NCBI GenBank assembly: GCA_000091205.1
Contig: AP006500.2
DNA from: Cyanidioschyzon merolae
Taxonomy: Eukaryota
Strand: one strand, 5' to 3'
DNA: 64,000 nt
Part shown: in pieces, positions 1-64,000 of the stretch
Position numbering within the stretch: position 1 is the stretch's first letter
Layout: each line of letters opens with the position of its first letter
Made by a program: the position numbers and the translations under genes
The notes under the pieces: generated by a model
Told to the model about the DNA's origin: nothing
The model's database searches: none
The model's input: only the letters and a program-made list of their open reading frames with translations

Positions 1-979
1 TCACTGCGCTCGGTATCGTGAGCCAGAGCAAGGCCGTCGACGCCGAGGCAGTGTCTGCCGTAGCCTGCGGGTACACGCGACACGTCGCTAGCTGCCAGAG
101 CGTCTCTAGCCAGTTGCTCGTATCTGACGACTGTGAACGACACTGCATTTCACCGTGCCGACTAGGACGCTGGTTCCGGGTTGTCGCCCGAGAACTCAAG
201 CGGCCACCTTGCAGAAAGTTTGGCGGAAAAGTCATTTCCGAGTATTCGTACCTTGGGCCGCTTCCACACGCCTCGTTCAGGTTCTATCAAGTCTTTGGTG
301 AGATCCTTCTCCTCTACATAGCGTTCGGGCTGTGCGGTTACGAGGTTCGGGGTCGGTCGGTTTTTCGGTTTTGTGTCGAACGCAGCGTTGCGTTGACCGG
401 GGCGGGTCAGCGGTCGAACGCTTGCTTGACCAACCTGACGTATCGGTGAAGTTGCTCGCGAGTGCGCTCATGTATTTACCAACTTGCTTGCCTCTATTAT
501 GACAAAATCATAACTTGCTTGCTTGCTTGCACGCTACTCGAGCGCAAACACTATGACAGCGTTTTCGCTGCCTCTACCGCGAACCGCCCCCGCGACTGGC
601 AGTACGCTTTTGCGTCCACGAACGGACCCAGTCAGTCAGCGAACAAGAACTTCGCCTCGTCATATGCGGGTCTAGGTATCGTTTCGCTTCATGGACCAGC
701 TGTTCGAGTAGGTCTTTCAGCGAGTCTGGTGCCCACGAGAATCGCCATCCAGATGAACCGCAACAACTGCGGTTCCAAAGTGCGCAGCACCCTCAGCATA
801 CGCTGAAACCCAGGTACTGCCCGGGCATGGTGTACCTGATGCGGCTCACCAGTGTGTTTCCTGGACTCGGGAGCCCGTCGACGATGCCCACGCCTCCTCG
901 CGAAAGCGTCAAAAGCGAAAGCGGACATGGACGAGCCGCAACGCCAACACTGTTTACAACGCGAATGCTCGCAGAGCTT

Positions 980-2035
980 CTATCGCCGGCCGTGCCATGA
1001 GCGTTTTCGAAAGTTGATAAACCAGTTAGATACTTGTTTCACAGACACACCAGTCTGGGCACTCAACTGAACCTTCACCGCGTCACTTGGGTACGGGTGA
1101 TCCCAGTGCGCTCTGGCCCAGGCTTCGAATACAGCAACGGCATGCTTCGGAAGCGGGGTTCTTCGGCGCGAGCTCGCCCGAGCAGGTTCTTGCGAGAGCG
1201 CTGCTCTCAGCGGAGTCGTTTGATCACCGGATATCGAACGATTCGCATAAGCGTCTCGTCTCAGTATATGTGTGGTCGGAGTCGGTCGTCCCGAGGCAGG
1301 GCACGCACATGTCGATGACGGGCATGCCGTGCTCCGATGCACTCCAGCGGCACGCGGAGATTCCCAGCAAGGAACGCCTTCGTGGAGCACACTGGTGCCC
1401 GCACAGATACGTAGGCGCTCGATCGGCAATGCCCTGGGCAGTGGTGTCGTTTCCGCAGTCCCGAGGCGCCCAGTCGAGCGTCCGTCGAAACCGTTGCGAC
1501 TGGGCTCGACCGCAGAGCTTGAAGCTGCGCCCGCCGAGAAGCATGGACGCAGTCGGCCGCGTTGAATGGAGACAACATCAGCCTCATGGGCGGAGTGTTT
1601 GCATTCGGTGAGGTTCTGGCCTGCAAGTGCCGACTCCCCAGCTTCGTAACAGATCACATCGCGCTGAAAGTCATCCGAGTTTGCTGACCCGGGCGCAGAG
1701 CACAATGCTCGCTCACCAAGAAACAGGAGCGCAGCCTCGACATGAGCGTCGCCGTCATCGTCGAATGCACCACCTGTTCCCGCGTGCTCGACATGGCTCG
1801 GCGCTTGCCAGTCACAGACCTCGCTTTCTCTGGACGAAAAACGCAGACCGGGCTGCGCTGGAGCAGATGTTACAGATCCTGCTACTTGATTCGAATCCCA
1901 TTTCCGCGGTATGTCTTCCGACTTTCTCGTCTTGTAGGTCATGAGGGTTTCGCTTGACCAGCGCTTGACGGCAGCAGTCAAGTTGACTACTGAGTTGACC
2001 ACTCCGTCTGCGGGTGAGCGCTGTCGACCATGCAC
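980..2035 (-). CDS. TALE-class homeobox protein, KNOX-like. The C-terminal homeodomain reads '...HWDHPYPSDAVKVQLSAQTGVSVKQVSNWFINFRKRSW'.
   Basis: A 351-aa ORF. Its C-terminus carries a TALE homeodomain with the three-residue loop extension (P-Y-P) and the WFIN-x-RKR recognition helix. The spacing and the 'xHPYPS...NWFINxRKRxW' pattern resemble KNOX-type homeodomains. A (CAT)n/(ATG)n repeat lies just upstream of the ORF start. Confidence 0.6.
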   Translation of the reverse strand: MHGRQRSPADGVVNSVVNLTAAVKRWSSETLMTYKTRKSEDIPRKWDSNQVAGSVTSAPAQPGLRFSSRESEVCDWQAPSHVEHAGTGGAFDDDGDAHVEAALLFLGERALCSAPGSANSDDFQRDVICYEAGESALAGQNLTECKHSAHEADVVSIQRGRLRPCFSAGAASSSAVEPSRNGFDGRSTGRLGTAETTPLPRALPIERLRICAGTSVLHEGVPCWESPRAAGVHRSTACPSSTCACPASGRPTPTTHILRRDAYANRSISGDQTTPLRAALSQEPARASSRRRTPLPKHAVAVFEAWARAHWDHPYPSDAVKVQLSAQTGVSVKQVSNWFINFRKRSWHGRR

Positions 2036-3175
2036 TAACCACCACCATCATCATCATCATGATCATAATTGCTCTGGGATGACGTCGTTTTCATGATGAC
2101 CAGTTCACAACCCTTGCCCGAATCCCTTCTCCTGCTCGCAGCGGCTACCAGGGCATACCCCCAGCGGCATCCACACAGCCGCTGCAGCAGGCGCTCCAGC
2201 TGATCCGCGCGACCCGCGTACGGAGGGCGCCAAGCGCGCGTGCATGACGACCGTTCCGCGGGCCACGCTGACGGGCGCGATCGATGCGCCGCGGCGATCG
2301 GACGCGAACGCTATAGGCGAGTGGAATATTCATCCATAATTGTTCTATAATGTTCTAGTTTCTTGATTGGCGAATCACGCCCTGGAGCGCGGACGCTGCA
2401 CTGCGGATGATGCCGCTTGCCGCACCAGCGTGCGCTGCAGGCTCCTATCCGAGGTGTGCGTGCGTGCGTGCGTGCGTGCCTATATACAGGGACACGTGTC
2501 CCGTAGAGGCATACGTGTCCGAATGGCGATTCTTCGAAGCGTCACGCATGCGGCAATAGCGGGTGCGTTTCGCCTCTGAGAACGTTCCGCTACGTCTCCC
2601 AGCGTACTTGTCAGTGCAGCGTATACCTCGTGCGTCTTCGATATTCAGAACTGCACGCATACGCATGCGTCGTCGTGCGCACAGAACCTGCACGTCGACG
2701 GAAACAAAATGCATAGGATGGAATGCCCTGCTCACGGTCGCTTTGATGGGCTGTCTTCGGGCCACCAGGCGTCATCAGCAGCAGAGCGATCTCATGGTCA
2801 TCGGGCGGGTGCTGTAGGCATGCACTCGAGCAACCAGTACTGACCTGGTACCCGCGATTGCCAGTCTCCCGAGCATCTGCAAGCGCATTATACTACACGT
2901 GTCCTGGTCTGCGATCTGCGCAGGTCGGGCCCCGGGTCCCAGAGCACGAGGTCGTGAGATCAATGCACTCGCTCACGGAAGCTTCAGAAAATGATGGATA
3001 GCGGCTTGAACATGTTTGGGGAAACCGCGCGAAACAGCAAGAGATGCCCGGCGAGCACATATACGCAGAACTGGACGAGAGCATTCCTGATTCGCAAGGG
3101 CATCCCTAGGGGTGCGCGCACACCGTCCCGTACCACGCGCTGGGGCTTGCCGGTCTCGAGGACGCATCCTGCCCG

Positions 3176-5149
3176 CTAGACCTCTGAGCTGGGGTTCGTT
3201 GTCGTTGACGTTGCAGGGCACGCAACTGTACGAGCGGACTCCAATTGTCTTGCAAGCTCTTCTAGCTGCTCATGAAAGATGCCCTTCATATCAGCGATAT
3301 CTTCGCGCAGTTCCTGGACGAGCTCCTCTTTCTCCCCGAGCAGCTCGAGAAGGGCCTGCTCGCGTTCATGCATCCGCCGGATTTCATCGTCCAGACGCTT
3401 CACTTGGGCAGCCTGTGATTCAAGTTTCTCGTTAAGTTGTGCCATCTCGCTCGTCAAGTTCTGAATAATGTCTTCGCGTCGCATAAGTTCCGTTTGGAGA
3501 CTGCGAATCACATTCGCGCGGTGACGCAGGTGCGACTGAACTTCCGTCCACTGCACGAGGTTTGGTAGCGAGCCCGAAAGCAGCAACTCTCCAGCACTTA
3601 CTGAAGAGCCAGGCGTACTGTGCCTTTCGTCCACTGCGTCCTCGGGCGCGGAAACGTTGTCAAGTGTTTCCCCTGCCACCAACGAGGCCGTTGGTGTGTC
3701 GCGAACTGTCTGCACTGCCGACGCTTCACCAGGTTGCATTTGCGATGCTGTCGGAACGGCTTCGCAGAGAGAGGGCGTCGTCATCAGCTGCCTGCGTTCG
3801 ATTTGAAGCCTTCTCCGCAAGCCGCCCAAAGCGTGGGCGGTTTCTCGTGCCTCAGACTCATAAGCACGCTGAAGCCGCAACCAGTCTTCTCGAAAAGTGA
3901 AGAGGGTCCTGCGTAGCTGAGCGCAACACGTGCGGATCTGGCTGAGCACTTTTGCCGCAGCGACGCGCTGTTCGCGTAGCGTCGACCCCAAGGCGACAAA
4001 GTCACGGAGTTTCCATTCGAGCTCGCGTGCACGTGTGTCGAGTCGCGTATGCTCTTCGAGTAATGCCGCTCGGGCTACATTTGCTGCCTCCAGTTCTGCT
4101 CGGATCTGGAGAACCTGCTGTTCGAGCCGCTCTTGGATGGTCGCTTCGCCGGCACTACGCTGACGGAGTTGTTCGTGCAGTACCTGAATTTGTCGCATGA
4201 GTGGTTTCGTCGCCTCGGAGACGCTCCTGGAGAGCTCTTCATTCTGTTGTTCCAACTCAGACACATGCGCACGAGCTTGTGCGACTTCCTCGCGCCACTG
4301 ACGCTCTCGCCGCCCCTGTTCCTGCTGTGTTCGCTCGAGGAGAGCCTTCACATGTTCGAGCTGGGACTGCAGAACTTCGAGCCGATCCCTGTACTCACTC
4401 TTGGCTATTTCAAGCTGTTCCTGCGCTTTCATGGCCAGACGCCTAGTCAGGCTTCGCAGCTCGGCCTCGTGTTCGTCGCGGAGCTCGTGAAGTCTAGTCT
4501 CTAGCGTCTGCAGCTCAGACCGCTGGACGTGTTCCTGCTCGCAATGCTTTCGTTGCTCTTCTGCTTGTTTCAACTGCGCCAGTTGTGCCTGGAGACGAGC
4601 CTGGCATTCCTGAACGCGCTCTTCCTCCTTTCGCAGCTGGAGTGCAGTGCTATTCGCTCGGCTACGCTCCGAGTCGACAAGACGTTCGAGTTCACGTATA
4701 CGTTTTCTCTGGGCTTGTACTTGCTGATCTCGTTCGTAAACGAGCTTGGATAGACGCTGCGCTTCCTGATATAGCTCCTGTGCGTTCTCTGCGGCCTCCA
4801 AAGAAGGGCGTGGACTCGGGAGCCGCCCCGGTCCGACCTGCGAACCGTAGCTGCCCGCTCCAGAGTCACGCTCCTTTGCATCAGTTCGCGGACTGTGGCC
4901 TTCTTCAGCACCGGTCGCAGCAAGAACGTGCGCTCTTGAAGCATCATCGGTCTCGCTGCGCAGCGTTTTCGAGTCGAACGAAGCGCCAGAATCCTGCTCA
5001 TGGGACGCTTCCGGTGAACGTCCACGCACCTCTGCGGTTGCAGACAACGCGGGTTCCGTTATCTCGGGCGCAGCAACGTCTTCCCATTCCTCCTCGTCAG
5101 CAACTGCTCGTCGCATCCAGCAGGTGGCCCAACGCTGAACTAGAACCAA
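3176..5149 (-). CDS. Long coiled-coil protein of unknown function (golgin/TMF-like heptad-rich protein)
   Basis: An uninterrupted 657-aa ORF, extremely rich in E/Q/R/L heptad-like segments ('ELERLVDSERSRANSTALQLRKEEERVQECQARLQAQLAQLKQAEEQRK...'). Only short ORFs are seen in its other frames. Confidence 0.5.
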   Translation of the reverse strand: MVLVQRWATCWMRRAVADEEEWEDVAAPEITEPALSATAEVRGRSPEASHEQDSGASFDSKTLRSETDDASRAHVLAATGAEEGHSPRTDAKERDSGAGSYGSQVGPGRLPSPRPSLEAAENAQELYQEAQRLSKLVYERDQQVQAQRKRIRELERLVDSERSRANSTALQLRKEEERVQECQARLQAQLAQLKQAEEQRKHCEQEHVQRSELQTLETRLHELRDEHEAELRSLTRRLAMKAQEQLEIAKSEYRDRLEVLQSQLEHVKALLERTQQEQGRRERQWREEVAQARAHVSELEQQNEELSRSVSEATKPLMRQIQVLHEQLRQRSAGEATIQERLEQQVLQIRAELEAANVARAALLEEHTRLDTRARELEWKLRDFVALGSTLREQRVAAAKVLSQIRTCCAQLRRTLFTFREDWLRLQRAYESEARETAHALGGLRRRLQIERRQLMTTPSLCEAVPTASQMQPGEASAVQTVRDTPTASLVAGETLDNVSAPEDAVDERHSTPGSSVSAGELLLSGSLPNLVQWTEVQSHLRHRANVIRSLQTELMRREDIIQNLTSEMAQLNEKLESQAAQVKRLDDEIRRMHEREQALLELLGEKEELVQELREDIADMKGIFHEQLEELARQLESARTVACPATSTTTNPSSEV

Positions 5150-6539
5150 TAAACTCTATTTGCTTCCTCCGCGAAGACGCGAACCTGTAAAGTGCTATGT
5201 GAGGATGCCAGTGCGCACTGGCACTTGCAGACAGCAGCGGCAACAAGCGCTGCTTCTCCTGGTTCAGTTGACTCCCGAACGCGGTGCCATGTGCATAGTA
5301 CAGAGGTATCAAGGTTTGAGCCATCATGGTGAAGCTCAACGGGTCTTTTTAAAATACGACCTGAGCAAATCTTGATCGAAGAAAACTTGCCGAATATACG
5401 CAACCCGCATCAACACCGTATGCGTAGACACTCCGTGGTTACGGGTACACAAAATCAAGTCTCGGAAAAGTCATCGGAGCATTTTGAGGCGGTCTGCTGG
5501 GTACAAGTCGAGGCAGACGCAACCTGCATTGCCGAAGTTTGACACACACGAACCAAGAATGCTCGCAGCAGTTTGTACACATCGCTTTGCAGCGAACCAT
5601 ACCGAAGCAATGGAGCTTCATCTGGAATGATTTCGTCAGCGTCTGTTGCTTCCCGATTCACCAGCAGTGGCTTTGATGCGCTAAGCAGGAAGCCAGTGCA
5701 GAGGACGATTGTGCACCAGGTTGCTTTGGACCCAACAAGAGTCCAGCATGGCCCGCGCAGTACTTGAACTCGTACGCGCGGTTGCGCAAGCATACGATGC
5801 ACTTGTCTGCAACCTGAGGAGACCTGCCAGTGTACCCTGGTCTGCAGAGGCGCGTTCGCATGCATTAGTCTCAATGCGGAAAAGAACGAACGGACACTGT
5901 TCATGGCTCGCTTGTGGACCCGTGGCCACCCAGAGAAACGACGGGGAACGAAGGCAAGCTAAGCGGGTTCCTGAGGGAGAAGCTCTCGATTCGAACGCGA
6001 GGACGTATCAAGAATTTTGGTGATTATGTTCCCGAGCCTTAAAGCGCTCATGAGAATCGTCCTCTCCTCCGAAAAGGATCGGGTTTCCACGAAATGCTTC
6101 CCCGGCAGCGTCACTGAAATCCACGCACCAGCGTCAGCAGCGAACGCGAATAATGCCACACGAACAATCCAGGCATACGGAATCAGGCAACTCGGAAACG
6201 TGTCATTCACGGCCTCGGAGATGTGGTGCTACCAGGAGGCACAAGCACAGGCAGCAACCGGAATCGTTGCAGAAGCAACAATGCCGGTACTTGCAATCAT
6301 TCCAATAGGAGTGGCTGCGGCTGTGCCAGATTGAAATGCGAAACTGCATTGCTTGCTCGGTTCTTTTCCGTCGTTTTCTCGCCCAGCCTCATGCGGTGTA
6401 CATCCGCTACATTCGAAGCGGAGCAACAGCGGCTTACGAATGCACGCGTCGGTTCAGGATCCGGAGTCGTCTCGTCCGAGAGGCTCCTTGGACGCGTCAC
6501 CGTTGCATTTCCGCATGCCATCGGAATCGAGATAGCTCG

Positions 6540-6960
6540 CGATGCCGCTGGAAACCAATTCCAAAATTAACCGATACCATTCCCGAGTTCATACAATGAA
6601 GCTTCGAGCCTGCCCCTCTCGTTACGTTTAGCATGCTCAAATCACACACGCTCCAAGTATTCGATTTCTCTGTTTCAAGGTCGCTCGTGGGCGGAGCATG
6701 TGGCGCTCCGGCACCGACCACGAAAGAGAATCGGTGTCATCTGCTTGGCAGCTTGTTGACCAGCGTATACCGCAAATTCAGTCAACCTGTAACGTCAAAT
6801 GAGAGAGATCGAATGTGTTCGAAAGACAGGTTCTCGCTTTTCTGTGGTCGTCGTCTACGCGGGATTCTACAGTACCATGACGCCTCTGACAGCGTATGCT
6901 CCAGGATGCTCCAGTCGGTTGCGCTTGCCCGCAAGAGGGTTTCTGAGTCAGACCTGACTC
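6540..6960 (+). repeat. Dispersed repeat family 2, copy 1 (~450 bp, carrying a small conserved ORF)
   Basis: It aligns by eye to 47730-48160 (+) and to the reverse complement of 42330-42800. All three share 'taaccgataYcRttgtYcaatgcaYaRgta...catgYtcaaatcac...ttcaaggtYtcgatYt...tttcaag'. An ORF starts at 6633 (MLKSHTLQVFDFSVS...). Confidence 0.65.
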
Positions 6961-7599
6961 ATCTACGGGATCGCATCCAGTGGAGCGTGTAGCATCGCTT
7001 TGCATGAGGCGAGCGTTGTCGGACGGGAGTCTCTCGACCTGTTCCCTGGTCTGGCGTCGCCTTCGAGGCCTTGGTGCATCATGGAAAACATCGCGCTCCA
7101 CGAACCCGCTATCGAGTGGACCAGCGTGCGCTTCCACGCCCAGCAGACAGCGTCCTCGACGCTGGGAGCGCCCTGAGGAAGCCCCTGATCGTAGAGTACG
7201 GCACGAGACGCAGAGACGCGAGGCGGGTATCGAGGATAGCCTGCAGTGCCTGCCACGAGCGTGTACCGAGCGATGACGCAAGCGTTGACGCGCCACAGGG
7301 CAGCCTTCTCATGAAGACGTGTGGTCTGCATATCGTTAGACCTGAACGCAGCCACGTGTCGTCTCTGCGAAGGGCGTCTCCAGGTTGTCTGGCGAAAGGA
7401 TGAGAGTGGCAGGCGAAACGTCGATCACAACTTTTGCCAGTGCACGGCATGCGTTGACAACAATCGGCAGCTACGACACCGGGATTTGAACACCACCACC
7501 TATATCCATCGACTGCTATCGACGGAGCTGGCGGCAAAGGGGAGACCAGCGTGTTTACACCCGGAGATTCGAGGAAACACAGGGAAACATTCTTGGGGA

Positions 7600-8290
7600 A
7601 AGAGGCCACAAACGCTGGTGCGCATAAGAATAGGACGAAACGAAAACCTCGGTGCGTACGTCTTTATCAGTGGATCTGTTCTATCTGGTACTGGCGTGAA
7701 CAGTGAAACAGAAAATGGTTCACAACCATGGACGGTAGATATATCCACTCACCCGCTGACGTCTCCCGGCCTTTTTGACCGACCCTCTGCTATCTGCTCC
7801 AGCTTTTCCTTCTACTCTTCGAGCCTGAGAGGCTGCCCCACAAACTTGTATCTCGTCAGCCCCGGGGGTCTCGTCTTCAGCACCACAAATCTCCTGGTAT
7901 TGATGACAGCGCTGAGGTCCTGGTACACGAATCCGATGCGTTTGCTGCCGCTGATAGAACTCATCAGTGCAAGAATTCCTCGAACTCGCGCACTCTGTTC
8001 CACTATAGTCTCATTGTCGTCCAGCCCAACAAACACCTTTTCCCGCCTATTTCCCTACTTATTCTTTTTCGTCCTCATTTGCCCCGTTTCGCTGGATGAT
8101 TGACGAGGAGCGGATCTTATTCGTTGTTTTCCAGCAGCCAGCGACACAGTGCATCCACGATCCCCGATTTAGGCATCAATACCTATCCCCTTGACTTTTT
8201 ATTTCTTCAACTGAACACACTGGGAACGCGTCTTCTATAACCCGAGAAAAGTCATTTTTAATGAAACGCATCTGGTAACGGAACACTATT
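7600..8290 (-). repeat. Truncated, diverged copy of the Fanzor/TnpB-like element 3' region (copy B)
   Basis: The ORF at 7812-8036 (-) reads 'RIGFVYQDLSAVINTRRFVVLKTRPPG', homologous to the '[27 protein letters not shown]' segment of copy A. Its downstream part (7600-7810) aligns by eye to the post-stop blocks of copies A, C and D ('gacgtctcccggcctttttgaccg'; 'ccatggttgtgaaccattttctgtttcactgt'). Upstream, 8040-8290 aligns to copies C and D. Confidence 0.7.
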
Positions 8291-8570
8291 GAAGTGAAAG
8301 TCTATACACCGATCGTCTGTCTGGACGGTGGCTCGCCACACCGATCGCACCAACACACGAGTGGCGCTTGCCGCTGCAAAACATACCATTGTTGCTCATT
8401 AGGAGTAGGTTCTAGAGCTTGCACTCCTTGTACGTCGATCATCATCTATACAGGCACAGGTAATACGTTTCCGAGCCAGTGACTTTCCCAGACAGAATCT
8501 GCTTTTGAACTAGCTTGCTGAACGTGTTTGATCGTGCGCTTTGGGAGCAGGTACTTGAGCTTCGACGCTC

Positions 8571-9380
8571 ATGTGGGGAAGTTTACGCCTCTTGTCGCGG
8601 ATCCGCGTCCGCAACGGTTTGCCAGAAGCGTCTACTGGCAGACCGCTGATCAACCTGAGGTGTCGTTCGATGCACAGCAGCCAGCGAGACAACCCTGCAA
8701 CGCAGACAGACGTCGCTGGGACCCAGCGCGCACTCAGTTCCGTTGCTGCTGCGGTAGCGGCGACGGCTGGGTCCGCCAATGCCAACATTCCGCTGCCTGA
8801 CTTGCCGTACGATTATGACGCTTTGGAGCCGGTCATCAGTGCAGAGATCATGCGTTTGCATCACACCAAACACCACCAGGGCTACGTGAAAAACCTGAAC
8901 AACGCACTGAACACGCTACACAGTACAGACCACGTTCCAACGCTCATTTCGCTGCAGCCTTCACTGGTATTCAACGGAGGGGGCCACCTCAATCACTCGA
9001 TCCTTTGGACGAATCTGGCTCCAGTCGGGAAGGGAGGCGGCGAGCTCCCGGATAAAGATTCACCCCTATTGAAAGCCATAGAGAGCGATTTTGGTAGCCT
9101 GAACAATTTCATGAGCTTGATGAACACTGCCGCAGCTGGGATTCAAGGTAGCGGTTGGGCCTGGCTCGCCCTGAATCGGAACCTGCGGCGACTGGACATC
9201 ATCACTCGGTCGAATCAGGATCCCGTCGTAGGGGCCTACACACCGCTCCTCGGTATTGATGTTTGGGAGCACGCCTATTATCTCCAGTACAAGAGCGATC
9301 GCGCAGCATATCTGAAGAACATCTGGCAGGTCATCCATTGGAAAGATGTCATGAAGCGTTACGAAGCTGCGATCGCATGA
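8571..9380 (+). CDS. Manganese superoxide dismutase (Fe/Mn-SOD family) with an N-terminal targeting extension
   Basis: Diagnostic Mn/Fe-SOD motifs are present: 'LHHTKHHQGYVKNLNNALN', 'GGGHLNHSILW' and 'DVWEHAYYLQYKSDRAAYLKNIWQVIHWKDV'. The true start is probably the internal Met near position 8670 (MHSSQRD...), followed by a presequence rich in A, S and R. Confidence 0.9.
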   Translation: MWGSLRLLSRIRVRNGLPEASTGRPLINLRCRSMHSSQRDNPATQTDVAGTQRALSSVAAAVAATAGSANANIPLPDLPYDYDALEPVISAEIMRLHHTKHHQGYVKNLNNALNTLHSTDHVPTLISLQPSLVFNGGGHLNHSILWTNLAPVGKGGGELPDKDSPLLKAIESDFGSLNNFMSLMNTAAAGIQGSGWAWLALNRNLRRLDIITRSNQDPVVGAYTPLLGIDVWEHAYYLQYKSDRAAYLKNIWQVIHWKDVMKRYEAAIA

Positions 9381-9396
9381 AGGGACCCCTCAGAGG

Positions 9397-9470
9397 CTCA
9401 GTCAGTCAGTCAGTCAGTCAGTCAGTCAGTCAGTCAGTCGGTCGATCGGTCGGTCGGTCGATCGGCCTCG
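9397..9470. repeat. Tetranucleotide microsatellite, (CAGT)n decaying into (CGGT)/(CGAT) units
   Basis: A direct read of 'cagtcagtcagtcagtcagtcagtcagtcagtcagtcggtcgatcggtcggtcggtcgatcgg' immediately 3' of the SOD stop codon. Confidence 0.95.
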
Positions 9471-10632
9471 ATGCGATTGGGTTCGTGGGAAACCGCCTGC
9501 GCTCCGCATATCGGCAGCGGGATGATCGAGCGGCATTCTTCGGTAGCCGCGGTCGCTTCTGGTAGCCCGTGCATTTCGCCATGAGGGATGCGTCATTCGC
9601 CGTGAAGCGCCGGCTGGGCGACACTCGTCGATAAACGGATCGATTCTAGCCAGCTTTCCAAGAGTTTGCCGCGGAACGCAGACGACGGCATCGATATTCG
9701 TCCTCAATGAAATACCATTGTCTTGATGCCGTCCCCGAAGCGGCACGCTGGTAGACGATACAACGCAGACAACGCTGATATCCGAATAGAGCGTGAGGGT
9801 CTGCGGGTGCAACCCACGCAACCTGGACATCCCAAACCCGCCACTCGTGACGAGTCCTTCACGTGCGCCCGCTCAGCGCATTAGCTGGGAATCATGCGCT
9901 GGTGACAGGGAGATGCCAGACGCGCTCTGTCCGTTGTAGCTGACACCGCCAACGAAAACGAAACCGCCCACAGCACCCGTCATGCGCAAATGTATCGTGC
10001 TGAGGGCGTATGGCGGGCGTTGGGCTGTCCGCGAGACCCGAGTCCGCACTCCATCCGAATTCGTGCCCAGCAGGCACCGATGATCATGGTGTATGAGCGC
10101 GGATCAGCTGGCGTGCATCGGGCAGGTCGATGCGCACCTTGCCCATTCTATCAGTGTCATCTAAGTGCAGAAATGTACTGTTTTATACAAGGTCTGCACA
10201 CCGGGCAGGTCGATGCGCGCCTTACCCTTTTTAGTGTCAATTAAATACATATATGTTCAGGTTTATACGACATCTGCGCATGAAGCCGTAGCGCCGCAGT
10301 CCTGCAGGCAACCGGCGGCGCGTCAGGCTCCATGCCTGGTATCGCACTGAGGTGGACGTTGCCGGACAGCGCGCGATGTGCACGGTATGATTCGTACCGC
10401 GCAGTGCAACGTTCGGATTTCCTTCAAGCCCGGCAACACACCAGAGCGTGACCGCGACGAGCGCGCTCACTCAACAGGTCAACTGCGGCGTCTGCAGTGC
10501 AACCGCTGCTGCATGCATCATGCAAGCATGTCGGCGTATGAGACGCAGTTCGGACGTAACCCTCGGAACGCCTTGAACCTCCGCACCATCACCGCTGCCT
10601 TGTGGCGTGTTCAGCCGCTGGCGGATGGTCGT

Positions 10633-12603
10633 TTAGGAAGCGACTCGCGGGATATCGGCACCGAGTTGCGCAAACTGTTCCCGCACGCGCTTCAACCGTT
10701 GCGACCACGTCGTCAACAAGATATCGACACGATCAGCATCGAGGTCTGTGTCTCGAATCTGCCGATAGTCGGCCACAGAGACGGGATAGCTCGATTCTGA
10801 GTACCGCGTCGGATTGACGAAGCTGTCGTCCCAGGCGGGAACTCCAGATGTCGCTGAAGAACCAAATTCAGTCTCTGTGCCTGTAGCTGGAGAATCTGTG
10901 GAAAGCAGACCTGTCGTTCGCTGCCGCCACGAGACCAGCAAAACGTCTTGCGTTTGATCAATGCGTCCGATGAGGCGGCCATCCGAAATCAGCTGCACGA
11001 CAGCGTGCTCGACTTGCGCGATGCTATCGCCTTCCCTCGTTACGCCAAGGCGCTTCGCCAAACTTGCCAGTGTGATCGCTCTATACGGGTGGACGGCTCG
11101 CAAGACAGCCCGCTGCCACAGGCGACTCGACAGTGTTTCAGTGAACGGACGCAGAAACGTATCTTCGATCATTGCACGATCCTTTTCGAGACTAGATTCG
11201 AACAGCACCAGATCATCCTTCTCGTAAGCATGAATCATATCACCCAGGGCCCGCATGTGGGGTTCCGAACCGTAGGTCTGCAATTCCGGGGCTGTGAACA
11301 AGTCCACTGTATTTCCCGAAAGCAGGTTCGCTAAAACAAGATACCGTAGAACGGCGAAGCGTTCCGGCGCACCAACCTCCTCATAATGGCGGAATGCCTC
11401 GTAGAACTCCCGTGCGGCCTCCGTGACGCAGCCCTGTGCCAGATACAACTTGCCGCCGCAGGTCCGAATGATCGCTAGGGTGCGCGGGCTCACAAGAACC
11501 CCTTTAAGCACGCTTTTCAAGCGCATGGCCTCTTGATACAGTCGCCAGAGACGAGAAGCGTAGAATCCGTCGTCTGCTGCGATCGGTACGCCCGGTCTAC
11601 CAGGCGGGCTCAGTGCTACGCCCACCGTACGAGGTACTGCGGACGAGTCCGGAGGCATTGTCGCTACAAAGTCGCGGTTCCTTCGACCTATCGATGCGGC
11701 CGGGGACGTATCCTGAGCTGTATGTCGCAACCGGTACTCCATGGCTTGTGGAAACTGGAATGGTACTGATGCGAGCTTGCCCCAAAGAACGAGCTGCAGC
11801 TGCATGTCCAACGCAAACAATTCCAGTAGCTGAGAGCCAGAGAGCGCACCTATCAGCAGCTGCTCGCCCGGTTGTCGTGGAGCGCTCACTTGCCCGCTCA
11901 GCGAGGCTGACTTGGGCTCCAGCGCTGGGTCGGCGCCCAGCCGTATACCAGCGTGGCGGTACAAGCGGCGCAGAAGCGTGCTCAGCCGCCACAAGGCCCC
12001 CGTGTCCAGATACAGCTGCCCAAGGCGCACCACGGTACGAAACCGCAATCGATTATTCAGGGAAACACCAGCTGCGTCGAGAGCGTCTATGGTAGCCTGA
12101 AGCAAACGCTCCAGTACGCTCGCAGGAACGTACGTCTCCGAGGCCAGCGAGTCCAGCAGCTGGCTGATCACGAACTCTACCAGCGTACGCGGGACCGCTG
12201 TGTGGAAGTAGCAGAGGAGACGCTCATGGAGCGCTTGTGCCCTACTATAGTCCTTTCTTTCAAAGACGCTGATAATGACTAACTGGTGAAGAGCACGAAC
12301 GCCCCACTCGCTTTCTCTCTGTGGTTGCTCCAGGGAGAGCAGTCGCTCGTATAAGGCTGCCGCTCCGCTGAGATCCCCGCGTTCCTGCAGGCTCTCCCCG
12401 TCATAGTACAGGTTCTCCAGAAGCACGGCGTACTCTGGTGTCGAGCTGCGCACTTGGCTCCAACTTGACTCTGGCGGTGTACCAGCTGGTGTTCCCATGC
12501 CCAGGAAAAAGCACGGAACACCACCACCACCAGCACCACCACCAGCACCACCACCACCAGCAGCAGCAGTAGTAGTAGTAGTAGTGGATGTAACAACAGG
12601 CAC
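10633..12603 (-). CDS. PCI-domain protein (proteasome-lid / COP9-signalosome / eIF3-type subunit) with a low-complexity N-terminus
   Basis: A 656-aa ORF. Its C-terminal region has a PCI/winged-helix signature: '...YRAITLASLAKRLGVTREGDSIAQVEHAVVQLISDGRLIGRIDQTQDVLLV', preceded by TPR-like helical repeats. The N-terminus is a poly-T/A/G tract encoded by an (ACC/AGC)n trinucleotide repeat at 12480-12600. Confidence 0.6.
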   Translation of the reverse strand: MPVVTSTTTTTTAAAGGGGAGGGAGGGGVPCFFLGMGTPAGTPPESSWSQVRSSTPEYAVLLENLYYDGESLQERGDLSGAAALYERLLSLEQPQRESEWGVRALHQLVIISVFERKDYSRAQALHERLLCYFHTAVPRTLVEFVISQLLDSLASETYVPASVLERLLQATIDALDAAGVSLNNRLRFRTVVRLGQLYLDTGALWRLSTLLRRLYRHAGIRLGADPALEPKSASLSGQVSAPRQPGEQLLIGALSGSQLLELFALDMQLQLVLWGKLASVPFQFPQAMEYRLRHTAQDTSPAASIGRRNRDFVATMPPDSSAVPRTVGVALSPPGRPGVPIAADDGFYASRLWRLYQEAMRLKSVLKGVLVSPRTLAIIRTCGGKLYLAQGCVTEAAREFYEAFRHYEEVGAPERFAVLRYLVLANLLSGNTVDLFTAPELQTYGSEPHMRALGDMIHAYEKDDLVLFESSLEKDRAMIEDTFLRPFTETLSSRLWQRAVLRAVHPYRAITLASLAKRLGVTREGDSIAQVEHAVVQLISDGRLIGRIDQTQDVLLVSWRQRTTGLLSTDSPATGTETEFGSSATSGVPAWDDSFVNPTRYSESSYPVSVADYRQIRDTDLDADRVDILLTTWSQRLKRVREQFAQLGADIPRVAS

Positions 12604-13237
12604 AATAGCAAGTGCAACAGTAGGTGCACCTGCAATCGCTCGAAGGTCTAAAGCTGCTTCGCAACCGCCACCGCCCAGAGCCGACGTCCAGCGGAGGCAA
12701 CCCGCGACTACGTCCTATATCCGAACAGCGGCAGTTGTTGTAGAAGTGCTTCCAGCGGCTGCACTGATTTTGCTGGGCTGAACCTTTATTTTCGAGTAAG
12801 GGGGAAACTGGACTGGAGGCTGGTGATAGAACGGAGCAACTTCTGGAGCAGAACGGTGGTCGCTTCTCAGGTTGCTGGCTCGTACCAACGACGACGCGAC
12901 TGGGCGTTTCGGACGCGACTCGTTGATCCCAGACCGTGCGTTAAAAAGCTGTCAAAAGCGCGCCAGTTGCTACTGCTGCTGTTTCGCGCCCACTTCATCT
13001 CTAACACTGTGGCGCTGTACTCCGTGCAAGACGCTCGGTTAGCGAGCAGCAGCGCCCGCTCGGATTCCGCTTGGAGCTGTCTCCGCTCAACTGAGGGCTC
13101 TGGTGCCGAAAAGCACGCCGCGTGTAGCGTCGTAGTCACGTTGTTTCGCGACCTGTGGAACGGCACAGTGGAGTACCCGCATAACCGCCGCACCGTCCTG
13201 TGACTCGATAGTTCATCAGGCAAACAAAACAGACGCT

Positions 13238-14494
13238 TTGACATTTACGAGCATGAGTCAGCAGCAGTCTCGCGGTAAACAACCGAACGCGCCAAGCGCT
13301 ACCGCGACGACGGCTGATAACGATGACGAAGTCGACCTTTACTCGGGAATCGAGTTCCCGCAAGCGCTCGCCCCAGCGAAACAGAAGGTGCAGCCTCTCC
13401 GAGCCGCTCCGTCGAAAGGTAGCAGCGCTTCAGAGCGTGACAGAGTCGAAGCGCATGCACCTTCGGACAAGCGTGGTGCTGACCGACTCGAACAGGCAGA
13501 GCGCAACGCGAACGAGACCTCCAGAGTTCGTGCAGCGCCCGACCCTAGCATCAGCGATGATCTCCACGACTCAGACGAAGAGGACGACGCCGAAGAAGAG
13601 GATCAAGAATCATCGGACGACGACGTGGATATCATTTTGGGCAGTTCGCAACCCGCGATTGGCGAGCAGGCAGCCAAGTTTGCTGCATCATGGAATGAAG
13701 TCGCGAAGGAAGGGCGTGGTGTTGCCGAGCAGGGCGGCACTGCCGCAGGTCTCGGCATGATGAACGCCGAGGCCTCGCTTCAATCGTCAGCGTTGCTTCA
13801 GAGCATGTTGCCACAACCAACCATGGCAAATGTTGTTCCCGGCAAACAGAGAAGTCTCTACGAAGTTGAGCTAGAGCAGTTGGATGAAAAGCCCTGGCGG
13901 GAGCCCGGCGCTGTACTCTCTGACTACTTTAATTACGGGTTTACAGAGGAGACCTGGAAAATATATTGTCAACACCAGGCTGCAATGCGCCAGGAGACAA
14001 GCGTCCTGCACCGTCAGGTTACAATGAACCAGGCGACGGCATCACGGGAACGCGACAAGCCGACGCGTCCCGGCCAGGCTGGTGCCGGCTCTGCAGCGAT
14101 AAGCGCGGGGAACGCTCGCGAAAGGCCACCGCGACGAGCGGTGGAAGAGGAAAAGCCCAAACGAGACGTCGAGTCTACCGCCAAGAGCACCGGGAAAGGT
14201 CCTGGGACTGCGTGGAAGGTGGCTGGTTCGAGTCCATCCCTGCTGCCGAGTAAGAACGTCTTGGAGCGTCTCGCTCAGGTGCGCCAACAAATCATGAGCC
14301 AGAACACCGGAGCCCAGACTCCAGAATCCAGTTCAAAAACGATGCACCGTCATGAAACAACCAGCTCTGAGGCAAACTCCGGAGAAGCAGATCGCGCTGA
14401 GCCGACTCAAGCCACGGCATCCGATGATCGCACTCGAAAGCGGAAACGGGTGAATGAGGAACCAGCACCGAGCATCGCGGACAGGTCCCGCTGA
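13238..14494 (+). CDS. FIP1: Pre-mRNA 3'-end processing factor FIP1 homologue
   Basis: An acidic N-terminal region precedes the conserved Fip1 motif 'EQLDEKPWREPGAVLSDYFNYGFTEETWKIYCQHQ' (compare canonical '...KPWRKPGADxSDYFNYGFxExTWxxYC'). The C-terminal tail is rich in R, S, D and E. Confidence 0.7.
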   Translation: MTFTSMSQQQSRGKQPNAPSATATTADNDDEVDLYSGIEFPQALAPAKQKVQPLRAAPSKGSSASERDRVEAHAPSDKRGADRLEQAERNANETSRVRAAPDPSISDDLHDSDEEDDAEEEDQESSDDDVDIILGSSQPAIGEQAAKFAASWNEVAKEGRGVAEQGGTAAGLGMMNAEASLQSSALLQSMLPQPTMANVVPGKQRSLYEVELEQLDEKPWREPGAVLSDYFNYGFTEETWKIYCQHQAAMRQETSVLHRQVTMNQATASRERDKPTRPGQAGAGSAAISAGNARERPPRRAVEEEKPKRDVESTAKSTGKGPGTAWKVAGSSPSLLPSKNVLERLAQVRQQIMSQNTGAQTPESSSKTMHRHETTSSEANSGEADRAEPTQATASDDRTRKRKRVNEEPAPSIADRSR

Positions 14495-15283
14495 AAACCT
14501 GGACTCGCTGCGGTGATGCGCTTATGGTCATCATCCTGGCGCGTCTTGTCGTACCGAGAGTGCCTCTGGGGGTTACATGTCCTGCGCTGGGGCGACACAG
14601 CGCATCCAGGTATCGATGGAGCTCGACGGCAACCGAGTAGAGCACCAAACGATGTGCGTCCGTCGCCATGCAACGGAAGCGAGCACCTCTCTTGGATATG
14701 TGTATGTGTGTGCGAATGTGCTTGTGTGTTGTCATTGCGTTTCCTCGACACGACTTTTGGTGCCGCTGACGCTGATGAACGACCGCTTCTCGCTTGGGTC
14801 CACCAATCGTGACCAGGACATATCCAGCGGTCACTTTGGCGTGCACGAGCCCTGCAAGGAAACGCTCATGGTGCACGCAACCGCGTCGGAAGACGAAAAC
14901 GCCTCAAGGTCGATCGCTCGTCTCCTCGTAAAGAACACGGCTTGCTGAACTCTCGCTGATGCGTCCAACGCCGGTTCGGAGAAGGCGGCTAGTCGGAGCC
15001 TACCCGCGACAACCTTCAGCATCGTCTATACCGCAGCACCGTCGCCCGCCGCAACACCACACGCTACACCACGCTCTCGTTCTAGAAACCCTACCATCCC
15101 AGGTACATTCGCATCATTCGATAGAATAAGCGCATGAAGCCGCTAAAGGCAACTGCACGTTGAAAAACGCACCTCAGTGCATTTCCAGCAACCGTTCAGG
15201 ACACCGGTCAAGCCACATTCCCAACCGAACTTGCTTGCGCGAATAGCTTTTGGGTTCCAGTTGCTGTTGGTGGTGTTGATGCA

Positions 15284-17635
15284 ATGCCACGCCTCAGAGG
15301 CAGAGGAAGCTCTCGGTCGGAGGAGACTGCATCACACGAAAGTACGCCAACAGGGAGCACGGCAGCTACACCAGCTAGCGAGGACGGCAGTGGCACGTCA
15401 CGCTCAGCAGCGAACGAGTCGGACGAGTGGAGCGCGAGCGCACTCGGTGCGGCACTTGTTCAGGGACTGCGAGCACTCCTCGAAGACGTGTCCCTAAGCT
15501 TTCAAACCGAGTCAAGTGGTGAGCGACCTAGTCAACGGCGCCGTTCGCGTCGCCAACACCTGCAGTTCCAACGCTATGCATCGAGTCGTCTGGCTCCGAA
15601 CGTCGGGGTGAACCGTGCCGCTATCCAAGCGGATATCGCTTTTCCACAAGCGCTCTGGCAGCTGGATGAGTCAGGACGTGAACGAGAACGCTCGATTGAA
15701 GACATCGAGAGAATGGAAGCTGTTTTGACGTACTTGAGCTACTGGCTAGGCGAGCGCAACGGAAGTCGCGTGGTGTACGGCTCGCAGCAGCGTTTCCGGA
15801 GCCCGTTGCATGAAACGGACGCTGCTCTGCGCCCAGTTTGGGCGATTCGCCTCGGCTCGGTTCCTGACGCCTTGAGAGCGCGTGAATGTACCGCAGAGGC
15901 GGTCCCAATGCCGGGTCTAGCAACCAAGAGTCGTCTGTGGACCGAGCCGCCGCAGCTGCTCGCGGAATGTCATCGCGAGCGTCTGGAACAGTTCCTGCAT
16001 CTCTTGCTGCCGCCGACAACTGAGTCGAACCTGCCACTGGATGCTCAATATTTTTCATCTTTCTGGTATCGATTTTTATTTCTAGAGAAGGAGCTCCTGC
16101 GCTCTGTGGACGTTCGTCAGCCAACGGCACCTCCGGTGCATTACTCACAGCCGCTCAGCGACGGTGATCCGCGAGCTGCCTCTGAGGCCGCTGGGATCAG
16201 TGCAGCTACCTCTACCGACACTTGTTCAAGTTTTCAGCAGCCTTGGTCGCGACTTTATCCAGGTGCATGTAGTACACGAGCGCCCGGAGCTGCAAGTCGA
16301 TCCCTACCCTGTGGATTCCATGACGCTGCGATGGCGTCTCTGCAGGAGCACTATGTTCCGCAGTTTCCGCTGCGCAAACTCGATGTCTACTCAGCGAGAG
16401 CGTACGGGTGTCGCTTTTTTGATGAAGGAAGACTACTCGTAACGAGTTGCCAGGATCGACGCCTCCGCTTGTACGACACCAGTGCTCTGGATGTGTTCGA
16501 GTGGTGCGGCGGTTCACCGGAGCACTCGCTTTTGGAGCGATGGGAGCGACCTCCTTCGGAGCAGGATTGTCGCGCTCGCTTGCCGGTAAGCGAGGTGATC
16601 GCTCGGGACCTTCGCTGGACCGTAACCGACGTAGACTGGTCTCGACAAGCGGACGGCACCAGTTGGCTCGCGTACGCTTCGATCACGCCACGTGTTTATC
16701 TGGTTCGGTTGGATGCAGTAGAGGCGCAGCAGGCGCTGAGTTTTGCGGCACCTGCGAATCTCGTCCTTGACCAGAGCAGCAGCGAAACCGGTGCAGCAGC
16801 CGGCTGGACTAACTTGCTTGATGCAGAGAACTCCTACGGCCTTGGGATATGGAGTGTTCGTTTTCGACCTGATGGATCGGAACTGGTGGCGGGTGCCAGC
16901 CACACGGGTCATGTTTTCGGTGATCTCGTCGTTTATCGCCTGGAGCGGCAAGCGCCGGTGGCATCACTGCGAGCTCACCAGGATGACGTGAACAGCGTGG
17001 CGGTAGCGGGGGCAAACCTCATCCTCAGTGCTGCGGATGACGCCTATATTCACGTATGGGATCGTCGAGACCTTCGCCGGCCTTGCGGCTCCTTTGTGGG
17101 CCACACCGAGGGTATCACACACGTGTCGTGGCGTGGAGAAGAGGTCGCTCCGCAACTCCGATGCGCAACGGACCTGCTTGACCAGCGCTATGTGGTGAGC
17201 ATCGGCAAAGACCAGCGATGCAAGCTATGGGATATTCGTTTGCTGCGAGAAGCGAGTCAGGTCGAGCGGCCGCGTCCAACGCATTACGACTACCGTTGGA
17301 ACGATATGGTGAATCCGCCACTCGATAATCGAAGAACCCTTCGCGGGGATAACTCGCTTTACACATTCATTGGTATGCGGGTTTTGAGTACCCTGATTCG
17401 AGCCTACTTTTCGCCTCTGTCTACAACGAGTGGGCGATACATTTACACCGGAAGCCAAGATGGGCGCATTTGTCTCTTTGATACGGTGAGCGGCATGCCG
17501 CTCACGGCACTGCGTGGACACGAAGCCGCAGTTCGAGAAATGAGTTGGAGTCCGCGCCTGCCCGGAGTACTTGTCAGCGCTGGTTGGGATGGTCAGGCGC
17601 TCATCTGGCGACCGGCTGGTGTTGAAGATCACTGA
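15284..17635 (+). CDS. DCAF11: WD40-repeat protein, DCAF11/WDR23 (LEC14B)-like CUL4-DDB1 substrate receptor
   Basis: A 783-aa ORF whose C-terminal half has WD repeats. Blocks match DCAF11 closely: 'AADDAYIHVWDRRDL', 'GHTEGITHVSWRGE', 'IGKDQRCKLWDIRLL', 'TLIRAYFSPLSTTSGRYIYTGSQDGRICLFDTVSG' and 'VSAGWDGQALIWR'. Confidence 0.75.
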   Translation: MPRLRGRGSSRSEETASHESTPTGSTAATPASEDGSGTSRSAANESDEWSASALGAALVQGLRALLEDVSLSFQTESSGERPSQRRRSRRQHLQFQRYASSRLAPNVGVNRAAIQADIAFPQALWQLDESGRERERSIEDIERMEAVLTYLSYWLGERNGSRVVYGSQQRFRSPLHETDAALRPVWAIRLGSVPDALRARECTAEAVPMPGLATKSRLWTEPPQLLAECHRERLEQFLHLLLPPTTESNLPLDAQYFSSFWYRFLFLEKELLRSVDVRQPTAPPVHYSQPLSDGDPRAASEAAGISAATSTDTCSSFQQPWSRLYPGACSTRAPGAASRSLPCGFHDAAMASLQEHYVPQFPLRKLDVYSARAYGCRFFDEGRLLVTSCQDRRLRLYDTSALDVFEWCGGSPEHSLLERWERPPSEQDCRARLPVSEVIARDLRWTVTDVDWSRQADGTSWLAYASITPRVYLVRLDAVEAQQALSFAAPANLVLDQSSSETGAAAGWTNLLDAENSYGLGIWSVRFRPDGSELVAGASHTGHVFGDLVVYRLERQAPVASLRAHQDDVNSVAVAGANLILSAADDAYIHVWDRRDLRRPCGSFVGHTEGITHVSWRGEEVAPQLRCATDLLDQRYVVSIGKDQRCKLWDIRLLREASQVERPRPTHYDYRWNDMVNPPLDNRRTLRGDNSLYTFIGMRVLSTLIRAYFSPLSTTSGRYIYTGSQDGRICLFDTVSGMPLTALRGHEAAVREMSWSPRLPGVLVSAGWDGQALIWRPAGVEDH

Positions 17636-18938
17636 AATGCACTCGAGTGGCGAAGCATGTTGCTGGCATGCGTTTGCCTCGATATCCGTGGTGCAAGACG
17701 GTCAAGCTCATGGGAAACGTTTCCGCGCTATGGACAGCTTCTAGTTCGAGGAGAAGCACAGGCAGCTGGGAGCGGCTTACCTGCAACGCGTGCAGCCTTG
17801 GGTCGCTGCGACCCCTCGAATGCGTTTCTCGGTCGGTGATCGTGAAGCGCAGCGACACGACTTGCATTCGTTTGCTTCATGTTCTAGTGTATATAAATTT
17901 CCAGATGCGGTACGTGTCATCTACGGAGGCTTTCTTCGTTGCCGAGCGCGAGCATTCCCTGGATACGCCCAAGCTGCCGGCAACGGCGAGACTGTCCGAG
18001 GAGGCGTAGATGGTGTCACCAGCGATCAACGCTTCCCGTCGGCAGTTTGGTCTGCCCAGCGAACGCTCTGGGCACGAGGCCTCCCACAGGTGTGTGCTGC
18101 GACATTGGATGCACAGCGACCGCTGCTGTCAAAGTCGCCCTCCGAAGACATACCGCCATTACAATGCCTCGAAGCCGGTGCGAACCGGCTAGCGGCGCAA
18201 ACGTTGGTGCTTCCCAATATGCGGTGCCGCCTGCAGGAACGCAGCAGGATCCTGAAGGATCGACTGGTGAGAAATATCGGTTAGGTTGAGTTCCTGCACG
18301 ATCGATCGGGCGATATCGCGTACCAGGGGCATGATTTTCTTGCACGTCCCGCTGGTACCTCGGTGTATGCGCTGCAACTGTCCGACACTGACATGCAGAC
18401 CGGAATTGTAGGCGCTATGTTGCGTAGAGTCTCCTCCAAAGTTTGCATCCACTGCACGGGCTTTGTTTGATATCGCATCAGATGACATCATAAAGGATAT
18501 GCGCCAGTGAAGGCCAAGAGCGCTGAGCGGTGCCGCAGTTCATCAGGGCGCGAGGTGTGTCGACGCAAGCGCCTGCAGCTCGGTGCCCGCTGGAGATTCA
18601 TTTGGAAGCATTTGCTCGTTTGTTCAATTGACTCCGCATTTTCGGATCCCGAAGACACGACTGACGTGCGAACTCCGTGGACCGCTTCGGGCTGTTGGCG
18701 TCGTAACACTGCTCGGCCATGGCAACCGTGCAAGGCACCCGCCTGCATGGCTGTGCACATCGACCTCATGGTGTATGCAGAGCGACGGACAACGTGCTCG
18801 TTCACTTATCCGCAAGAAGCTGGCGAATGCTCCCTCAAGTAGCGTAAAATAAGGCGCAACCACTCGTATCGTCGGGGAATGCGGCGACTTTTGAACCTGA
18901 ATGCGCACCAGCAGGCATCACAATGAAACGCCCGCGTT

Positions 18939-20168
18939 TCACGACGCGACCCCTTCCAGTGATGCAGTGGAAACCGTGCGGGAGCTGGCCTGGGCTTTGA
19001 AGTACTCAAAAGCCGTCATGGTTATGGCGGTGTTCGGTACGATCCATAGAACTCGCGGACCCAGACCTCGGAGCAGCGCTTGGTAACCCTGTTCTCGAAC
19101 GAGTGCGCTCGCCATTCGCCAGAGACTGAGGCGTTCTCCTGCGGCCAACCGCGTCGTCTGCAACCGGGTCTTCAGGACGTCGAGCGGTGTGGTACAGGCA
19201 GCGGCGACTGCTCCGCTCGCCGCAGCGCTCGCAAGGATGCTCCACGATGGCAGTGACTCGGATTTCGTGAGAAATCGCGACCACCACCGCTTTAGCCGTT
19301 CATAGGTTACAAAGTAAAGCATCGCGTATGGGCCGAACACACCGATGGTGAGCAGGTACCCGCGAAAAAGGGCACGTGCACCTTCCTCTGTCCAGAGACG
19401 GCGCGCTAATGTTCGTAAAGTCGCATCCGCATCACAAGTCGCTACTTGAGCGCGTTGTTTCATCACTTCCATTGGTGTCCAGAAAACAGCGCTCACAGTC
19501 TCTGCCGCCAGCCCCGAGCAGAGGTGATTCCAGGGGCTGCTGGCGGATAGATCTATGAGCGGTCGTCGATGCGGCGATGTGCGACTCGCTGCCTCGAACT
19601 CGGCAAGTGCGAACTTGGTTTTTTCGTATACTGTAAGGTAAGTTGCCACTGCTGGTGCCTGCACCAGCACGCTAATTGTGTAGCCGCGGTAGAGCGAACG
19701 AACAAAAGCCCCAAAGCGGCCCAGGCGACGGTGGTACCGGGCACACGACTCGGTGCCCGCTCGCTGCAACGTCTCCCAGATCGAGAGCGGCTTACTGGAG
19801 ACCATCACGCGCGCCCGAATGGTATCCAGAGGTTGCACAGCGGTTCGCGCCAGAACGCCAGCTACGGCTGACCAACTGCACAGGTCGGTAATAGCCGGTT
19901 CGTGCGCTGTCGAGGGCGGCGACATCCTCGCTGCTGAGGAATCGGGTAACGTCACCGGTTCCCCAGACGCTGACATGGCCAGTCCCTGTGCTTCGGCTTG
20001 CCGTTTGGAAGCGAGGTAATCATCCAGGCGTATTTGCCCAGAGCAGCGAGCGCGTCCTCGCTCTGGCAGTACACGCGCTTGAGGTACACGGGTGAAAGCG
20101 CGCACGGTCGAGGTTTTCGTTTTGGGGTGCGGTAACGCCACGAACCACCGCCGCAAGCAGCCACACAC
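18939..20168 (-). CDS. Mitochondrial carrier family (SLC25) protein
   Basis: Three tandem carrier repeats, each with a Px[DE]xx[KR] signature ('PLDTIRARV', 'PMEVMKQRAQV', 'PLDVLKTRLQ'), and six predicted transmembrane segments. Confidence 0.8.
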   Translation of the reverse strand: MCGCLRRWFVALPHPKTKTSTVRAFTRVPQARVLPERGRARCSGQIRLDDYLASKRQAEAQGLAMSASGEPVTLPDSSAARMSPPSTAHEPAITDLCSWSAVAGVLARTAVQPLDTIRARVMVSSKPLSIWETLQRAGTESCARYHRRLGRFGAFVRSLYRGYTISVLVQAPAVATYLTVYEKTKFALAEFEAASRTSPHRRPLIDLSASSPWNHLCSGLAAETVSAVFWTPMEVMKQRAQVATCDADATLRTLARRLWTEEGARALFRGYLLTIGVFGPYAMLYFVTYERLKRWWSRFLTKSESLPSWSILASAAASGAVAAACTTPLDVLKTRLQTTRLAAGERLSLWRMASALVREQGYQALLRGLGPRVLWIVPNTAITMTAFEYFKAQASSRTVSTASLEGVAS

Positions 20169-20942
20169 TGTCGCTTAGTCGCGAGGGCTGGTCAGTGGAA
20201 CCATACAGGTATCTAGATCAAACCACCGACAAATCCCTCGAGTCTTCTCACGTAGCCTCTGTACCTCGCACAGCGCTTTCGATAGCAGCACAGCGGGGCA
20301 TGCTTGCTTCCCCACGGTCCAGATTCGGGAGTGGGTACACGCCCTCGGCTGGCGTGCGCGTGCCGTGCATCCCCATGCGGCGACCGATACCCTGCTGTCC
20401 TTCTTGTACTAAAGTGTATCGTTTAATACAGATCCGATGAGCTGCATTTCCCTGGCGATGCAGCAGCGGGCGCTCGCGGAGACGCGGGAACCCTGCGACA
20501 CTGGGCGACGAGGGCGCTGCTTGGAATGACGGAAGCGAGCTCAGCTTCCTTATAGATCACTTTGGGTTCGACCAGCTCGGAAAAGGCTTGTTATCAGAGG
20601 GATCGAAACTTGATGAATCCAAAGAGCTCCTGAGTGCTGACCCCGTTCGCGCCAGCGGACGTGCATGCGTGTCAGCATGCATTGGAATCGGTCGACGTAC
20701 CTCACACGGACGTACACGCTACGGTTTGCGTCTCTTTCCGTTGTCTGTAACACGAGAGTCTCTGGGATATTTTTGTGACTCCTTTATTTGCCTATCTTAT
20801 TGTCGACTTTCAATGTGAAGATCTCTTCTTTCCCTGAAGCTCCGTTGTCCATCGGCGAATGATATTGATAGCAGTGTTCAAGTTGCGACTTGCTGCGTTC
20901 TGCAGTTGGCGACGCATTAGCTGCACAGACCAAAGATGCGAT

Positions 20943-21553
20943 CTAGGCTTCGCTTGCCATGTTCACCTTCGTGGTATACAGGCTCGGTGCGCACCCTTCG
21001 CACCGGTGACTCATGACTGTGATCAGATGGTCTCGGACGACCACAAAAACTCGTGACGCTCCAGAGGCTGTAGGGCGGCGTGAGAACGCGTGCTTCATCG
21101 CTCGGTCCGTGCCCTTGACGGTTGAAGAAGGCTCCACGCGATAGTGTCCTCCTCTTCTGCGCACACTACCGCACTCTGTGATCAGGGGTTTCTTCTGAGA
21201 GATCCCTCTGGCGAGTACGCTGTCGCTGCATGCGCAAGCGCGTGCAGTTTTCCGAACAAAACAGCACGGATGGGACGCGATGTTGTCGGTGATGATGCGC
21301 ATTCGGGAAGGGAAATCCAGGTTGGAGATGATATCGAGATATTTCGAAACGTTTACGCCCTGTTCGTGCAACGCGATGACGCAGGTCCGGACCCGGGATC
21401 CACTCTCATGGGAACAGGCAAGATGAGTGCATCAGGGAGCACGGATCCTCTGACTGGTATCATGCTACCATGGAAATCCGTTTTGTCGATGGCCTTGCAG
21501 AGAGGCGGATATGCCCTCCGAATGGCGCGACTCAATTGACGAGAGACGTTCAA
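20943..21553 (-). pseudogene. Possible decayed DDE transposase (pogo/Tc1-like) relic
   Basis: The minus-strand ORF contains 'RIITDNIASHP', resembling the DDE_1 'LLLDNASSHP' motif. An adjacent frame gives 'ALQPLE' (compare 'LQPLDQGII'). Frames are broken and the spacing is atypical. The relic lies in a gene-poor, AT-richer interval of ~3 kb. Confidence 0.25.
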
Positions 21554-23083
21554 TGAACTTGAGGCGTGAACTTGTGATCAGGTCTTCAAAGGACTACGTC
21601 GAGTTCTCTTCTTCGTCAATCTCGCGGGACGCTTCGTTGCGTCTGGGTGTTGCCATGAAGCAGAACGATCGAAAAATTGAAGTGTGCGTCACTTGCGCAT
21701 GCTGCAGGTAACGCTATGGGAAGAGCGGAGCCTTGTACCTTTCATTCGGATGAGGGCGCCGGGTATTTTACGGGAACCCTGTTGGAAGGCGTCAGGAATC
21801 ATACGCCGATTCGGGTGCCATCACGAATGCCAGCGGCACAGAACCAAATGATCCACTTCGAAAAGACGACTGAGCCCTCTAAAACACGTATGAATCCTTC
21901 ATCATTTATGACTGCACTTGGAATGTCGAAGATGTACCTCTAAAACGATTCCGAAACATCGAAAGGCATGAGCAGCTTGAGCAGATCGGTGTTCCAGTGT
22001 ATCGTCTGACACGGGTATTGCACATGCATCATGAACGCAAGCGAGTACGTGGGCGAGTGCAGCTATGTTCGTGTTCTGCGCGACTTTGAGACTCGTATTT
22101 GTGCCACCGCAAGGTTGTCGCACTGGTCGGGGCTCACCCTCGAGTCCAAGTCCCTGTGCAGTGGTGATGATCGCGACGCGACGTGTTCATGAATCGACCT
22201 TCACGACACAATGCTGCTGCAACCGAGAACAGTGATCCTCGCACGCGTTGCGTACATTGCGTGTTTACTACAGACAGCTTGGCTACGACGCTCGACTTGC
22301 TAACGCATCATCTTTTTTCATGATGCTATGTTCGCGAAGATTGTGTTTCGAAACAGTCCCTTGTGTAGCACTGCGGCTCGCAAGTCGCCCGCTTCTGACG
22401 CTTGGGTCGGTTTTGAGCAGCGAGCTCAAAACGGAAACGCCATTCGATGCTTACGGAATCCGGACGATGTGTCTCACACCTACCAATGGAGCAGACAAAT
22501 ATCAGACACATCCAATGCAGCGAATGAACACTAGTTACTTCCACAAGGCACGTTGCACAAGCAAGACTACTTGGGCTGGGAATTTCCAACCCATGTGACC
22601 CAAGCCCGAAATACGTCAGCGCTCGATAGCACCGTTGCAGCGACCAGCTTCGTAGGGAGAACGCTGCACCACCGGCTGCTTCAGACAACGTACCCTGCCG
22701 ATGAGGCAGGGTTCGATACCCGCTACCTATGCCGGCAGCACCACTGGCGCCACCACTACCGCGTTGCTCATGCTGCGCGTGCCCAGCGCGGTGTTCTCTC
22801 TGGATGGCGTCGGAGGCAGCGACAGCGTACCCAAATGACGTCTACATCAGGTCTGCGTCCTGCGCATATTGTTCGCGTGCGCTCTGGTTAGCTTCAGCGG
22901 TACCTGGTAAGCAGTGCTTGTCTCCGCAGCACCAGTTCCGGCGAGGACAAGAGCAGCGGTCCATAGCGCCTGCCAGAGGCAGTAGGCCTTGGCGCATCGC
23001 AACCGGCTCATGGAACGTCCAATGGCAACTGCGCACGTACCCAAAAACACATCCACAAACACAGACATACATAGCGCGTCGAT

Positions 23084-25045
23084 TTACAGTGCGCTTGTGT
23101 TCAGCGAGGAAATATAATCCTTCAAGCCGACTAGACCACTAGTATGACGCAGTTTTCGAAACGCAGCATTCTCTATCGCTCTAACCTCTTCACGCGGTAA
23201 ACGCACCAGCGCACCTACTTCATCAATTGTCTTGGCAATGCCCGAGTCCAGACCGTATCGCAAACGCACAACCCTCATTTCCACATGATTCAGCAACTGG
23301 AGGGAACGCTCGAGATCTTCACGAAGCATGCTCAGCTCAATTTGCTCCTCAGGCGAAGCGCTTTCATGCACGATCGAATCCGCAAGGGTTGTGCGGTCTC
23401 GTTCCGAGCCAGACTGGTTGTTCCCAAACCGAACCGAGGATTCCAGCGAGATGGTCTGCACTGCAAGCGAACGCAATTCACGCAAGCGCTTCCGGGATAT
23501 TCCCAACCGTTCACAGATATCCGCTTCGGTTGGTTCGCAGCCCCGTTCGATGCTCAGGTCGCGCGCGGCTTTGCGAACGGCGAGTATGCGATCATGCATA
23601 TGAACAGGAAGCCGAACGATACGACCTTGGTCCGCAAGCGCGCGCATGACGCTCTGTTTCACCCACCAGGTCGCGTAGGTGCTGAAACGACATCCGCGTC
23701 GGTCGTCGAACTTTTCTGCCGCCCGAATGAGGCCGAGCGAGCCCTCCTGGATGAGATCCTCCAGGGGCAGACCTTTGCGCATGTATCGCTTGGCAATGGA
23801 CACCACGAGTCGGAGGTTCGCTGCTACCATACGGTCCTTCGCTCGCCGTGCTTCGGCAAGGTTCCTGCGAAAGCGCTCTGGGTCGACACCGAGATGCTCT
23901 GCGAGTTCATCATCCGTTGGTGCTCGATCCAGTGCCCCGTGGAGCTCGATTCGCTTGCGCTCCCAATGCAAAAGCCGTGAAATCTGACGTGAAAGCGATA
24001 CTTCCTCCTCAGGGGTGAGCATATCCACACGTCCGATCATGCGCAAGTACCAGCGCAGGGTACTGCTCTCGCTGGAACGCGCACGAGGGGTTTCGGGATA
24101 TGTCTCCCACGCCAGCGGCTCATTGTCGGAAGGATCATCTTCACTGTAGTCGAGTTCCCGAATGCTCGGTCCGTCATCATCCGCTGCACGTTCGCTGTCC
24201 TGGATGCGTTCCCACCGGGCATTCACTACGGCGGATGGATTCGTAGAGAGGGATCGACGTGATCCTTGTGGCAACTTGTGAACTGCATCATTCAGAGATG
24301 TTGGGCTGAGTCGTTGGTCGGCATTGGACAACTGACGTTGCCGAGCTGGCCGGACACTCTTACTTGAACGTGTTTTCGCGCTCGGAGAGGTAGTTTCACG
24401 CATATGAGCTTGCCCAGGCCCGCCAGGGTGCTTCGCCTCCCAGTTTGGTACCGGCAGGCGATTATCCACGGAAACGAAAGTTTCCTCCAAAGGGGTTTGG
24501 AGCGGCGAATCAGGTACTGCCGACGTAGACTGGCCAACACGAAGCGTTGCAGCTCTCGCCTGACGACGACGCGAGCTGCCGGTTCGCTCGGGCGTACGCT
24601 GCGCACCGGAACTCGCATCCGGAGTCGTACCGCTGTCCACTGACTTGGGCACATGTTCACGCTGCTCGTCGCGTGCCACGGGACCTAGCGGTGCTGGGGC
24701 ACAAACACTGTTCGCCTCCGGCTCAAGTTTTCTAGCTCCATCAACAAAACCATGCTTTTCGAGAGCGTACTCAGCGCCTAGGTCTCGTGATCTGTTCGTG
24801 TTCGCGCAGCAGCGACAGCTGCGCAAGAGGCGCGGCTCGGCCACAACTAGCCTCACACCGCGACCAGGGCAAGTCTTGCCGTGCTGCAACCGCTGCCCGG
24901 CACGCGGCAGATCCAGTTGCTTTAGCGGGCGCACCCTCCATAGACCGAGCGTCGCCGTGACGAAACCTACACCGTCGCTGCTTAGCCTGCAGCAGCGCGC
25001 CTCAGCGCTCGCGGTACGTCCCTGCGTGAACATTGCCCAAGCCAC
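23084..25045 (-). CDS. RNA polymerase sigma-70 family factor (nuclear-encoded plastid sigma factor)
   Basis: The C-terminal half carries canonical regions 2-4: 'RNLAEARRAKDRMVAANLRLVVSIAKRYMRKGLPLEDLIQEGSLGLIRAAEKFDDRRGCRFSTYATWWVKQSVMRAL' (regions 2.1-2.4), 'TIDEVGALVRLPREEVRAIENAAFRKLR' (region 4.2) and others. A long low-complexity N-terminal extension is consistent with an organelle-targeted eukaryotic sigma factor. Confidence 0.85.
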   Translation of the reverse strand: MAWAMFTQGRTASAEARCCRLSSDGVGFVTATLGLWRVRPLKQLDLPRAGQRLQHGKTCPGRGVRLVVAEPRLLRSCRCCANTNRSRDLGAEYALEKHGFVDGARKLEPEANSVCAPAPLGPVARDEQREHVPKSVDSGTTPDASSGAQRTPERTGSSRRRQARAATLRVGQSTSAVPDSPLQTPLEETFVSVDNRLPVPNWEAKHPGGPGQAHMRETTSPSAKTRSSKSVRPARQRQLSNADQRLSPTSLNDAVHKLPQGSRRSLSTNPSAVVNARWERIQDSERAADDDGPSIRELDYSEDDPSDNEPLAWETYPETPRARSSESSTLRWYLRMIGRVDMLTPEEEVSLSRQISRLLHWERKRIELHGALDRAPTDDELAEHLGVDPERFRRNLAEARRAKDRMVAANLRLVVSIAKRYMRKGLPLEDLIQEGSLGLIRAAEKFDDRRGCRFSTYATWWVKQSVMRALADQGRIVRLPVHMHDRILAVRKAARDLSIERGCEPTEADICERLGISRKRLRELRSLAVQTISLESSVRFGNNQSGSERDRTTLADSIVHESASPEEQIELSMLREDLERSLQLLNHVEMRVVRLRYGLDSGIAKTIDEVGALVRLPREEVRAIENAAFRKLRHTSGLVGLKDYISSLNTSAL

Positions 25046-25359
25046 GTCTGTCTCGATGCCCTCCCAAATTCAAGAAATAGGAGTCCAGCTCGAAGAACCA
25101 AGCTTCACCAAGTAGCCTTTTTGAGCAGAGCACGTCCCTGGTTCGACAAATGGGAGTACCACGAACGACAACCGCCTTTCAAAAGAAAAACGCTGTCACT
25201 GGCCGTATACAGTCGTGGCGGCGAATGCGCGTAGACAAAACGCCTCCAACTGACGCGCAGACGCTTCCGAGGCTTTCTCGACCGGCCACCCACGACTGCT
25301 TCCAATTGTTTCTAATATAGTTCCACTTTGGGATGTTGTCCAACAATGTTTTCTCATGT

Positions 25360-25884
25360 CTACGCTGGAGGTCTCTTCTCCAGCACCGCACATCTCCGGA
25401 TATTGATTGCGGCGTTAAAGTCTCGGTTCACAAACTCCATCCGTTTCTTGCCATCGTTGGTTGTACTTACGAATGCGAGTAGCCCTCGAACTTTCGCCCT
25501 CCTTTCCATTTGCTCCTCCGTCAGCGGTCCGAACTTTTTTATATCCTCAGGGCTCCGCTGGCACTTTTCCATATCGACCCGCTGGAGTGTACACCTCAGC
25601 CCGTGGTGTGTATACGATGTTCGGAACTCATCTACAGGTATCGTAACGAAACGCCTTGCGCACTGCTTGTACGTTCTTGTCGTTGGAGCTGGCGTACACC
25701 CTTTTCGGGTCTTCCAGCGCCCTGCTCCGCGTGCTACTACGAGCCTCTGACTTTTATCCTCTTTGAAGGCGCTCATTGGAAAAATTCGCAGATGCACGCT
25801 GCCTCCCACCGTATAGATGAATACGTAGACGAGCCCAAAAGGGCTTTGTGTACTCTTTCCACAGCGCCTCACAATGAGCAACAC
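25360..25884 (-). CDS. TnpB/Fanzor-like nuclease, C-terminal segment (OrfB Zn-ribbon region + RuvC-III)
   Basis: '...[30 protein letters not shown]...[28 protein letters not shown]'. The Zn finger appears degenerate (HH...C...C instead of CxxC...CxxC). Confidence 0.7.
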
Positions 25885-25975
25885 GAATTTCCATGAATTT
25901 CAGAAACGCTTTAAAGTCCGCTCCGCGGCAAGTCACCTCGCTCAAAGCTTCCCGGTGATCCTTCATTCCATCGTT

Positions 25976-26578
25976 CTACGTCTCAATTTTCTTCCTTGCA
26001 TTCATGATTCCCGATTCTCGATAGTATCTCGCTCTCGAGAACCTCAACAGACGCACGTCTTTCTGACGCAAGTTGCCGTCGGTATCATCTCCCCCACGCT
26101 TGGGTACAGCGACGGTTATAATATTCGTGTTCCCGGGGTCCGCGCCACCGACAAAGCAATTCTCATGCACTTTCCGCGTCGCAGGACCCGCCTCCTTCTT
26201 TTTTTCATGCTTCGTCGCGCCAACCGTAAAGTCGTTAGCTTGCACTTTCTGTGTCGCAGGATCCTTCTCCTTCTCATCTTCATGCTTCGTCAGCGGCGGA
26301 ACTGGACGATCCACCTTCAACCGCCGATAGTGTACACACAGGGCTACTCCATCGGTTTCGATCAACCCAGTGAACAACTTTTGCTTGCTTATTTTGAGAC
26401 GTTTGAAAACGAAGATATTCTTCCAGTGCATCTCCCTGTTCTCACCTGTGAACTCTGCCCTCCTTACATCGAACTCGGGACTGATCTCCTTCATGATGCC
26501 ATGAAGGACTCTGGAGCCGGTAGTAACAAAATGTGACTTGATGGTGCACATTGGAACGACGTTGGAGCGCTTCCCCAT
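25976..26578 (-). CDS. TnpB/Fanzor-like nuclease, central segment with the RuvC-I motif
   Basis: '...[51 protein letters not shown]'. It contains an internal tandem duplication of ~66 bp (26160-26290; '[16 protein letters not shown]' / '[16 protein letters not shown]'). It is out of frame with the downstream segment, indicating a frameshift or a small intron. Confidence 0.65.
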
Positions 26579-29500
26579 TAGGGCCGCCTTCCGTCTCTCC
26601 CACTCTTCATTTTTTCGTCACTCAGCTTTATTTCCGCCTTGCGTTCTGGCGCTCGGTCCAGAAACGCGAAATAGCACAGAATGAGGCGATAGTATCTTTC
26701 ATTATCTTTTTTCAGCTCTGATATCTTTTCTCTTGAATTCGCCAGCCCCGAGACTGCACGGTGCTCTTGTATAACAGCACGGATTACAGAAGCTTCATTC
26801 GTGCTCCTGCGTGATTTCTTCTCGTCGACGAATTCGATCTAATCTTCATGCTTGCGATCGTTCGTGATACCGTTGATAATCGCCCATATTCCTTTGCGAG
26901 ACAGGCCCGGGTAAATTGCAAACACGGCGCATATCATAAAACGTTCGAGGTTCATCCTCAAATGCTTCTTCAGGTTCGTGAGGTACTTCATCGCCCCGTA
27001 TGTGTAAGTATCCCGGTCACCCCTGTATCGAGTACCCTCGAAGCGGAATTCCGCGAAGTTTTCGTGGAGGACGTGCACTAGCTCATTTTCCGTCCGCGTT
27101 TCCCCTGTGCCAAGCATCAGGTGACGAATAAAGGTCTTGTCGAAAACTCGTCCGGAATCTCGACTGTTTCCGTATGCGCCACGTCTTCGTACATCTCCCT
27201 CGCCATATGCATGACTCCTAAAGAAGCCTTTATAACACTCATGGGGTACGAATCGACACGGTTCCTGATAGCGTCTCGCAACTTTTCCTTGTAGGGATCC
27301 TTGATATGTTTACGAAGACAGGCGTTTACCACCATCTCGTCGTACTTTCGTCTTTCGTACAGCATGTAAAGTCGGGTCTCCTGCCTTAGCTTCTTCGTCT
27401 TCTCCTGCTCCACTTGGCTCGGCACTCTGTTTCGCTTTCTCTGGCAGCCGGCGAGGTTGTACCACCGGTATCATCCACTTGCTTCTCCATACGTTTCCAT
27501 TTTTGAAAAAGAACGCGCTTTGATCGCTTCTGCTATGTAGCGCGAAAAATCAATCGAATACACCCCCCCTGAGGATTGAAACACAATGGAACTGAGAAGC
27601 TATACTTGCGGCCACTTTCACACAAATACACCCTGTACGATAGAACAACACGCGAAAGATCAGAATCGCGTTTCCCTTCAACGGCGACATGCGCGTCATG
27701 TCTCGTGACTGCCGGATCTCCCGGGTGCGCGTATCGAGCGCACTATGTACCAACAAGAACATAGACTAACGATAAACTACCAACGATACAAAAATTCCTT
27801 TCCCCTCTACGATAAACGTTGAACGTGGGAAACCGCTTCCGTACTGTCGAAAGTTAGCCTTCTTGACGGAAGGTCCCGCGAGCCGGACGAGTCTGTCACG
27901 TTTGTGTTTCATGCTGCACTCAGTGGCAGGTACTTCAGTGGCAGGTACTTCAGTGAAATCTGAGCCACTCGTCCGCAACGCAGTTTCCTCTGAGACTAGG
28001 GGCAGTTAAGCTGTGTCTGGGCGTCGCCCATGTTGCAACTATCTCCGAGCATATCGCTTGGCGCTGCTGCAGGCAGTAGGGCTGTCTGCCCAGTTTTCAG
28101 GCTCCCAGAATGACAATTAGCTCTGATTCCGTGTCAGGTGTAGTATTCGTCGGGCCGACACCATCGGGAGTATGGCAAAGCCGTTCTGGCTACGTGCAGC
28201 ATCTGCTCCAGCGGTGTAGGCGCTGCAGCGGGTGCTCAGCGCAGGCACTCGGCACACGGTAGAACGTTCGAAACGATCAGTATACCCGAGATGAAGAGTA
28301 AGTAATGGAACTTGAAGGTAGGATGCATGATGATGGGCGCTTCCCCGAAAGCCATTATCTATGCCGCAATCTGAGATCCATGGTTCATGTAAACGTTTTG
28401 ATATCGAAAAAAAAATCGCTACCGCCATTGTCATCCCCGCGGATCCATCAACTGGTGATCGCCTCGTCCATGATCTGTTTCATTGCACAGGTCGCTCGAT
28501 GGACAAGCGTTCCTCAACTGCGCGCTTGAGATGAGCGATCGGGAAAGCATCCATCGATCTAGGTCCTGCCTCCAAGTTCCGTGGTGCATACGTCTCCTCC
28601 GAGTGTACTCGTTATCTCTTATGTTCTGTGGTATGCGTCGAGGCTGTTGTGAGCGTTTGCGATAGCGCGTGTAGCGTCGATGCGCACGCAGCCCCGAGGT
28701 CATGTCCACGAAGCGGTTTGTGTGCACGGCCGCCGATGTATTGCTAGTGAAACATGTCGATACAGTGGATCGGGAGTGCTCTGGATGCACTGGTGCTGTC
28801 GGCAGCTGGGGAATGGACACTTGTTTCTTCTCGGATATGGCAGCGTCGTGATGCCTGCAGACCAATTTCCTAGACGAGAATCGGGATTCATAGCATAGAC
28901 GCTTGAACGCTGCGCCCTATCAAACCGCTGGTAGCGGAGCCTGTGGCAGCGCGCAACCCTATACGCCCGCTCGTGCCGCGGAGCATGGCGCAGGCTTCAT
29001 GGTATTCGCGCATGCGTTCAAAAAAGGGTCCCGGAGTGCATCGCTGCCCGTTCCACTGAGGTCGCAGGCTCACCGATACCGCCTCATCGATCCTGGGGCC
29101 GTTCATATCAGTGGATGGAGGTGCTGCGTGATGAAACTACGCAGAGAGGTTTTACCTGGATTCAGACTGCAGCAGGAAGCACGCCTTCGTTCAGTCTCGA
29201 GAGTGCTTGCCTCAGCAGCAGCGCAGTGTCATTTGCCATGAAAACCTACGCAGGTGTCCCAGCGGTCCAGCGTCGCGAGAGGCTACGGATAGCAGCTCCC
29301 CCCGGATCGATGCAGATGCAATTGCGGCTAGGCGAAACCGATATCTGTGCCCGGCACGAATCGTGAATGTGGATACGTATACGGATGCATCCATAAGTGC
29401 GTCCATCGCTCGCCAAGGTCGATGCAGCGTCCGTTATTGCGCAAAAAACGACGATTCCGTGGACCTTCAGCGAAAAGGCGAGCTGCGCTCCACATTCCAT

Positions 29501-29678
29501 CTCCCCTGTGCTGCAGGCTCCTGTTCGGCGCAACGCATCTATAGACACGATGCAGCGCTCGTGGTAGCCTGTGGCGAAAATTCGATCGAGTTGTCTCTCA
29601 GAGACCACATGAATGGCCACTAGATGAACGCCAGGGGGTGCCTCGGGGCTCGCGCTCGCGACCCCGAATCCCTTTGGA

Positions 29679-30908
29679 TCACGATTTGAAGCGCCGCTCA
29701 AAAGCCTGCAACGTGTTCAAGAGCAGCATCGCAATCGTCATCGGTCCGACACCGCCAGGTACCGGTGTGATCAGGGCAGCGCGCTCTTTCGCGGTATCGA
29801 ACTCGACGTCTCCGACGAGACGATAGCCGCGGGGCGCAGACTCATCTGGTACTGAATTGATACCCACGTCAATGACAACCGCCCCGGGCTTAATCCAGCT
29901 ACCCTTGACAAAGTTCGCGCGGCCAATCGCTGCCACGACGATATCCGCCCGTCCGACCTGCTCTGCAATGTCCGCCGTCCGGCTGTGACAGACGGTAACC
30001 GTGGCATTCCGCTGCAGCAACAGGAGCGCCATCGGTAAACCGACGACATTGCTTCGGCCGAGCACAACGGCATGCTTGCCCTCTATCTTCACACTGGCCC
30101 GGTCGAGTAGTTCCAGGCAGCCGCGCGGCGTGCACGCGATCGCCAGCGGTGGATACAGCGGACTCTTCAAACACAGACGCCCGATGTTCAACGGATGGAA
30201 GCCATCCACATCCTTCTCCAGAGATATCTCTTGCAGAACACGCTCACTTTTGATATGCTCTGGTAACGGCAGCTGAATTAGAATGCCGTCTATACTGTCA
30301 TCCGCGTTCAGCCGACGAACCAAGGAAGTGAGCTCCTCTTCTGAGACGCTCTCCTCCAGCGCAAATAACAGCGAGTGAATCCCAACCTCCTCACAGGCTT
30401 TTCGTTTGTTCCGCACGTAGGTCTGAGAGTCCGTTCTTGAACCAACAATAATAACGGCAAGGCCGGGAACCCTACCGTATTGGTTGCTCAGTTCCCGTAC
30501 CCTGCCTCCTATTTCGTTCTTTACCTGGTTCGCTATCGCTTTCCCGTCCAGTAGTCGCGACGCTGCGCTATGGTTCTGCATAGCAACTGGTGGACCCAAA
30601 GACTGTACCGGGTGTTTCAACGTCCCTGTGTCTGAGAAACTTCCCAACTGGAGGCGAAGCGCAACCCGCTGCTCTGCAGGAAGCCTCGCGTGCTCTGCTG
30701 CTGCTGCTGCGAAGCGATAGCGTCGACGCCGCGAGCACTGTGCCGAGGCCACCCGCGACCCCGGTGTGCGCTGCCGTCCACTGCAGCGTTGCCCAAACCA
30801 GGAGCCTTGTGGGGTGAAGCCCGGTGCCAGGTACCGTGTTCCACTAGGACTATGTTGAAGGACAACGGGTGCAGTTGTGCGTAAGCCTACACGAGGGGCG
30901 TTTCCCAT
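29679..30908 (-). CDS. Bifunctional methylenetetrahydrofolate dehydrogenase / methenyltetrahydrofolate cyclohydrolase (FolD / MTHFD-type) with an N-terminal extension
   Basis: FolD family blocks are present: 'LLDGKAIANQVKNEIGGRV', 'PGLAVIIVGSRTDSQTYVRNKRKACEEVGI', 'DGILIQLPLPEHI', 'VVLGRSNVVGLPMALLL' and 'ITPVPGGVGPMTIAMLLLNTLQAFER'. The first ~100 aa form a likely transit peptide; an alternative start is the Met at ~30587 (MQNHS...). Confidence 0.85.
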   Translation of the reverse strand: MGNAPRVGLRTTAPVVLQHSPSGTRYLAPGFTPQGSWFGQRCSGRQRTPGSRVASAQCSRRRRYRFAAAAAEHARLPAEQRVALRLQLGSFSDTGTLKHPVQSLGPPVAMQNHSAASRLLDGKAIANQVKNEIGGRVRELSNQYGRVPGLAVIIVGSRTDSQTYVRNKRKACEEVGIHSLLFALEESVSEEELTSLVRRLNADDSIDGILIQLPLPEHIKSERVLQEISLEKDVDGFHPLNIGRLCLKSPLYPPLAIACTPRGCLELLDRASVKIEGKHAVVLGRSNVVGLPMALLLLQRNATVTVCHSRTADIAEQVGRADIVVAAIGRANFVKGSWIKPGAVVIDVGINSVPDESAPRGYRLVGDVEFDTAKERAALITPVPGGVGPMTIAMLLLNTLQAFERRFKS

Positions 30909-31179
30909 GAAAACGCTCGGACTCTAGAGGCGTCTCTCTCGATCGGCCTCTGCCGACCTCTCTGGTACACTGGAGGGCATCCCGTCGGCGGGGCAGGCGC
31001 GCCGGTCTCTAGACGCCAATGCGCCGACATGTCGAGATGCGCGCTGCTGGCGATGCCGCTAGGGCGACATTCCAGCACACTGAAGGCTTCTGCTAGCTGT
31101 TTGTTCACTTTATGGACAGTTAGATCGACTTCTTGGCATATCGAAAGCGCTATATAATACGTACGGAGGCGAATAGACT

Positions 31180-31695
31180 GTGTGGAGTATGGTATATTTC
31201 GAACATGCGTTGATGTGCGGGAAAACTGCAGTACTCGGTGAGCGCAGGTTGCAGGCGTTTGTTTTCAGTGCAGCGGCGGGGCGCCTCGCTGCTGGGGGCC
31301 ACGTGCCACGTTGCCGGGGACGTCCTTCACGAGGGATGCAACGCTTCTATCAGCGAGCGACGAAAGGGGCTCTTGGGTTTCGTGAACCTGTGCGGAGCGA
31401 GCTGGCACTCGATGGTGGTGGTGGTGGCGGCCAATCACTAGAGGCCCTCGGAACGTTGCCGACTGATGCCGAGTCTCAGCAGTACCTCGCGGACATCGAA
31501 CGGTTACGGGCTCTTGATCCCGAGACCTGCCCTACCTGCAAAAACGCAGGTATGATTCAGTGCCCGGCCTGCAATGGTTCGGGTTTGCGGCCGGCGAAGC
31601 CGGATGAGGTGTATCGTTTCTTCTGCGAGACGTGCCTGGGAAAGAAGCTGGTGCGCTGTCCCGACTGTCCAGGGCGGTGCCTCAGCTGCGGTTGA
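31180..31695 (+). CDS. DnaJ-type CxxCxGxG zinc-finger protein (BSD2 / Orange-domain-like chaperone fragment)
   Basis: The C-terminus has four CxxC-type motifs: 'CPTCKNAGMIQCPACNGSGLR...FCETCLGKKLVRCPDCPGRCLSCG'. The N-terminal presequence is hydrophobic and Arg-rich. Confidence 0.5.
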   Translation: MWSMVYFEHALMCGKTAVLGERRLQAFVFSAAAGRLAAGGHVPRCRGRPSRGMQRFYQRATKGALGFREPVRSELALDGGGGGGQSLEALGTLPTDAESQQYLADIERLRALDPETCPTCKNAGMIQCPACNGSGLRPAKPDEVYRFFCETCLGKKLVRCPDCPGRCLSCG

Positions 31696-32318
31696 TTCTA
31701 TGGGAAATGACAACGCGCGTGGTGCAGGCTGCATAAGTTTTGTCTGGTGGGTGCACGCGCTGCTCTGTGCTGGGTTCCAGAGGAACCCTCATGATAACTG
31801 AGGCGCGTTCTTGTCCGCGGCCTCTGCGTGACAACGCGAAGCGCTTCCACCCGCCCGAAAGAGGCAGCACCAGAGGCGAGGCATTCGCGGCGCTAATTTT
31901 CCCTCTATGGCAGGGACACGAGGAGCTTTCACATGAACGCAATGAAATGTCGCACGATGAAACATGCAGCGTCGCTCGACCTGTGTCCGGTATGTTGCAA
32001 GAGTTCCGTGAAGCGAACGCGCACGGAGCGCTAGCCGCATTACCCAATGTACGAAAGTGCGCTGGTTCAGCGTGAAGAGCAGCTTTTGGTGTGAGCCCAC
32101 CTATACTGTCTACGCAGCTGCTGGGCAACACTGGGCAACCCTGACACCGCGAGTCCGTGCTGACTACCACGTACAGAGCAAGACTGTAGCATCGATCCGT
32201 CGACAATGCGATATTCCATACACTACAGGGCGCTGCGTTCATACCTGCGCGCACGAACGCGTTGGCAGCCACGTCGGTGGATGTGCTCGGATCGACCGGT
32301 TTGCGCAGTTGATATCGT

Positions 32319-34037
32319 TTACGCTTCCTGTTCTTTTTGACCGATCACCCGTTGCAAAGTAGCACACATTTCCCCAAAACGTATGCGATCCTCGCGATGC
32401 GCGAACCGTAGACACCATACCTGAGCTCGTCGTTGCGCGTTTGGCGCTGGCGCATCAGTGACTGTGCCGGACGCAGTACCTGATGGGGCTGTGCTCGCAG
32501 TTGCATCGGCAGCCTCCTCACTTGCGTTTTGCGTTGCAACAAAACGCACCATCGCTTCTCCGGCCTCGTCGAGCCGCGGGGTCTCCCGCGTAATCGGAAC
32601 GTTCAGGATGACCCGCAACGTTCCGTCAACGCGCATCACCATCCTAGCAGTTTGTTTAGATGGATGGTACAAAAGTCGGAGGAGGCCGCGTCCTCGCTCC
32701 CGCCACTGCTTATCGACGAGCTCAAAGAGTTTTGCTCGCGTTTGGAGACGCATCTCTTCTTCAGATTCGTTGTTGAAAATATCTGGAACCGTTGATGGCA
32801 TCGCCTCCGATACGTTGGCGTCGTCGTCATTATCACCACCACCACCACCACCACCATCATCGTCGTCGTCGTCGTCATGAGCTGTTTCGTGGGCGCTCTT
32901 ATGATCGCCTTCGGATGCCTCTACATACGCGTCATGCTCTCCGCAATGCCTACCATCTGTGGATTCTAGAGCCCGGCCAGGAACTTTGACTCTTGAGGGC
33001 GTTCCCTTCGAGGCCGCTCCACCAGCTAGTTCCGGGAAGAGCGGCGTGCTACCCGGTAGTGCGGATGCATTGTTTTGCAGAGCAGGCGTTGTCGCATCCT
33101 GAAAACGGAAACTCGCCAGTCCCGTCATTTTTTCACTGTGTGATGTTGACAAGTTTCCAAACGTAAAGCCAGCAAACACCTTCGCGGCGCCAGACAGAGG
33201 TTGATTTTTCTCGGCATCATGTTTTGGGACGTCGTCGGCCTGCTTCTCCTTGTTCGAGCGCTGTCCAGCCTCGGAGTCGCCTGCGCTTGAGGGAGCATCA
33301 GCTGTGAGCGCAGCCGCCTTCGACGCGACAGCACCTGAGCTGATGGTCTCCGAGTTCGCTGCGCTGCCTGTCTCGGTGGATCCAACTCCAGCAGAAACCG
33401 ACCGTGCCCTCTTCTCTGCTGTTTGAGCAGGCACTGCCTGCGGTGCGGCCTTGGGCACTGCAGCGGACACGTTATCTGGTGGAAGCGGAGATGCTGTCCC
33501 AGCGGCTCGCTTCTCGACAGCGTCACCGGATGCAGGATGCTTAGGCGCAGCACCATCCTCACCGGAGGAGTTGTGCACGAGCGCTGCTTCCGAGCCTAGA
33601 GGCCGCGCTGTCGACGCTACTTGCTCGCCGGGAGCACCACCAGATAGACGATTTGCTTCTTGCGTCGATACTGGAGCCGCTGTCAAAGTCGACTCCCGAG
33701 TGGAAGCGGGCGATTTCTCCACGGAACGAGCAGCCTCGCTGGACGCCTGTGCGACGGGCAGTTTCCGCGTTGTGCTTTCGCTGCTGAGGCCTTGGGTAGC
33801 GGGCCCCGCGGAGTTCCGCCCCGCGTTCTGTTCAGAGCTGGGTAGCGCCTGTGCTCCAGTGCGGCGAACGCGAACGATGCGACGTCCTGCCAGGGTCGGT
33901 GCTGCGTTCCACTGGGTCGAGTTGGTGCCTCCCGCCGGTCTAGTGTCGGCAGATCTGCATTGCTCCTCGGAATCATCATCAGCCAGAGCGCTGTCCTTAT
34001 TCAGTTGCGTGTCCGCTAAGCGTTTTCGCGAAGCCAT
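32319..34037 (-). CDS. Ran-binding-domain nucleoporin (Nup50 / RanBP3-like) with a low-complexity FG-containing region
   Basis: The C-terminal RanBD-like block is 'EEEMRLQTRAKLFELVDKQWRERGRGLLRLLYHPSKQTARMVMRVDGTLRVILNVPITRETPRLDEAGEAMVRFVATQ...WCLRFAHREDRIRFGEMCATLQRV'. Upstream are 'FAGFTFGNLS' FG-type motifs and a poly-D/G tract encoded by the triplet repeat at 32820-32880. Confidence 0.65.
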   Translation of the reverse strand: MASRKRLADTQLNKDSALADDDSEEQCRSADTRPAGGTNSTQWNAAPTLAGRRIVRVRRTGAQALPSSEQNAGRNSAGPATQGLSSESTTRKLPVAQASSEAARSVEKSPASTRESTLTAAPVSTQEANRLSGGAPGEQVASTARPLGSEAALVHNSSGEDGAAPKHPASGDAVEKRAAGTASPLPPDNVSAAVPKAAPQAVPAQTAEKRARSVSAGVGSTETGSAANSETISSGAVASKAAALTADAPSSAGDSEAGQRSNKEKQADDVPKHDAEKNQPLSGAAKVFAGFTFGNLSTSHSEKMTGLASFRFQDATTPALQNNASALPGSTPLFPELAGGAASKGTPSRVKVPGRALESTDGRHCGEHDAYVEASEGDHKSAHETAHDDDDDDDGGGGGGGDNDDDANVSEAMPSTVPDIFNNESEEEMRLQTRAKLFELVDKQWRERGRGLLRLLYHPSKQTARMVMRVDGTLRVILNVPITRETPRLDEAGEAMVRFVATQNASEEAADATASTAPSGTASGTVTDAPAPNAQRRAQVWCLRFAHREDRIRFGEMCATLQRVIGQKEQEA

Positions 34038-36244
34038 ACCTTGAAGCTGCTGTGCGCTGTTGGCTCAGGAACGTGGTGCCGGGCAAGGCTCCCTGAAGAA
34101 CGCGCGAACGTTGGCGCTCACCGGGGCTTGAACTTTTCCGGTGACGACTCTGTGCGCTACGACCACCGGCTCCAGAACAGGGTGGAGCAGCGGAGCCCCT
34201 CAGTTCAGTGCAGTTCAATATATTGCAGTGCAGCAGGCAGCAAAGATTTTGGCGTCGAAGCGTCGCTTCCGCGGCGTCCGTCGTGCTGCAACAAGTATAT
34301 CGCGTTCGCGCGGGCCGTTCTCGCCTTTGATAGCAACAGAGAATAGAGGTTTTGTCTGGATTCTCAATGTTTTTCGTGAATGCGCTTTTAGAGACAAGGA
34401 TCGTCGAGGAGGACGCCTTTCTCGGCTGTGAGCCCAGCTCTTTGAATCGACATACACACCGATATCAGGCGTTTGGTACGGCTGTGTCGAGTTTGCCCCT
34501 GATCATGCATCGATCCTAGTCCAGTATAGACCATTTCATCACCAAAAGTTGGACGGGTACTCCAGTTTCCAGGTCAAACTCGTCAATGGGTGTTCCTCGC
34601 GGGCGTACCGGCACGAGGGTGTTTCCGGTGGCAAGCCAATATCTAGTGCGGACGAGAAAGACGCTGTCTGGGCTTCCGGAAACCCACTATGCTCATCAGC
34701 ACATGGGCTTTCTGCATATTCCCACATCCATAAACGAAAAATGCGTCATATAGTGACTTGTAGGTTTACCCATGCGGACACTGTTCGGCGTGTGCTGTGT
34801 ATATTCGTAGCGCACGTACGGTACCAAGGAAGATTCCCAGAGCGAAACCATCCGTACAGTCCAACAGTGTGCACCCGTGACCTCTGTAGGCCAATACGTG
34901 CACAGAAAGCGGCGGAGTCTGCTGTTCTTTTTCCTCTTCCAACGAACGTCAAGGAAAAATGAACAGACGCTCCGTCCGGCGCAACGTACCAGCCGCCACA
35001 CCCTGAGCATGTCTTCGAGTCTGGATGGTTCGTTCAAGAGACCTCCGAAAACGCGAATCCAGCGCGTACCGACTCACTGCTCGTAAAATACTTGCTTCGA
35101 GTTGTTGGCAAGGACAGGTGCCGCTATCCAGCGGTAAGCAGCGAAGCCCGCAGCCACTCTCGTGGTTGCGGGCGTGCTGCACGCTCAAAGCGGTGTTTCT
35201 CTCGCCGTCTCTGTTAATCTGCGGTCGACTCTCGATCCCGAACTTCCTAGAATAGGGTCTCCAGGCGTTCCCCTTGCGACCGCGAATGTCGTCCGAGTTA
35301 CGCACTCACAGCGCTTGGCCGTCTGCGCCACTGCGTCGCTGTCTCTGGCGAAGCTCACGTCTATCGTGCATTCCTCGAGCAGTTCAAGCGCTGAATCCAG
35401 CTGGGCTCCGCTCCTGTCGCGTAGTCCCAGCCGCAGCAACCAAAAGCGGCTGCTTCGACGACGTCCGCACCCTGGCTAGACGTGAAGCGAGTCCCTGTGT
35501 GCGAAGCGCGCAGGGCGCTCGTGCACGCGCAGGGGAACGAGCTCGGCTCCTCCGCAGACGCGTCCACGTTCCATCAAAGCCAGTAAGGCATGCCCCTGGG
35601 TTAGCAAAAAGACTTCGTCGGTCCAGCAGCATTGCTCCAGCTGCGGAGCCTGATTCAGACGCCCAACGAACAAGGCTCTAGTGCATCGTGTCCACCGAAG
35701 TGTCCACTCGACGCAGGTACGCTCGCATCGAACAGACACCTTCACCACAACCTTTTTATGGTGGAGGCTCAATTCCATCAAATGGAGGAATTTTGCATAC
35801 GCTAATGTTATTGGCGTCAAAGCAAGCATCTATCAAGATGAACCAGATCCTCCGTGCTCCGTCAACTGCCACCGGCCAGACCTCACGCTGGAGTTCACGC
35901 TACCTTGAAAGGATCCTCTGGGTGCCGAACCTGCCGTTTGAACATATGGCGACAGACGTAGCGTCGCTACGGACGCTTTACAGACACCAAATGTCACAGA
36001 CGTGTCCTGAAACACGTCTACCCGTGGTACTGGTACCCATTGTGCCCCAACATCGCGTCCAAAAGCTCAACTCCGGTACCAGTACCGGTAACAAGCTGCG
36101 GGAGATGATCTCGAGGCGCAGCTGCCCGCGCCTTTGTTCGCATCTGAAGAAACGCAGACGTACGACCGCGGCTACACGCGGACGCTTAGCGTGTCGTTGC
36201 AACCGCTAGAGGTTCCCCCGAACACACCGACATAAACTTAAAGA

Positions 36245-38734
36245 ATGGAGGAGGCAGTAGCGACTCAGCGTCGCGGTGTCAAGCGAGAACGGACGGTGCG
36301 ACGGCAGCGTGTGCTGCGCTTGGCGGTGCCGACGCGTCTGCTTCCCACGCTCAAACGAAGCGTTATAGAACAGCTTCATTCTCAGAACGGGAGTATGAAG
36401 TACGACGGCAATAAAATCGAGGATCTCATCTTGCGTGCACTATGTGACTTTGCAACGTTTGCGGGGATACCGCCCGCGCACCGGCTGGCGGCTCTCGAAC
36501 GAGCGCTCCCGCGTCACATTGCCCAGAGCCCCCGGTACCGCAGCTCCTTTTGCGCTGCCTGGCACTTTTCAGCATCTACTGGTGCTCAAGACGAAAATGA
36601 TCAAGATGGCACTCTATCGAGTGAGCTTGCCGCTCTTCGAGCACTGATTCTAGAAACCCTTTCGGAACGCGAAGAGCAGCAGCGGTCTCAACGATCAGCA
36701 TCCAGTGATTGCTCGAAGGCAATCCCCGAAACGCCTCCGTATGCTACCTCAGCGTGCGATGTCGCGTCAACGCAAGCAACTGTCGAAACGTTGCGACAGT
36801 CAGGTTGTCGAATCACACGCAGTGTCCAGGCATGGCTGACGACTGCGGCAACCACAACAGCACAGCAGGGCCCTGCAACCGATGCAGCACCGAGTCGCAT
36901 GCAACCAGTAGCACTGAACGCGCACACGACAACCTCAGACACAGGGCAATGCTGCGGAACTGTGCAGCAGCTCCACCATCAACGTCAAGGCACAGCGCGT
37001 ATTCGAACGCGCTGTGGCAGCTCGTCAGCCATTCCGACGAGGGTGCCACTGAGTCTCGCTCCGATGCTCTTACGTTTCCTCGAATTGCAGCTGCCTGAGG
37101 CAGTGGAATATCACCTCCAGGACCTCCTCCTAACTGAATTACTCCGAATTGACCGAGTGCAATATGTGTACCTGCCGGGGCGAGGCCTCGATACGAGCCG
37201 TGGGAGCATACGCGCTTCGTCGCACGCAGCGGGTACAGAGCGGCAGGCATCGTCGTCGTGTACGCGTCGAGCCGCGCCCCAGACCCGCACCGATACCGAG
37301 TGTCCGTACGAGCGGGTGCGCTCAGCTCGTATCACGGAGCATCGAGCGCTACTTGCCGCACTGGGACTCGGTCGATCTGTGGCGGGTACAGTTACGCCGA
37401 CGTCGAAGAAGCGCGAGGAGGCGACATCGATGATCCAGTGCAAGGAGATGCGGCACGAGCGCTTATTGCCACGCAATGCAGACACCATGTCTAGGAAGCA
37501 GAGCTCGCCGCTGACGTTTGCCGAATATGTGCGAAGAGCAGACCCAGCAACGAGTGCTTGGATGGGTGCGCTCGACCCGCTCTGGATACAGGCTGCGGAG
37601 CAGGTTGTTGCGGCGTGTCTGGTACGTGCACGCGACCCGAACGCTTGCTCCGAGGGCGCAGCGCCCGCCTGGAGCACAGCGTACATGCAGCGCTCCATCT
37701 GGGAACGCAATGATTCCACTCAGTATCGCAAGCATGTCCAAAGGATCAGTGAACGTTATCTCCTGGAATTGGATAGTGCTGAAAATCGACGGAAACGCGG
37801 CTTCCGGAATCATCCCACGGTATATGCGGCAGCTCGCCGAAACGCGCAGCCCGGGACGCTGTCCGCTGATGCCTGCCTCGCCCGGCTGACGACAGCTACG
37901 CTTGGAGCGCGCTCAACTTGCGGCTCGACATTGACGGAGGAGAAGGAGACGACGATGACGACGGCTCTGCAGCGCCGCGGCAGCGTCGAGGAAGCGTATC
38001 TCTGGACAGAGGCGGACTACGATGCGTTCTTTACGGCATGGAGGCGCTTCGGGAACAGCGTTCATGCCAACAGAAAAATCGCGCAGGCGATGAATGAAGC
38101 GTACTGGGCGCGAGTTCCGACGCGTAAGCGGCACGCTTTAACCCTGAAAACACGGCAAGGAATCGGGGGTCGAGTTACGTTCCTGCCGACTCATATTGTC
38201 TATCAAAAGCGATTGCATCGGGGGTGGTTGGAAATGCATCGCTCGGAAAACGAACTCAAGTTGGAGCAACTGATGCCGGCACCGCACCAGACGCGCTGTG
38301 GTCTGTGCCGGCGTGACGCGTCGCACGACGACAGCACCCAGACCGGGGCCCTGATTGGACCCTTCTGGGAGATGCTTCCTGATGCACCATCCACTCCGGT
38401 GTGGATGCATAGGGAGTGCCTTCTGTGGACACCCGAAGTCTTTGAAACCTGTGAAGGCACCATGATGAATGTGCGGCGGACGTTTCGACGGGCGATACGT
38501 ATCCGCTGTGCCTACTGCGGACGCACCGGCGCTGCAACCGGCTGTTTCCTGCGCTATTGTCGACGAAGTTATCATGCGCCGGTTTGTGCAGTGGCGGCGG
38601 GCTGTAGTCTCGACCACCGTCATTATCGTCTGCTATGTATGCAGCACACGCAAGTCTATGCAAAAATATCAGCAAAGGGTGCGGCTTTATTCTGGGAGAG
38701 TCTGGAACAAGAAGGCATCTCCAGCGTCAAGTAG
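36245..38734 (+). CDS. Extended PHD (ePHD) zinc-finger chromatin protein with a Myb/SANT-like domain
   Basis: The C-terminus reads 'CGLCRRDASHDD...WMHRECLLWTPEVFETCEGTMMNVRRTFRRAIRIRCAYCGRTGAATGCFLRYCRRSYHAPVCAVAAGCSLDHRHYRLLCMQH', an ePHD Cys/His pattern of the JADE/BRPF/MLL type. A SANT-like block ('WTEADYDAFFTAWRRFGNSVHANRKIAQAMN') lies upstream. Confidence 0.65.
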   Translation: MEEAVATQRRGVKRERTVRRQRVLRLAVPTRLLPTLKRSVIEQLHSQNGSMKYDGNKIEDLILRALCDFATFAGIPPAHRLAALERALPRHIAQSPRYRSSFCAAWHFSASTGAQDENDQDGTLSSELAALRALILETLSEREEQQRSQRSASSDCSKAIPETPPYATSACDVASTQATVETLRQSGCRITRSVQAWLTTAATTTAQQGPATDAAPSRMQPVALNAHTTTSDTGQCCGTVQQLHHQRQGTARIRTRCGSSSAIPTRVPLSLAPMLLRFLELQLPEAVEYHLQDLLLTELLRIDRVQYVYLPGRGLDTSRGSIRASSHAAGTERQASSSCTRRAAPQTRTDTECPYERVRSARITEHRALLAALGLGRSVAGTVTPTSKKREEATSMIQCKEMRHERLLPRNADTMSRKQSSPLTFAEYVRRADPATSAWMGALDPLWIQAAEQVVAACLVRARDPNACSEGAAPAWSTAYMQRSIWERNDSTQYRKHVQRISERYLLELDSAENRRKRGFRNHPTVYAAARRNAQPGTLSADACLARLTTATLGARSTCGSTLTEEKETTMTTALQRRGSVEEAYLWTEADYDAFFTAWRRFGNSVHANRKIAQAMNEAYWARVPTRKRHALTLKTRQGIGGRVTFLPTHIVYQKRLHRGWLEMHRSENELKLEQLMPAPHQTRCGLCRRDASHDDSTQTGALIGPFWEMLPDAPSTPVWMHRECLLWTPEVFETCEGTMMNVRRTFRRAIRIRCAYCGRTGAATGCFLRYCRRSYHAPVCAVAAGCSLDHRHYRLLCMQHTQVYAKISAKGAALFWESLEQEGISSVK

Positions 38735-39386
38735 TGTTGCGTACGCCTGGGTGCCAGCATCGAAACGAAGAACAAGGTCACCGCTGCAACGCGACGGCTG
38801 GTATGGATGCACGCTACGCGATGGACACTGTAACGGATATATGTGGTGCAACCGTGATTTCGTCGGCTCCTTTCGATTTTACGGAATCAAGTCTCGTGCT
38901 CCGAAGCGATGAGACGAAGAACAAGGCCGTCGCTGGAAGAACTTGTGCAGGAGCTGGGCTGGTCTTCCGCAGGCCGGCATTCGGTTAGTGCCAAACCTAG
39001 CGCCAGCAGCTGTGTGCTCGTGCGAGTGCCAAGGCGTCAGGCTCGCGCACTACCTGCAACCGATATCGTTAGCGTTGATGCAGCACCCGTATCGTGGTGT
39101 ATGGACCTCATCGTGCTGCGGCGCCAGCGAGCCGGATCGGTCGATACCTGATCGTCGGTCGACGAGCCTTTTCAGATATCCTGATTTTTCGGTTACTGTT
39201 GGGCAACTGGCGGCTTTGGATGCCAGTTGCCCAATGCCCATGAACGGATACGCACCCACTACCGCGTTCAGAGTGATCTGCCTCAGCGCGGGACGCACTC
39301 GACTGATCTGGATCAAAGCATGTACTATACTCAGCACACTAGCTTTGGCGAGGAAACGCTCCCTTGTCTATCGCTTTGCGCTGGCC

Positions 39387-41195
39387 CTACGACGATGTCA
39401 ACGGTGGGGAAGGCGCGCGCTCCTGCTCACTTCGTCGCGACGCTCTTCGTGGCTGTAGAACCGGATGCTGTACCGTATCTTGGGCTTCATCGTCAGAGGA
39501 ATCGATCAGGTGCTCGTTCACAGAGACGCCACGATGCACTTCATTCGTGCTCTCCATGCGGGTGTGTGCAGTCTCCACATCGATCAGGTCCTCGGCAGCC
39601 GGGGCCGTTGGCGACAATGCCGCCCAACTAAGATTCTCGTGGAGCGGTAGCAACTCATGTTCTGGTTCCGCTTGCATCGGAGCGGAGGTGCATCCGTCAC
39701 CATCTTCTGGCGGTACGATGGGAGCAGGCGCACGCTGTGCAACGTGGCCATCCGGGGATAATGCTGCTCTGAAAAATGCATTCGTTTCGCAGAGCGTTCG
39801 AAACTCTGTGAGAGCTCGCTCTGCATCACAAAGCAGCCGTGATGCCTCCTGTCGTAGCGGAGGCTCCACGATGCGCGGTACAAGGCTAGCGAGCCCGTCG
39901 CGCATCATTTGGACTCGTTCAAAGCGACTGCGTGCGTTCTCCAGCGTCTCCGAGTTGGGCGAAGTACCCACTGGTGCATCTCGAAAGCTATCGCACATTG
40001 CCTGGAAGAGGTCAATCGTTTCACGCGTCTCCTGGAACGCAGCCCGCAAGCGGTTCAGCATCTGGTCTCGACGGTTTGGCGGAGCCTGCACCGGACTCGG
40101 TGTCGGATACCAGGTCGGACCGCTCCCGTACTGACAGAAAACGCCAGCGTGCATGGACGCAGTCCATGCCCACATCCACGCTTGCGGTAAAATCATTGGT
40201 GCTCGATAAAATCGTCGCACTGAGGCCGCTGGTGCCCCAACGTTCGCTGACGCCGGCACCGTTGTCCCAGGCACTGGTCGTCGTTCGGCAGTGCCGGCTG
40301 TCGGCCGGGGCCCAGCTCCGCTCCCGGACGTTGACGCTGGGCGACGAACCCTCCGGTATCGTGCGGAGAGAGAGAGGCCGTCGCGCTGGACTGCAGCAGC
40401 GGCCTGCTGGAACTCGGGAATCTCTGCAACCAGGGGCGTCATGACCTGCGCCCAATGGATCAGGCACTGGCGAGCTCGAACGACCAAGACCTGGCACTCT
40501 ACTGGGACAGCCGATGGACTCGTTACCCCTTTTGGTGCCGGCGGTTGCTGCGGATCATCGACGCAGAGCGGCAGAAGCGCGATCTGCTGGATGAGCGGCA
40601 AGTTGTATCGGATGAGCACCCGATTCACAGCTATGTTCGTGTTCATAACGCAAACGTCCAGCAGGGCAAGCGCTGCTAGCGCGTCACAGATTGCTCGAGT
40701 GTCAGCGGGGGGGCACTTTGCCGGCGCGACTGCTGACGGTTGGCGAACGACCTGAGCATACTTCTGTTTTTGGCGCCAGGGCCAGTGCCAACCGAAACTA
40801 CGCGATCGTGAGGTACCAGAAGCCGACACTGGCTCTAGAGCCGCCTCCGAGACACCGTCACCTCCTGGACCCTGCCTCCGTTGCAGAACGCCCTGGGCCC
40901 AGGGCGAAAGCACGCGCTGTACCGCCGTGAGCGCTGTGCGCAGTGTCTGCTCGAGTGCCTCCGCTCTGGAGTGCTCCTCGACAGCTGCGTGCGCAATGTC
41001 CAGCTGACGACACCTGAGCGCAGGTGTTACCGCTTCTCTTAAAATATCGGTAGCGTACTGCTCACTGGCCTGACGAAGCACCTGGTTGAGGTCTCGTTCA
41101 AATGCCTCCGCCTCAGCGGTGGCTCGCTTACCGCCGTCCGTGCGGAGCATCCAGTCTACCACACGTGTTGGCAATGGTCTCGTATACGCAATCAC
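39387..41195 (-). CDS. Hypothetical protein of 602 aa with no recognisable domain
   Basis: A long uninterrupted ORF in a GC-rich region. A 256-aa opposite-strand ORF overlaps it, so coding status rests on length alone. Confidence 0.35.
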   Translation of the reverse strand: MIAYTRPLPTRVVDWMLRTDGGKRATAEAEAFERDLNQVLRQASEQYATDILREAVTPALRCRQLDIAHAAVEEHSRAEALEQTLRTALTAVQRVLSPWAQGVLQRRQGPGGDGVSEAALEPVSASGTSRSRSFGWHWPWRQKQKYAQVVRQPSAVAPAKCPPADTRAICDALAALALLDVCVMNTNIAVNRVLIRYNLPLIQQIALLPLCVDDPQQPPAPKGVTSPSAVPVECQVLVVRARQCLIHWAQVMTPLVAEIPEFQQAAAAVQRDGLSLSARYRRVRRPASTSGSGAGPRPTAGTAERRPVPGTTVPASANVGAPAASVRRFYRAPMILPQAWMWAWTASMHAGVFCQYGSGPTWYPTPSPVQAPPNRRDQMLNRLRAAFQETRETIDLFQAMCDSFRDAPVGTSPNSETLENARSRFERVQMMRDGLASLVPRIVEPPLRQEASRLLCDAERALTEFRTLCETNAFFRAALSPDGHVAQRAPAPIVPPEDGDGCTSAPMQAEPEHELLPLHENLSWAALSPTAPAAEDLIDVETAHTRMESTNEVHRGVSVNEHLIDSSDDEAQDTVQHPVLQPRRASRRSEQERAPSPPLTSS

Positions 41196-42329
41196 TTATA
41201 AAGGTCCAAGAAACTTCGCCTTCATTGCCCTCGAGCGTACGGTTATGCCGAGGAATTCCCTGCCCTGTAACGGGAGCGCGACATAGGGCGCTCTGCTGTC
41301 CGCAGATTGCGGCGAAGTGGCAGCGCGCAGCTGGACAGCAGCATCCCCCGGAGCGTATCGCCTTTTCGTGAGAGCGGAGCGTATCCGAAGGAGGGATTTC
41401 CTTCGGGTGCAGGATTATAGACGTGAGCTTGTTTTTCCCAATAGCGCCATGGTTATGGGATATCCGGGAGAGCGTCTGGTTTTCTGAAGGATATGGCTTG
41501 CACTGCCCCAGCGTACAGACAAGGCGAGCTGGGGCTTGACTTTACGGCATCGTCGCTGGATACGTTCGACGTGCTTGCACTGCATCTGCGTCTTTTCACT
41601 AAACATTGTTTGATCGGGCGGGTTTTTCTTTTGGAATGCTAAGCTGATGCGTGCGCATAGAAGCGGTTGGATGCCTGCATCATGAGTGTCAGCATGGGAA
41701 CGGGCCAGGTACACGTTCCGAACTCGGGCGTGAACGCTAGCTTTCTTGTTTCTCTCAGGTGTGATGGACAGCTGCCGTTGGGGAATTTTTTTCGGCGACT
41801 GTTCACGTTTTCTCTCTTAGTTCCAGATTACAATATGCTGGTCTATTCTTTCCATCCAGCTCTGTTCACAGCAGTTGACGGATGTTGGCGGTAGCGTTCA
41901 AGTCCGGATTTCGTACCTGCCGACAGTTGTCAACGCATTTCATGCACAGACGCAAGATGCGGTGTAGGCTCGCTTGACATCTTCATCTTTTTCATGTACA
42001 GTCTCGGTACGCAGTTTGCAGCTGTGACTCCTGGATATGGACAAATGAAGTATAAATCTATCTGCCATACCCTCTCGACTGAGATCCACGTTGAAGCGCG
42101 TAAACGCCTGCTAGATCGCTCCGTATACGCCCTTATATGAAAGGCGATCCTCGATGCCCTGCTCCGTTTCCGTGCCAGGAGCGATGCCCTGCAATGACGC
42201 GCTTGGTTTGGACTATACCGTCGGCGAATGTGCTGCCGGCTGAACGTGCAAGCGCATGCCGTCCATGATAAAAATTAGCTGAGGGCATATCATAACTGGA
42301 CAACAAGTCGAGAAATGTCGATTCGTCTA

Positions 42330-42800
42330 CGCTTTCCTCGTGCGGCACGGTAACGAACGCCCGACTGCAAAACGATCGCCGTGCTGACTGAACGCCGAGT
42401 CCAGGATGCGTATCGGGGCAAACCGAAGCGAGGCGAGCCTCTGGGCGCTCATCGTGTGAGAGCGATCATGCTGCAGCTGTCGAGTTCTGGTTCGCCGGCG
42501 GCCACCCAGGGTGGGCATTGTCTTTCGAAAGAAATCGATTCCTTGACATGACAAGTTCAGAGAAGTTTCGATTTGAACTTGTGAGAATGTCATCAAAGAG
42601 CGATGTGAATTTATGTGACTTCTTCGTCAATCCATCGCAGCGCATCGCTGTGCGCATGCGGTGCCTTGAAATGTAGAGATCGAAAACTTGAATCATGTTT
42701 GATAGGAGCACGATACACACGTACGTGAGGGAGAAGATTCGCGGATTCTACTTGTGCATTGGACAATGATATCGGTTATTATACGAACTCTTGTTCGCCG
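42330..42800 (-). repeat. Dispersed repeat family 2, copy 2 (reverse orientation)
   Basis: The reverse complement of 42660-42790 reads 'taaccgatatcattgtccaatgcacaagta...aaacatgattcaagttttcgatctctacatttcaaggcac', which matches copies 1 and 3. An ORF at 42466-42720 (-) begins 'MIQVFDLYIS...'. Confidence 0.65.
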
Positions 42801-42949
42801 GCGTCGCAAAACATCTCGATTTCGGTAACGGAATGAATTCCTTGTCCAAAGCGTTAAAGGAGCGATTCCGAAACAAAGGAAAAACACCGAGCATCTTTAA
42901 ACTACGTTCAAGTAAGACTTGATTCCTGCACTCCGAATATCGAGGTTGC

Positions 42950-43650
42950 ACAGCTAGAACATAGTTCCGGAAAAGAATCGAACTGGATGAACAAAGCGAG
43001 TCATCCCCTACTCGATTTTATCGTCAGCGAAATGAGAAATGTTCTACGATAATTGAGGGTGTATGAATACATACATACGCAGACGCCTCCCAGCCTTGTT
43101 TTGACCGGTTCCCCGATACCGGTTTCAGCTTCTCCCTGTATACTTCGATCCTGAGAGGCTGCTGGACAAAAGTTGGACCGGGGCAGCTTCGAGGGTCACG
43201 TCCCCGGTACCAAACTTCTTCTGATATTGATGGCGGCGTTGAAGTCTCGGTTCACGAACTCCATGCGTTTATTGCCGCTGGTGAAGCGTATCATTGCAAA
43301 GATCCCTAGAACTCGTACCCTCTGTCCCAGTACAATCTCGCTATCGTCCCATCGGACAAACAGCTGTTCTCGAGTATATATCCCCTGTTCTTGTTCTTCG
43401 TCACTTGCTTTTCTTCGCTAGATAGTCGACGAGAAGAGGATCTTTTTCGGTTTTTATCCCGGTCGCCAGCGACACCAGCCCTCTAGAATCCCCGACTCCC
43501 ATGTCCATACGGTTCGCTTAGATTTCTTATTTCTTCAAATGAACGCTTTTCGGACGCTTCGATTACAAACCGAGAAAAAGCGTTTGATGCGACGCACCCG
43601 GAGATGGCGCACAATTCAAGAAAGCGTCTACAATCTGACACGAGCCCACC
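42950..43650 (-). repeat. Truncated, diverged copy of the Fanzor/TnpB-like element 3' region (copy C)
   Basis: The reverse complement of 43201-43260 encodes '...[20 protein letters not shown]'. The reported plus-strand ORF 43173-43421 is the antisense frame of this. The flanks align to copy B ('cttcgatcctgagaggctgc', 'gcagacgcctcccagccttgttttgaccgg', 'ttatttcttcaaatgaac...ccgagaaaaagcgtttgatgcgacgcacccgg'). Confidence 0.7.
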
Positions 43651-44692
43651 GCGGCTCGAGCAGGCAACGTACGCTCAGTGCCGCCTTTCGCTTCCTCGGT
43701 GTCGGTCTGGTACCTGGGCGCCACGAATGGGGCGCTGCAGCTCGTGTCGGAACAAGACGATATACTTTTGCTATGTAAATCGAGAGTTTATTTGCTTGAA
43801 CTGCGTGTTCCAGCCGAGGTATGAACTTTCCGTTGTGCGCTCGTACAAGGAATGGATTCGAGACTCGAGCTACGAGCAGCCTCCACGTTGTCCGTTTACC
43901 GGAGCGCCTCTCCGACACGGTGAGGAGCTGGTTCGGCTACCACCCCCTGACCTACGTGTGGTTTCCGCCGCGGGACTCGCAGCTTATCTTCGTGGGCGTT
44001 TCGGCCCGGACACAACACCAGCAGGATTCCGTTCGAACGAGCTGCCTTTCGGGTTGGTGCCGGACCCGCAGGATGACTCTGCAGTGGCGCAGCGTTTGCG
44101 GAGGTTCCTCGCGTTGCTCGGCTATGATGCAGCTCTAGCCGTAGCAGAGCCGCTGGAAGACAAACGTTCGAGTCCCGGCACCGTCTCGGCAGAGGGAGGC
44201 ACGCAAGCCGCCAGCGAGGCAACGCTGTTGGAGCGGCGCCTCCCGAGCGAGCAACGCCCGGTGTCTCGCCCGCTGGAGGCCACCACAGAGGCCGTGAGTC
44301 GCACGGCGCCGCGAACGGGCTCCAACACAACGATCGTGGTGGAGTCTCACAAAACCTCCGAGCCCGACTCCACGACAGCGATCGCTCCGGCACGGAAGCA
44401 GAACGCTGCTGGTCGTACAGCGGATAATGACAGCAAGGAACGCAAAATACGACAACAGAAAATACGGCGGTTCCTCAACTTTTTAGGTCAGAGCGCTGAA
44501 GTGCTCCCTTTGCCACATCCACGACCTAATCGTCGAAACCGTCGTCTGACGGGGCTCGCGCTGTCCTTCGGCTTCGGCGTGGGTATTTTAGTGTTTCTCG
44601 CGTACGTGGTTCGTCATGGTCTATTCAATCCGCTGGCTTTATGGGAATATGTCGTCGAAAGACGTCAGGGCATGTTGAGCGTTGAGCGTTGA
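43604..44692 (+). CDS. ZFPL1: ZFPL1-like (zinc finger protein-like 1) tail-anchored Golgi protein
   Basis: The N-terminal Zn-finger/RING-like region 'CSSCRNKTIYFCYVNREFICLNCVFQPRYELSVVRSYKEWIRDSSYEQPPRCPFTGAPL' matches the ZFPL1 pattern ('...NLFCFEHRVNVCEHCLV...CIVQSYLQWLQDSDY...C..C..PL'). There is a single C-terminal transmembrane helix, 'LALSFGFGVGILVFLAYVV'. Confidence 0.7.
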   Translation: MAHNSRKRLQSDTSPPRLEQATYAQCRLSLPRCRSGTWAPRMGRCSSCRNKTIYFCYVNREFICLNCVFQPRYELSVVRSYKEWIRDSSYEQPPRCPFTGAPLRHGEELVRLPPPDLRVVSAAGLAAYLRGRFGPDTTPAGFRSNELPFGLVPDPQDDSAVAQRLRRFLALLGYDAALAVAEPLEDKRSSPGTVSAEGGTQAASEATLLERRLPSEQRPVSRPLEATTEAVSRTAPRTGSNTTIVVESHKTSEPDSTTAIAPARKQNAAGRTADNDSKERKIRQQKIRRFLNFLGQSAEVLPLPHPRPNRRNRRLTGLALSFGFGVGILVFLAYVVRHGLFNPLALWEYVVERRQGMLSVER

Positions 44693-46249
44693 AAGCGCTA
44701 CTCGAAACAGCGAATCATCCCAGCGAATGTGTACCTCATGGAACCGTGTGCGCGCTTTTCACGCAACTGCTCGCTGCTCGCTATGCTGCCCAGACTGCAC
44801 ATAGCGCGTTGCCTCGAGCAGTATGCCCATATTCGCTCGATATACGAATGGCGACCTGTTCAAGGGCGAAGCGCAAGCTCCCGGCGTACGCGCTCTTCGT
44901 CAAGTGCGTCACGGCGGTCTCGTATGTGCACACGCCAGCGTCAAGCTGCCCGGAGAGAGACTGCAGCGCCCTGCCGCCGTACCACAGTGGCCTCTGGGCG
45001 CCCTACTCGGGCGATAGCCATGATCGATATCAAAGCATAGCGGAAACCATGCGGTGTCGCTTGTGCTCGCGAGGCTCCAGGGAAGATTCGTATCAGTTCA
45101 TGAACAGCGGCATGTTTTTCTTGTCGCATGAGAGCACGATGCGCGAGTCACTTCATGCGCAGCGTACAGAGAAGCAGAACTGTGTTATCCGCAGTATACC
45201 GGAAGCAGGTCGTTGAGATGATGGCGATTCCCAACTTAAGCGTGGATGCTTTTTGTCTGCTTCATAGCATATTCCGATGAATCCGCATCTGCGTATCGAC
45301 CAAGGCGCGGAAGTTTGTGTGGCGTATGCTAAGCATGCTTTGGCGAGCGTATGCTTGTAGACGAGGCCCGAAGACATTGGACGCAAGCCCGCGGACGTCG
45401 CAGCTGATACGACGCGCTCTTATGGGAAATACTTGCAGGTATCATAGCGGTTGTAAAAAACCCCCAACGAGATGCCGCTGCCAATGGTCCAGACTGTTGT
45501 GTTGCGGTGGACGACACGAACGCGCGCTGCCTCCACCTGCACCCGAGTTCGGAACAGCACACAACCACAGCGTCTAGCTCTGGTTGCGCGTAACGGCCGA
45601 AGTAGCTAGCATCCTCTGCGCTTCTGGACGGACGGTTATTCTGGGATGAACCAGTTGCGCGAGAGGATTATCGCCGCTCAGAAACAGATGCTCGCACTGT
45701 AGCGCGAGTGCTGCACCTTCCGAAAAAGCGCTTGGGCCGCACTTGCCTTAAGTGGCGGTTTCCAGTGGTGCTGGGCGCCATCGAACCCTTTGGATTGTGA
45801 GCGGGAAGAGCGGCAACCATGCAGTGACTGGCAAAGTGCACGCTGCACAACAAACCGAGCCAGACACGGAGAGCGCAGCTCATGACCTGTGCTGCAGCAG
45901 TGACCCTGCCTCGCTCACAGAGCCCAACTCGTGTCCATTGGTGAGTTCTAACAGCGACCTGCCGTCAACTATGTGTTCTACAGGTGCCTGAGACACGCGC
46001 TTCAGGTCTCCGGTCAGCGCTATGCGGGTATGGCCGGTTAGTCACCGGGTACGAGCGGACTGCAACTGACCACCGTGTTGACTGCTCAACGCGAAACAGC
46101 TCTTGCGCCGGAAAGCGCTCTCTATGAACGCTTCGACCAGGTGGTATGTTCACCCTTCAGACAAGTGACGAGTTGTATGCGTATACCAGCGACTGGCCCG
46201 GAGCGTCTGGGGCCGCGGCAACCACTACCCTAGCGAGCACCGGTACCTC

Positions 46250-47335
46250 ATGGGGCGCGCGCTCCTGAACCAGGTACCAATGGAAGCGTTCTTTATCTTC
46301 CCAGAGGAGGTCCCAGAGACTGCGGGCAACATGCTCACACCATCCAGAACGACAGAGACTGCAGAGGAAGGGTCCCGGACACTGTTTACGGTGGATAGAA
46401 ACGCAGGAAACACTGGCTCAGAGCTGCCCCTACCCGCGCTATCCGACGTGCTCACGGCGACCTCGCTGCAAGTAGATCACTCGCTGGAGAACATCGATGA
46501 AGAGATAGGATGCGGAGGAATCCCTGAAGCAAGCGCAGTAGGCCATGGCATTTCAGTCGATATAGATGCACTGGACCTCTACCTGGATATGCGGGACGGC
46601 ACGCAAACCACAGCGTCAGAGCGTCGCGCTCAGGTCGATAACGCGGAAGATTCAATAGCATCGGTAAGAGAAGTCTCGATAGATCAGCCCGAGCATTCAA
46701 GAGCCCGTTTGCTATCATGGTGTCGGAGGACGGCCCTACTAGCTCGAAACTTGGCGCTGGAATATGACGGCCCGTACAAGGATCTCGTGCGTCTGCAGGC
46801 TCACTGCTTAGCGAATCAAGTTGAGCAGCTATGGGCCGAATCGCCGTGCCGGCACGAAGCGAGAGCACCTGTCGCAACGAGACACTCAGTGAGTGCGTCG
46901 GCTTCACTGGCAACTGCTAGCGCAGCTGAACCCCGCGATACACTGTATCGATTACCGACGAATGTTGTCCAGGGTGCCTGTGATGCGTCCGCATCCGATT
47001 CGAACACTTGCTCGAAACAAGGAACTGCGGCACGATGCAAGCGGAAACGGCGGAGCTTCGGCGGGATTCACGGATATCAAGCGCGAGCAACGAAGCACCG
47101 AACACGAGCGTCTACGAACGAGTATGCCAGCCGCATTCTGAAGCAGTGGCTCCTCGATCACTTTCTAAACCCGTACCCCGGTGATGAGGAGAAGCATCAG
47201 CTCATGAGGCGAACTGGTCTCACGTACAATCAACTCAACAACTGGTTTATTAACGCTCGCGTCCGTCTTTGGAAGCCGCTGGTTGACGCCTTGGCGTGCA
47301 AACGGCAACGGCAGCAGGAGCAGCCGGGTACTTGA
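46250..47335 (+). CDS. TALE-class homeobox protein, BELL-like
   Basis: The C-terminal homeodomain reads '[55 protein letters not shown]'. It matches the BELL-type consensus ('...[48 protein letters not shown]'). Confidence 0.7.
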
Positions 47336-47729
47336 CGTTCATTCGTGTCGGCAGCTCGGCAGCACGAGCGCTAGTCAGAACGGCGCTTGCACCCAGAAAC
47401 GCGCTTGAACGACAGAAATATTTGTTAAGCGAGCAATGGGGTCTCGCTTGCCAAACCAGCCGGAGCAATGTTCGGTTGTTGGCGAACTCTACACCCGTGT
47501 CAGAGTAAAATGGGACACTGAACCGCTCGCTCTCTTCATTCCCATGGATTTTCTTACGACAGATCTTAGATGTCCAGCATCGACGTGAGCAGTGCGGCAG
47601 TACGAGATGATGGACTCATGCGTACTTTAAGGATGCTTGGACGTCTTTTCGGAGCGACTTGCCCGAGTGTATGTCGCAGGGATTCGGTACGGCATTGTCG
47701 TACTGATGGTCCTCGCCACCCTCGAACGA

Positions 47730-48160
47730 GGGTTCGTAATCTAACCGATACCGTTGTTCAATGCATAGGTACAGGCCTCCGCTGCCTCAAGTTTCTAGCG
47801 TGAAACATGTTCAAATCACGCATTCTTCAAGGTTTCGATCTTTGTGTTTCAAGTCGTGGATACAGTAAATCCGCCTTCGGATTCACGACGAACAAAAGCT
47901 CCATGTCGCGCCTCAACGACTTGTTCACAGGCGCGTACCCAAAGTCCACTGGACTTGGAACCTCAAATAATAACCGATTCCAGTCGATAGACAAATCATC
48001 GTTTCTTGCTGACGATTCGCGAAACCGGATTCCACAGTAGCAGGACGCTTCTCGACAGATTTGTTTCCAGTGGCTCCAGTTTCTTCTGTTTGCACGGGAA
48101 AGGGCCTTAAATTCAGAACTGAGTCATCACAGCGATCGATTCCAGCTGAGCATACGTCAC
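47730..48160 (+). repeat. Dispersed repeat family 2, copy 3
   Basis: 'ctaaccgataccgttgttcaatgcataggta...gtgaaacatgttcaaatcacgcattcttcaaggtttcgatctttgtgtttcaagtcg'. An ORF at 47807-48040 begins 'MFKSRILQGFDLCVSS...'. Confidence 0.65.
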
Positions 48161-49015
48161 CTCTTTGCAACAAAACAGCGTAGACCGATCGACATTTCTC
48201 GACTTGTTCTTCAACCTGGATTTTCCTTCCGGTACTTTTTTTCATCTCGGATAACATTGCATTCCGCAAATCCTCGATCGAATGCGACGCAGTGCGCTAG
48301 CGTATGCAGCGGACAGTGTACTCGCCCAGGGCATGTATCCGAACTGGCGCGTGTGAACGTCGGGCACGGCACCGGGCGCGGAAACGGTGGCCTGCATCGA
48401 GGCGCGCCTTGTGTTCGCGTCAAGCTCATGTACCGAACGATAAAGCAAGCGCTCACGCTCCACAGAACGGATACCAGAGGCGGAGGAGAACCTGTGATGG
48501 GCGTGCCAGAGAACATCACCCCAGCTCAATATCACCGCCGCAATGGGTGCACCGCGGCTTCATACGAAAGAAGATGAACATGGCAAGCGAGACGTAGATT
48601 GCAAGTTTCGTCGATACATGGAATTCGTCAACAGCAGCCGGAATCAACGACATCGGGACATGAACGCTGCCAGCAACAGCCTTTAAATACTAACAACACG
48701 GTACACGATAGAACCTATGCAGCAACCAGTATATCCCAGAGCACGTATGGAGTTTGGGGCTTGGAAGCAGGGCGCGGAATCATGTATGCTTCACCGCGCG
48801 CTGATATCGAGCGCACTGTCGGGGAACGCTAGCGTGCTTCAACGTTTTTGTCACAGAAACAAGAATGCTGACAACGGGACTGGAGGGAAACGATAGACCG
48901 GCGTATTCAAATCCGGAGAAAACGTGTTGAAAAGGAAGCATTCGCAGAGAACGCCCTCCTAGACGAGAACTGATGACACTGGGAACAGATCCAGACTTTA
49001 GCATGTACGCTTTCG

Positions 49016-49912
49016 TCAGCAAAAGTGGACCCCTTCCATTTTATTCTTATATAGATGTAGGCCCGGGCTGCGCGGAACACGCGCACCCCCGCCCGGGTTT
49101 CGAACCTGCATCGTGCATGTGCGACGAGGAACCTTGTACCATTTCCGCCATCCAAGGGCGAGGTTTAAAACACACAACAGGTACGCAGTGCTGCAAACGC
49201 TGTTCTCGGAAGCATCGCTCGGGCAACAGCGTTCCCACATGGAGAGCGGGAACGTCCCTCCGCCACCTCCTTGGGAACAGTGCCTTTCGCAGTGCGCTGC
49301 TTTGAAACACCACAGGGACGGATACGGCTTGCCGCAAATCACTCCAGTTTGAACCGCACTCGGATTCGGGTTCCACGCAGGTACGCGGACCCTCCGTCGA
49401 AACCCCAATGAGCGTACGCAATGCAGCGCTGTGGCGTTCTCCCGCAGCACCCCAACATGACCAGCACTGCCAGACAGTCCCAACTTGCGGCCACAAGCGT
49501 TGCAGGTACCCGTATTGTCGCGACGCGTTTCGACCGGATAGCCTCCCTGGATATGATGCTTTCGAACAAAAGCACTCAATTCCGATGCGCCGCAGTTAGC
49601 ACAGCCCCGCGAACGGATGCTCGCAGCAGCACATATGCGGCGGCCTTGGGCCCAATACCACGGGGTATGTCTGGGCGATTCCACTGCCGGACACTGTACT
49701 GGCTCGTTGTGCATTGGACAAATGCGAACCGACGCAACGAAGCGCACTTGCTTGCGACATGGAATGCGTACCACTGAATGGCGGCAACTGGTGCGACCCG
49801 TCGCTGCACTTACATGTTCGCCTCCAGGAATATTCTCTGCAGAATTGTTTGAGGCGGACAGACGCGTATGCACCTGCAGTAGCGAAGATGAGCCAGACAA
49901 GTGCCGATCCAT
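49016..49912 (-). CDS. Possible Cys-rich (zinc-binding?) hypothetical protein
   Basis: A 298-aa ORF with clustered CxxC pairs ('CANCGAS...CNACGRKLG', 'CGKPYPSLWCFKAAHCERHC'). ORFs of similar length overlap on the other strand, so coding status is uncertain. Confidence 0.2.
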   Translation of the reverse strand: MDRHLSGSSSLLQVHTRLSASNNSAENIPGGEHVSAATGRTSCRHSVVRIPCRKQVRFVASVRICPMHNEPVQCPAVESPRHTPWYWAQGRRICAAASIRSRGCANCGASELSAFVRKHHIQGGYPVETRRDNTGTCNACGRKLGLSGSAGHVGVLRENATALHCVRSLGFRRRVRVPAWNPNPSAVQTGVICGKPYPSLWCFKAAHCERHCSQGGGGGTFPLSMWERCCPSDASENSVCSTAYLLCVLNLALGWRKWYKVPRRTCTMQVRNPGGGARVPRSPGLHLYKNKMEGVHFC

Positions 49913-50493
49913 GGTTCGTACCAGCGACTTGGATGATGTTTTTGCGGCTTTCCACGCTCGAACACGGGAGATGCGCTCTCATCTCGACGGCACAGTGCTG
50001 GTTGGTAGCCACGGATGCTGTACCACGAGCCAGGTCCGCCTGATTCTCCAGCTACATAGAGACTGCGCTGACCGCTCCGCACAAAACTTTCTTCGGCAAG
50101 TGCGAGTCGCGAAGCTCAGCTCCATGGCGCTTATCTAACGCGATTTGCAGGAACATGACGCGGAACGGAAACTGTTCGTAGTATACAGAATGGCGCGAAC
50201 ACGCTGCGCTCAGCGCCAGCGTGTCGAATGCCAAACCGGAAGCGGCATCTGGCAACGCACGCTGAACACAAGTGCAACCAGAACAGGGTTCTTCACTAAT
50301 GCGGGAATTCTCTCACATATACACACATCGCCCAGAGGACACGCTTTCGAGAGTGACACGGCGCGTGGACGCGTCGACGTGTCGGTCGCGTGGCGGTAGC
50401 ACAGGCCTCTGCTGGGCAGCCAAACTGCGCGCGTGTGCTCGAGTACACACGTTCTCCCTCTGCAAGTCGACCTTATGTTCCTTCGTTCATGAA

Positions 50494-51219
50494 CTAGGCA
50501 GCTTTCTCGAAACGACCGTACTGCATTTCATAGACTTGATCGTACGCTCCAAGGCGGATGCGAACTGGGCCTGCATCTGCTTTCGGTGTTGAAGAACACG
50601 TCAGAATGAACCCCTCTTTCCGAATGTTCGCATCCAGCGCTGCGAACGGGTCCTCCACGTCCCCTGAGAGAAGCCAGGCAGCGCACGTAGTGCAGACGCC
50701 AGCTCTGCACGAGCTTGGAACCTCTGTCCATAAACCGCTTGCCTCAACCGCTTCCAGGATACTCTGTCCAGGTTGACAACGAACCACCTCCGTTCGGTCC
50801 TGGTACTCTACGGTGATTTCGATCGCTCCGTCCGCTCCCGCTTTCTCGTTCAGACTCGCAGTTGCGCGCAGTTTGCGTAGCGCTGCACGCCGCACGCCCA
50901 GCTGCTTGTGTGCCCAGCACGCCGGTCTCCGCGGCAAGGCTCGGACGGTTTCCCAGCGAGTTGCAAACATTCCAGTCAGTTGCTTCCAGCTGCGATGCGA
51001 GCTCGTCGTTTGTCCTACTAACCAAGGTTGGCACCCAGCCACAAACATTGGACGTGTTTGACTCATGGTGGCTCGTATACATACACTCGCCTGTGAGGAG
51101 CAGCGCAGTCGCCGTGCGCCGCATGCGCACCCCGTAGGTTGGCGCATGCGCTCACTCTGTCCATCAAGGAATCCATGAATCATTCCTCTATTCGACGACT
51201 CGATCCGTGAATCGTTCAT
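50494..51219 (-). CDS. Plant-type [2Fe-2S] ferredoxin-like protein with an N-terminal extension
   Basis: The C-terminus reads '...ITVEYQDRTEVVRCQPGQSILEAVEASGLWTEVPSSCRAGVCTTCAAWLLSGDVED...EGFILTCSSTPKADAGPVRIRL'. The cysteine spacing C-x4-C-x2-C...C is typical of 2Fe-2S ferredoxins. Confidence 0.75.
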   Translation of the reverse strand: MNDSRIESSNRGMIHGFLDGQSERMRQPTGCACGARRLRCSSQASVCIRATMSQTRPMFVAGCQPWLVGQTTSSHRSWKQLTGMFATRWETVRALPRRPACWAHKQLGVRRAALRKLRATASLNEKAGADGAIEITVEYQDRTEVVRCQPGQSILEAVEASGLWTEVPSSCRAGVCTTCAAWLLSGDVEDPFAALDANIRKEGFILTCSSTPKADAGPVRIRLGAYDQVYEMQYGRFEKAA

Positions 51220-51816
51220 TCATAGGATCAATATGTCCATGATTCAGTCATTCTTTTATTCTGCGCTGCATACGGCATCAGCACAAGCGAAGCGCGGCGC
51301 TCAGCGCCGCCTTCCAGCAGCGCGTGCGTCGTCGAAGCGCAGCGCACCGAACGGTGTTGTTGTAACGATACCGCCGCTTCACGGACGGCAACGCAACACC
51401 GTGCTGTGACGACGTGAGCGATGCCAGCAAAGCCAAACATCCGTCTCAGAGGTCAGATCGAGTACTTTGTTTCTCCGTATGAGCAGCGAATTTTTGCGGA
51501 CTGGTTCGATCCCAAGTTGGTTCTAACAAAGCTCCAACGGAAAGTCAGCGAGAATGCGAAAGACGTTTTACCCGCCTTCTTTGTGCTCGTTGGCACAATA
51601 TATTTGGGAGACAAACTCCACGAAGAAGAGGCCAAACGGCACCGCTTTTAAAGAGGAAACTCGAGGGACTATGTCTTCGAGTGTGTGCAAGCGCTGGTCG
51701 CGTTCATCTCGGGGTGCGCAGGGAGCAGTCGCTGCTCGCTTTTTATGTTCACGGTGACCCCGGGGCGCACCGCGCAGAGTGGCGTCGTTTCCGCCGATTG
51801 CAAACCCAGCGCGTGC

Positions 51817-52470
51817 TTATTTTAGAGCGAGGGTAGCGCCGAACTGTTTCAAACGGTCAACGAGAGCCTCGGCCTCGTTTTTGGGCACGGCACTTTTGAT
51901 GACCTTGGGTGCAGCCTCAACGAGTTCTTTGGCCTCTTTCAGGCCGAGTCCTAAAGCAGAGCGAACTTCTTTAATAACCTGAATCTTTTTCGCCGCATCA
52001 TATTTTTCCAAGACGACGTCGAACTCGGACTTTTCTTCCGTCTTCTCTGCAGAACCAGTAGCAGCTGCCTGTGCACCAGCAGCGGCGTTGCCTGCAGTGA
52101 ACATAGCCTGCTGCATCGCGGCCAGTGCTGCTGGTGTCAGGGCACCGCCTCCGAGGGCTGGAGTGCCCTCGATCCCCAAACGCGATCGAAGCACATCGCT
52201 TAACTGCTTGGCTTGCAGTAGGTTCAGAGATAAGATTTCGTCTGCCAGACGCCCGACCCGCTCGTCGACAGGATCGTGGCGCGCGTCTCCGCTTTCGGTG
52301 ACATTCGGCTGCGTCTTGACGTGAGGAGCAGCCTGCGCAGAGACAGTGCTCCATCGTCTGCCGTCGTGTCGCCAGGAGAGACACAGCTGTGTCGACCGTC
52401 GCCCGCAGAAGAGCGTCGGTGCGAGGTACCGCACACACTGGGCAGCCTTTGCCAAGCGTGTGCCAGGCAT
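51817..52470 (-). CDS. rplL: Organellar ribosomal protein L7/L12 (bL12)
   Basis: The C-terminal domain '[76 protein letters not shown]' is a near-canonical bL12 CTD. It has an N-terminal oligomerisation helix, an Ala-rich hinge and a presequence. Confidence 0.8.
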
Positions 52471-53664
52471 CGCTGTACGAAAGCCTACGGTGTGCTGCTC
52501 TTAGCCAGAAGCGGAAGCGGCGTGTGGAAAATGCAGGCGCGGCGCCCTGGAAAGGCGCTTTGGTCATTCGCGCGACGCCCGGTGATTTCTATGAAAACGA
52601 GGGCTGCAATTGTTGCAGGCGGCGTGGATCGCGCTGCCCAGTAGCATCGCCGGTAGAATAGTAAACGAGAATCTCTGGATGTTCATCGAGATCGAGACAT
52701 TACTCAGAAGCGAGTCTTCATCGTTTCAAGTGCGCTAATCTCGATCAGATGATTCGCCAGCGTCATTCGGCAGTCGGTGCAGCAGACAAGGGGTGCAGTT
52801 TCCAACGAAATCGTTGAACACTGCGTCTGCGACACGGTCAGGCGTGCTGTCCCCACTGGCTGTCTTCTTGAAGATGCTCGCGAATATGCCCTGCTGACAG
52901 ACACCAGCGATGCTTGTGAGCACAACCCCGCCAGCTGACCAAACATTGGCGAGCAAGTGGGCGCGCTCCCGACGAATCCTATTCGCGTGGATCGGCGAAG
53001 CGTCAGTCTTTTGAAAACGCTCCCGAAAGCAGCGTCATTTGGCGAGCATCCGCCCATCCACTGGGATGAGGCCCCTCATTATGAACGTCATTCTCCCCGA
53101 TGATCATCGTCTGTACGGCACGCACAAACGACACCTTTTGCGGACCTGATCCCGTGGTCGTCGAGAACAAGATACGATGGAGACCTGATCCCCTGGCGAG
53201 TGGACCAAGCGCAGGTAATGCGGCACGACAGGTGCCAATACTCGGGTGTTTGACGCTGGCCTGGTGATGCAGGATCTCGTCCACGAGAACACTGGACGCC
53301 TGTCGATTGCACGCCGGGTCCCGGGGTTACGCACCGAAGGCATGACGACTCCGTTTGCGCCACAAAGTCGCTAAAGTTACATTAAATTCATATTTAGTAT
53401 AGATATGTACAGGCGATGCGCGACTCGAATGGCAACCTTCGCTCCACCATAAAGTCGCTAGAGTTCCATTCAATGCCAGTTTATTCCATATATGTTCGTA
53501 CTGCAAATCGTCAGGCAAGCGTGCCCAGAATCGCCACAGGGTGCTATCAACCAGCATTGGCTTGCGAGCCGGTTACCGTCGATAGCACGTCTGCCTGTGT
53601 GTGAAAACGACTGACCAGGAGCGGGTACCGTGTTGGCTGCCAGTTCCCGTACCTCTATGGGGTT

Positions 53665-55575
53665 ATGAACGGTACACGAGTCTTCCAACGGGAACATCTG
53701 CGAAGTAGCACGGAGCAAATAGCATCCGCTGTAGGTCCGCCTGGCGGGATACCGGCGAACGCCCGGCGACTCCAGACGCTCAGGTTGCAACGCGTCGCGG
53801 CAACCGCTCCTGGTGCGGAGCCAGACACAGGCGAGCGCCGACAATTATTCGCCCAGTTCATGGCTACCAGTGTGCTGTGCGGATTTCGTTCAAGGGTGCT
53901 GCGATCACCGGGCACCTCGGTGACGAGACACGGCAGCAGCGCCGAGCCGGCTTTCCTCCTGGCTCGCCATGCGGCTTTTCTAGGAGCGCAGGCAGTCACA
54001 AGACGTGCGAACACTTGCGAGCGCGATAGGGATAGCCTGCAGCCTCTCCCCGGAAGGTATCTGCAAGGAAGTAAACGTACTTGCGTCCGCCGGCGTTGCG
54101 GACGGGAACGATTGCCGCCCCCGTGCCACTGTCAGTCGGCAGCTTTCGATGACGCACAGGCGCCCGGCGGTGAGTCGTGGCGCCCGCAACGCCCGCGTCG
54201 CGATGAACCAAAACAGCAGCAGCAGTCTGCGCATGAGACGACTGCGCGAGAAAACAAACCCCGCGCTTCGGAACGGATACCTCCTACGGAATCTCCGCCT
54301 CCAGATAAGGCGCGTCTAGACAGAGCCCATAACAACGAGTCGTCCCGTCACGCAGGCGATGGCAATGAACATGGTATTGTGGACACCGTCCCGTATGGCT
54401 GTCGATCCAGCCTACCAGAACGCCGTCCAGACCGGGAAGCAGCGCCTGATGATGCGGCCATTCAGGACAACACGAACGGCACCGAGGATACCGTTGTGGA
54501 GGATGCGTCCTCGGTGGACGCGGTTGGACAAGCGAAATCCCACGTATCGCCGTCTATCCGCGAGTCGCACCGCGCCCTCATCACTAGCCCCCAACGTGCC
54601 GCCATGTCCCTGGTGAGCGGTTTCGCCACAGCCTTGGCTTATGTGACAAGTCGCGTTGTCGATCGAGCGCTGGGACCAGGCACCGCAGCGTCCGTGCAGA
54701 GCTTTCTTTCGCATGATCCGTCGCGGCTGCATCCCGAGCTCGCAGACCCTAGTGCTGCGTACGAGATCGAGTTCGAGGATGTGTGCAAATCATTCGAAGC
54801 GCGGCCGGTTCTCAAGGGCCTCAACCTTCGGATTCGTCGAGGAGAAGCTGTGGGCATCATGGGGCGCTCAGGGTGTGGAAAATCCACAACACTGCGACTC
54901 ATTGCGGGCTTTGAATTACCGGATTCTGGGAGCGTTCGCATCCGCGGATGGACGCGAGACGAGCCCATCCAATATGAGCTGGGACCAATCAAAATCGGTA
55001 TGGTGTTCCAACATGCTGCACTCTTCGATTCGCTCACCGTCTTTGAGAATGTAGCGTTCGAATTGGAACATAACACCGACCTTGAGGACGATGAAATTGA
55101 AAAGGCTGTCGATATCATCCTCAGTCGCCTAGGTCTGCGGGATACCCGCGATCTTCTACCAAACCAGCTGAGTGGCGGCATGCGGAAACGCGTAAGCCTT
55201 GCTCGGAGCCTGGTCTCGGATTTAGGTAAGGGTGCCAAACCTTTACCCGACGTACTGCTGTATGATGAACCCACTGCCGGCCTCGATCCAATTGCATGTA
55301 CTCGAATCGAGAATCTGATTCGAGAGGTCCGCGAAACCGTTCCGACGTGTATAGTTGTTTCGCATCAGCTCTCAACCATTCAGCGCACCGTTGATCGAGT
55401 GGTGCTTCTGCACGGCGGCCGTATTCGCTGGGACGGACCGGTGTCGGACCTGGGGCACACCGACAACCCGTTCGTTCGCCAGCTACTCTCTGGCGACGAA
55501 AACGGCCCCATGAGTGGACCCGAATTCGACCCGGACTCATCGCTCTATGTACCCGAAGACATACAGGACGCCTGA
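53665..55575 (+). CDS. ABC transporter ATP-binding protein (MlaF / TGD3-like); the true start is uncertain
   Basis: Walker A 'GIMGRSGCGKST', Q-loop, signature 'LSGGMRKRVSLARSL', Walker B 'LLYDEPTAGLD' and H-loop 'VVSHQ' all lie in the last ~270 aa. The ABC domain begins near 54775. The upstream ~370 aa of ORF are low-complexity and may be a transit peptide and extension, or non-coding. Confidence 0.8.
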   Translation: MNGTRVFQREHLRSSTEQIASAVGPPGGIPANARRLQTLRLQRVAATAPGAEPDTGERRQLFAQFMATSVLCGFRSRVLRSPGTSVTRHGSSAEPAFLLARHAAFLGAQAVTRRANTCERDRDSLQPLPGRYLQGSKRTCVRRRCGRERLPPPCHCQSAAFDDAQAPGGESWRPQRPRRDEPKQQQQSAHETTARENKPRASERIPPTESPPPDKARLDRAHNNESSRHAGDGNEHGIVDTVPYGCRSSLPERRPDREAAPDDAAIQDNTNGTEDTVVEDASSVDAVGQAKSHVSPSIRESHRALITSPQRAAMSLVSGFATALAYVTSRVVDRALGPGTAASVQSFLSHDPSRLHPELADPSAAYEIEFEDVCKSFEARPVLKGLNLRIRRGEAVGIMGRSGCGKSTTLRLIAGFELPDSGSVRIRGWTRDEPIQYELGPIKIGMVFQHAALFDSLTVFENVAFELEHNTDLEDDEIEKAVDIILSRLGLRDTRDLLPNQLSGGMRKRVSLARSLVSDLGKGAKPLPDVLLYDEPTAGLDPIACTRIENLIREVRETVPTCIVVSHQLSTIQRTVDRVVLLHGGRIRWDGPVSDLGHTDNPFVRQLLSGDENGPMSGPEFDPDSSLYVPEDIQDA

Positions 55576-55988
55576 GACCCGAATCCGCCCAGGGATGTTG
55601 CAGTGCGCGTCAACAAACCGCCAATGTTCATGAGGAATCGATCTGCATGTCGCGTGCTGCCTCGTGGAGCATACCAGCGTTGCCACCGCACGCAATTTGT
55701 TGGCGTCCTGACATGCACTGGGACGCATCCAGCATCAAAACGTCGTTCTGGACGATTCTTGAGGCGGTACCCTCGCGAATACCATCCTCAGACAAGCTCC
55801 ATCGCTAGCGTCTCTGTGCCTCGGGAGACGCGTCCACGAAACGATCCCGCTGCGCTGCAGCGATTCTGATGCTGTGGTACGAACGATGTCGGATGCAGCT
55901 TGTCGATATGCATCGCGCATCATCGCGGGTGCCCTGATTCACGTCGACGAGCGTAGAGTGTCCGCACAAGGTGATATCCGATGCTGCT

Positions 55989-57593
55989 CTACCGCGGCGG
56001 CAGGTACTCGATAGCGCGCGTAGGTAAAGCGAAATCCGCCAATTCGCTTTTCACGATGCGATTCAGTTCGATGAGTACCTGTTGTTGAATTTCGAGAAAC
56101 CTCCGTCCGTCCGTCACATTCACAATGCAACTTAACTGAATCGGCAACGAGTACTCCGCAAATTCCGTGAAGAATACCGAGATGGACTCTCGGTAGGCCG
56201 CGATCTCCGGAACCTCCGCCAGCATTTCCCGCACCCGCTCCACGATCCTACCGATTTTGTCGATATCCTGGTACCGGAGTCCGAAGCGAAGATTGATCCT
56301 TCGATTTGTTATTCGAGAGTTATTGGTGAGACGTTCGTTCAAGAGCTGCGCGTTTGGAATCCAGATCGGTCGCCCGTCTGCACCGATGAGCTCGGTTTTA
56401 TAGAAACCGATCTGGCGCACTTGCCCCGATACACCGAGCGTATTCAACTGGACGGATTCACCGGGTGCAAACGGCGCCCCCAGGGCAAGCATGATGCCGC
56501 TGATAAAGTTCTTGGCAAGTTCCTGTGTGGCCAAGCCGACGGCCAAGCCTCCGATACCACCAAACGCTAAGATGGAGCGCAGTGGCAGACCGGTGGTTTC
56601 AACGAAAACCAGGAACGCAACAGCGTAAATGAGAACCGTTCCGAGCCTTCCCAGCACAAATATCTGAGACAACGACAGGTCCTCGCGTTCATACAAGAAC
56701 CAGTTGTAGAACGTGTCGAGCACGAAAGCAAAGTACCCAATCGTAGCGAGACGGGAGATAACGTACGGCAGTTTAGGCCAGATGGTGATTCCCAGTCGTG
56801 CACCCAGCACGAGCCCAAACTGACAGGCCATGACCCCCAGCCGCAGTGTTAGGAAAAGTCCCACAGCCCGCTCCGTAGACTCTATCCAGCGCACAAGCCC
56901 GTGTTCGTCAGCGGGAATAAGTTTTCTCGTTAACCACTTGTCCGGCAAACGAGCACCGGCTGGTTGAAGAACGCTTCGCGCTAAGATGCGGACCATGCGA
57001 CGATACGCAACCAACAAAATAAGAATGACGAGCAGGTCAGACAGTGTAAACGCCGCCACGAGCCTTGATTTGCCCCCCAGCGAAACTGGTGTTTCGAGGA
57101 TGCTCCCAATATCCAGGTTGTGAACGTGCGTCGAAAGGTGCGCTTGCCACAGGCTCGACAGTGCCTGCCGCTGGTGCTGCCCTGCGTGCGCCAGCAGCAG
57201 TCTACCGACGCCACGCGGCAACACAGACACCGCCGGGAGCGCTCGTTTTTTCCATCGACACAGCTTCAGTCGTGCATCTCGAGAAAAGATCCTATGCGTA
57301 TGATATCCTACACCAGAGAAGGGGTTCCCCTGCAGCGGTACGAATGAGAGCGTTTGCGTCGCTAGCTTCTCCATAGGCGTACCAGAAGCGATCGAGCAGC
57401 AATGCTTGCTTCGTTTACGCGTCGATCCACCTCGCATAGGTACAAATATTGGAGGCGCGGCGTCCTGGCGCGCGATCCGTGATGCCGCGCTGGATCCGTT
57501 TGGCGCGCGACGTGCAAGGCTTCCATGAAACAGAACAGAACTACACATTTCTTTCCTATCTTCGATCGCAGCCGCCGCAGATCGCTTGCTCAC
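55989..57593 (-). CDS. MscS-like mechanosensitive ion channel (MSL family)
   Basis: Several N-terminal TM helices are followed by the conserved MscS pore and beta domain: 'GGIGGLAVGLATQELAKNFISGIMLALGAPFAPGESVQLNTLGVSGQVRQIGFYKTELIGADGRPIWIPNAQLLNERLTNNSR'. Confidence 0.8.
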   Translation of the reverse strand: MSKRSAAAAIEDRKEMCSSVLFHGSLARRAPNGSSAASRIARQDAAPPIFVPMRGGSTRKRSKHCCSIASGTPMEKLATQTLSFVPLQGNPFSGVGYHTHRIFSRDARLKLCRWKKRALPAVSVLPRGVGRLLLAHAGQHQRQALSSLWQAHLSTHVHNLDIGSILETPVSLGGKSRLVAAFTLSDLLVILILLVAYRRMVRILARSVLQPAGARLPDKWLTRKLIPADEHGLVRWIESTERAVGLFLTLRLGVMACQFGLVLGARLGITIWPKLPYVISRLATIGYFAFVLDTFYNWFLYEREDLSLSQIFVLGRLGTVLIYAVAFLVFVETTGLPLRSILAFGGIGGLAVGLATQELAKNFISGIMLALGAPFAPGESVQLNTLGVSGQVRQIGFYKTELIGADGRPIWIPNAQLLNERLTNNSRITNRRINLRFGLRYQDIDKIGRIVERVREMLAEVPEIAAYRESISVFFTEFAEYSLPIQLSCIVNVTDGRRFLEIQQQVLIELNRIVKSELADFALPTRAIEYLPPR

Positions 57594-57878
57594 CTAATCG
57601 ATGGATCGATGCATGGATCGATGAACGTAGCGTGGCCGTCACGCGACACACCACGTGTCGCAGCGCGCCGCGCTTCACCGCGATCTGCAGCCACGCGAGC
57701 GCACCGAGCGCTGGGCGCCGCACGAACGCACGCACGCGATCGACGTTCGCGCGAATCACGCATTCGCCGGTGTTCCGTACGTGCGCTGTTACGAACACCA
57801 CCAACACCAACACCAACACCAACACCACAACCTTCATCGTCATCGTCTTAAACTCTGATAGCGGTTCGATCACGAGTC

Positions 57879-58547
57879 ATGTCAGCGGCGTCAAAGAAAA
57901 AGTATTTTGAAGATATTGCGGGGGGTTCCACGAAACCGACGGACGTGCTCGAAAGTGGTCCGACGGCGCCGAGTGCCGGCAGCGATCGGAAGCTGGCAAC
58001 TGTCGCTGCAAAGGAGACTGATCGTCAGTTTTCCGCTGCAAGCAGTCCGATGGAGACTACAAAACCAGCGCAGCCAGCGGCATCGGCAGTGAGCGCACGT
58101 GAAGCCACGACGAACGGCCTGTCGAACGCGAAGACGGTTGGCGCGGCTGCGGACACGGATCGCCCAACGCAGACGGCAGCGGCAGCAGCACCGACTACAA
58201 CCGCCAAGCAGGCTGCCCAGCCTACGAGGCCGTCGGCTCCGACTGCTGTCGAGAACGCCGCCGCGCAAACGAAACCGGAGAAAGAGGCCAAGCCCGCTGC
58301 TGCGTCGACCAAGCCCGAGTCGTCGTCGTCGTCGTCGAAGCGGCTCCTTACCATTGGAGAGAAAGCCTACGAGTTGTGGCAGAGTGGAAACAGCCAGGAC
58401 TCGGAAAAGAACTGGAACGACGCGATCTATCAGCTAGCATGCCAGCGGGCGCACGAGATCTGGTTGGAAACGGGATGTGAGGACTCGGAAGCCAACTTCC
58501 ACAAGGCACGCGAGGAAGTGATCGCCAACGGCGGTTTGTACGTCTAG
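57879..58547 (+). CDS. Low-complexity (Ala/Thr/Pro-rich) protein with two C-terminal DUF2934-like repeats
   Basis: 'GEKAYELWQSGNSQDSEKNWNDAIYQLACQRAHEIWLETGCEDSEANFHKAREEV'. The two 'A[YH]E[LI]W...G...D...W..A' units resemble the DUF2934 motif, which is bacterial. Confidence 0.45.
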   Translation: MSAASKKKYFEDIAGGSTKPTDVLESGPTAPSAGSDRKLATVAAKETDRQFSAASSPMETTKPAQPAASAVSAREATTNGLSNAKTVGAAADTDRPTQTAAAAAPTTTAKQAAQPTRPSAPTAVENAAAQTKPEKEAKPAAASTKPESSSSSSKRLLTIGEKAYELWQSGNSQDSEKNWNDAIYQLACQRAHEIWLETGCEDSEANFHKAREEVIANGGLYV

Positions 58548-58840
58548 GCACGGGTCCGTGCGGAATCGTCCGGATGCCAGCCACCGGTTCGATCAAGGGA
58601 TTGGCGTGTGTGCGCAAGGCAAGACATGTACGATATGCAGGTTAGTGCTTCTGGGAGAGTTTACCACACACACACACACAGATCTGTATTATATACAAAA
58701 GTAAACGCACGTGTGTTGAACACCATTCTTTTCGCCGTGGGAACCTGGATGGCATCTCCGATGATGATGCGCACCGCTAGCGCCACGAGTCGATCGCTCT
58801 TCGCAGCAGTTCGTCTGGTGCGCATGCGCACGCGCGCAGG

Positions 58841-61800
58841 CTAGCCTTGCCCGCGGTCCGGCGCCCGTCGCTGTCCACGGTGACCGGTGGCATCCGTGGT
58901 CGACGACGTGGCATCGATTGAGGTAACAGGCACCAGGCCGGCAACCTGTGCAACCGAACTCGAATGCCGTTTCAGTGCCGGCATCTGTCCGTACATGGCC
59001 TGTACCAGATCATGCACATCCAGGGGCGGCGACGGCGACGGCGACGGCGACGATCGTGCTGACGGCGATGTCGGCAATGGTGATGGTGAACGTGTGGATT
59101 TCGCATCCACCACCTTGTCGTAGTCGTAGGAAAAGGAATCTGCACGAGTGATTCGCTCGCTCCCGGTCAACCGAGGATCATCGTGTGCGTGTGTCCATGA
59201 CGCGTCTCTGGTCAGCTCTGGAGCACACTCGTCGGTTCGTGAAGATTTCCCAACGAACGATTTCATGAACGACTCATCTACGGTTACAACATGCAAGCCG
59301 CTGAGCGGAACCTCGCTCGCCGGTTCCGAGGTTGCCCTCCGCGACGGACCTGCAGCAGGCATATCATTCGTTATCGCCGAGTCGCTGCTCGTCGCCGGTT
59401 GCAGCGCCGAACTTTCATACACTGGCGTCTGCAAACAAGCACCTTCATCGAGAATGGCGCCTGCGGATTGAGCCGGGCGATAGAGCACAGAGGCGCCCTC
59501 CAAAAACGATGCCGCATGACACGTGTCTACTTCAGAGGCGTGCACGCATCGCGTCTGATCCGTGCTGAGATTTTCCCGCGCATCCGACGGTGGCGTTTCC
59601 ATAACAACGACAACAGGCACGCCAGCGGCATTGGGTACACTGCTTGCCGGTCGCAGGGGTGGTGCAGTTGGCGCAACGCTGCTGCGTAGCACTTGGGCAA
59701 CACAATCTGGGGTGCCCAGAGGCGCACCAGGAGGCAAGCCCTGTGCGGCTTCGCGCCTGTCGTTGCCCGCTCGCTCACTGGGCTTCGGTGCCGTATGCAC
59801 CGCTCTAGTGTCGCTGTTCGAAATCTCTGTGATCGTCGATAATCCCGAAATCGTCTGTGCGGGTGTTCTCTCAACAGGCGGAGACGCAGACGAACGAAGA
59901 GCCGTTGGCGCCGGCGCTCCAGGTACACTGACGAGATTGGGGCTCGCCTCCGACTCGGGCGGCTCTTGAAGACGCTCCAGCGGGGTGGTAACGACTCGAA
60001 TCGTGGGTATGCTGGAGACCGTCTCGACGGGCAGTGGCTTGGTTCGCGGTAATCCGGCGGTCGCTGTCGGTTGCAGATGAAGATCGAGTTGTCGATCAAT
60101 CGCCTGTGCAATGTTCTCAGCTTGGGCTTCGTCGAGGTTCAGTTCTTCGACCATCTCGCGAGCGACCTGCTCCGCTGACTCCCGATACGGGTCCATGGCG
60201 AAGGTGATGCGCTTCACCGCGCCAGACACTGGAATTCGCACTGAAAGCACCAAAATCCCCGAGTATACAAGTTTCCTGTCATTGACGCCGGAACGATTCG
60301 TAGCGTCGACCGAGGTGACATCTACGCTCAGGGCGTGTTGCGAATCCGGTACAGCGCTGGTGTCTGTCCCGCTGATACTACCCGATTCCGCCGGAAGGAT
60401 ACTTCGGAAGGACTCATCCGCTCGGCCGATAACACGCACAATGGGACGCGTTGGCGGTGCTGCGGCCGCCTCGTCGATATCCACGCCCTCAAAGATGCGT
60501 CTGCGTCCCGGGCCTTGATGTAACGCACCCGCGGCCGCGTCTGCTTGCTGGACACCAAGGAGACCGCAGATAGCGTCCTTCGTGCGTTCTTCTCCCGCGA
60601 CCGCACTCGAGTCCTTCGCATTCGGGGACTGGTCGTGTAAAGCCGAAATCGTCGGCGATGCATTGTGCGACGCACGACCAGCGATGATGTAGTTCACCGT
60701 AATATTGCCAGCCGATGTTGCTTTCCCAGTAGCTGGGTGTTCCACGATGCTATGCGCCTCGGCATCAGGTGTCGTTTGGTCGCCGTTGCGTGCCCGGGCT
60801 CGCGACGGTGCATGCTCCATAGACAGTCGCGACACTGTGGTCGATGATGGCGAGGGTGACAGGTTCGATGTCAACGACTGCTTGGCAGCGTTCGTGTCAC
60901 CGTCGGGAAATTGCGTCATCGACCGCGGAACTTCCAGCGACGAGCGCGAGCGCCCGCTGTTTGGCGAGACCATCAAGTCTACGTTCGAGAGTGAACCATC
61001 GTCGCTTTCCCAGTCGGCGAAGAGCGGGTGATTGAGCAGCTGCAATGCTGTCGGGCGCTGCGACTCGGACGCCAAACACTGGAGGATGACGCGCTTCAGA
61101 TCGCACTCGACCATCCGGCTGAGCGCTTCCGGAAGCACCCCGTTGAGAACCTTCTTGAAGATCTGGCCCGCATTTTCGCATTCTGCGTACGGATACTCTG
61201 TGCTGACCATTTCGAGCATGCACATGCCAAAGGCATAGATGTCAATTTTTTCACTGTAATTCTCATCGTACAGTTCGGGCGCCATAAATTCGGGTGTCCC
61301 AATGACCGTGTACCCGCATTTGCTCGCGCGATCCTTCACCGAACTCAAACCAAGATCCCCGATCTTCACCTCGCCAATGTTTCCGTTGATGAAAATATTG
61401 TCGCATTTGAGGTCACGGTGCATAATCGGTGGCGTACACGAGTGGAGATAATGGATCGCTTCGAGGACGTTGCGGCACCACTTGCGAATAACCTTGACCT
61501 TGATCATTTTCACCTTCGCAATATACTGTTTCAAGGTCCCACTCGTCATTAGTTCCGTGATAAAATGCGCTCCTCGGACCCGGCCGCGCTCGTCGCGAAC
61601 CTCCCAACCTGCAAACAAATTGATAATATTCGGATGCTGAATAGAGCGCAGGATATTCACTTCATTCATCACTCGCTCTGTGTCCTGATTCGTCAGTCTC
61701 TGAATATTCAACTTATTCCAGGCCACCTCTATCCCGTTATCTGTATCGAAACCCTTGTACACGGTTTTATAGGCACCGGTTCCGAGAACTTCGGGAAACC

Positions 61801-62224
61801 TGAGGAATCGGCCATCAGGAGAGCGCTCCTCGAAACAGTCATCGTTGTCTTCCGTGCTGGGGCTCTGAGCGCTAGGCGCAGTCACTATGCCAGCCGGAGC
61901 ACTGGCAGCTTCACCACTGCGATGCATACCGCCGGCTGCGGCACCAGAAATCATAGCCCCAGCGCCCGGCTGTCCACCGTTCACTGGACTCAACACAGGC
62001 GGCGCCGACTGCTCCTGTGTGACAGTTGTTTCGGAGCACACACCAAGCAGAACTGGCGCCGCCTCCGTTGAATCAAAACACGCTGCGGCACTGGGCACCG
62101 CCGCACCGGCATCAGCTGGAACCGCGCGCCTAGCCGGCATCACAGGGTCCCACAGCTCCGCCCGCCTAGACACGAACGGCCCATTCACTGAAGAAGGTTC
62201 GCCCTGCTCGTCGTCTCCCATCAT
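58841..62224 (-). CDS. WNK: WNK-family ('with no lysine') serine/threonine protein kinase with a long low-complexity C-terminal tail
   Basis: The kinase domain reads 'LGTGAYKTVYKGFDTDNGIEVAWNKLNIQRL...' and has the WNK hallmarks: the catalytic Lys is in the beta2 strand 'AYKTVYKG', and 'VAWN' replaces the VAIK lysine. It also has 'IMHRDLKCDNIFINGNIGEVKIGDLGLS' and 'GTPEFMAPELY'. This is an uninterrupted 1127-aa ORF. Confidence 0.85.
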   Translation of the reverse strand: MMGDDEQGEPSSVNGPFVSRRAELWDPVMPARRAVPADAGAAVPSAAACFDSTEAAPVLLGVCSETTVTQEQSAPPVLSPVNGGQPGAGAMISGAAAGGMHRSGEAASAPAGIVTAPSAQSPSTEDNDDCFEERSPDGRFLRFPEVLGTGAYKTVYKGFDTDNGIEVAWNKLNIQRLTNQDTERVMNEVNILRSIQHPNIINLFAGWEVRDERGRVRGAHFITELMTSGTLKQYIAKVKMIKVKVIRKWCRNVLEAIHYLHSCTPPIMHRDLKCDNIFINGNIGEVKIGDLGLSSVKDRASKCGYTVIGTPEFMAPELYDENYSEKIDIYAFGMCMLEMVSTEYPYAECENAGQIFKKVLNGVLPEALSRMVECDLKRVILQCLASESQRPTALQLLNHPLFADWESDDGSLSNVDLMVSPNSGRSRSSLEVPRSMTQFPDGDTNAAKQSLTSNLSPSPSSTTVSRLSMEHAPSRARARNGDQTTPDAEAHSIVEHPATGKATSAGNITVNYIIAGRASHNASPTISALHDQSPNAKDSSAVAGEERTKDAICGLLGVQQADAAAGALHQGPGRRRIFEGVDIDEAAAAPPTRPIVRVIGRADESFRSILPAESGSISGTDTSAVPDSQHALSVDVTSVDATNRSGVNDRKLVYSGILVLSVRIPVSGAVKRITFAMDPYRESAEQVAREMVEELNLDEAQAENIAQAIDRQLDLHLQPTATAGLPRTKPLPVETVSSIPTIRVVTTPLERLQEPPESEASPNLVSVPGAPAPTALRSSASPPVERTPAQTISGLSTITEISNSDTRAVHTAPKPSERAGNDRREAAQGLPPGAPLGTPDCVAQVLRSSVAPTAPPLRPASSVPNAAGVPVVVVMETPPSDARENLSTDQTRCVHASEVDTCHAASFLEGASVLYRPAQSAGAILDEGACLQTPVYESSALQPATSSDSAITNDMPAAGPSRRATSEPASEVPLSGLHVVTVDESFMKSFVGKSSRTDECAPELTRDASWTHAHDDPRLTGSERITRADSFSYDYDKVVDAKSTRSPSPLPTSPSARSSPSPSPSPPLDVHDLVQAMYGQMPALKRHSSSVAQVAGLVPVTSIDATSSTTDATGHRGQRRAPDRGQG

Positions 62225-62624
62225 GCGAAGCAGCTCAATACGCTAACCCTATGCCGGGAACGACGCGATGGGAGAAGGCTTGCGCCAGAAACGCACGTCC
62301 AGTGTGTGTGTGTATGCGAGACAGAGAGCGCCTACGCGAGTCCCGTGCGCGCACCGTTTGCAGCAATGCGCGCGCGCCGTTTGACGCCCCCCAGCGCGCC
62401 TGGACGCGCACCGCACCGAGGCGCTGGCCCCGCGCACCGGTGCCGTTTGATGGCGCGCCTGGACGCGCGAAGCGGCGCCTTCGGTACATCGCGCGGCGCT
62501 CGAGCGCGCGCCGGCACGCATCGATCCACGAAAGGTGCCCGCGACGTCGCGATGGCAGCTGCACGCACAGCATGTGACGTGACAACACGTTTCGGGGACA
62601 CGCTGCGGCGTGTTGCGTCGAATT

Positions 62625-62663
62625 ACGTTGCGCGCTGGTAACTAGCGCGCAACGTAATTGTAT
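62625..62663. repeat. Perfect GC-rich inverted repeat, 15-bp arms and a 9-nt spacer (aattacgttgcgcgc-tggtaacta-gcgcgcaacgtaatt)
   Basis: The right arm is the exact reverse complement of the left arm. It lies ~400 bp upstream of the WNK kinase start codon and at the 5' edge of Fanzor-related copy D. Confidence 0.9.
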
Positions 62664-63300
62664 TCCGTGGCCGGGAGCGTGTCGTCGAATGCTGTTTCGC
62701 GGTTGATGGCAGGGGCGTTGACGTGCGTTCATTTGAATGAACGAAAAAAATCCAAAGGAAATGCATGGAGATAAAGGTCGGGGATTCCAGAGGGCTGGCA
62801 TCTCTGGGTACCGTGAAAGGACTGAAAATTCTCTTCTCGTTGACTATCGGGCGTAGGAGAGCAAGTGACGAAATGGAAGAAGAGAAGATATCATCGAGAC
62901 AAGGCGTTTGTCCTACGGGACGATGACGGGACTATAGTGGGACGGAGGATGCGAGCTCTAGGAATCCTGGCAATCATGCGTTTCACTGGAGGCAATAAAC
63001 GCAAGGAAACCGTGAACCGGGACTTCAACGCCGCCATCAATACCAGATGATGCGCGGCGCTGGAGACGAGACCCGAGGAGCAGAGGCGAGCGAGCTTTGT
63101 GGGGCCCCCTCTGAGGCTCGATGTCTACGTCGAGGAAAGTGATACCGAGCGCAGGCGGTCGGTCAAGAAAGGTTGGGCAGCGTCTGCGCGTGGACACGTA
63201 CGTAGATCTTCCATGGCTGCGAAACGTTTGCGTTTACTGTCATGTTTAGTAGAGTTTTTTGGTTTGACACGTCGTCTACAGCGACGATAGATCCCAGATT
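62650..63300 (+). repeat. Truncated, diverged copy of the Fanzor/TnpB-like element 3' region (copy D, plus orientation)
   Basis: The ORF at 62865-63050 (+) reads '...[33 protein letters not shown]'. Downstream, 'gtcggtcaagaaaggttgggcagcgtctgcgcgtggacacg...ccatggctgcgaaacgtttgcgtttactgtca' matches the post-stop blocks of copies A and B. Upstream, 62690-62865 matches copies B and C. A perfect 15-bp inverted repeat sits at the 5' boundary (62625-62663). Confidence 0.7.
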
Positions 63301-64000
63301 GCGGGATGGAATCTGGTATTCGGGAAAGCATCGAACATGCAGCACCCTACCTTCAAGCTTTGTAACCCCGAATGCTTCTCGTATATATTGGTAGTTTCGT
63401 ACAGTCTATTGCGCATCGAGTGCCTGCCCTGAGCACCCGCTACAGCGCTTATACCGCTGGTGCGCATGCAGCACAGTAACGGAACGCCTTTGCCATACGA
63501 CTTGGGGCGTCGCCTGGAGGCGAACTGCCCCTGAACCAGGCTCCGGTCTTGTCGCCGCTGCGCGACGCTCTGGAGAAACCAGACAGCAGCTAGGATGAAT
63601 CCTGAGCGCCGCCTCTCACGTTCGCGATGTTGTACGCAAAGCGTTGTCGGTTGGCGACGCGGGCTTTTGCTTGGCATTCACCAGTGAGCAGGTGTGCAAG
63701 GCACCGGGCCTTCCGACGAGAAGGTAGAATGTGAGTTTGCTGGCCGCTACTGAGCGTTGGGGCTCGCTCAGTTACGAGACCGACGCCTCAATCGATACGA
63801 GCGCGGATGGATTGGACGGGCGTATGCGGCCTGTGGGGTGGTCTTGTGCCACAGGCGCTTCCGCTGACGGGTACGCGGTGCGCTCGGAGCTCGGGTGCTC
63901 TGCGCGTTTGTTACGGAGTATTGGGGTCAGCGCTGGACACGTTCAGGTACGGAGTAGGAAAATAAGCATGCATAGGATGGGGGTTTGTTGTCTTGTGCGC

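Follow-up and report, generated by a model that had tools for sequence, protein, structure and literature searches.

The closest known relative of the element treated here is CMe-1A of Cyanidioschyzon merolae, a 3169-bp transposon with about 150 copies that are each about 80% identical to their consensus, and which encodes a 734-aa Fanzor1 protein (Bao & Jurka 2013, PMC3627910). It was published without terminal inverted repeats (TIRs), its target duplications undetermined and its class unknown, and its 5' 635 bp are those of another repeat, TE-N2_CMe (PMC3627910). A second point of reference is provided by PUl-1 and PUl-4, Mariner/Tc1 elements of Pythium ultimum that carry Fanzor1 and, as described for the PUl elements, have 24-33-bp TIRs and TA duplications (Bao & Jurka 2013, PMC3627910). 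Comparisons with CMe-1A below use the consensus from the supplement of that paper (PMC3627910).

The window (the whole 64-kb stretch of DNA that was analyzed) contains a complete CMe-1A copy at 28406-25173 on the minus strand, which matches CMe-1A 1-2195 at 83.6% and 2122-3169 at 87.8%. Its Fanzor1 ORF, at 25-28 kb, has recognizable RuvC-I (GADPGNTN), RuvC-II (VDEFRTS) and RuvC-III motifs and is interrupted by several stops and frameshifts. Together with the 56.7% G+C of the window and its single-ORF ZFPL1 gene, the match to CMe-1A points to Cyanidioschyzon or a close relative as the host. The window also contains short units of about 605 bp, one of which, copy C, lies upstream of ZFPL1. We conclude, with a probability of roughly 0.85, that copy C is the dead remnant of a non-autonomous, internally deleted form of CMe-1, a known Fanzor1 transposon family.

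The short unit compared with CMe-1A

Copy C is a discrete repeat copy of 610 bp (Table 1), 82% identical to a unit consensus built from 16 copies. The left-end profile matches it from 43631 to 43540 (E=5.5e-15) and the right-end profile match stops at 43021 (E=1.4e-25); among 80 related loci, no copy reaches past the ends of copy C. The first-pass annotation had placed the feature at 42950-43650 with a 5' boundary near 43640. The element does lie inside that interval, but it occupies only 43021-43630, with its left end at 43630.

Table 1. Features of copy C (window coordinates) and loci carrying DDE_3-bearing siblings (coordinates within each locus)
Feature	Coordinates	Strand	Basis
Whole element, copy C of the ~605-bp internally deleted CMe-1-type (Fanzor1) derivative	43021..43630	-	End profiles
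Left terminal region (TAGACGCTTTCTTGAATTGTGCGCC...), homologous to CMe-1A nt ~786 onward	43597..43630	-	Left-end alignments
5'UTR and N-terminal coding remnant (CMe-1A nt 832-969)	43443..43587	-	BLASTN
C-terminal Fanzor coding remnant (CMe-1A nt 2880-3084)	43079..43282	-	BLASTN 73.4%, E=1.4e-29
RuvC-III motif codons (RDFNAAINI), intact	43223..43249	-	Motif search, six-frame translation
Premature stop, TGA vs consensus AGA (Arg), giving ...VPGT and stop	43197..43199	-	Comparison with 16-copy consensus
Right terminal region (...GTAGAACATTTCTCATTTCGCTGACGA)	43021..43054	-	Right-end alignment, consensus ORF
TA dinucleotide next to right end, possible target-site remnant	43019..43020	.	Right-end alignment
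82-codon ORF, antisense by-product, no gene	43173..43421	+	Antisense to Fanzor remnant
DDE_3 sibling loci	L005 1869-3410; L032 1829-3343; L049; L015; L023; L012; L083/L070; L084; L058; L059 (second site)		

The 16-copy consensus holds a single intact 158-codon ORF, beginning MDMEVGDPGGPSSPAAGKKGKK, in which CMe-1 Fanzor1 residues 1 to ~57 are fused in frame to residues ~640-728. Amino acids 1-67 of this ORF match CMe-1 aa 1-61 (E=5e-15), with the N-terminal peptide MDMEVGDPGGPSSPAAGKK of the unit corresponding to CMe-1 MEKEVEDPGGPVSPAAGKK, and the match to CMe-1 aa 640-728 is at 68.5% (E=6.6e-37). At the nucleotide level the consensus aligns to CMe-1A in two blocks, 786-969 (80%, E=2.5e-45) and 2840-3084 (77.6%, E=2e-52). 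Because the alignment falls into these two blocks, the unit is an in-frame internal-deletion derivative rather than a 5' truncation, with the left end, 5'UTR and start codon all retained, followed by ~57 N-terminal codons, ~95 C-terminal codons and the right end. The earlier description of the unit as truncated therefore has to be replaced by one in which both ends, the 5'UTR and N-terminal codons are retained.

Missing from the unit, relative to CMe-1A, are the TE-N2 part at the 5' end (1-635), nt 636-785, nt ~970-2840, which hold most of the gene, and the last ~30 bp. The unit measures 605 bp against 3169 bp, and it cannot encode a nuclease. Its right tail also differs from that of CMe-1A and resembles a diverged full-length lineage (L051). 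By contrast, the protein motifs around RuvC-III are identical in the unit and in CMe-1, and the two are of similar age, at ~80% identity to consensus in both.

These relationships hold for copy C itself. Its nt 44-188 match CMe-1A 832-969 at 70.5% (BLASTN, E=7.7e-14), its ancestral start codon lies at 43508-43506 (-), and the Fanzor HMM matches 43324-43157 at positions 578-634 of 667 (E=1.9e-12; overall span 578-655); copy C had been called Fanzor-related from its letters alone, and these matches, with that of the C-terminal remnant (E=1.4e-29), bear this out. There was no match between copy C and CMe-1A 1-785. A proposed reading of 43625-43548 as a Fanzor 'RAFANFF...YGAG' region, with 'LLVDY' as RuvC-II, was dropped when the profile search gave nothing there; this stretch is the left end of the element and its 5'UTR, corresponding to CMe-1A 786-905.

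The RuvC-I aspartate (GADPGNTN in CMe-1) is deleted from the unit, and the RuvC-II glutamate (VDEFRTS, [TS][TS]) falls, together with the zinc-finger region that follows it, inside the deleted aa ~58-639; no RuvC-II was found in any frame of copy C. This leaves the RD motif of RuvC-III as the sole RuvC motif in the unit. As had been claimed, that motif is intact at the sequence level in copy C, but its integrity has no functional meaning, since RuvC-I and RuvC-II are absent and copy C carries a stop and frameshifts. Set against a functional Fanzor1/TnpB gene, copy C thus has RuvC-III and lacks RuvC-I, RuvC-II and an open frame; set against CMe-1A, it has the nucleotide homology and lacks the full architecture (TE-N2-like 5' 635 bp plus 734-aa ORF, ~3.2 kb). 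With only the two ends of the Fanzor gene kept, copy C is no working gene but a fossil.

The VPGT at which the protein reading stops in copy C was initially taken as the natural end. It is instead a nonsense mutation: the 16-copy consensus at this site reads ...AAG ACG AGA CCC... (protein reading ...VLKTRPEELTRSNF...), and in copy C the AGA has become TGA and is followed by a +1 insertion, beyond which the homologous reading (FVQQPLRIEVYREKLKPVSGNRSKQG) goes on in another frame to 43021. A CGA to TGA change at this stop is ruled out by the AGA of the 16-copy consensus. The ancestral stop, TGA, is at 43026-43024 (-), 3 nt from the right terminus.

Several features of the full-length family were noted alongside. 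TE-N2_CMe-like fragments are present in the window at 63265-63520, 28539-28642 and 48696-48791 (CMe-1A nt 4-256 at 76.6% plus shorter pieces); one such fragment begins ~20 bp past the right end of unit D, and L003 has a TE-N2 fragment in inverted orientation after a unit. Comparison of 5' extensions (L069, L046, L043, L029, L041 and L062 vs L001, L059, L075, L051 and the window copy; L064/L072) indicates that full-length CMe-1-type copies have a common core from about CMe-1A nt 640 and at least 3 different 5' extensions, with TE-N2 in one subset only. In L081 and L054 the 5' segment is a head-to-head inverted duplication. The CMe-1A right end, nt 3146-3169, has a marginal inverted match to internal nt 703-726 (16/24, p=0.016), located in the window at ~27704-27681 and 25196-25173, the internal site being ~700 nt from the left end. 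A K/E/D-rich tandem repeat of 75 bp (25 aa) occurs in the window Fanzor1 ORF (26166-26216 vs 26241-26291), and its copy number differs between family members (proteins P0001-P0006).

Copies of the unit and their decay

Other copies of the unit in the window, at 7697-8306 (-) and 62640-63245 (+), are 69-71% identical to copy C. By BLASTN, 43078-43601 of copy C matches 63188-62671 at 71.0% over 527 bp (E=1.4e-63), 43078-43578 matches 7754-8250 on the same strand at 69.1% over 502 bp (E=4e-51), and a shorter segment, 43194-43276, matches 25370-25452 at 81.9% (E=2e-17). The first-pass annotation had assigned copy C the same architecture as its copies B and D, which are the copies at 7.7-8.3 kb and 62.6-63.2 kb; the shared architecture is confirmed, and identities of 69.1-71.0% are far above chance. 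About 14 further distinct short copies have the limits of copy C and unrelated flanks, none of them extending past C43616 or C43017.

The wider family was surveyed in a scan of metagenome contigs that gave 80 loci from a handful of samples. Two of them, L017 (100% identity) and L011 (99%), represent the window locus itself, so the window derives from a eukaryote that was assembled in these metagenomes. In tblastn with a 752-aa relative, the loci split into full-length copies and short units, the latter matching only over the last ~60 residues. A protein search with the 25-28 kb Fanzor returned 200 relatives at 60-78% identity, nearly all from JGI sources; when the short unit served as query, most of the hits were ORFs that had been called within decayed copies. 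Among these, database 'proteins' of 108-123 aa were considered as a conserved mini-ORF and rejected, as they are gene-caller ORFs starting from an internal Met (MEKCQRSPE...) of decayed full-length copies. Pfam gave no significant family for the stitched full-length copy and its homologues, using a library without PF26935/DUF8286. The particular short subfamily and its DDE_3-bearing siblings, treated below, may be undescribed.

More distant Fanzor fragments also occur near members of the family: L020-L024 (e.g. L020 2275-3321) carry an intermediate Fanzor lineage (P0123/P0124-like) beside an inverted CMe-1-type 3' fragment, and in L012-L014 another diverged Fanzor fragment (31% identity) lies in reverse ~400 bp downstream of a unit.

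Every one of the 16 copies is broken by one or more in-frame stops and one or more frameshifting indels; in copy C, comparison with the ancestral ORF gives 1 in-frame stop and 5 frameshifting insertions. Substitutions in the 16 copies are spread evenly over codon positions (0.195/0.214/0.215), which, together with the broken ORFs, indicates neutral decay. Identity to the consensus is 75-82% across at least 16 distinct copies, and mean pairwise identity is ~0.66 whether copies are compared inside a subgroup or across subgroups, which makes the pattern star-like. Taken together, the decay and the star-like pattern suggest one old burst of copying followed by neutral decay.

Copy D differs from the others at its left end. 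The first-pass annotation had aligned the 5' boundary of copy C with a perfect palindrome in copy D; the palindrome, at 62621-62659, is real, but with 19-nt arms (62621-62639 and 62641-62659) that are 95% complementary it contains 1 mismatch, and copy C has none. The first 19 nt of unit D form the right arm, and an inverted copy of them just outside the unit forms the left; the palindrome is absent from copies C and A and is private to D. A small inverted duplication or hairpin repair is a possible origin.

Ends, DDE_3-bearing siblings and mobilization

In the family consensus, the left terminal region is one arm of a weak terminal inverted repeat: the left end (TA followed by TAGTCTTTCAACTCAATTGTGTTCCAC) and the reverse complement of the right end (TGGTCAGTGAAACCAAAAACGTTCCAC) agree at 19/34 positions (shuffle p=1.5e-4). 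The ends of copy C agree at only 10/34, so that no inverted repeat is detectable there. Of 17 copies, 6, including copy C, have TA immediately after the right end, against a window TA frequency of 0.029 (P=6e-6); the left flank of copy C is TG in element orientation. The TA at the left end cannot be taken as evidence of a target-site duplication, because it is also present inside full-length CMe-1A (nt ~784-787). No empty site was found.

At least 9 sibling loci (Table 1) have the left end of the unit, a ~1-kb DDE module in the 5'UTR, the same deleted Fanzor ORF as the unit and the right end of the unit. These composites are ~1.5 kb long and 67-72% identical to each other. Their transposase matches Pfam DDE_3 (PF13358, E=3.6e-13) and an NCBIfam IS630 model (E=1.2e-13), and is 28% identical to the Mariner transposase of the Fanzor-carrying PUl-1 (E=2e-9). 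All sibling DDE_3 ORFs are degenerate, with no intact transposase seen, and the 64-kb window has no DDE_3 ORF. An alignment hint (MAFFT) of a second left-end-like copy inside these siblings had no nhmmer support and was set aside.

The siblings share with PUl-1 and PUl-4 the order left end, DDE transposase, Fanzor-derived ORF, right end, and the weak TIR and the TA by the right end in the unit family may be a further likeness to Fanzor1-carrying Mariner/Tc1 elements. Unlike in PUl-1 and PUl-4, the Fanzor part has an internal deletion, every transposase copy is degenerate, and the ends offer no more than a weak TIR and a possible TA duplication; copy C, moreover, is without any transposase. The unit also resembles MITE-like internal-deletion derivatives, in being ~0.6 kb long, keeping both ends, having no functional coding capacity, and occurring as many dispersed copies with unrelated flanks and one deletion junction common to all. 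It differs from such derivatives in its modest copy number (at least 16 distinct copies), its poor terminal repeat and a transposase source that is inferred.

Tc1/mariner-type mobilization of the unit family in trans is therefore a reading that we hold at a little below even odds. Assignment of the CMe-1 family as a whole to mobilization of this type, by way of the DDE_3 siblings, the weak TIR and the TA flank, is likewise tentative. Against the mobilization reading, CMe-1A reaches past the unit at both ends, by ~150 bp on the left and ~30 bp on the right. In addition, the short form is colinear with CMe-1A at the site of the DDE_3 module, which therefore appears to have inserted into the 5'UTR and may be a passenger and not the mobilizing enzyme.

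We propose the following history. A CMe-1-type Fanzor1 element of a Cyanidioschyzon-like red alga underwent one internal deletion, with the loss of ~580 codons including WED/REC, RuvC-I and RuvC-II. It was left with the left end, the 5'UTR, the ~57 N-terminal and ~95 C-terminal codons in frame (with RuvC-III) and the right end, and this ~605-bp unit then spread to many loci in one old burst. Because the unit encodes no transposase and no possible nuclease, its movement must have depended on an enzyme acting in trans. The mobilizing enzyme would most likely have been an IS630/Tc1-mariner-type DDE transposase as in the sibling copies, a type to which the weak inverted repeat of the termini and the TA at the right end would point. 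Today copy C is a neutrally decaying insertion upstream of ZFPL1, with no activity as a gene.

Setting near ZFPL1, alternative readings and meaning

ZFPL1, a single-ORF gene whose product matches Pfam zf-B_box_ZFPL1, starts at ~43727, 97 bp from the left end of the element. The upstream neighbor is a 602-codon minus-strand ORF that starts at 41195, so copy C sits in a 2.5-kb space between two divergently oriented ORFs; the G+C content of the window is 56.7%. Weak repeat segments occupy 41837-41947, 42265-42389 and 42543-42824 in this space. The lower end of the unit had been said to abut a repeat of a second family, but the segments at 42265-42389 and 42543-42824 end ~197 bp away; with several repeat fragments in the intergenic region, its description as a transposon-derived island is a fair one. 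Two further old repeat families, unrelated to CMe-1A, are represented at 67-76% identity (7440-7550 vs 41947-41837; 42265-42824 vs 47723-48245, 6522-6680 and 21536-21681), and both lie downstream of units A and C, in opposite relative orientation and order.

One ZFPL1 contig from another sample, L002 (JGI 3300053657, 1425 bp), is 99.6% identical to window 43709-45058 from 43709 onward, and its first 75 nt have no match in the window. It was considered as an empty site or a spliced transcript and rejected as both, since it diverges at 43709, which is not the element end, and there is no AG splice acceptor at the break. The break, 18 bp ahead of the ATG, might reflect either a rearrangement at strain level or a chimeric assembly.

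We weighed three other accounts of the unit. A simple 5'-truncated Fanzor pseudogene, of which the 3' part of the gene alone was copied or retained, is what protein-level searches would suggest: in copy C, the profile of full-length relatives finds no more than HMM positions 578-655 of 667, and tblastn with P0002/P0003 spans only the last ~60-80 residues. We consider this very improbable, because the upstream 250 bp align to CMe-1A nt 786-969 (E=2.5e-45 for the consensus, E=7.7e-14 for copy C), and the junction and left limit common to all copies argue against 5' truncation. The omega-RNAs of TnpB/Fanzor systems lie in the 3' gene end and right end, which is the part that the unit keeps. The ~605-bp units, retaining a promoter/5' region and a 3' omega-RNA end, might accordingly have been guide-RNA-only satellites that supplied guide RNA in trans to the full-length CMe-1 Fanzor nuclease and once programmed it at their own flank. 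The reconstructed ancestral 3' 228 nt indeed fold better than shuffled sequence in the sense direction (z=-3.57; antisense z=-1.46), but the 3' region of copy C itself is not unusually structured (z=-0.9), and RNAalifold over 15 lineages gives a weak structure (-13.2 kcal/mol, 21 pairs, 1 compensatory) whose paired columns lie in coding sequence. A search of Rfam gave no match. With the neutral decay of the copies, and a right tail unlike that of CMe-1A, also counting against it, the satellite account is quite improbable.

Selection for a mini-protein (the 158-codon fusion or the antisense ORF), or exaptation of the insert as a ZFPL1 or divergent-promoter element, would draw on the in-frame consensus ORF, on an antisense frame that is open in many copies, and on the proximity of the insert to the ZFPL1 ATG (97 bp) in a region 100% and 99% identical in two further samples (L017 and L011). 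Yet copy C has its stop and 5 frameshifts and all copies are broken, which speaks against a mini-protein, and no codon-position bias was found in any frame. Stop-free stretches of 82 codons or more number 380 in the window, so the suspicion that the plus-strand ORF at 43173-43421 is just the antisense frame proved justified: it has no codon-position signal, and comparable stretches abound. The region upstream of ZFPL1 is also not fixed, as L002, from another sample, differs upstream of 43709. We regard selection or exaptation of this kind as extremely improbable, and return to copy C as a dead internal-deletion derivative of CMe-1.

As such, copy C itself has no coding potential and is the fossil of a transposon family known since 2013. 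For the annotation of such fragments it carries a caution, in that an 'intact RuvC-III' means nothing functionally. The recognition that the short units are in-frame internal-deletion derivatives, amplified as such, will be of value to transposon specialists, and the IS630/Tc1-mariner-type transposase in their siblings provides a testable lead on how CMe-1-type Fanzor elements moved.

Follow-up and report, generated by a model that had tools for sequence, protein, structure and literature searches.

A WNK-like kinase gene of Cyanidioschyzon merolae is preceded by a probable internally deleted relic of a DNA transposon encoding Fanzor1

Introduction

Upstream of a gene for a WNK-like protein kinase in Cyanidioschyzon merolae, a red alga, lies a copy of a dispersed repeat, which raises the question of whether this sequence contributes to the regulation of the kinase gene, gives rise to a product of its own in the form of a small protein or an RNA, or is the remnant of a mobile element. 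The kinase gene (BAM82428.1) maps to 58841-62224 on the minus strand, with its ATG at 62224, and was identified by a Pfam Pkinase match (E=9e-49) and an exact match to the annotation. These coordinates refer to the 64-kb stretch of DNA that was analyzed here, which is part of C. merolae 10D chromosome 18 and is referred to as the window. Four of the proteins encoded in the window are identical to C. merolae 10D chromosome-18 entries, e.g., CMR169C and CMR174C, and intron-free ORFs in the window specify a plastid-type sigma factor, a TALE homeobox protein, and an MSL2/3-type channel.

The available part of the description by Bao & Jurka (2013, Mobile DNA 4:12; PMC3627910) reports one Fanzor1 family in C. 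merolae, CMe-1A, with about 150 copies that are ~80% identical to a ~3-kb consensus. According to the same source, terminal inverted repeats are absent, target-site duplications are undetermined, and the 5' 635 bp of CMe-1A constitute a separate element, TE-N2_CMe, with ~70 copies. Here, we analyzed the repeat copy upstream of the kinase gene, referred to as copy D, and present evidence that it is very likely a dead, non-autonomous, internally deleted, and decayed copy of a Fanzor1-encoding DNA transposon of C. merolae.

Results

Copy D spans ~595 bp (62656-63250) on the plus strand. Its extent is based on blastn comparisons with the three other copies in the window (A, B, and C), an alignment of copies A, C, and D, and nhmmer searches with a nucleotide HMM of the Fanzor family for which 36 independent 3' ends were used. 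D starts 432 bp and ends 1,026 bp upstream of the kinase ATG, in agreement with the original prediction that a repeat copy is located upstream of the kinase gene, and it is divergent from the kinase gene and oriented away from it. That prediction, which placed the copy at 62650-63300, had made itself dependent on homology in a formal alignment, and by blastn as well as nhmmer, D is clearly homologous to A, B, and C. A copy is indeed present within the predicted span, but the element itself covers 62656-63250, while the sequence from 63254 on belongs to a second element, referred to as element E. In blastn searches of the window, D matched copy C at 43078-43601 (minus strand; 71% identity over 527 nt, E=1e-63), copy A at 7750-8073 (minus strand; E=2e-30), and copy B at 25253-25452 (minus strand; E=2e-11). 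Overall, the four copies have 67-72% pairwise identity within 64 kb.

The 3'-end model had exactly four matches in the window, i.e., A at 8004-7696, B at 25529-25198, and C at 43340-43071, all on the minus strand, and D at 62920-63250 on the plus strand (E=6e-58). Thus, D is the sole plus-strand copy, as had been proposed, and the proposed conservation of the sequence after its stop codon holds for 63051-63250. Based on blastn, the A/C/D alignment, and nhmmer, copies A (7696-8290) and C (43071-43616), both on the minus strand, are ~600-bp deletion derivatives of the same form as D.

D was also described as lying downstream of a GC-rich direct-repeat region. A GC-rich stretch with repeats is present at 62360-62480, but it contains only a few short and imperfect direct repeats, with the core CGCCTGGACGCGC at 62397 and 62456, rather than an array, and Tandem Repeats Finder reported no tandem array in it. 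We note that eight independent assemblies of a slightly different strain (L087-L094) all break within the GC-rich stretch at ~62300-62450, 79-229 nt upstream of the kinase ATG, and this stretch seems to be hard to assemble or variable. The 5' boundary of D is overlapped by a palindrome (62621-62659) with 19-nt arms that are 95% complementary; next to it, 62607-62634 is a partial duplicate of 62674-62701.

To which family these copies belong can be read from copy B (25198-28416, minus strand), a full-length element of ~3.2 kb with a Fanzor1 pseudogene that was delimited by its chain of ORFs, by nhmmer, and by collinearity with locus L002. The pseudogene consists of ORF pieces from 27425 to 25360 on the minus strand that are separated by at least three frameshifts and two in-frame stops, and it carries all three RuvC motifs of TnpB-like nucleases, including GADPGNTN and VDEFRTS. 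On metagenome contig L002, positions 4343-7637 represent an insertion independent of B that is collinear with B 28400-25203 at 74-82% identity, and this collinearity over 3.2 kb sets the element boundaries. We interpret the full-length element as a unit of about 3.2 kb in which a 5' module and a short 3' end accompany an ORF of some 700 codons predicted to encode a TnpB-like RuvC nuclease. B is located between the FolD gene and the gene for the plastid-type sigma factor, and its 3' end lies upstream of the sigma-factor ORF, about 150 bp from the start of the latter (GTG at 25045).

The conceptual protein of B has 217 close relatives in hot-spring metagenomes (best E=1e-210), which are annotated only as DUF8286. 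In searches against PDB and Pfam, neither this protein alone nor a shallow profile of its close relatives (A6) gave a match, and an AlphaFold2 model based on a shallow alignment was unusable with a mean pLDDT of 34. However, a deeper profile (A8) succeeded. A8 was made of 54 full-length representatives out of the 1,447 cluster representatives found with A6, and the two profiles match each other with E=1e-126. Against PDB, A8 matched Fanzor1 of Parasitella parasitica (PpFz1, 9cf0; E=9.6e-20) and of Spizellomyces punctatus (SpuFz1, 8gkh; E=3.8e-11), and the match spans RuvC-I, RuvC-II, RuvC-III, and the C-terminal RP..L.R tail. R and D of RuvC-III are invariant in the 54 sequences, as are D421 and E592 of RuvC-I and RuvC-II, respectively, and the spacing from Asp to TS of about 170 residues in P0012 is inside the published range of D-X(125,275)-[TS][TS]. 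A C4 zinc finger (OrfB_Zn_ribbon) was not found between RuvC-II and RuvC-III, where the C. merolae family reads TSYTHHELGCTLQRVEMEKCQ with two His and two Cys. The wider clade of ~600-700-aa relatives has almost no Cys between VDEFRTS and NRD, and Pfam Cas12f1-like_TNB matches were sub-threshold (E=0.48 on B and 0.0023 on the relative P0197). Nevertheless, in the available part of their paper, Bao & Jurka class the C. merolae family as Fanzor1 (PMC3627910). Taken together, we assign the repeat family of the window to the Fanzor1 transposons, which encode a eukaryotic TnpB-like nuclease.

With the full-length element as a reference, copy D can be divided into four parts. The first (62656-62764) is a leader that, by alignment, is homologous to the sequence immediately 5' of the Fanzor start codon in full-length elements, i.e., L002 ~5170-5290 and B ~27590-27470; this alignment is supported by weak blastn matches (E=2e-4 each) that copies A and C have in L002, at 5182-5320 and 5274-5316. 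The second part (62765-62942) is, in an alignment with B, what remains of ~60 codons at the start of the Fanzor ORF. D has the ancestral ATG at 62765, and from there MEIKVGDSRG of D aligns with MEKQVDDTGG of B and, within the same N-terminal remnant, ...KAFVLRDDDGTIVG of D aligns with ...RLYMLYERRKYDEMVVN of B. In full-length copies, the counterpart of the 5' 290 nt of D is the region that surrounds the start codon (L002 ~5170-5450; B ~27590-27300).

The junction of an internal deletion that removed about 1.9 kb of the ORF is located at 62935-62950, and A, C, and D are collinear across it. At the junction of the 600-bp form, ...GACTATAGTGG is joined directly to GACGGAGG...; on the 5' side, A, C, and D align with the N-terminal region of L002 and B, and on the 3' side with the C-terminal region of L045, L083, and B. 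The third part of D (62943-63188) matches the last ~82 codons of Fanzor1 by blastx and hhalign. Blastx of D to P0102 and P0009 gave 47-57% identity (E=3e-16) with homology confined to 62943-63188; this part contains the RuvC-III motif NRDFNAAIN at 63015-63041 and a former C-terminal tail that reads CAALETRPEE..FVGPPLRLDVY.. When compared with the Fanzor1-family profile A8 using hhalign, the corresponding peptide of D (79 residues, with the TGA read as R) matched with a probability of 97% (E=9e-11). The RuvC-I and RuvC-II motifs as well as the zinc-ribbon segment are deleted, and only RuvC-III and the tail remain. Because RuvC-I and RuvC-II are missing, D is a fragment and not a gene. The fourth part (63189-63250) is a non-coding 3' terminal tail of the subfamily type present in A, C, L045, and L083; the alignment of these tails (A5) conserves ...CCATGG.TG.GAAAC.TTT...TTT.ACTG, past which similarity is lost.

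The reading frame of D is broken twice. The ancestral ATG opens a frame that ends in a stop codon at 62924-62926 and differs from the frame of the C-terminal part, and in the latter, a nonsense TGA is present at 63048-63050. The other copies have R or K at this position and each stops elsewhere, and both they and metagenomic homologues continue past it (INTRKCAVLETRPPE..., INIRRCAV...), which supports that the TGA is a nonsense mutation specific to D. Read through the TGA, D continues as CAALETRPEEQRRASFVGPPLRLDVY... and matches the family tail CAVLE.RPPE.TR.NF.GQPLKVELY, and intact relatives terminate 35-42 residues past NRD. The original description of D as ending in '...INTR' followed by a post-stop block is therefore correct as far as the ORF is concerned, but the TGA is a lesion and the block largely former C-terminal coding sequence. 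In our interpretation, the remainder of the block, roughly 60-130 nt after the coding part, is 3' terminal DNA.

Copies A, C, and D have a common 5' boundary (AATTGTR; 62656 in D), a common junction, and a common 3' end, and this collinearity from one end to the other supports that they represent one deletion derivative and not three random truncations. This ~600-bp form comprises, in our description, the leader and about 60 N-terminal codons of the predicted full-length element joined to its last ~80-100 codons and 3' end. The 3' tail of A, C, and D is closer to that of a diverged subfamily represented by the full-length copies L045 and L083 than the tail of B is. Their 5' boundary lies about 830 nt inside the 5' end of CMe-1A-type elements, and the derivative is without that terminus. 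For D and the family copies, we recognized no target-site duplications or terminal repeats that would prove transposition, and no inverted repeat pairing the two ends of D was found. The A/C/D form could equally be a relic that was duplicated by other means or that came from a variant with a shorter 5' end.

Element E (63254-~63766, plus strand), which was delimited by nhmmer and alignment, begins 3 nt after the 3' end of D and is a fragment of the 5'-terminal module of CMe-1A-type elements, i.e., TE-N2_CMe-like. A 5'-end nhmmer model matches E at 63254-63585 (E=5e-76); E aligns with B 28416-28090 and L002 4338-4660, and 63548-63766 matches the continuation of the module in L027, L028, L040, and L060. 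Among 90 matches of the 3'-end model, D is the sole one that adjoins a 5' module in this manner, and D and E are best read as two insertions side by side in head-to-tail orientation. We also considered whether the 3' end of copies generally carries ~25-30 nt of the 5' terminus as a direct repeat, as in tandem or circular-junction integration, and rejected this possibility because the tails aligned no better than control flanks (Wilcoxon P=0.14). In local alignments of 3' tails to the 5' consensus, only D, which adjoins E, had a high score.

The 5' module also occurs in other arrangements. At the 5' end of B, two modules (28082-28416 on the minus strand and 28496-28697 on the plus strand) are head-to-head about 80 bp apart and form a large imperfect inverted repeat, and an inverted module is also present upstream of the Fanzor part in metagenome loci L027, L040, L060, and L067-70. 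A solitary module fragment at 48697-48862 on the minus strand (nhmmer, E=3e-23) has no Fanzor sequence nearby. The 3' terminus of the family occurs in two alternative forms, ...GCGTTTTTCTTTTGAAAGGCGTTTG and ...GTCGTTCGACTTAGAACGGCG (loci L008-L076), each of which can form a short hairpin just before homology ends; these recall the subterminal hairpins of rolling-circle and single-strand transposons.

A comparison with the published description makes it very probable that the repeat family is either CMe-1A/TE-N2_CMe (Bao & Jurka 2013) or a sister subfamily. As described for CMe-1A, the family is from the same genome, encodes Fanzor1, has a full-length copy of about 3.2 kb and old, diverged copies (70-83% identity), and no terminal inverted repeats were seen. 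Moreover, the 5' module, for which we measured about 510 bp here and which has 635 bp in the available part of the CMe-1A/TE-N2_CMe description, is also free-standing, as at 63254-63766, 48862-48697, 28496-28697, and several metagenome loci. On the other hand, the 600-bp form of A, C, and D is absent from the available part of that description (PMC3627910), and the 3' tail of these three copies is of the L045/L083 subfamily type.

Is the relic upstream of the kinase gene of use to the kinase gene? An exapted module, in which D alone or D together with E would supply promoter or enhancer sequence to the divergent WNK-like kinase gene, is the best of the alternatives that we considered but still improbable. 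In its favor, D lies only 432-1,026 bp upstream of the ATG in a compact genome and retains the element's own leader, i.e., its promoter-proximal region, and each of the three short copies has its 5' end about 0-430 bp from the nearest gene start and is oriented away from it. However, three of three orientations is weak statistics, and a preference for promoter-proximal insertion explains them equally well; also, the transcriptional orientation of D is away from the kinase gene. The comparison with a sister genus also argues against this alternative. The C. merolae kinase ORF (1,127 aa) has 73% identity to the Cyanidiococcus WNK, and the gene order ABC-MscS-x-WNK is conserved in Cyanidiococcus yangmingshanensis, but the 730-bp intergenic region upstream of the syntenic kinase gene, up to the WD40 gene, contains no homologue of D or E.

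A 99.3%-identical strain (L085) does carry both D and E. Compared to L085, the kinase CDS has 12 differences in 3,384 nt (0.35%), the unique upstream DNA 8 in 431 (1.86%), D 7 in 595 (1.18%), and E 11 in 516 (2.13%). Thus, D diverges about 3-fold faster than the CDS and similarly to the neighboring non-coding DNA, and although the counts are small (7 in 595 nt for D), the comparison leans toward D diverging between strains like non-coding DNA. Overall, we consider a role of D in regulation of the kinase gene unlikely. On the 99.3%-identical metagenome contig, the 318 nt past the window end contain no new gene.

Several observations concern the genes next to the short copies. All three ~600-bp copies are head-to-head with genes, i.e., A with the Mn-SOD gene (ATG at 8571), C with CMR174C (ATG at 43604), and D with the kinase gene (ATG at 62224), a placement that may be due to chance or to a preference for promoter-proximal insertion. 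CMR174C is annotated with 362 aa, and its annotated start falls within the 5' edge of copy C, on the opposite strand; in metagenomes, the same gene is called with 295-321 aa, and the B-box-like Cys pattern is preceded by a second Met at 43727. The annotated N-terminus of CMR174C may be too long. A 260-aa ORF with a GTG start (7321-8103, plus strand) runs antisense across copy A, has no Pfam match, and is probably spurious. Finally, the Cyanidiococcus kinase (L084, 6001-8405) is annotated as two genes of 479 and 201 aa; the cause is either a split gene or a broken annotation.

TnpB and Fanzor proteins work with an omega RNA that is transcribed from the end region of the element and may overlap the ORF (PMC10432273; PMC10530073), and an omega-RNA origin is plausible for part of the conservation of the 3' block. 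D could then be an orphan guide-RNA gene whose 3' part gives rise to an omega-RNA-like transcript that, with the 5' terminus of E as the guide, would serve a Fanzor1 nuclease from another locus in trans. We regard this reading as very improbable. The deletion derivative has kept the 3' end region, and the youngest copy of the family (L002) folds better than its shuffles (z=-3.49). However, D itself is about 30% diverged from its relatives and folds only marginally better than shuffled sequences (z=-1.74; 10 of 200 shuffles were as good), with B at z=-0.66, and D has a disrupted version of the CTGGAG...CTCCAG hairpin, which CMe-1A-type copies keep in >90% of cells. The RNAalifold consensus of the 3' region was weak; five hand-picked hairpins in this region had covariation not above shuffles. 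Rfam gave no match in the whole window at the gathering threshold or around D at E<=1, and a tRNA scan found nothing. As for the nuclease, none of the 78 metagenome loci has an intact full-length Fanzor ORF, the longest being 623 aa without the N-terminus, while some C. merolae copies are intact according to the available part of Bao & Jurka 2013 (PMC3627910). We give equally little credence to the broader scenario in which A, C, and D would be "mini-Fanzor" elements that survive by means of a guide-RNA-encoding 3' end and in which an omega-like RNA from D would guide the Fanzor1 nuclease to the ends of the multi-copy TE-N2-like family.

We find it hardly credible that the transposon gave rise to a genuine gene for a small protein in D. 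Such a gene is suggested by an uninterrupted 61-codon ORF with a GTG start (62865-63050, plus strand), but this ORF holds just the last of the three catalytic motifs, has no Pfam match, and does not share the frame of the ancestral ATG at 62765, and the same regions of A and C are broken at other positions.

Discussion

Our analyses favor a history in which copy D is the decayed product of an internal deletion in a Fanzor1-encoding transposon. An ancestor of A, C, and D would have lost about 1.9 kb of the ORF, which joined the leader and an N-terminal stub to a C-terminal stub and the 3' terminus, and this 600-bp derivative would then have spread to at least three sites in the 64-kb window. 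Since then, the copies would have decayed to about 70% pairwise identity, with the frame of D being broken by a frameshift and the TGA. Together, D and E would form a small transposon graveyard upstream of the WNK-like kinase gene, and any effect on the kinase would be incidental. By analogy with related systems, the 3' terminal region of D may once have specified the scaffold of an omega guide RNA together with cis sequences for mobility. Today, we consider D an ordinary relic of an already known transposon family that most likely has no function, judging from its decay and its absence in one sister genus.

The closest experimentally characterized systems are SpuFz1 and PpFz1 (8gkh and 9cf0; Saito et al. 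2023, PMC10432273), with which the family profile aligns over the FTGxIxTDG region, DPG, DEFRT, NRD, and the RP..L.R tail. In contrast to these proteins, the red-algal family, whose nuclease activity is putative, has His/His/Cys/Cys at the site of the C4 zinc ribbon, and D keeps only RuvC-III and the tail. As in elements of the IS200/IS605 type with TnpB, a RuvC nuclease gene is present, conservation is highest at its 3' end and the transposon end downstream of it, which would encode the guide RNA, and this end is retained in non-autonomous derivatives; however, the red-algal family has a eukaryotic host, is without TnpA, and its omega RNA is putative. The short copies also resemble MITE-like internal-deletion derivatives in that several copies have one junction and the 3' terminus of the parent. 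Unlike these, A, C, and D are without terminal inverted repeats or target-site duplications, their 5' boundary is internal to the CMe-1A-type 5' end, and we infer their mobilization.

For the biology of the kinase, these findings have little consequence. The repeat near the kinase gene is best masked as transposon debris and not treated as a candidate for a regulatory sequence or an RNA gene. C. merolae is transformable, and the regulatory idea is therefore directly testable. For transposon biology, the findings are of modest value: they add detail to a known element by documenting an internal-deletion form of the red-algal Fanzor1 transposon and the 3' end as the most retained part of the family, and the profile search ties the red-algal family to the structurally solved Fanzor1 nucleases.
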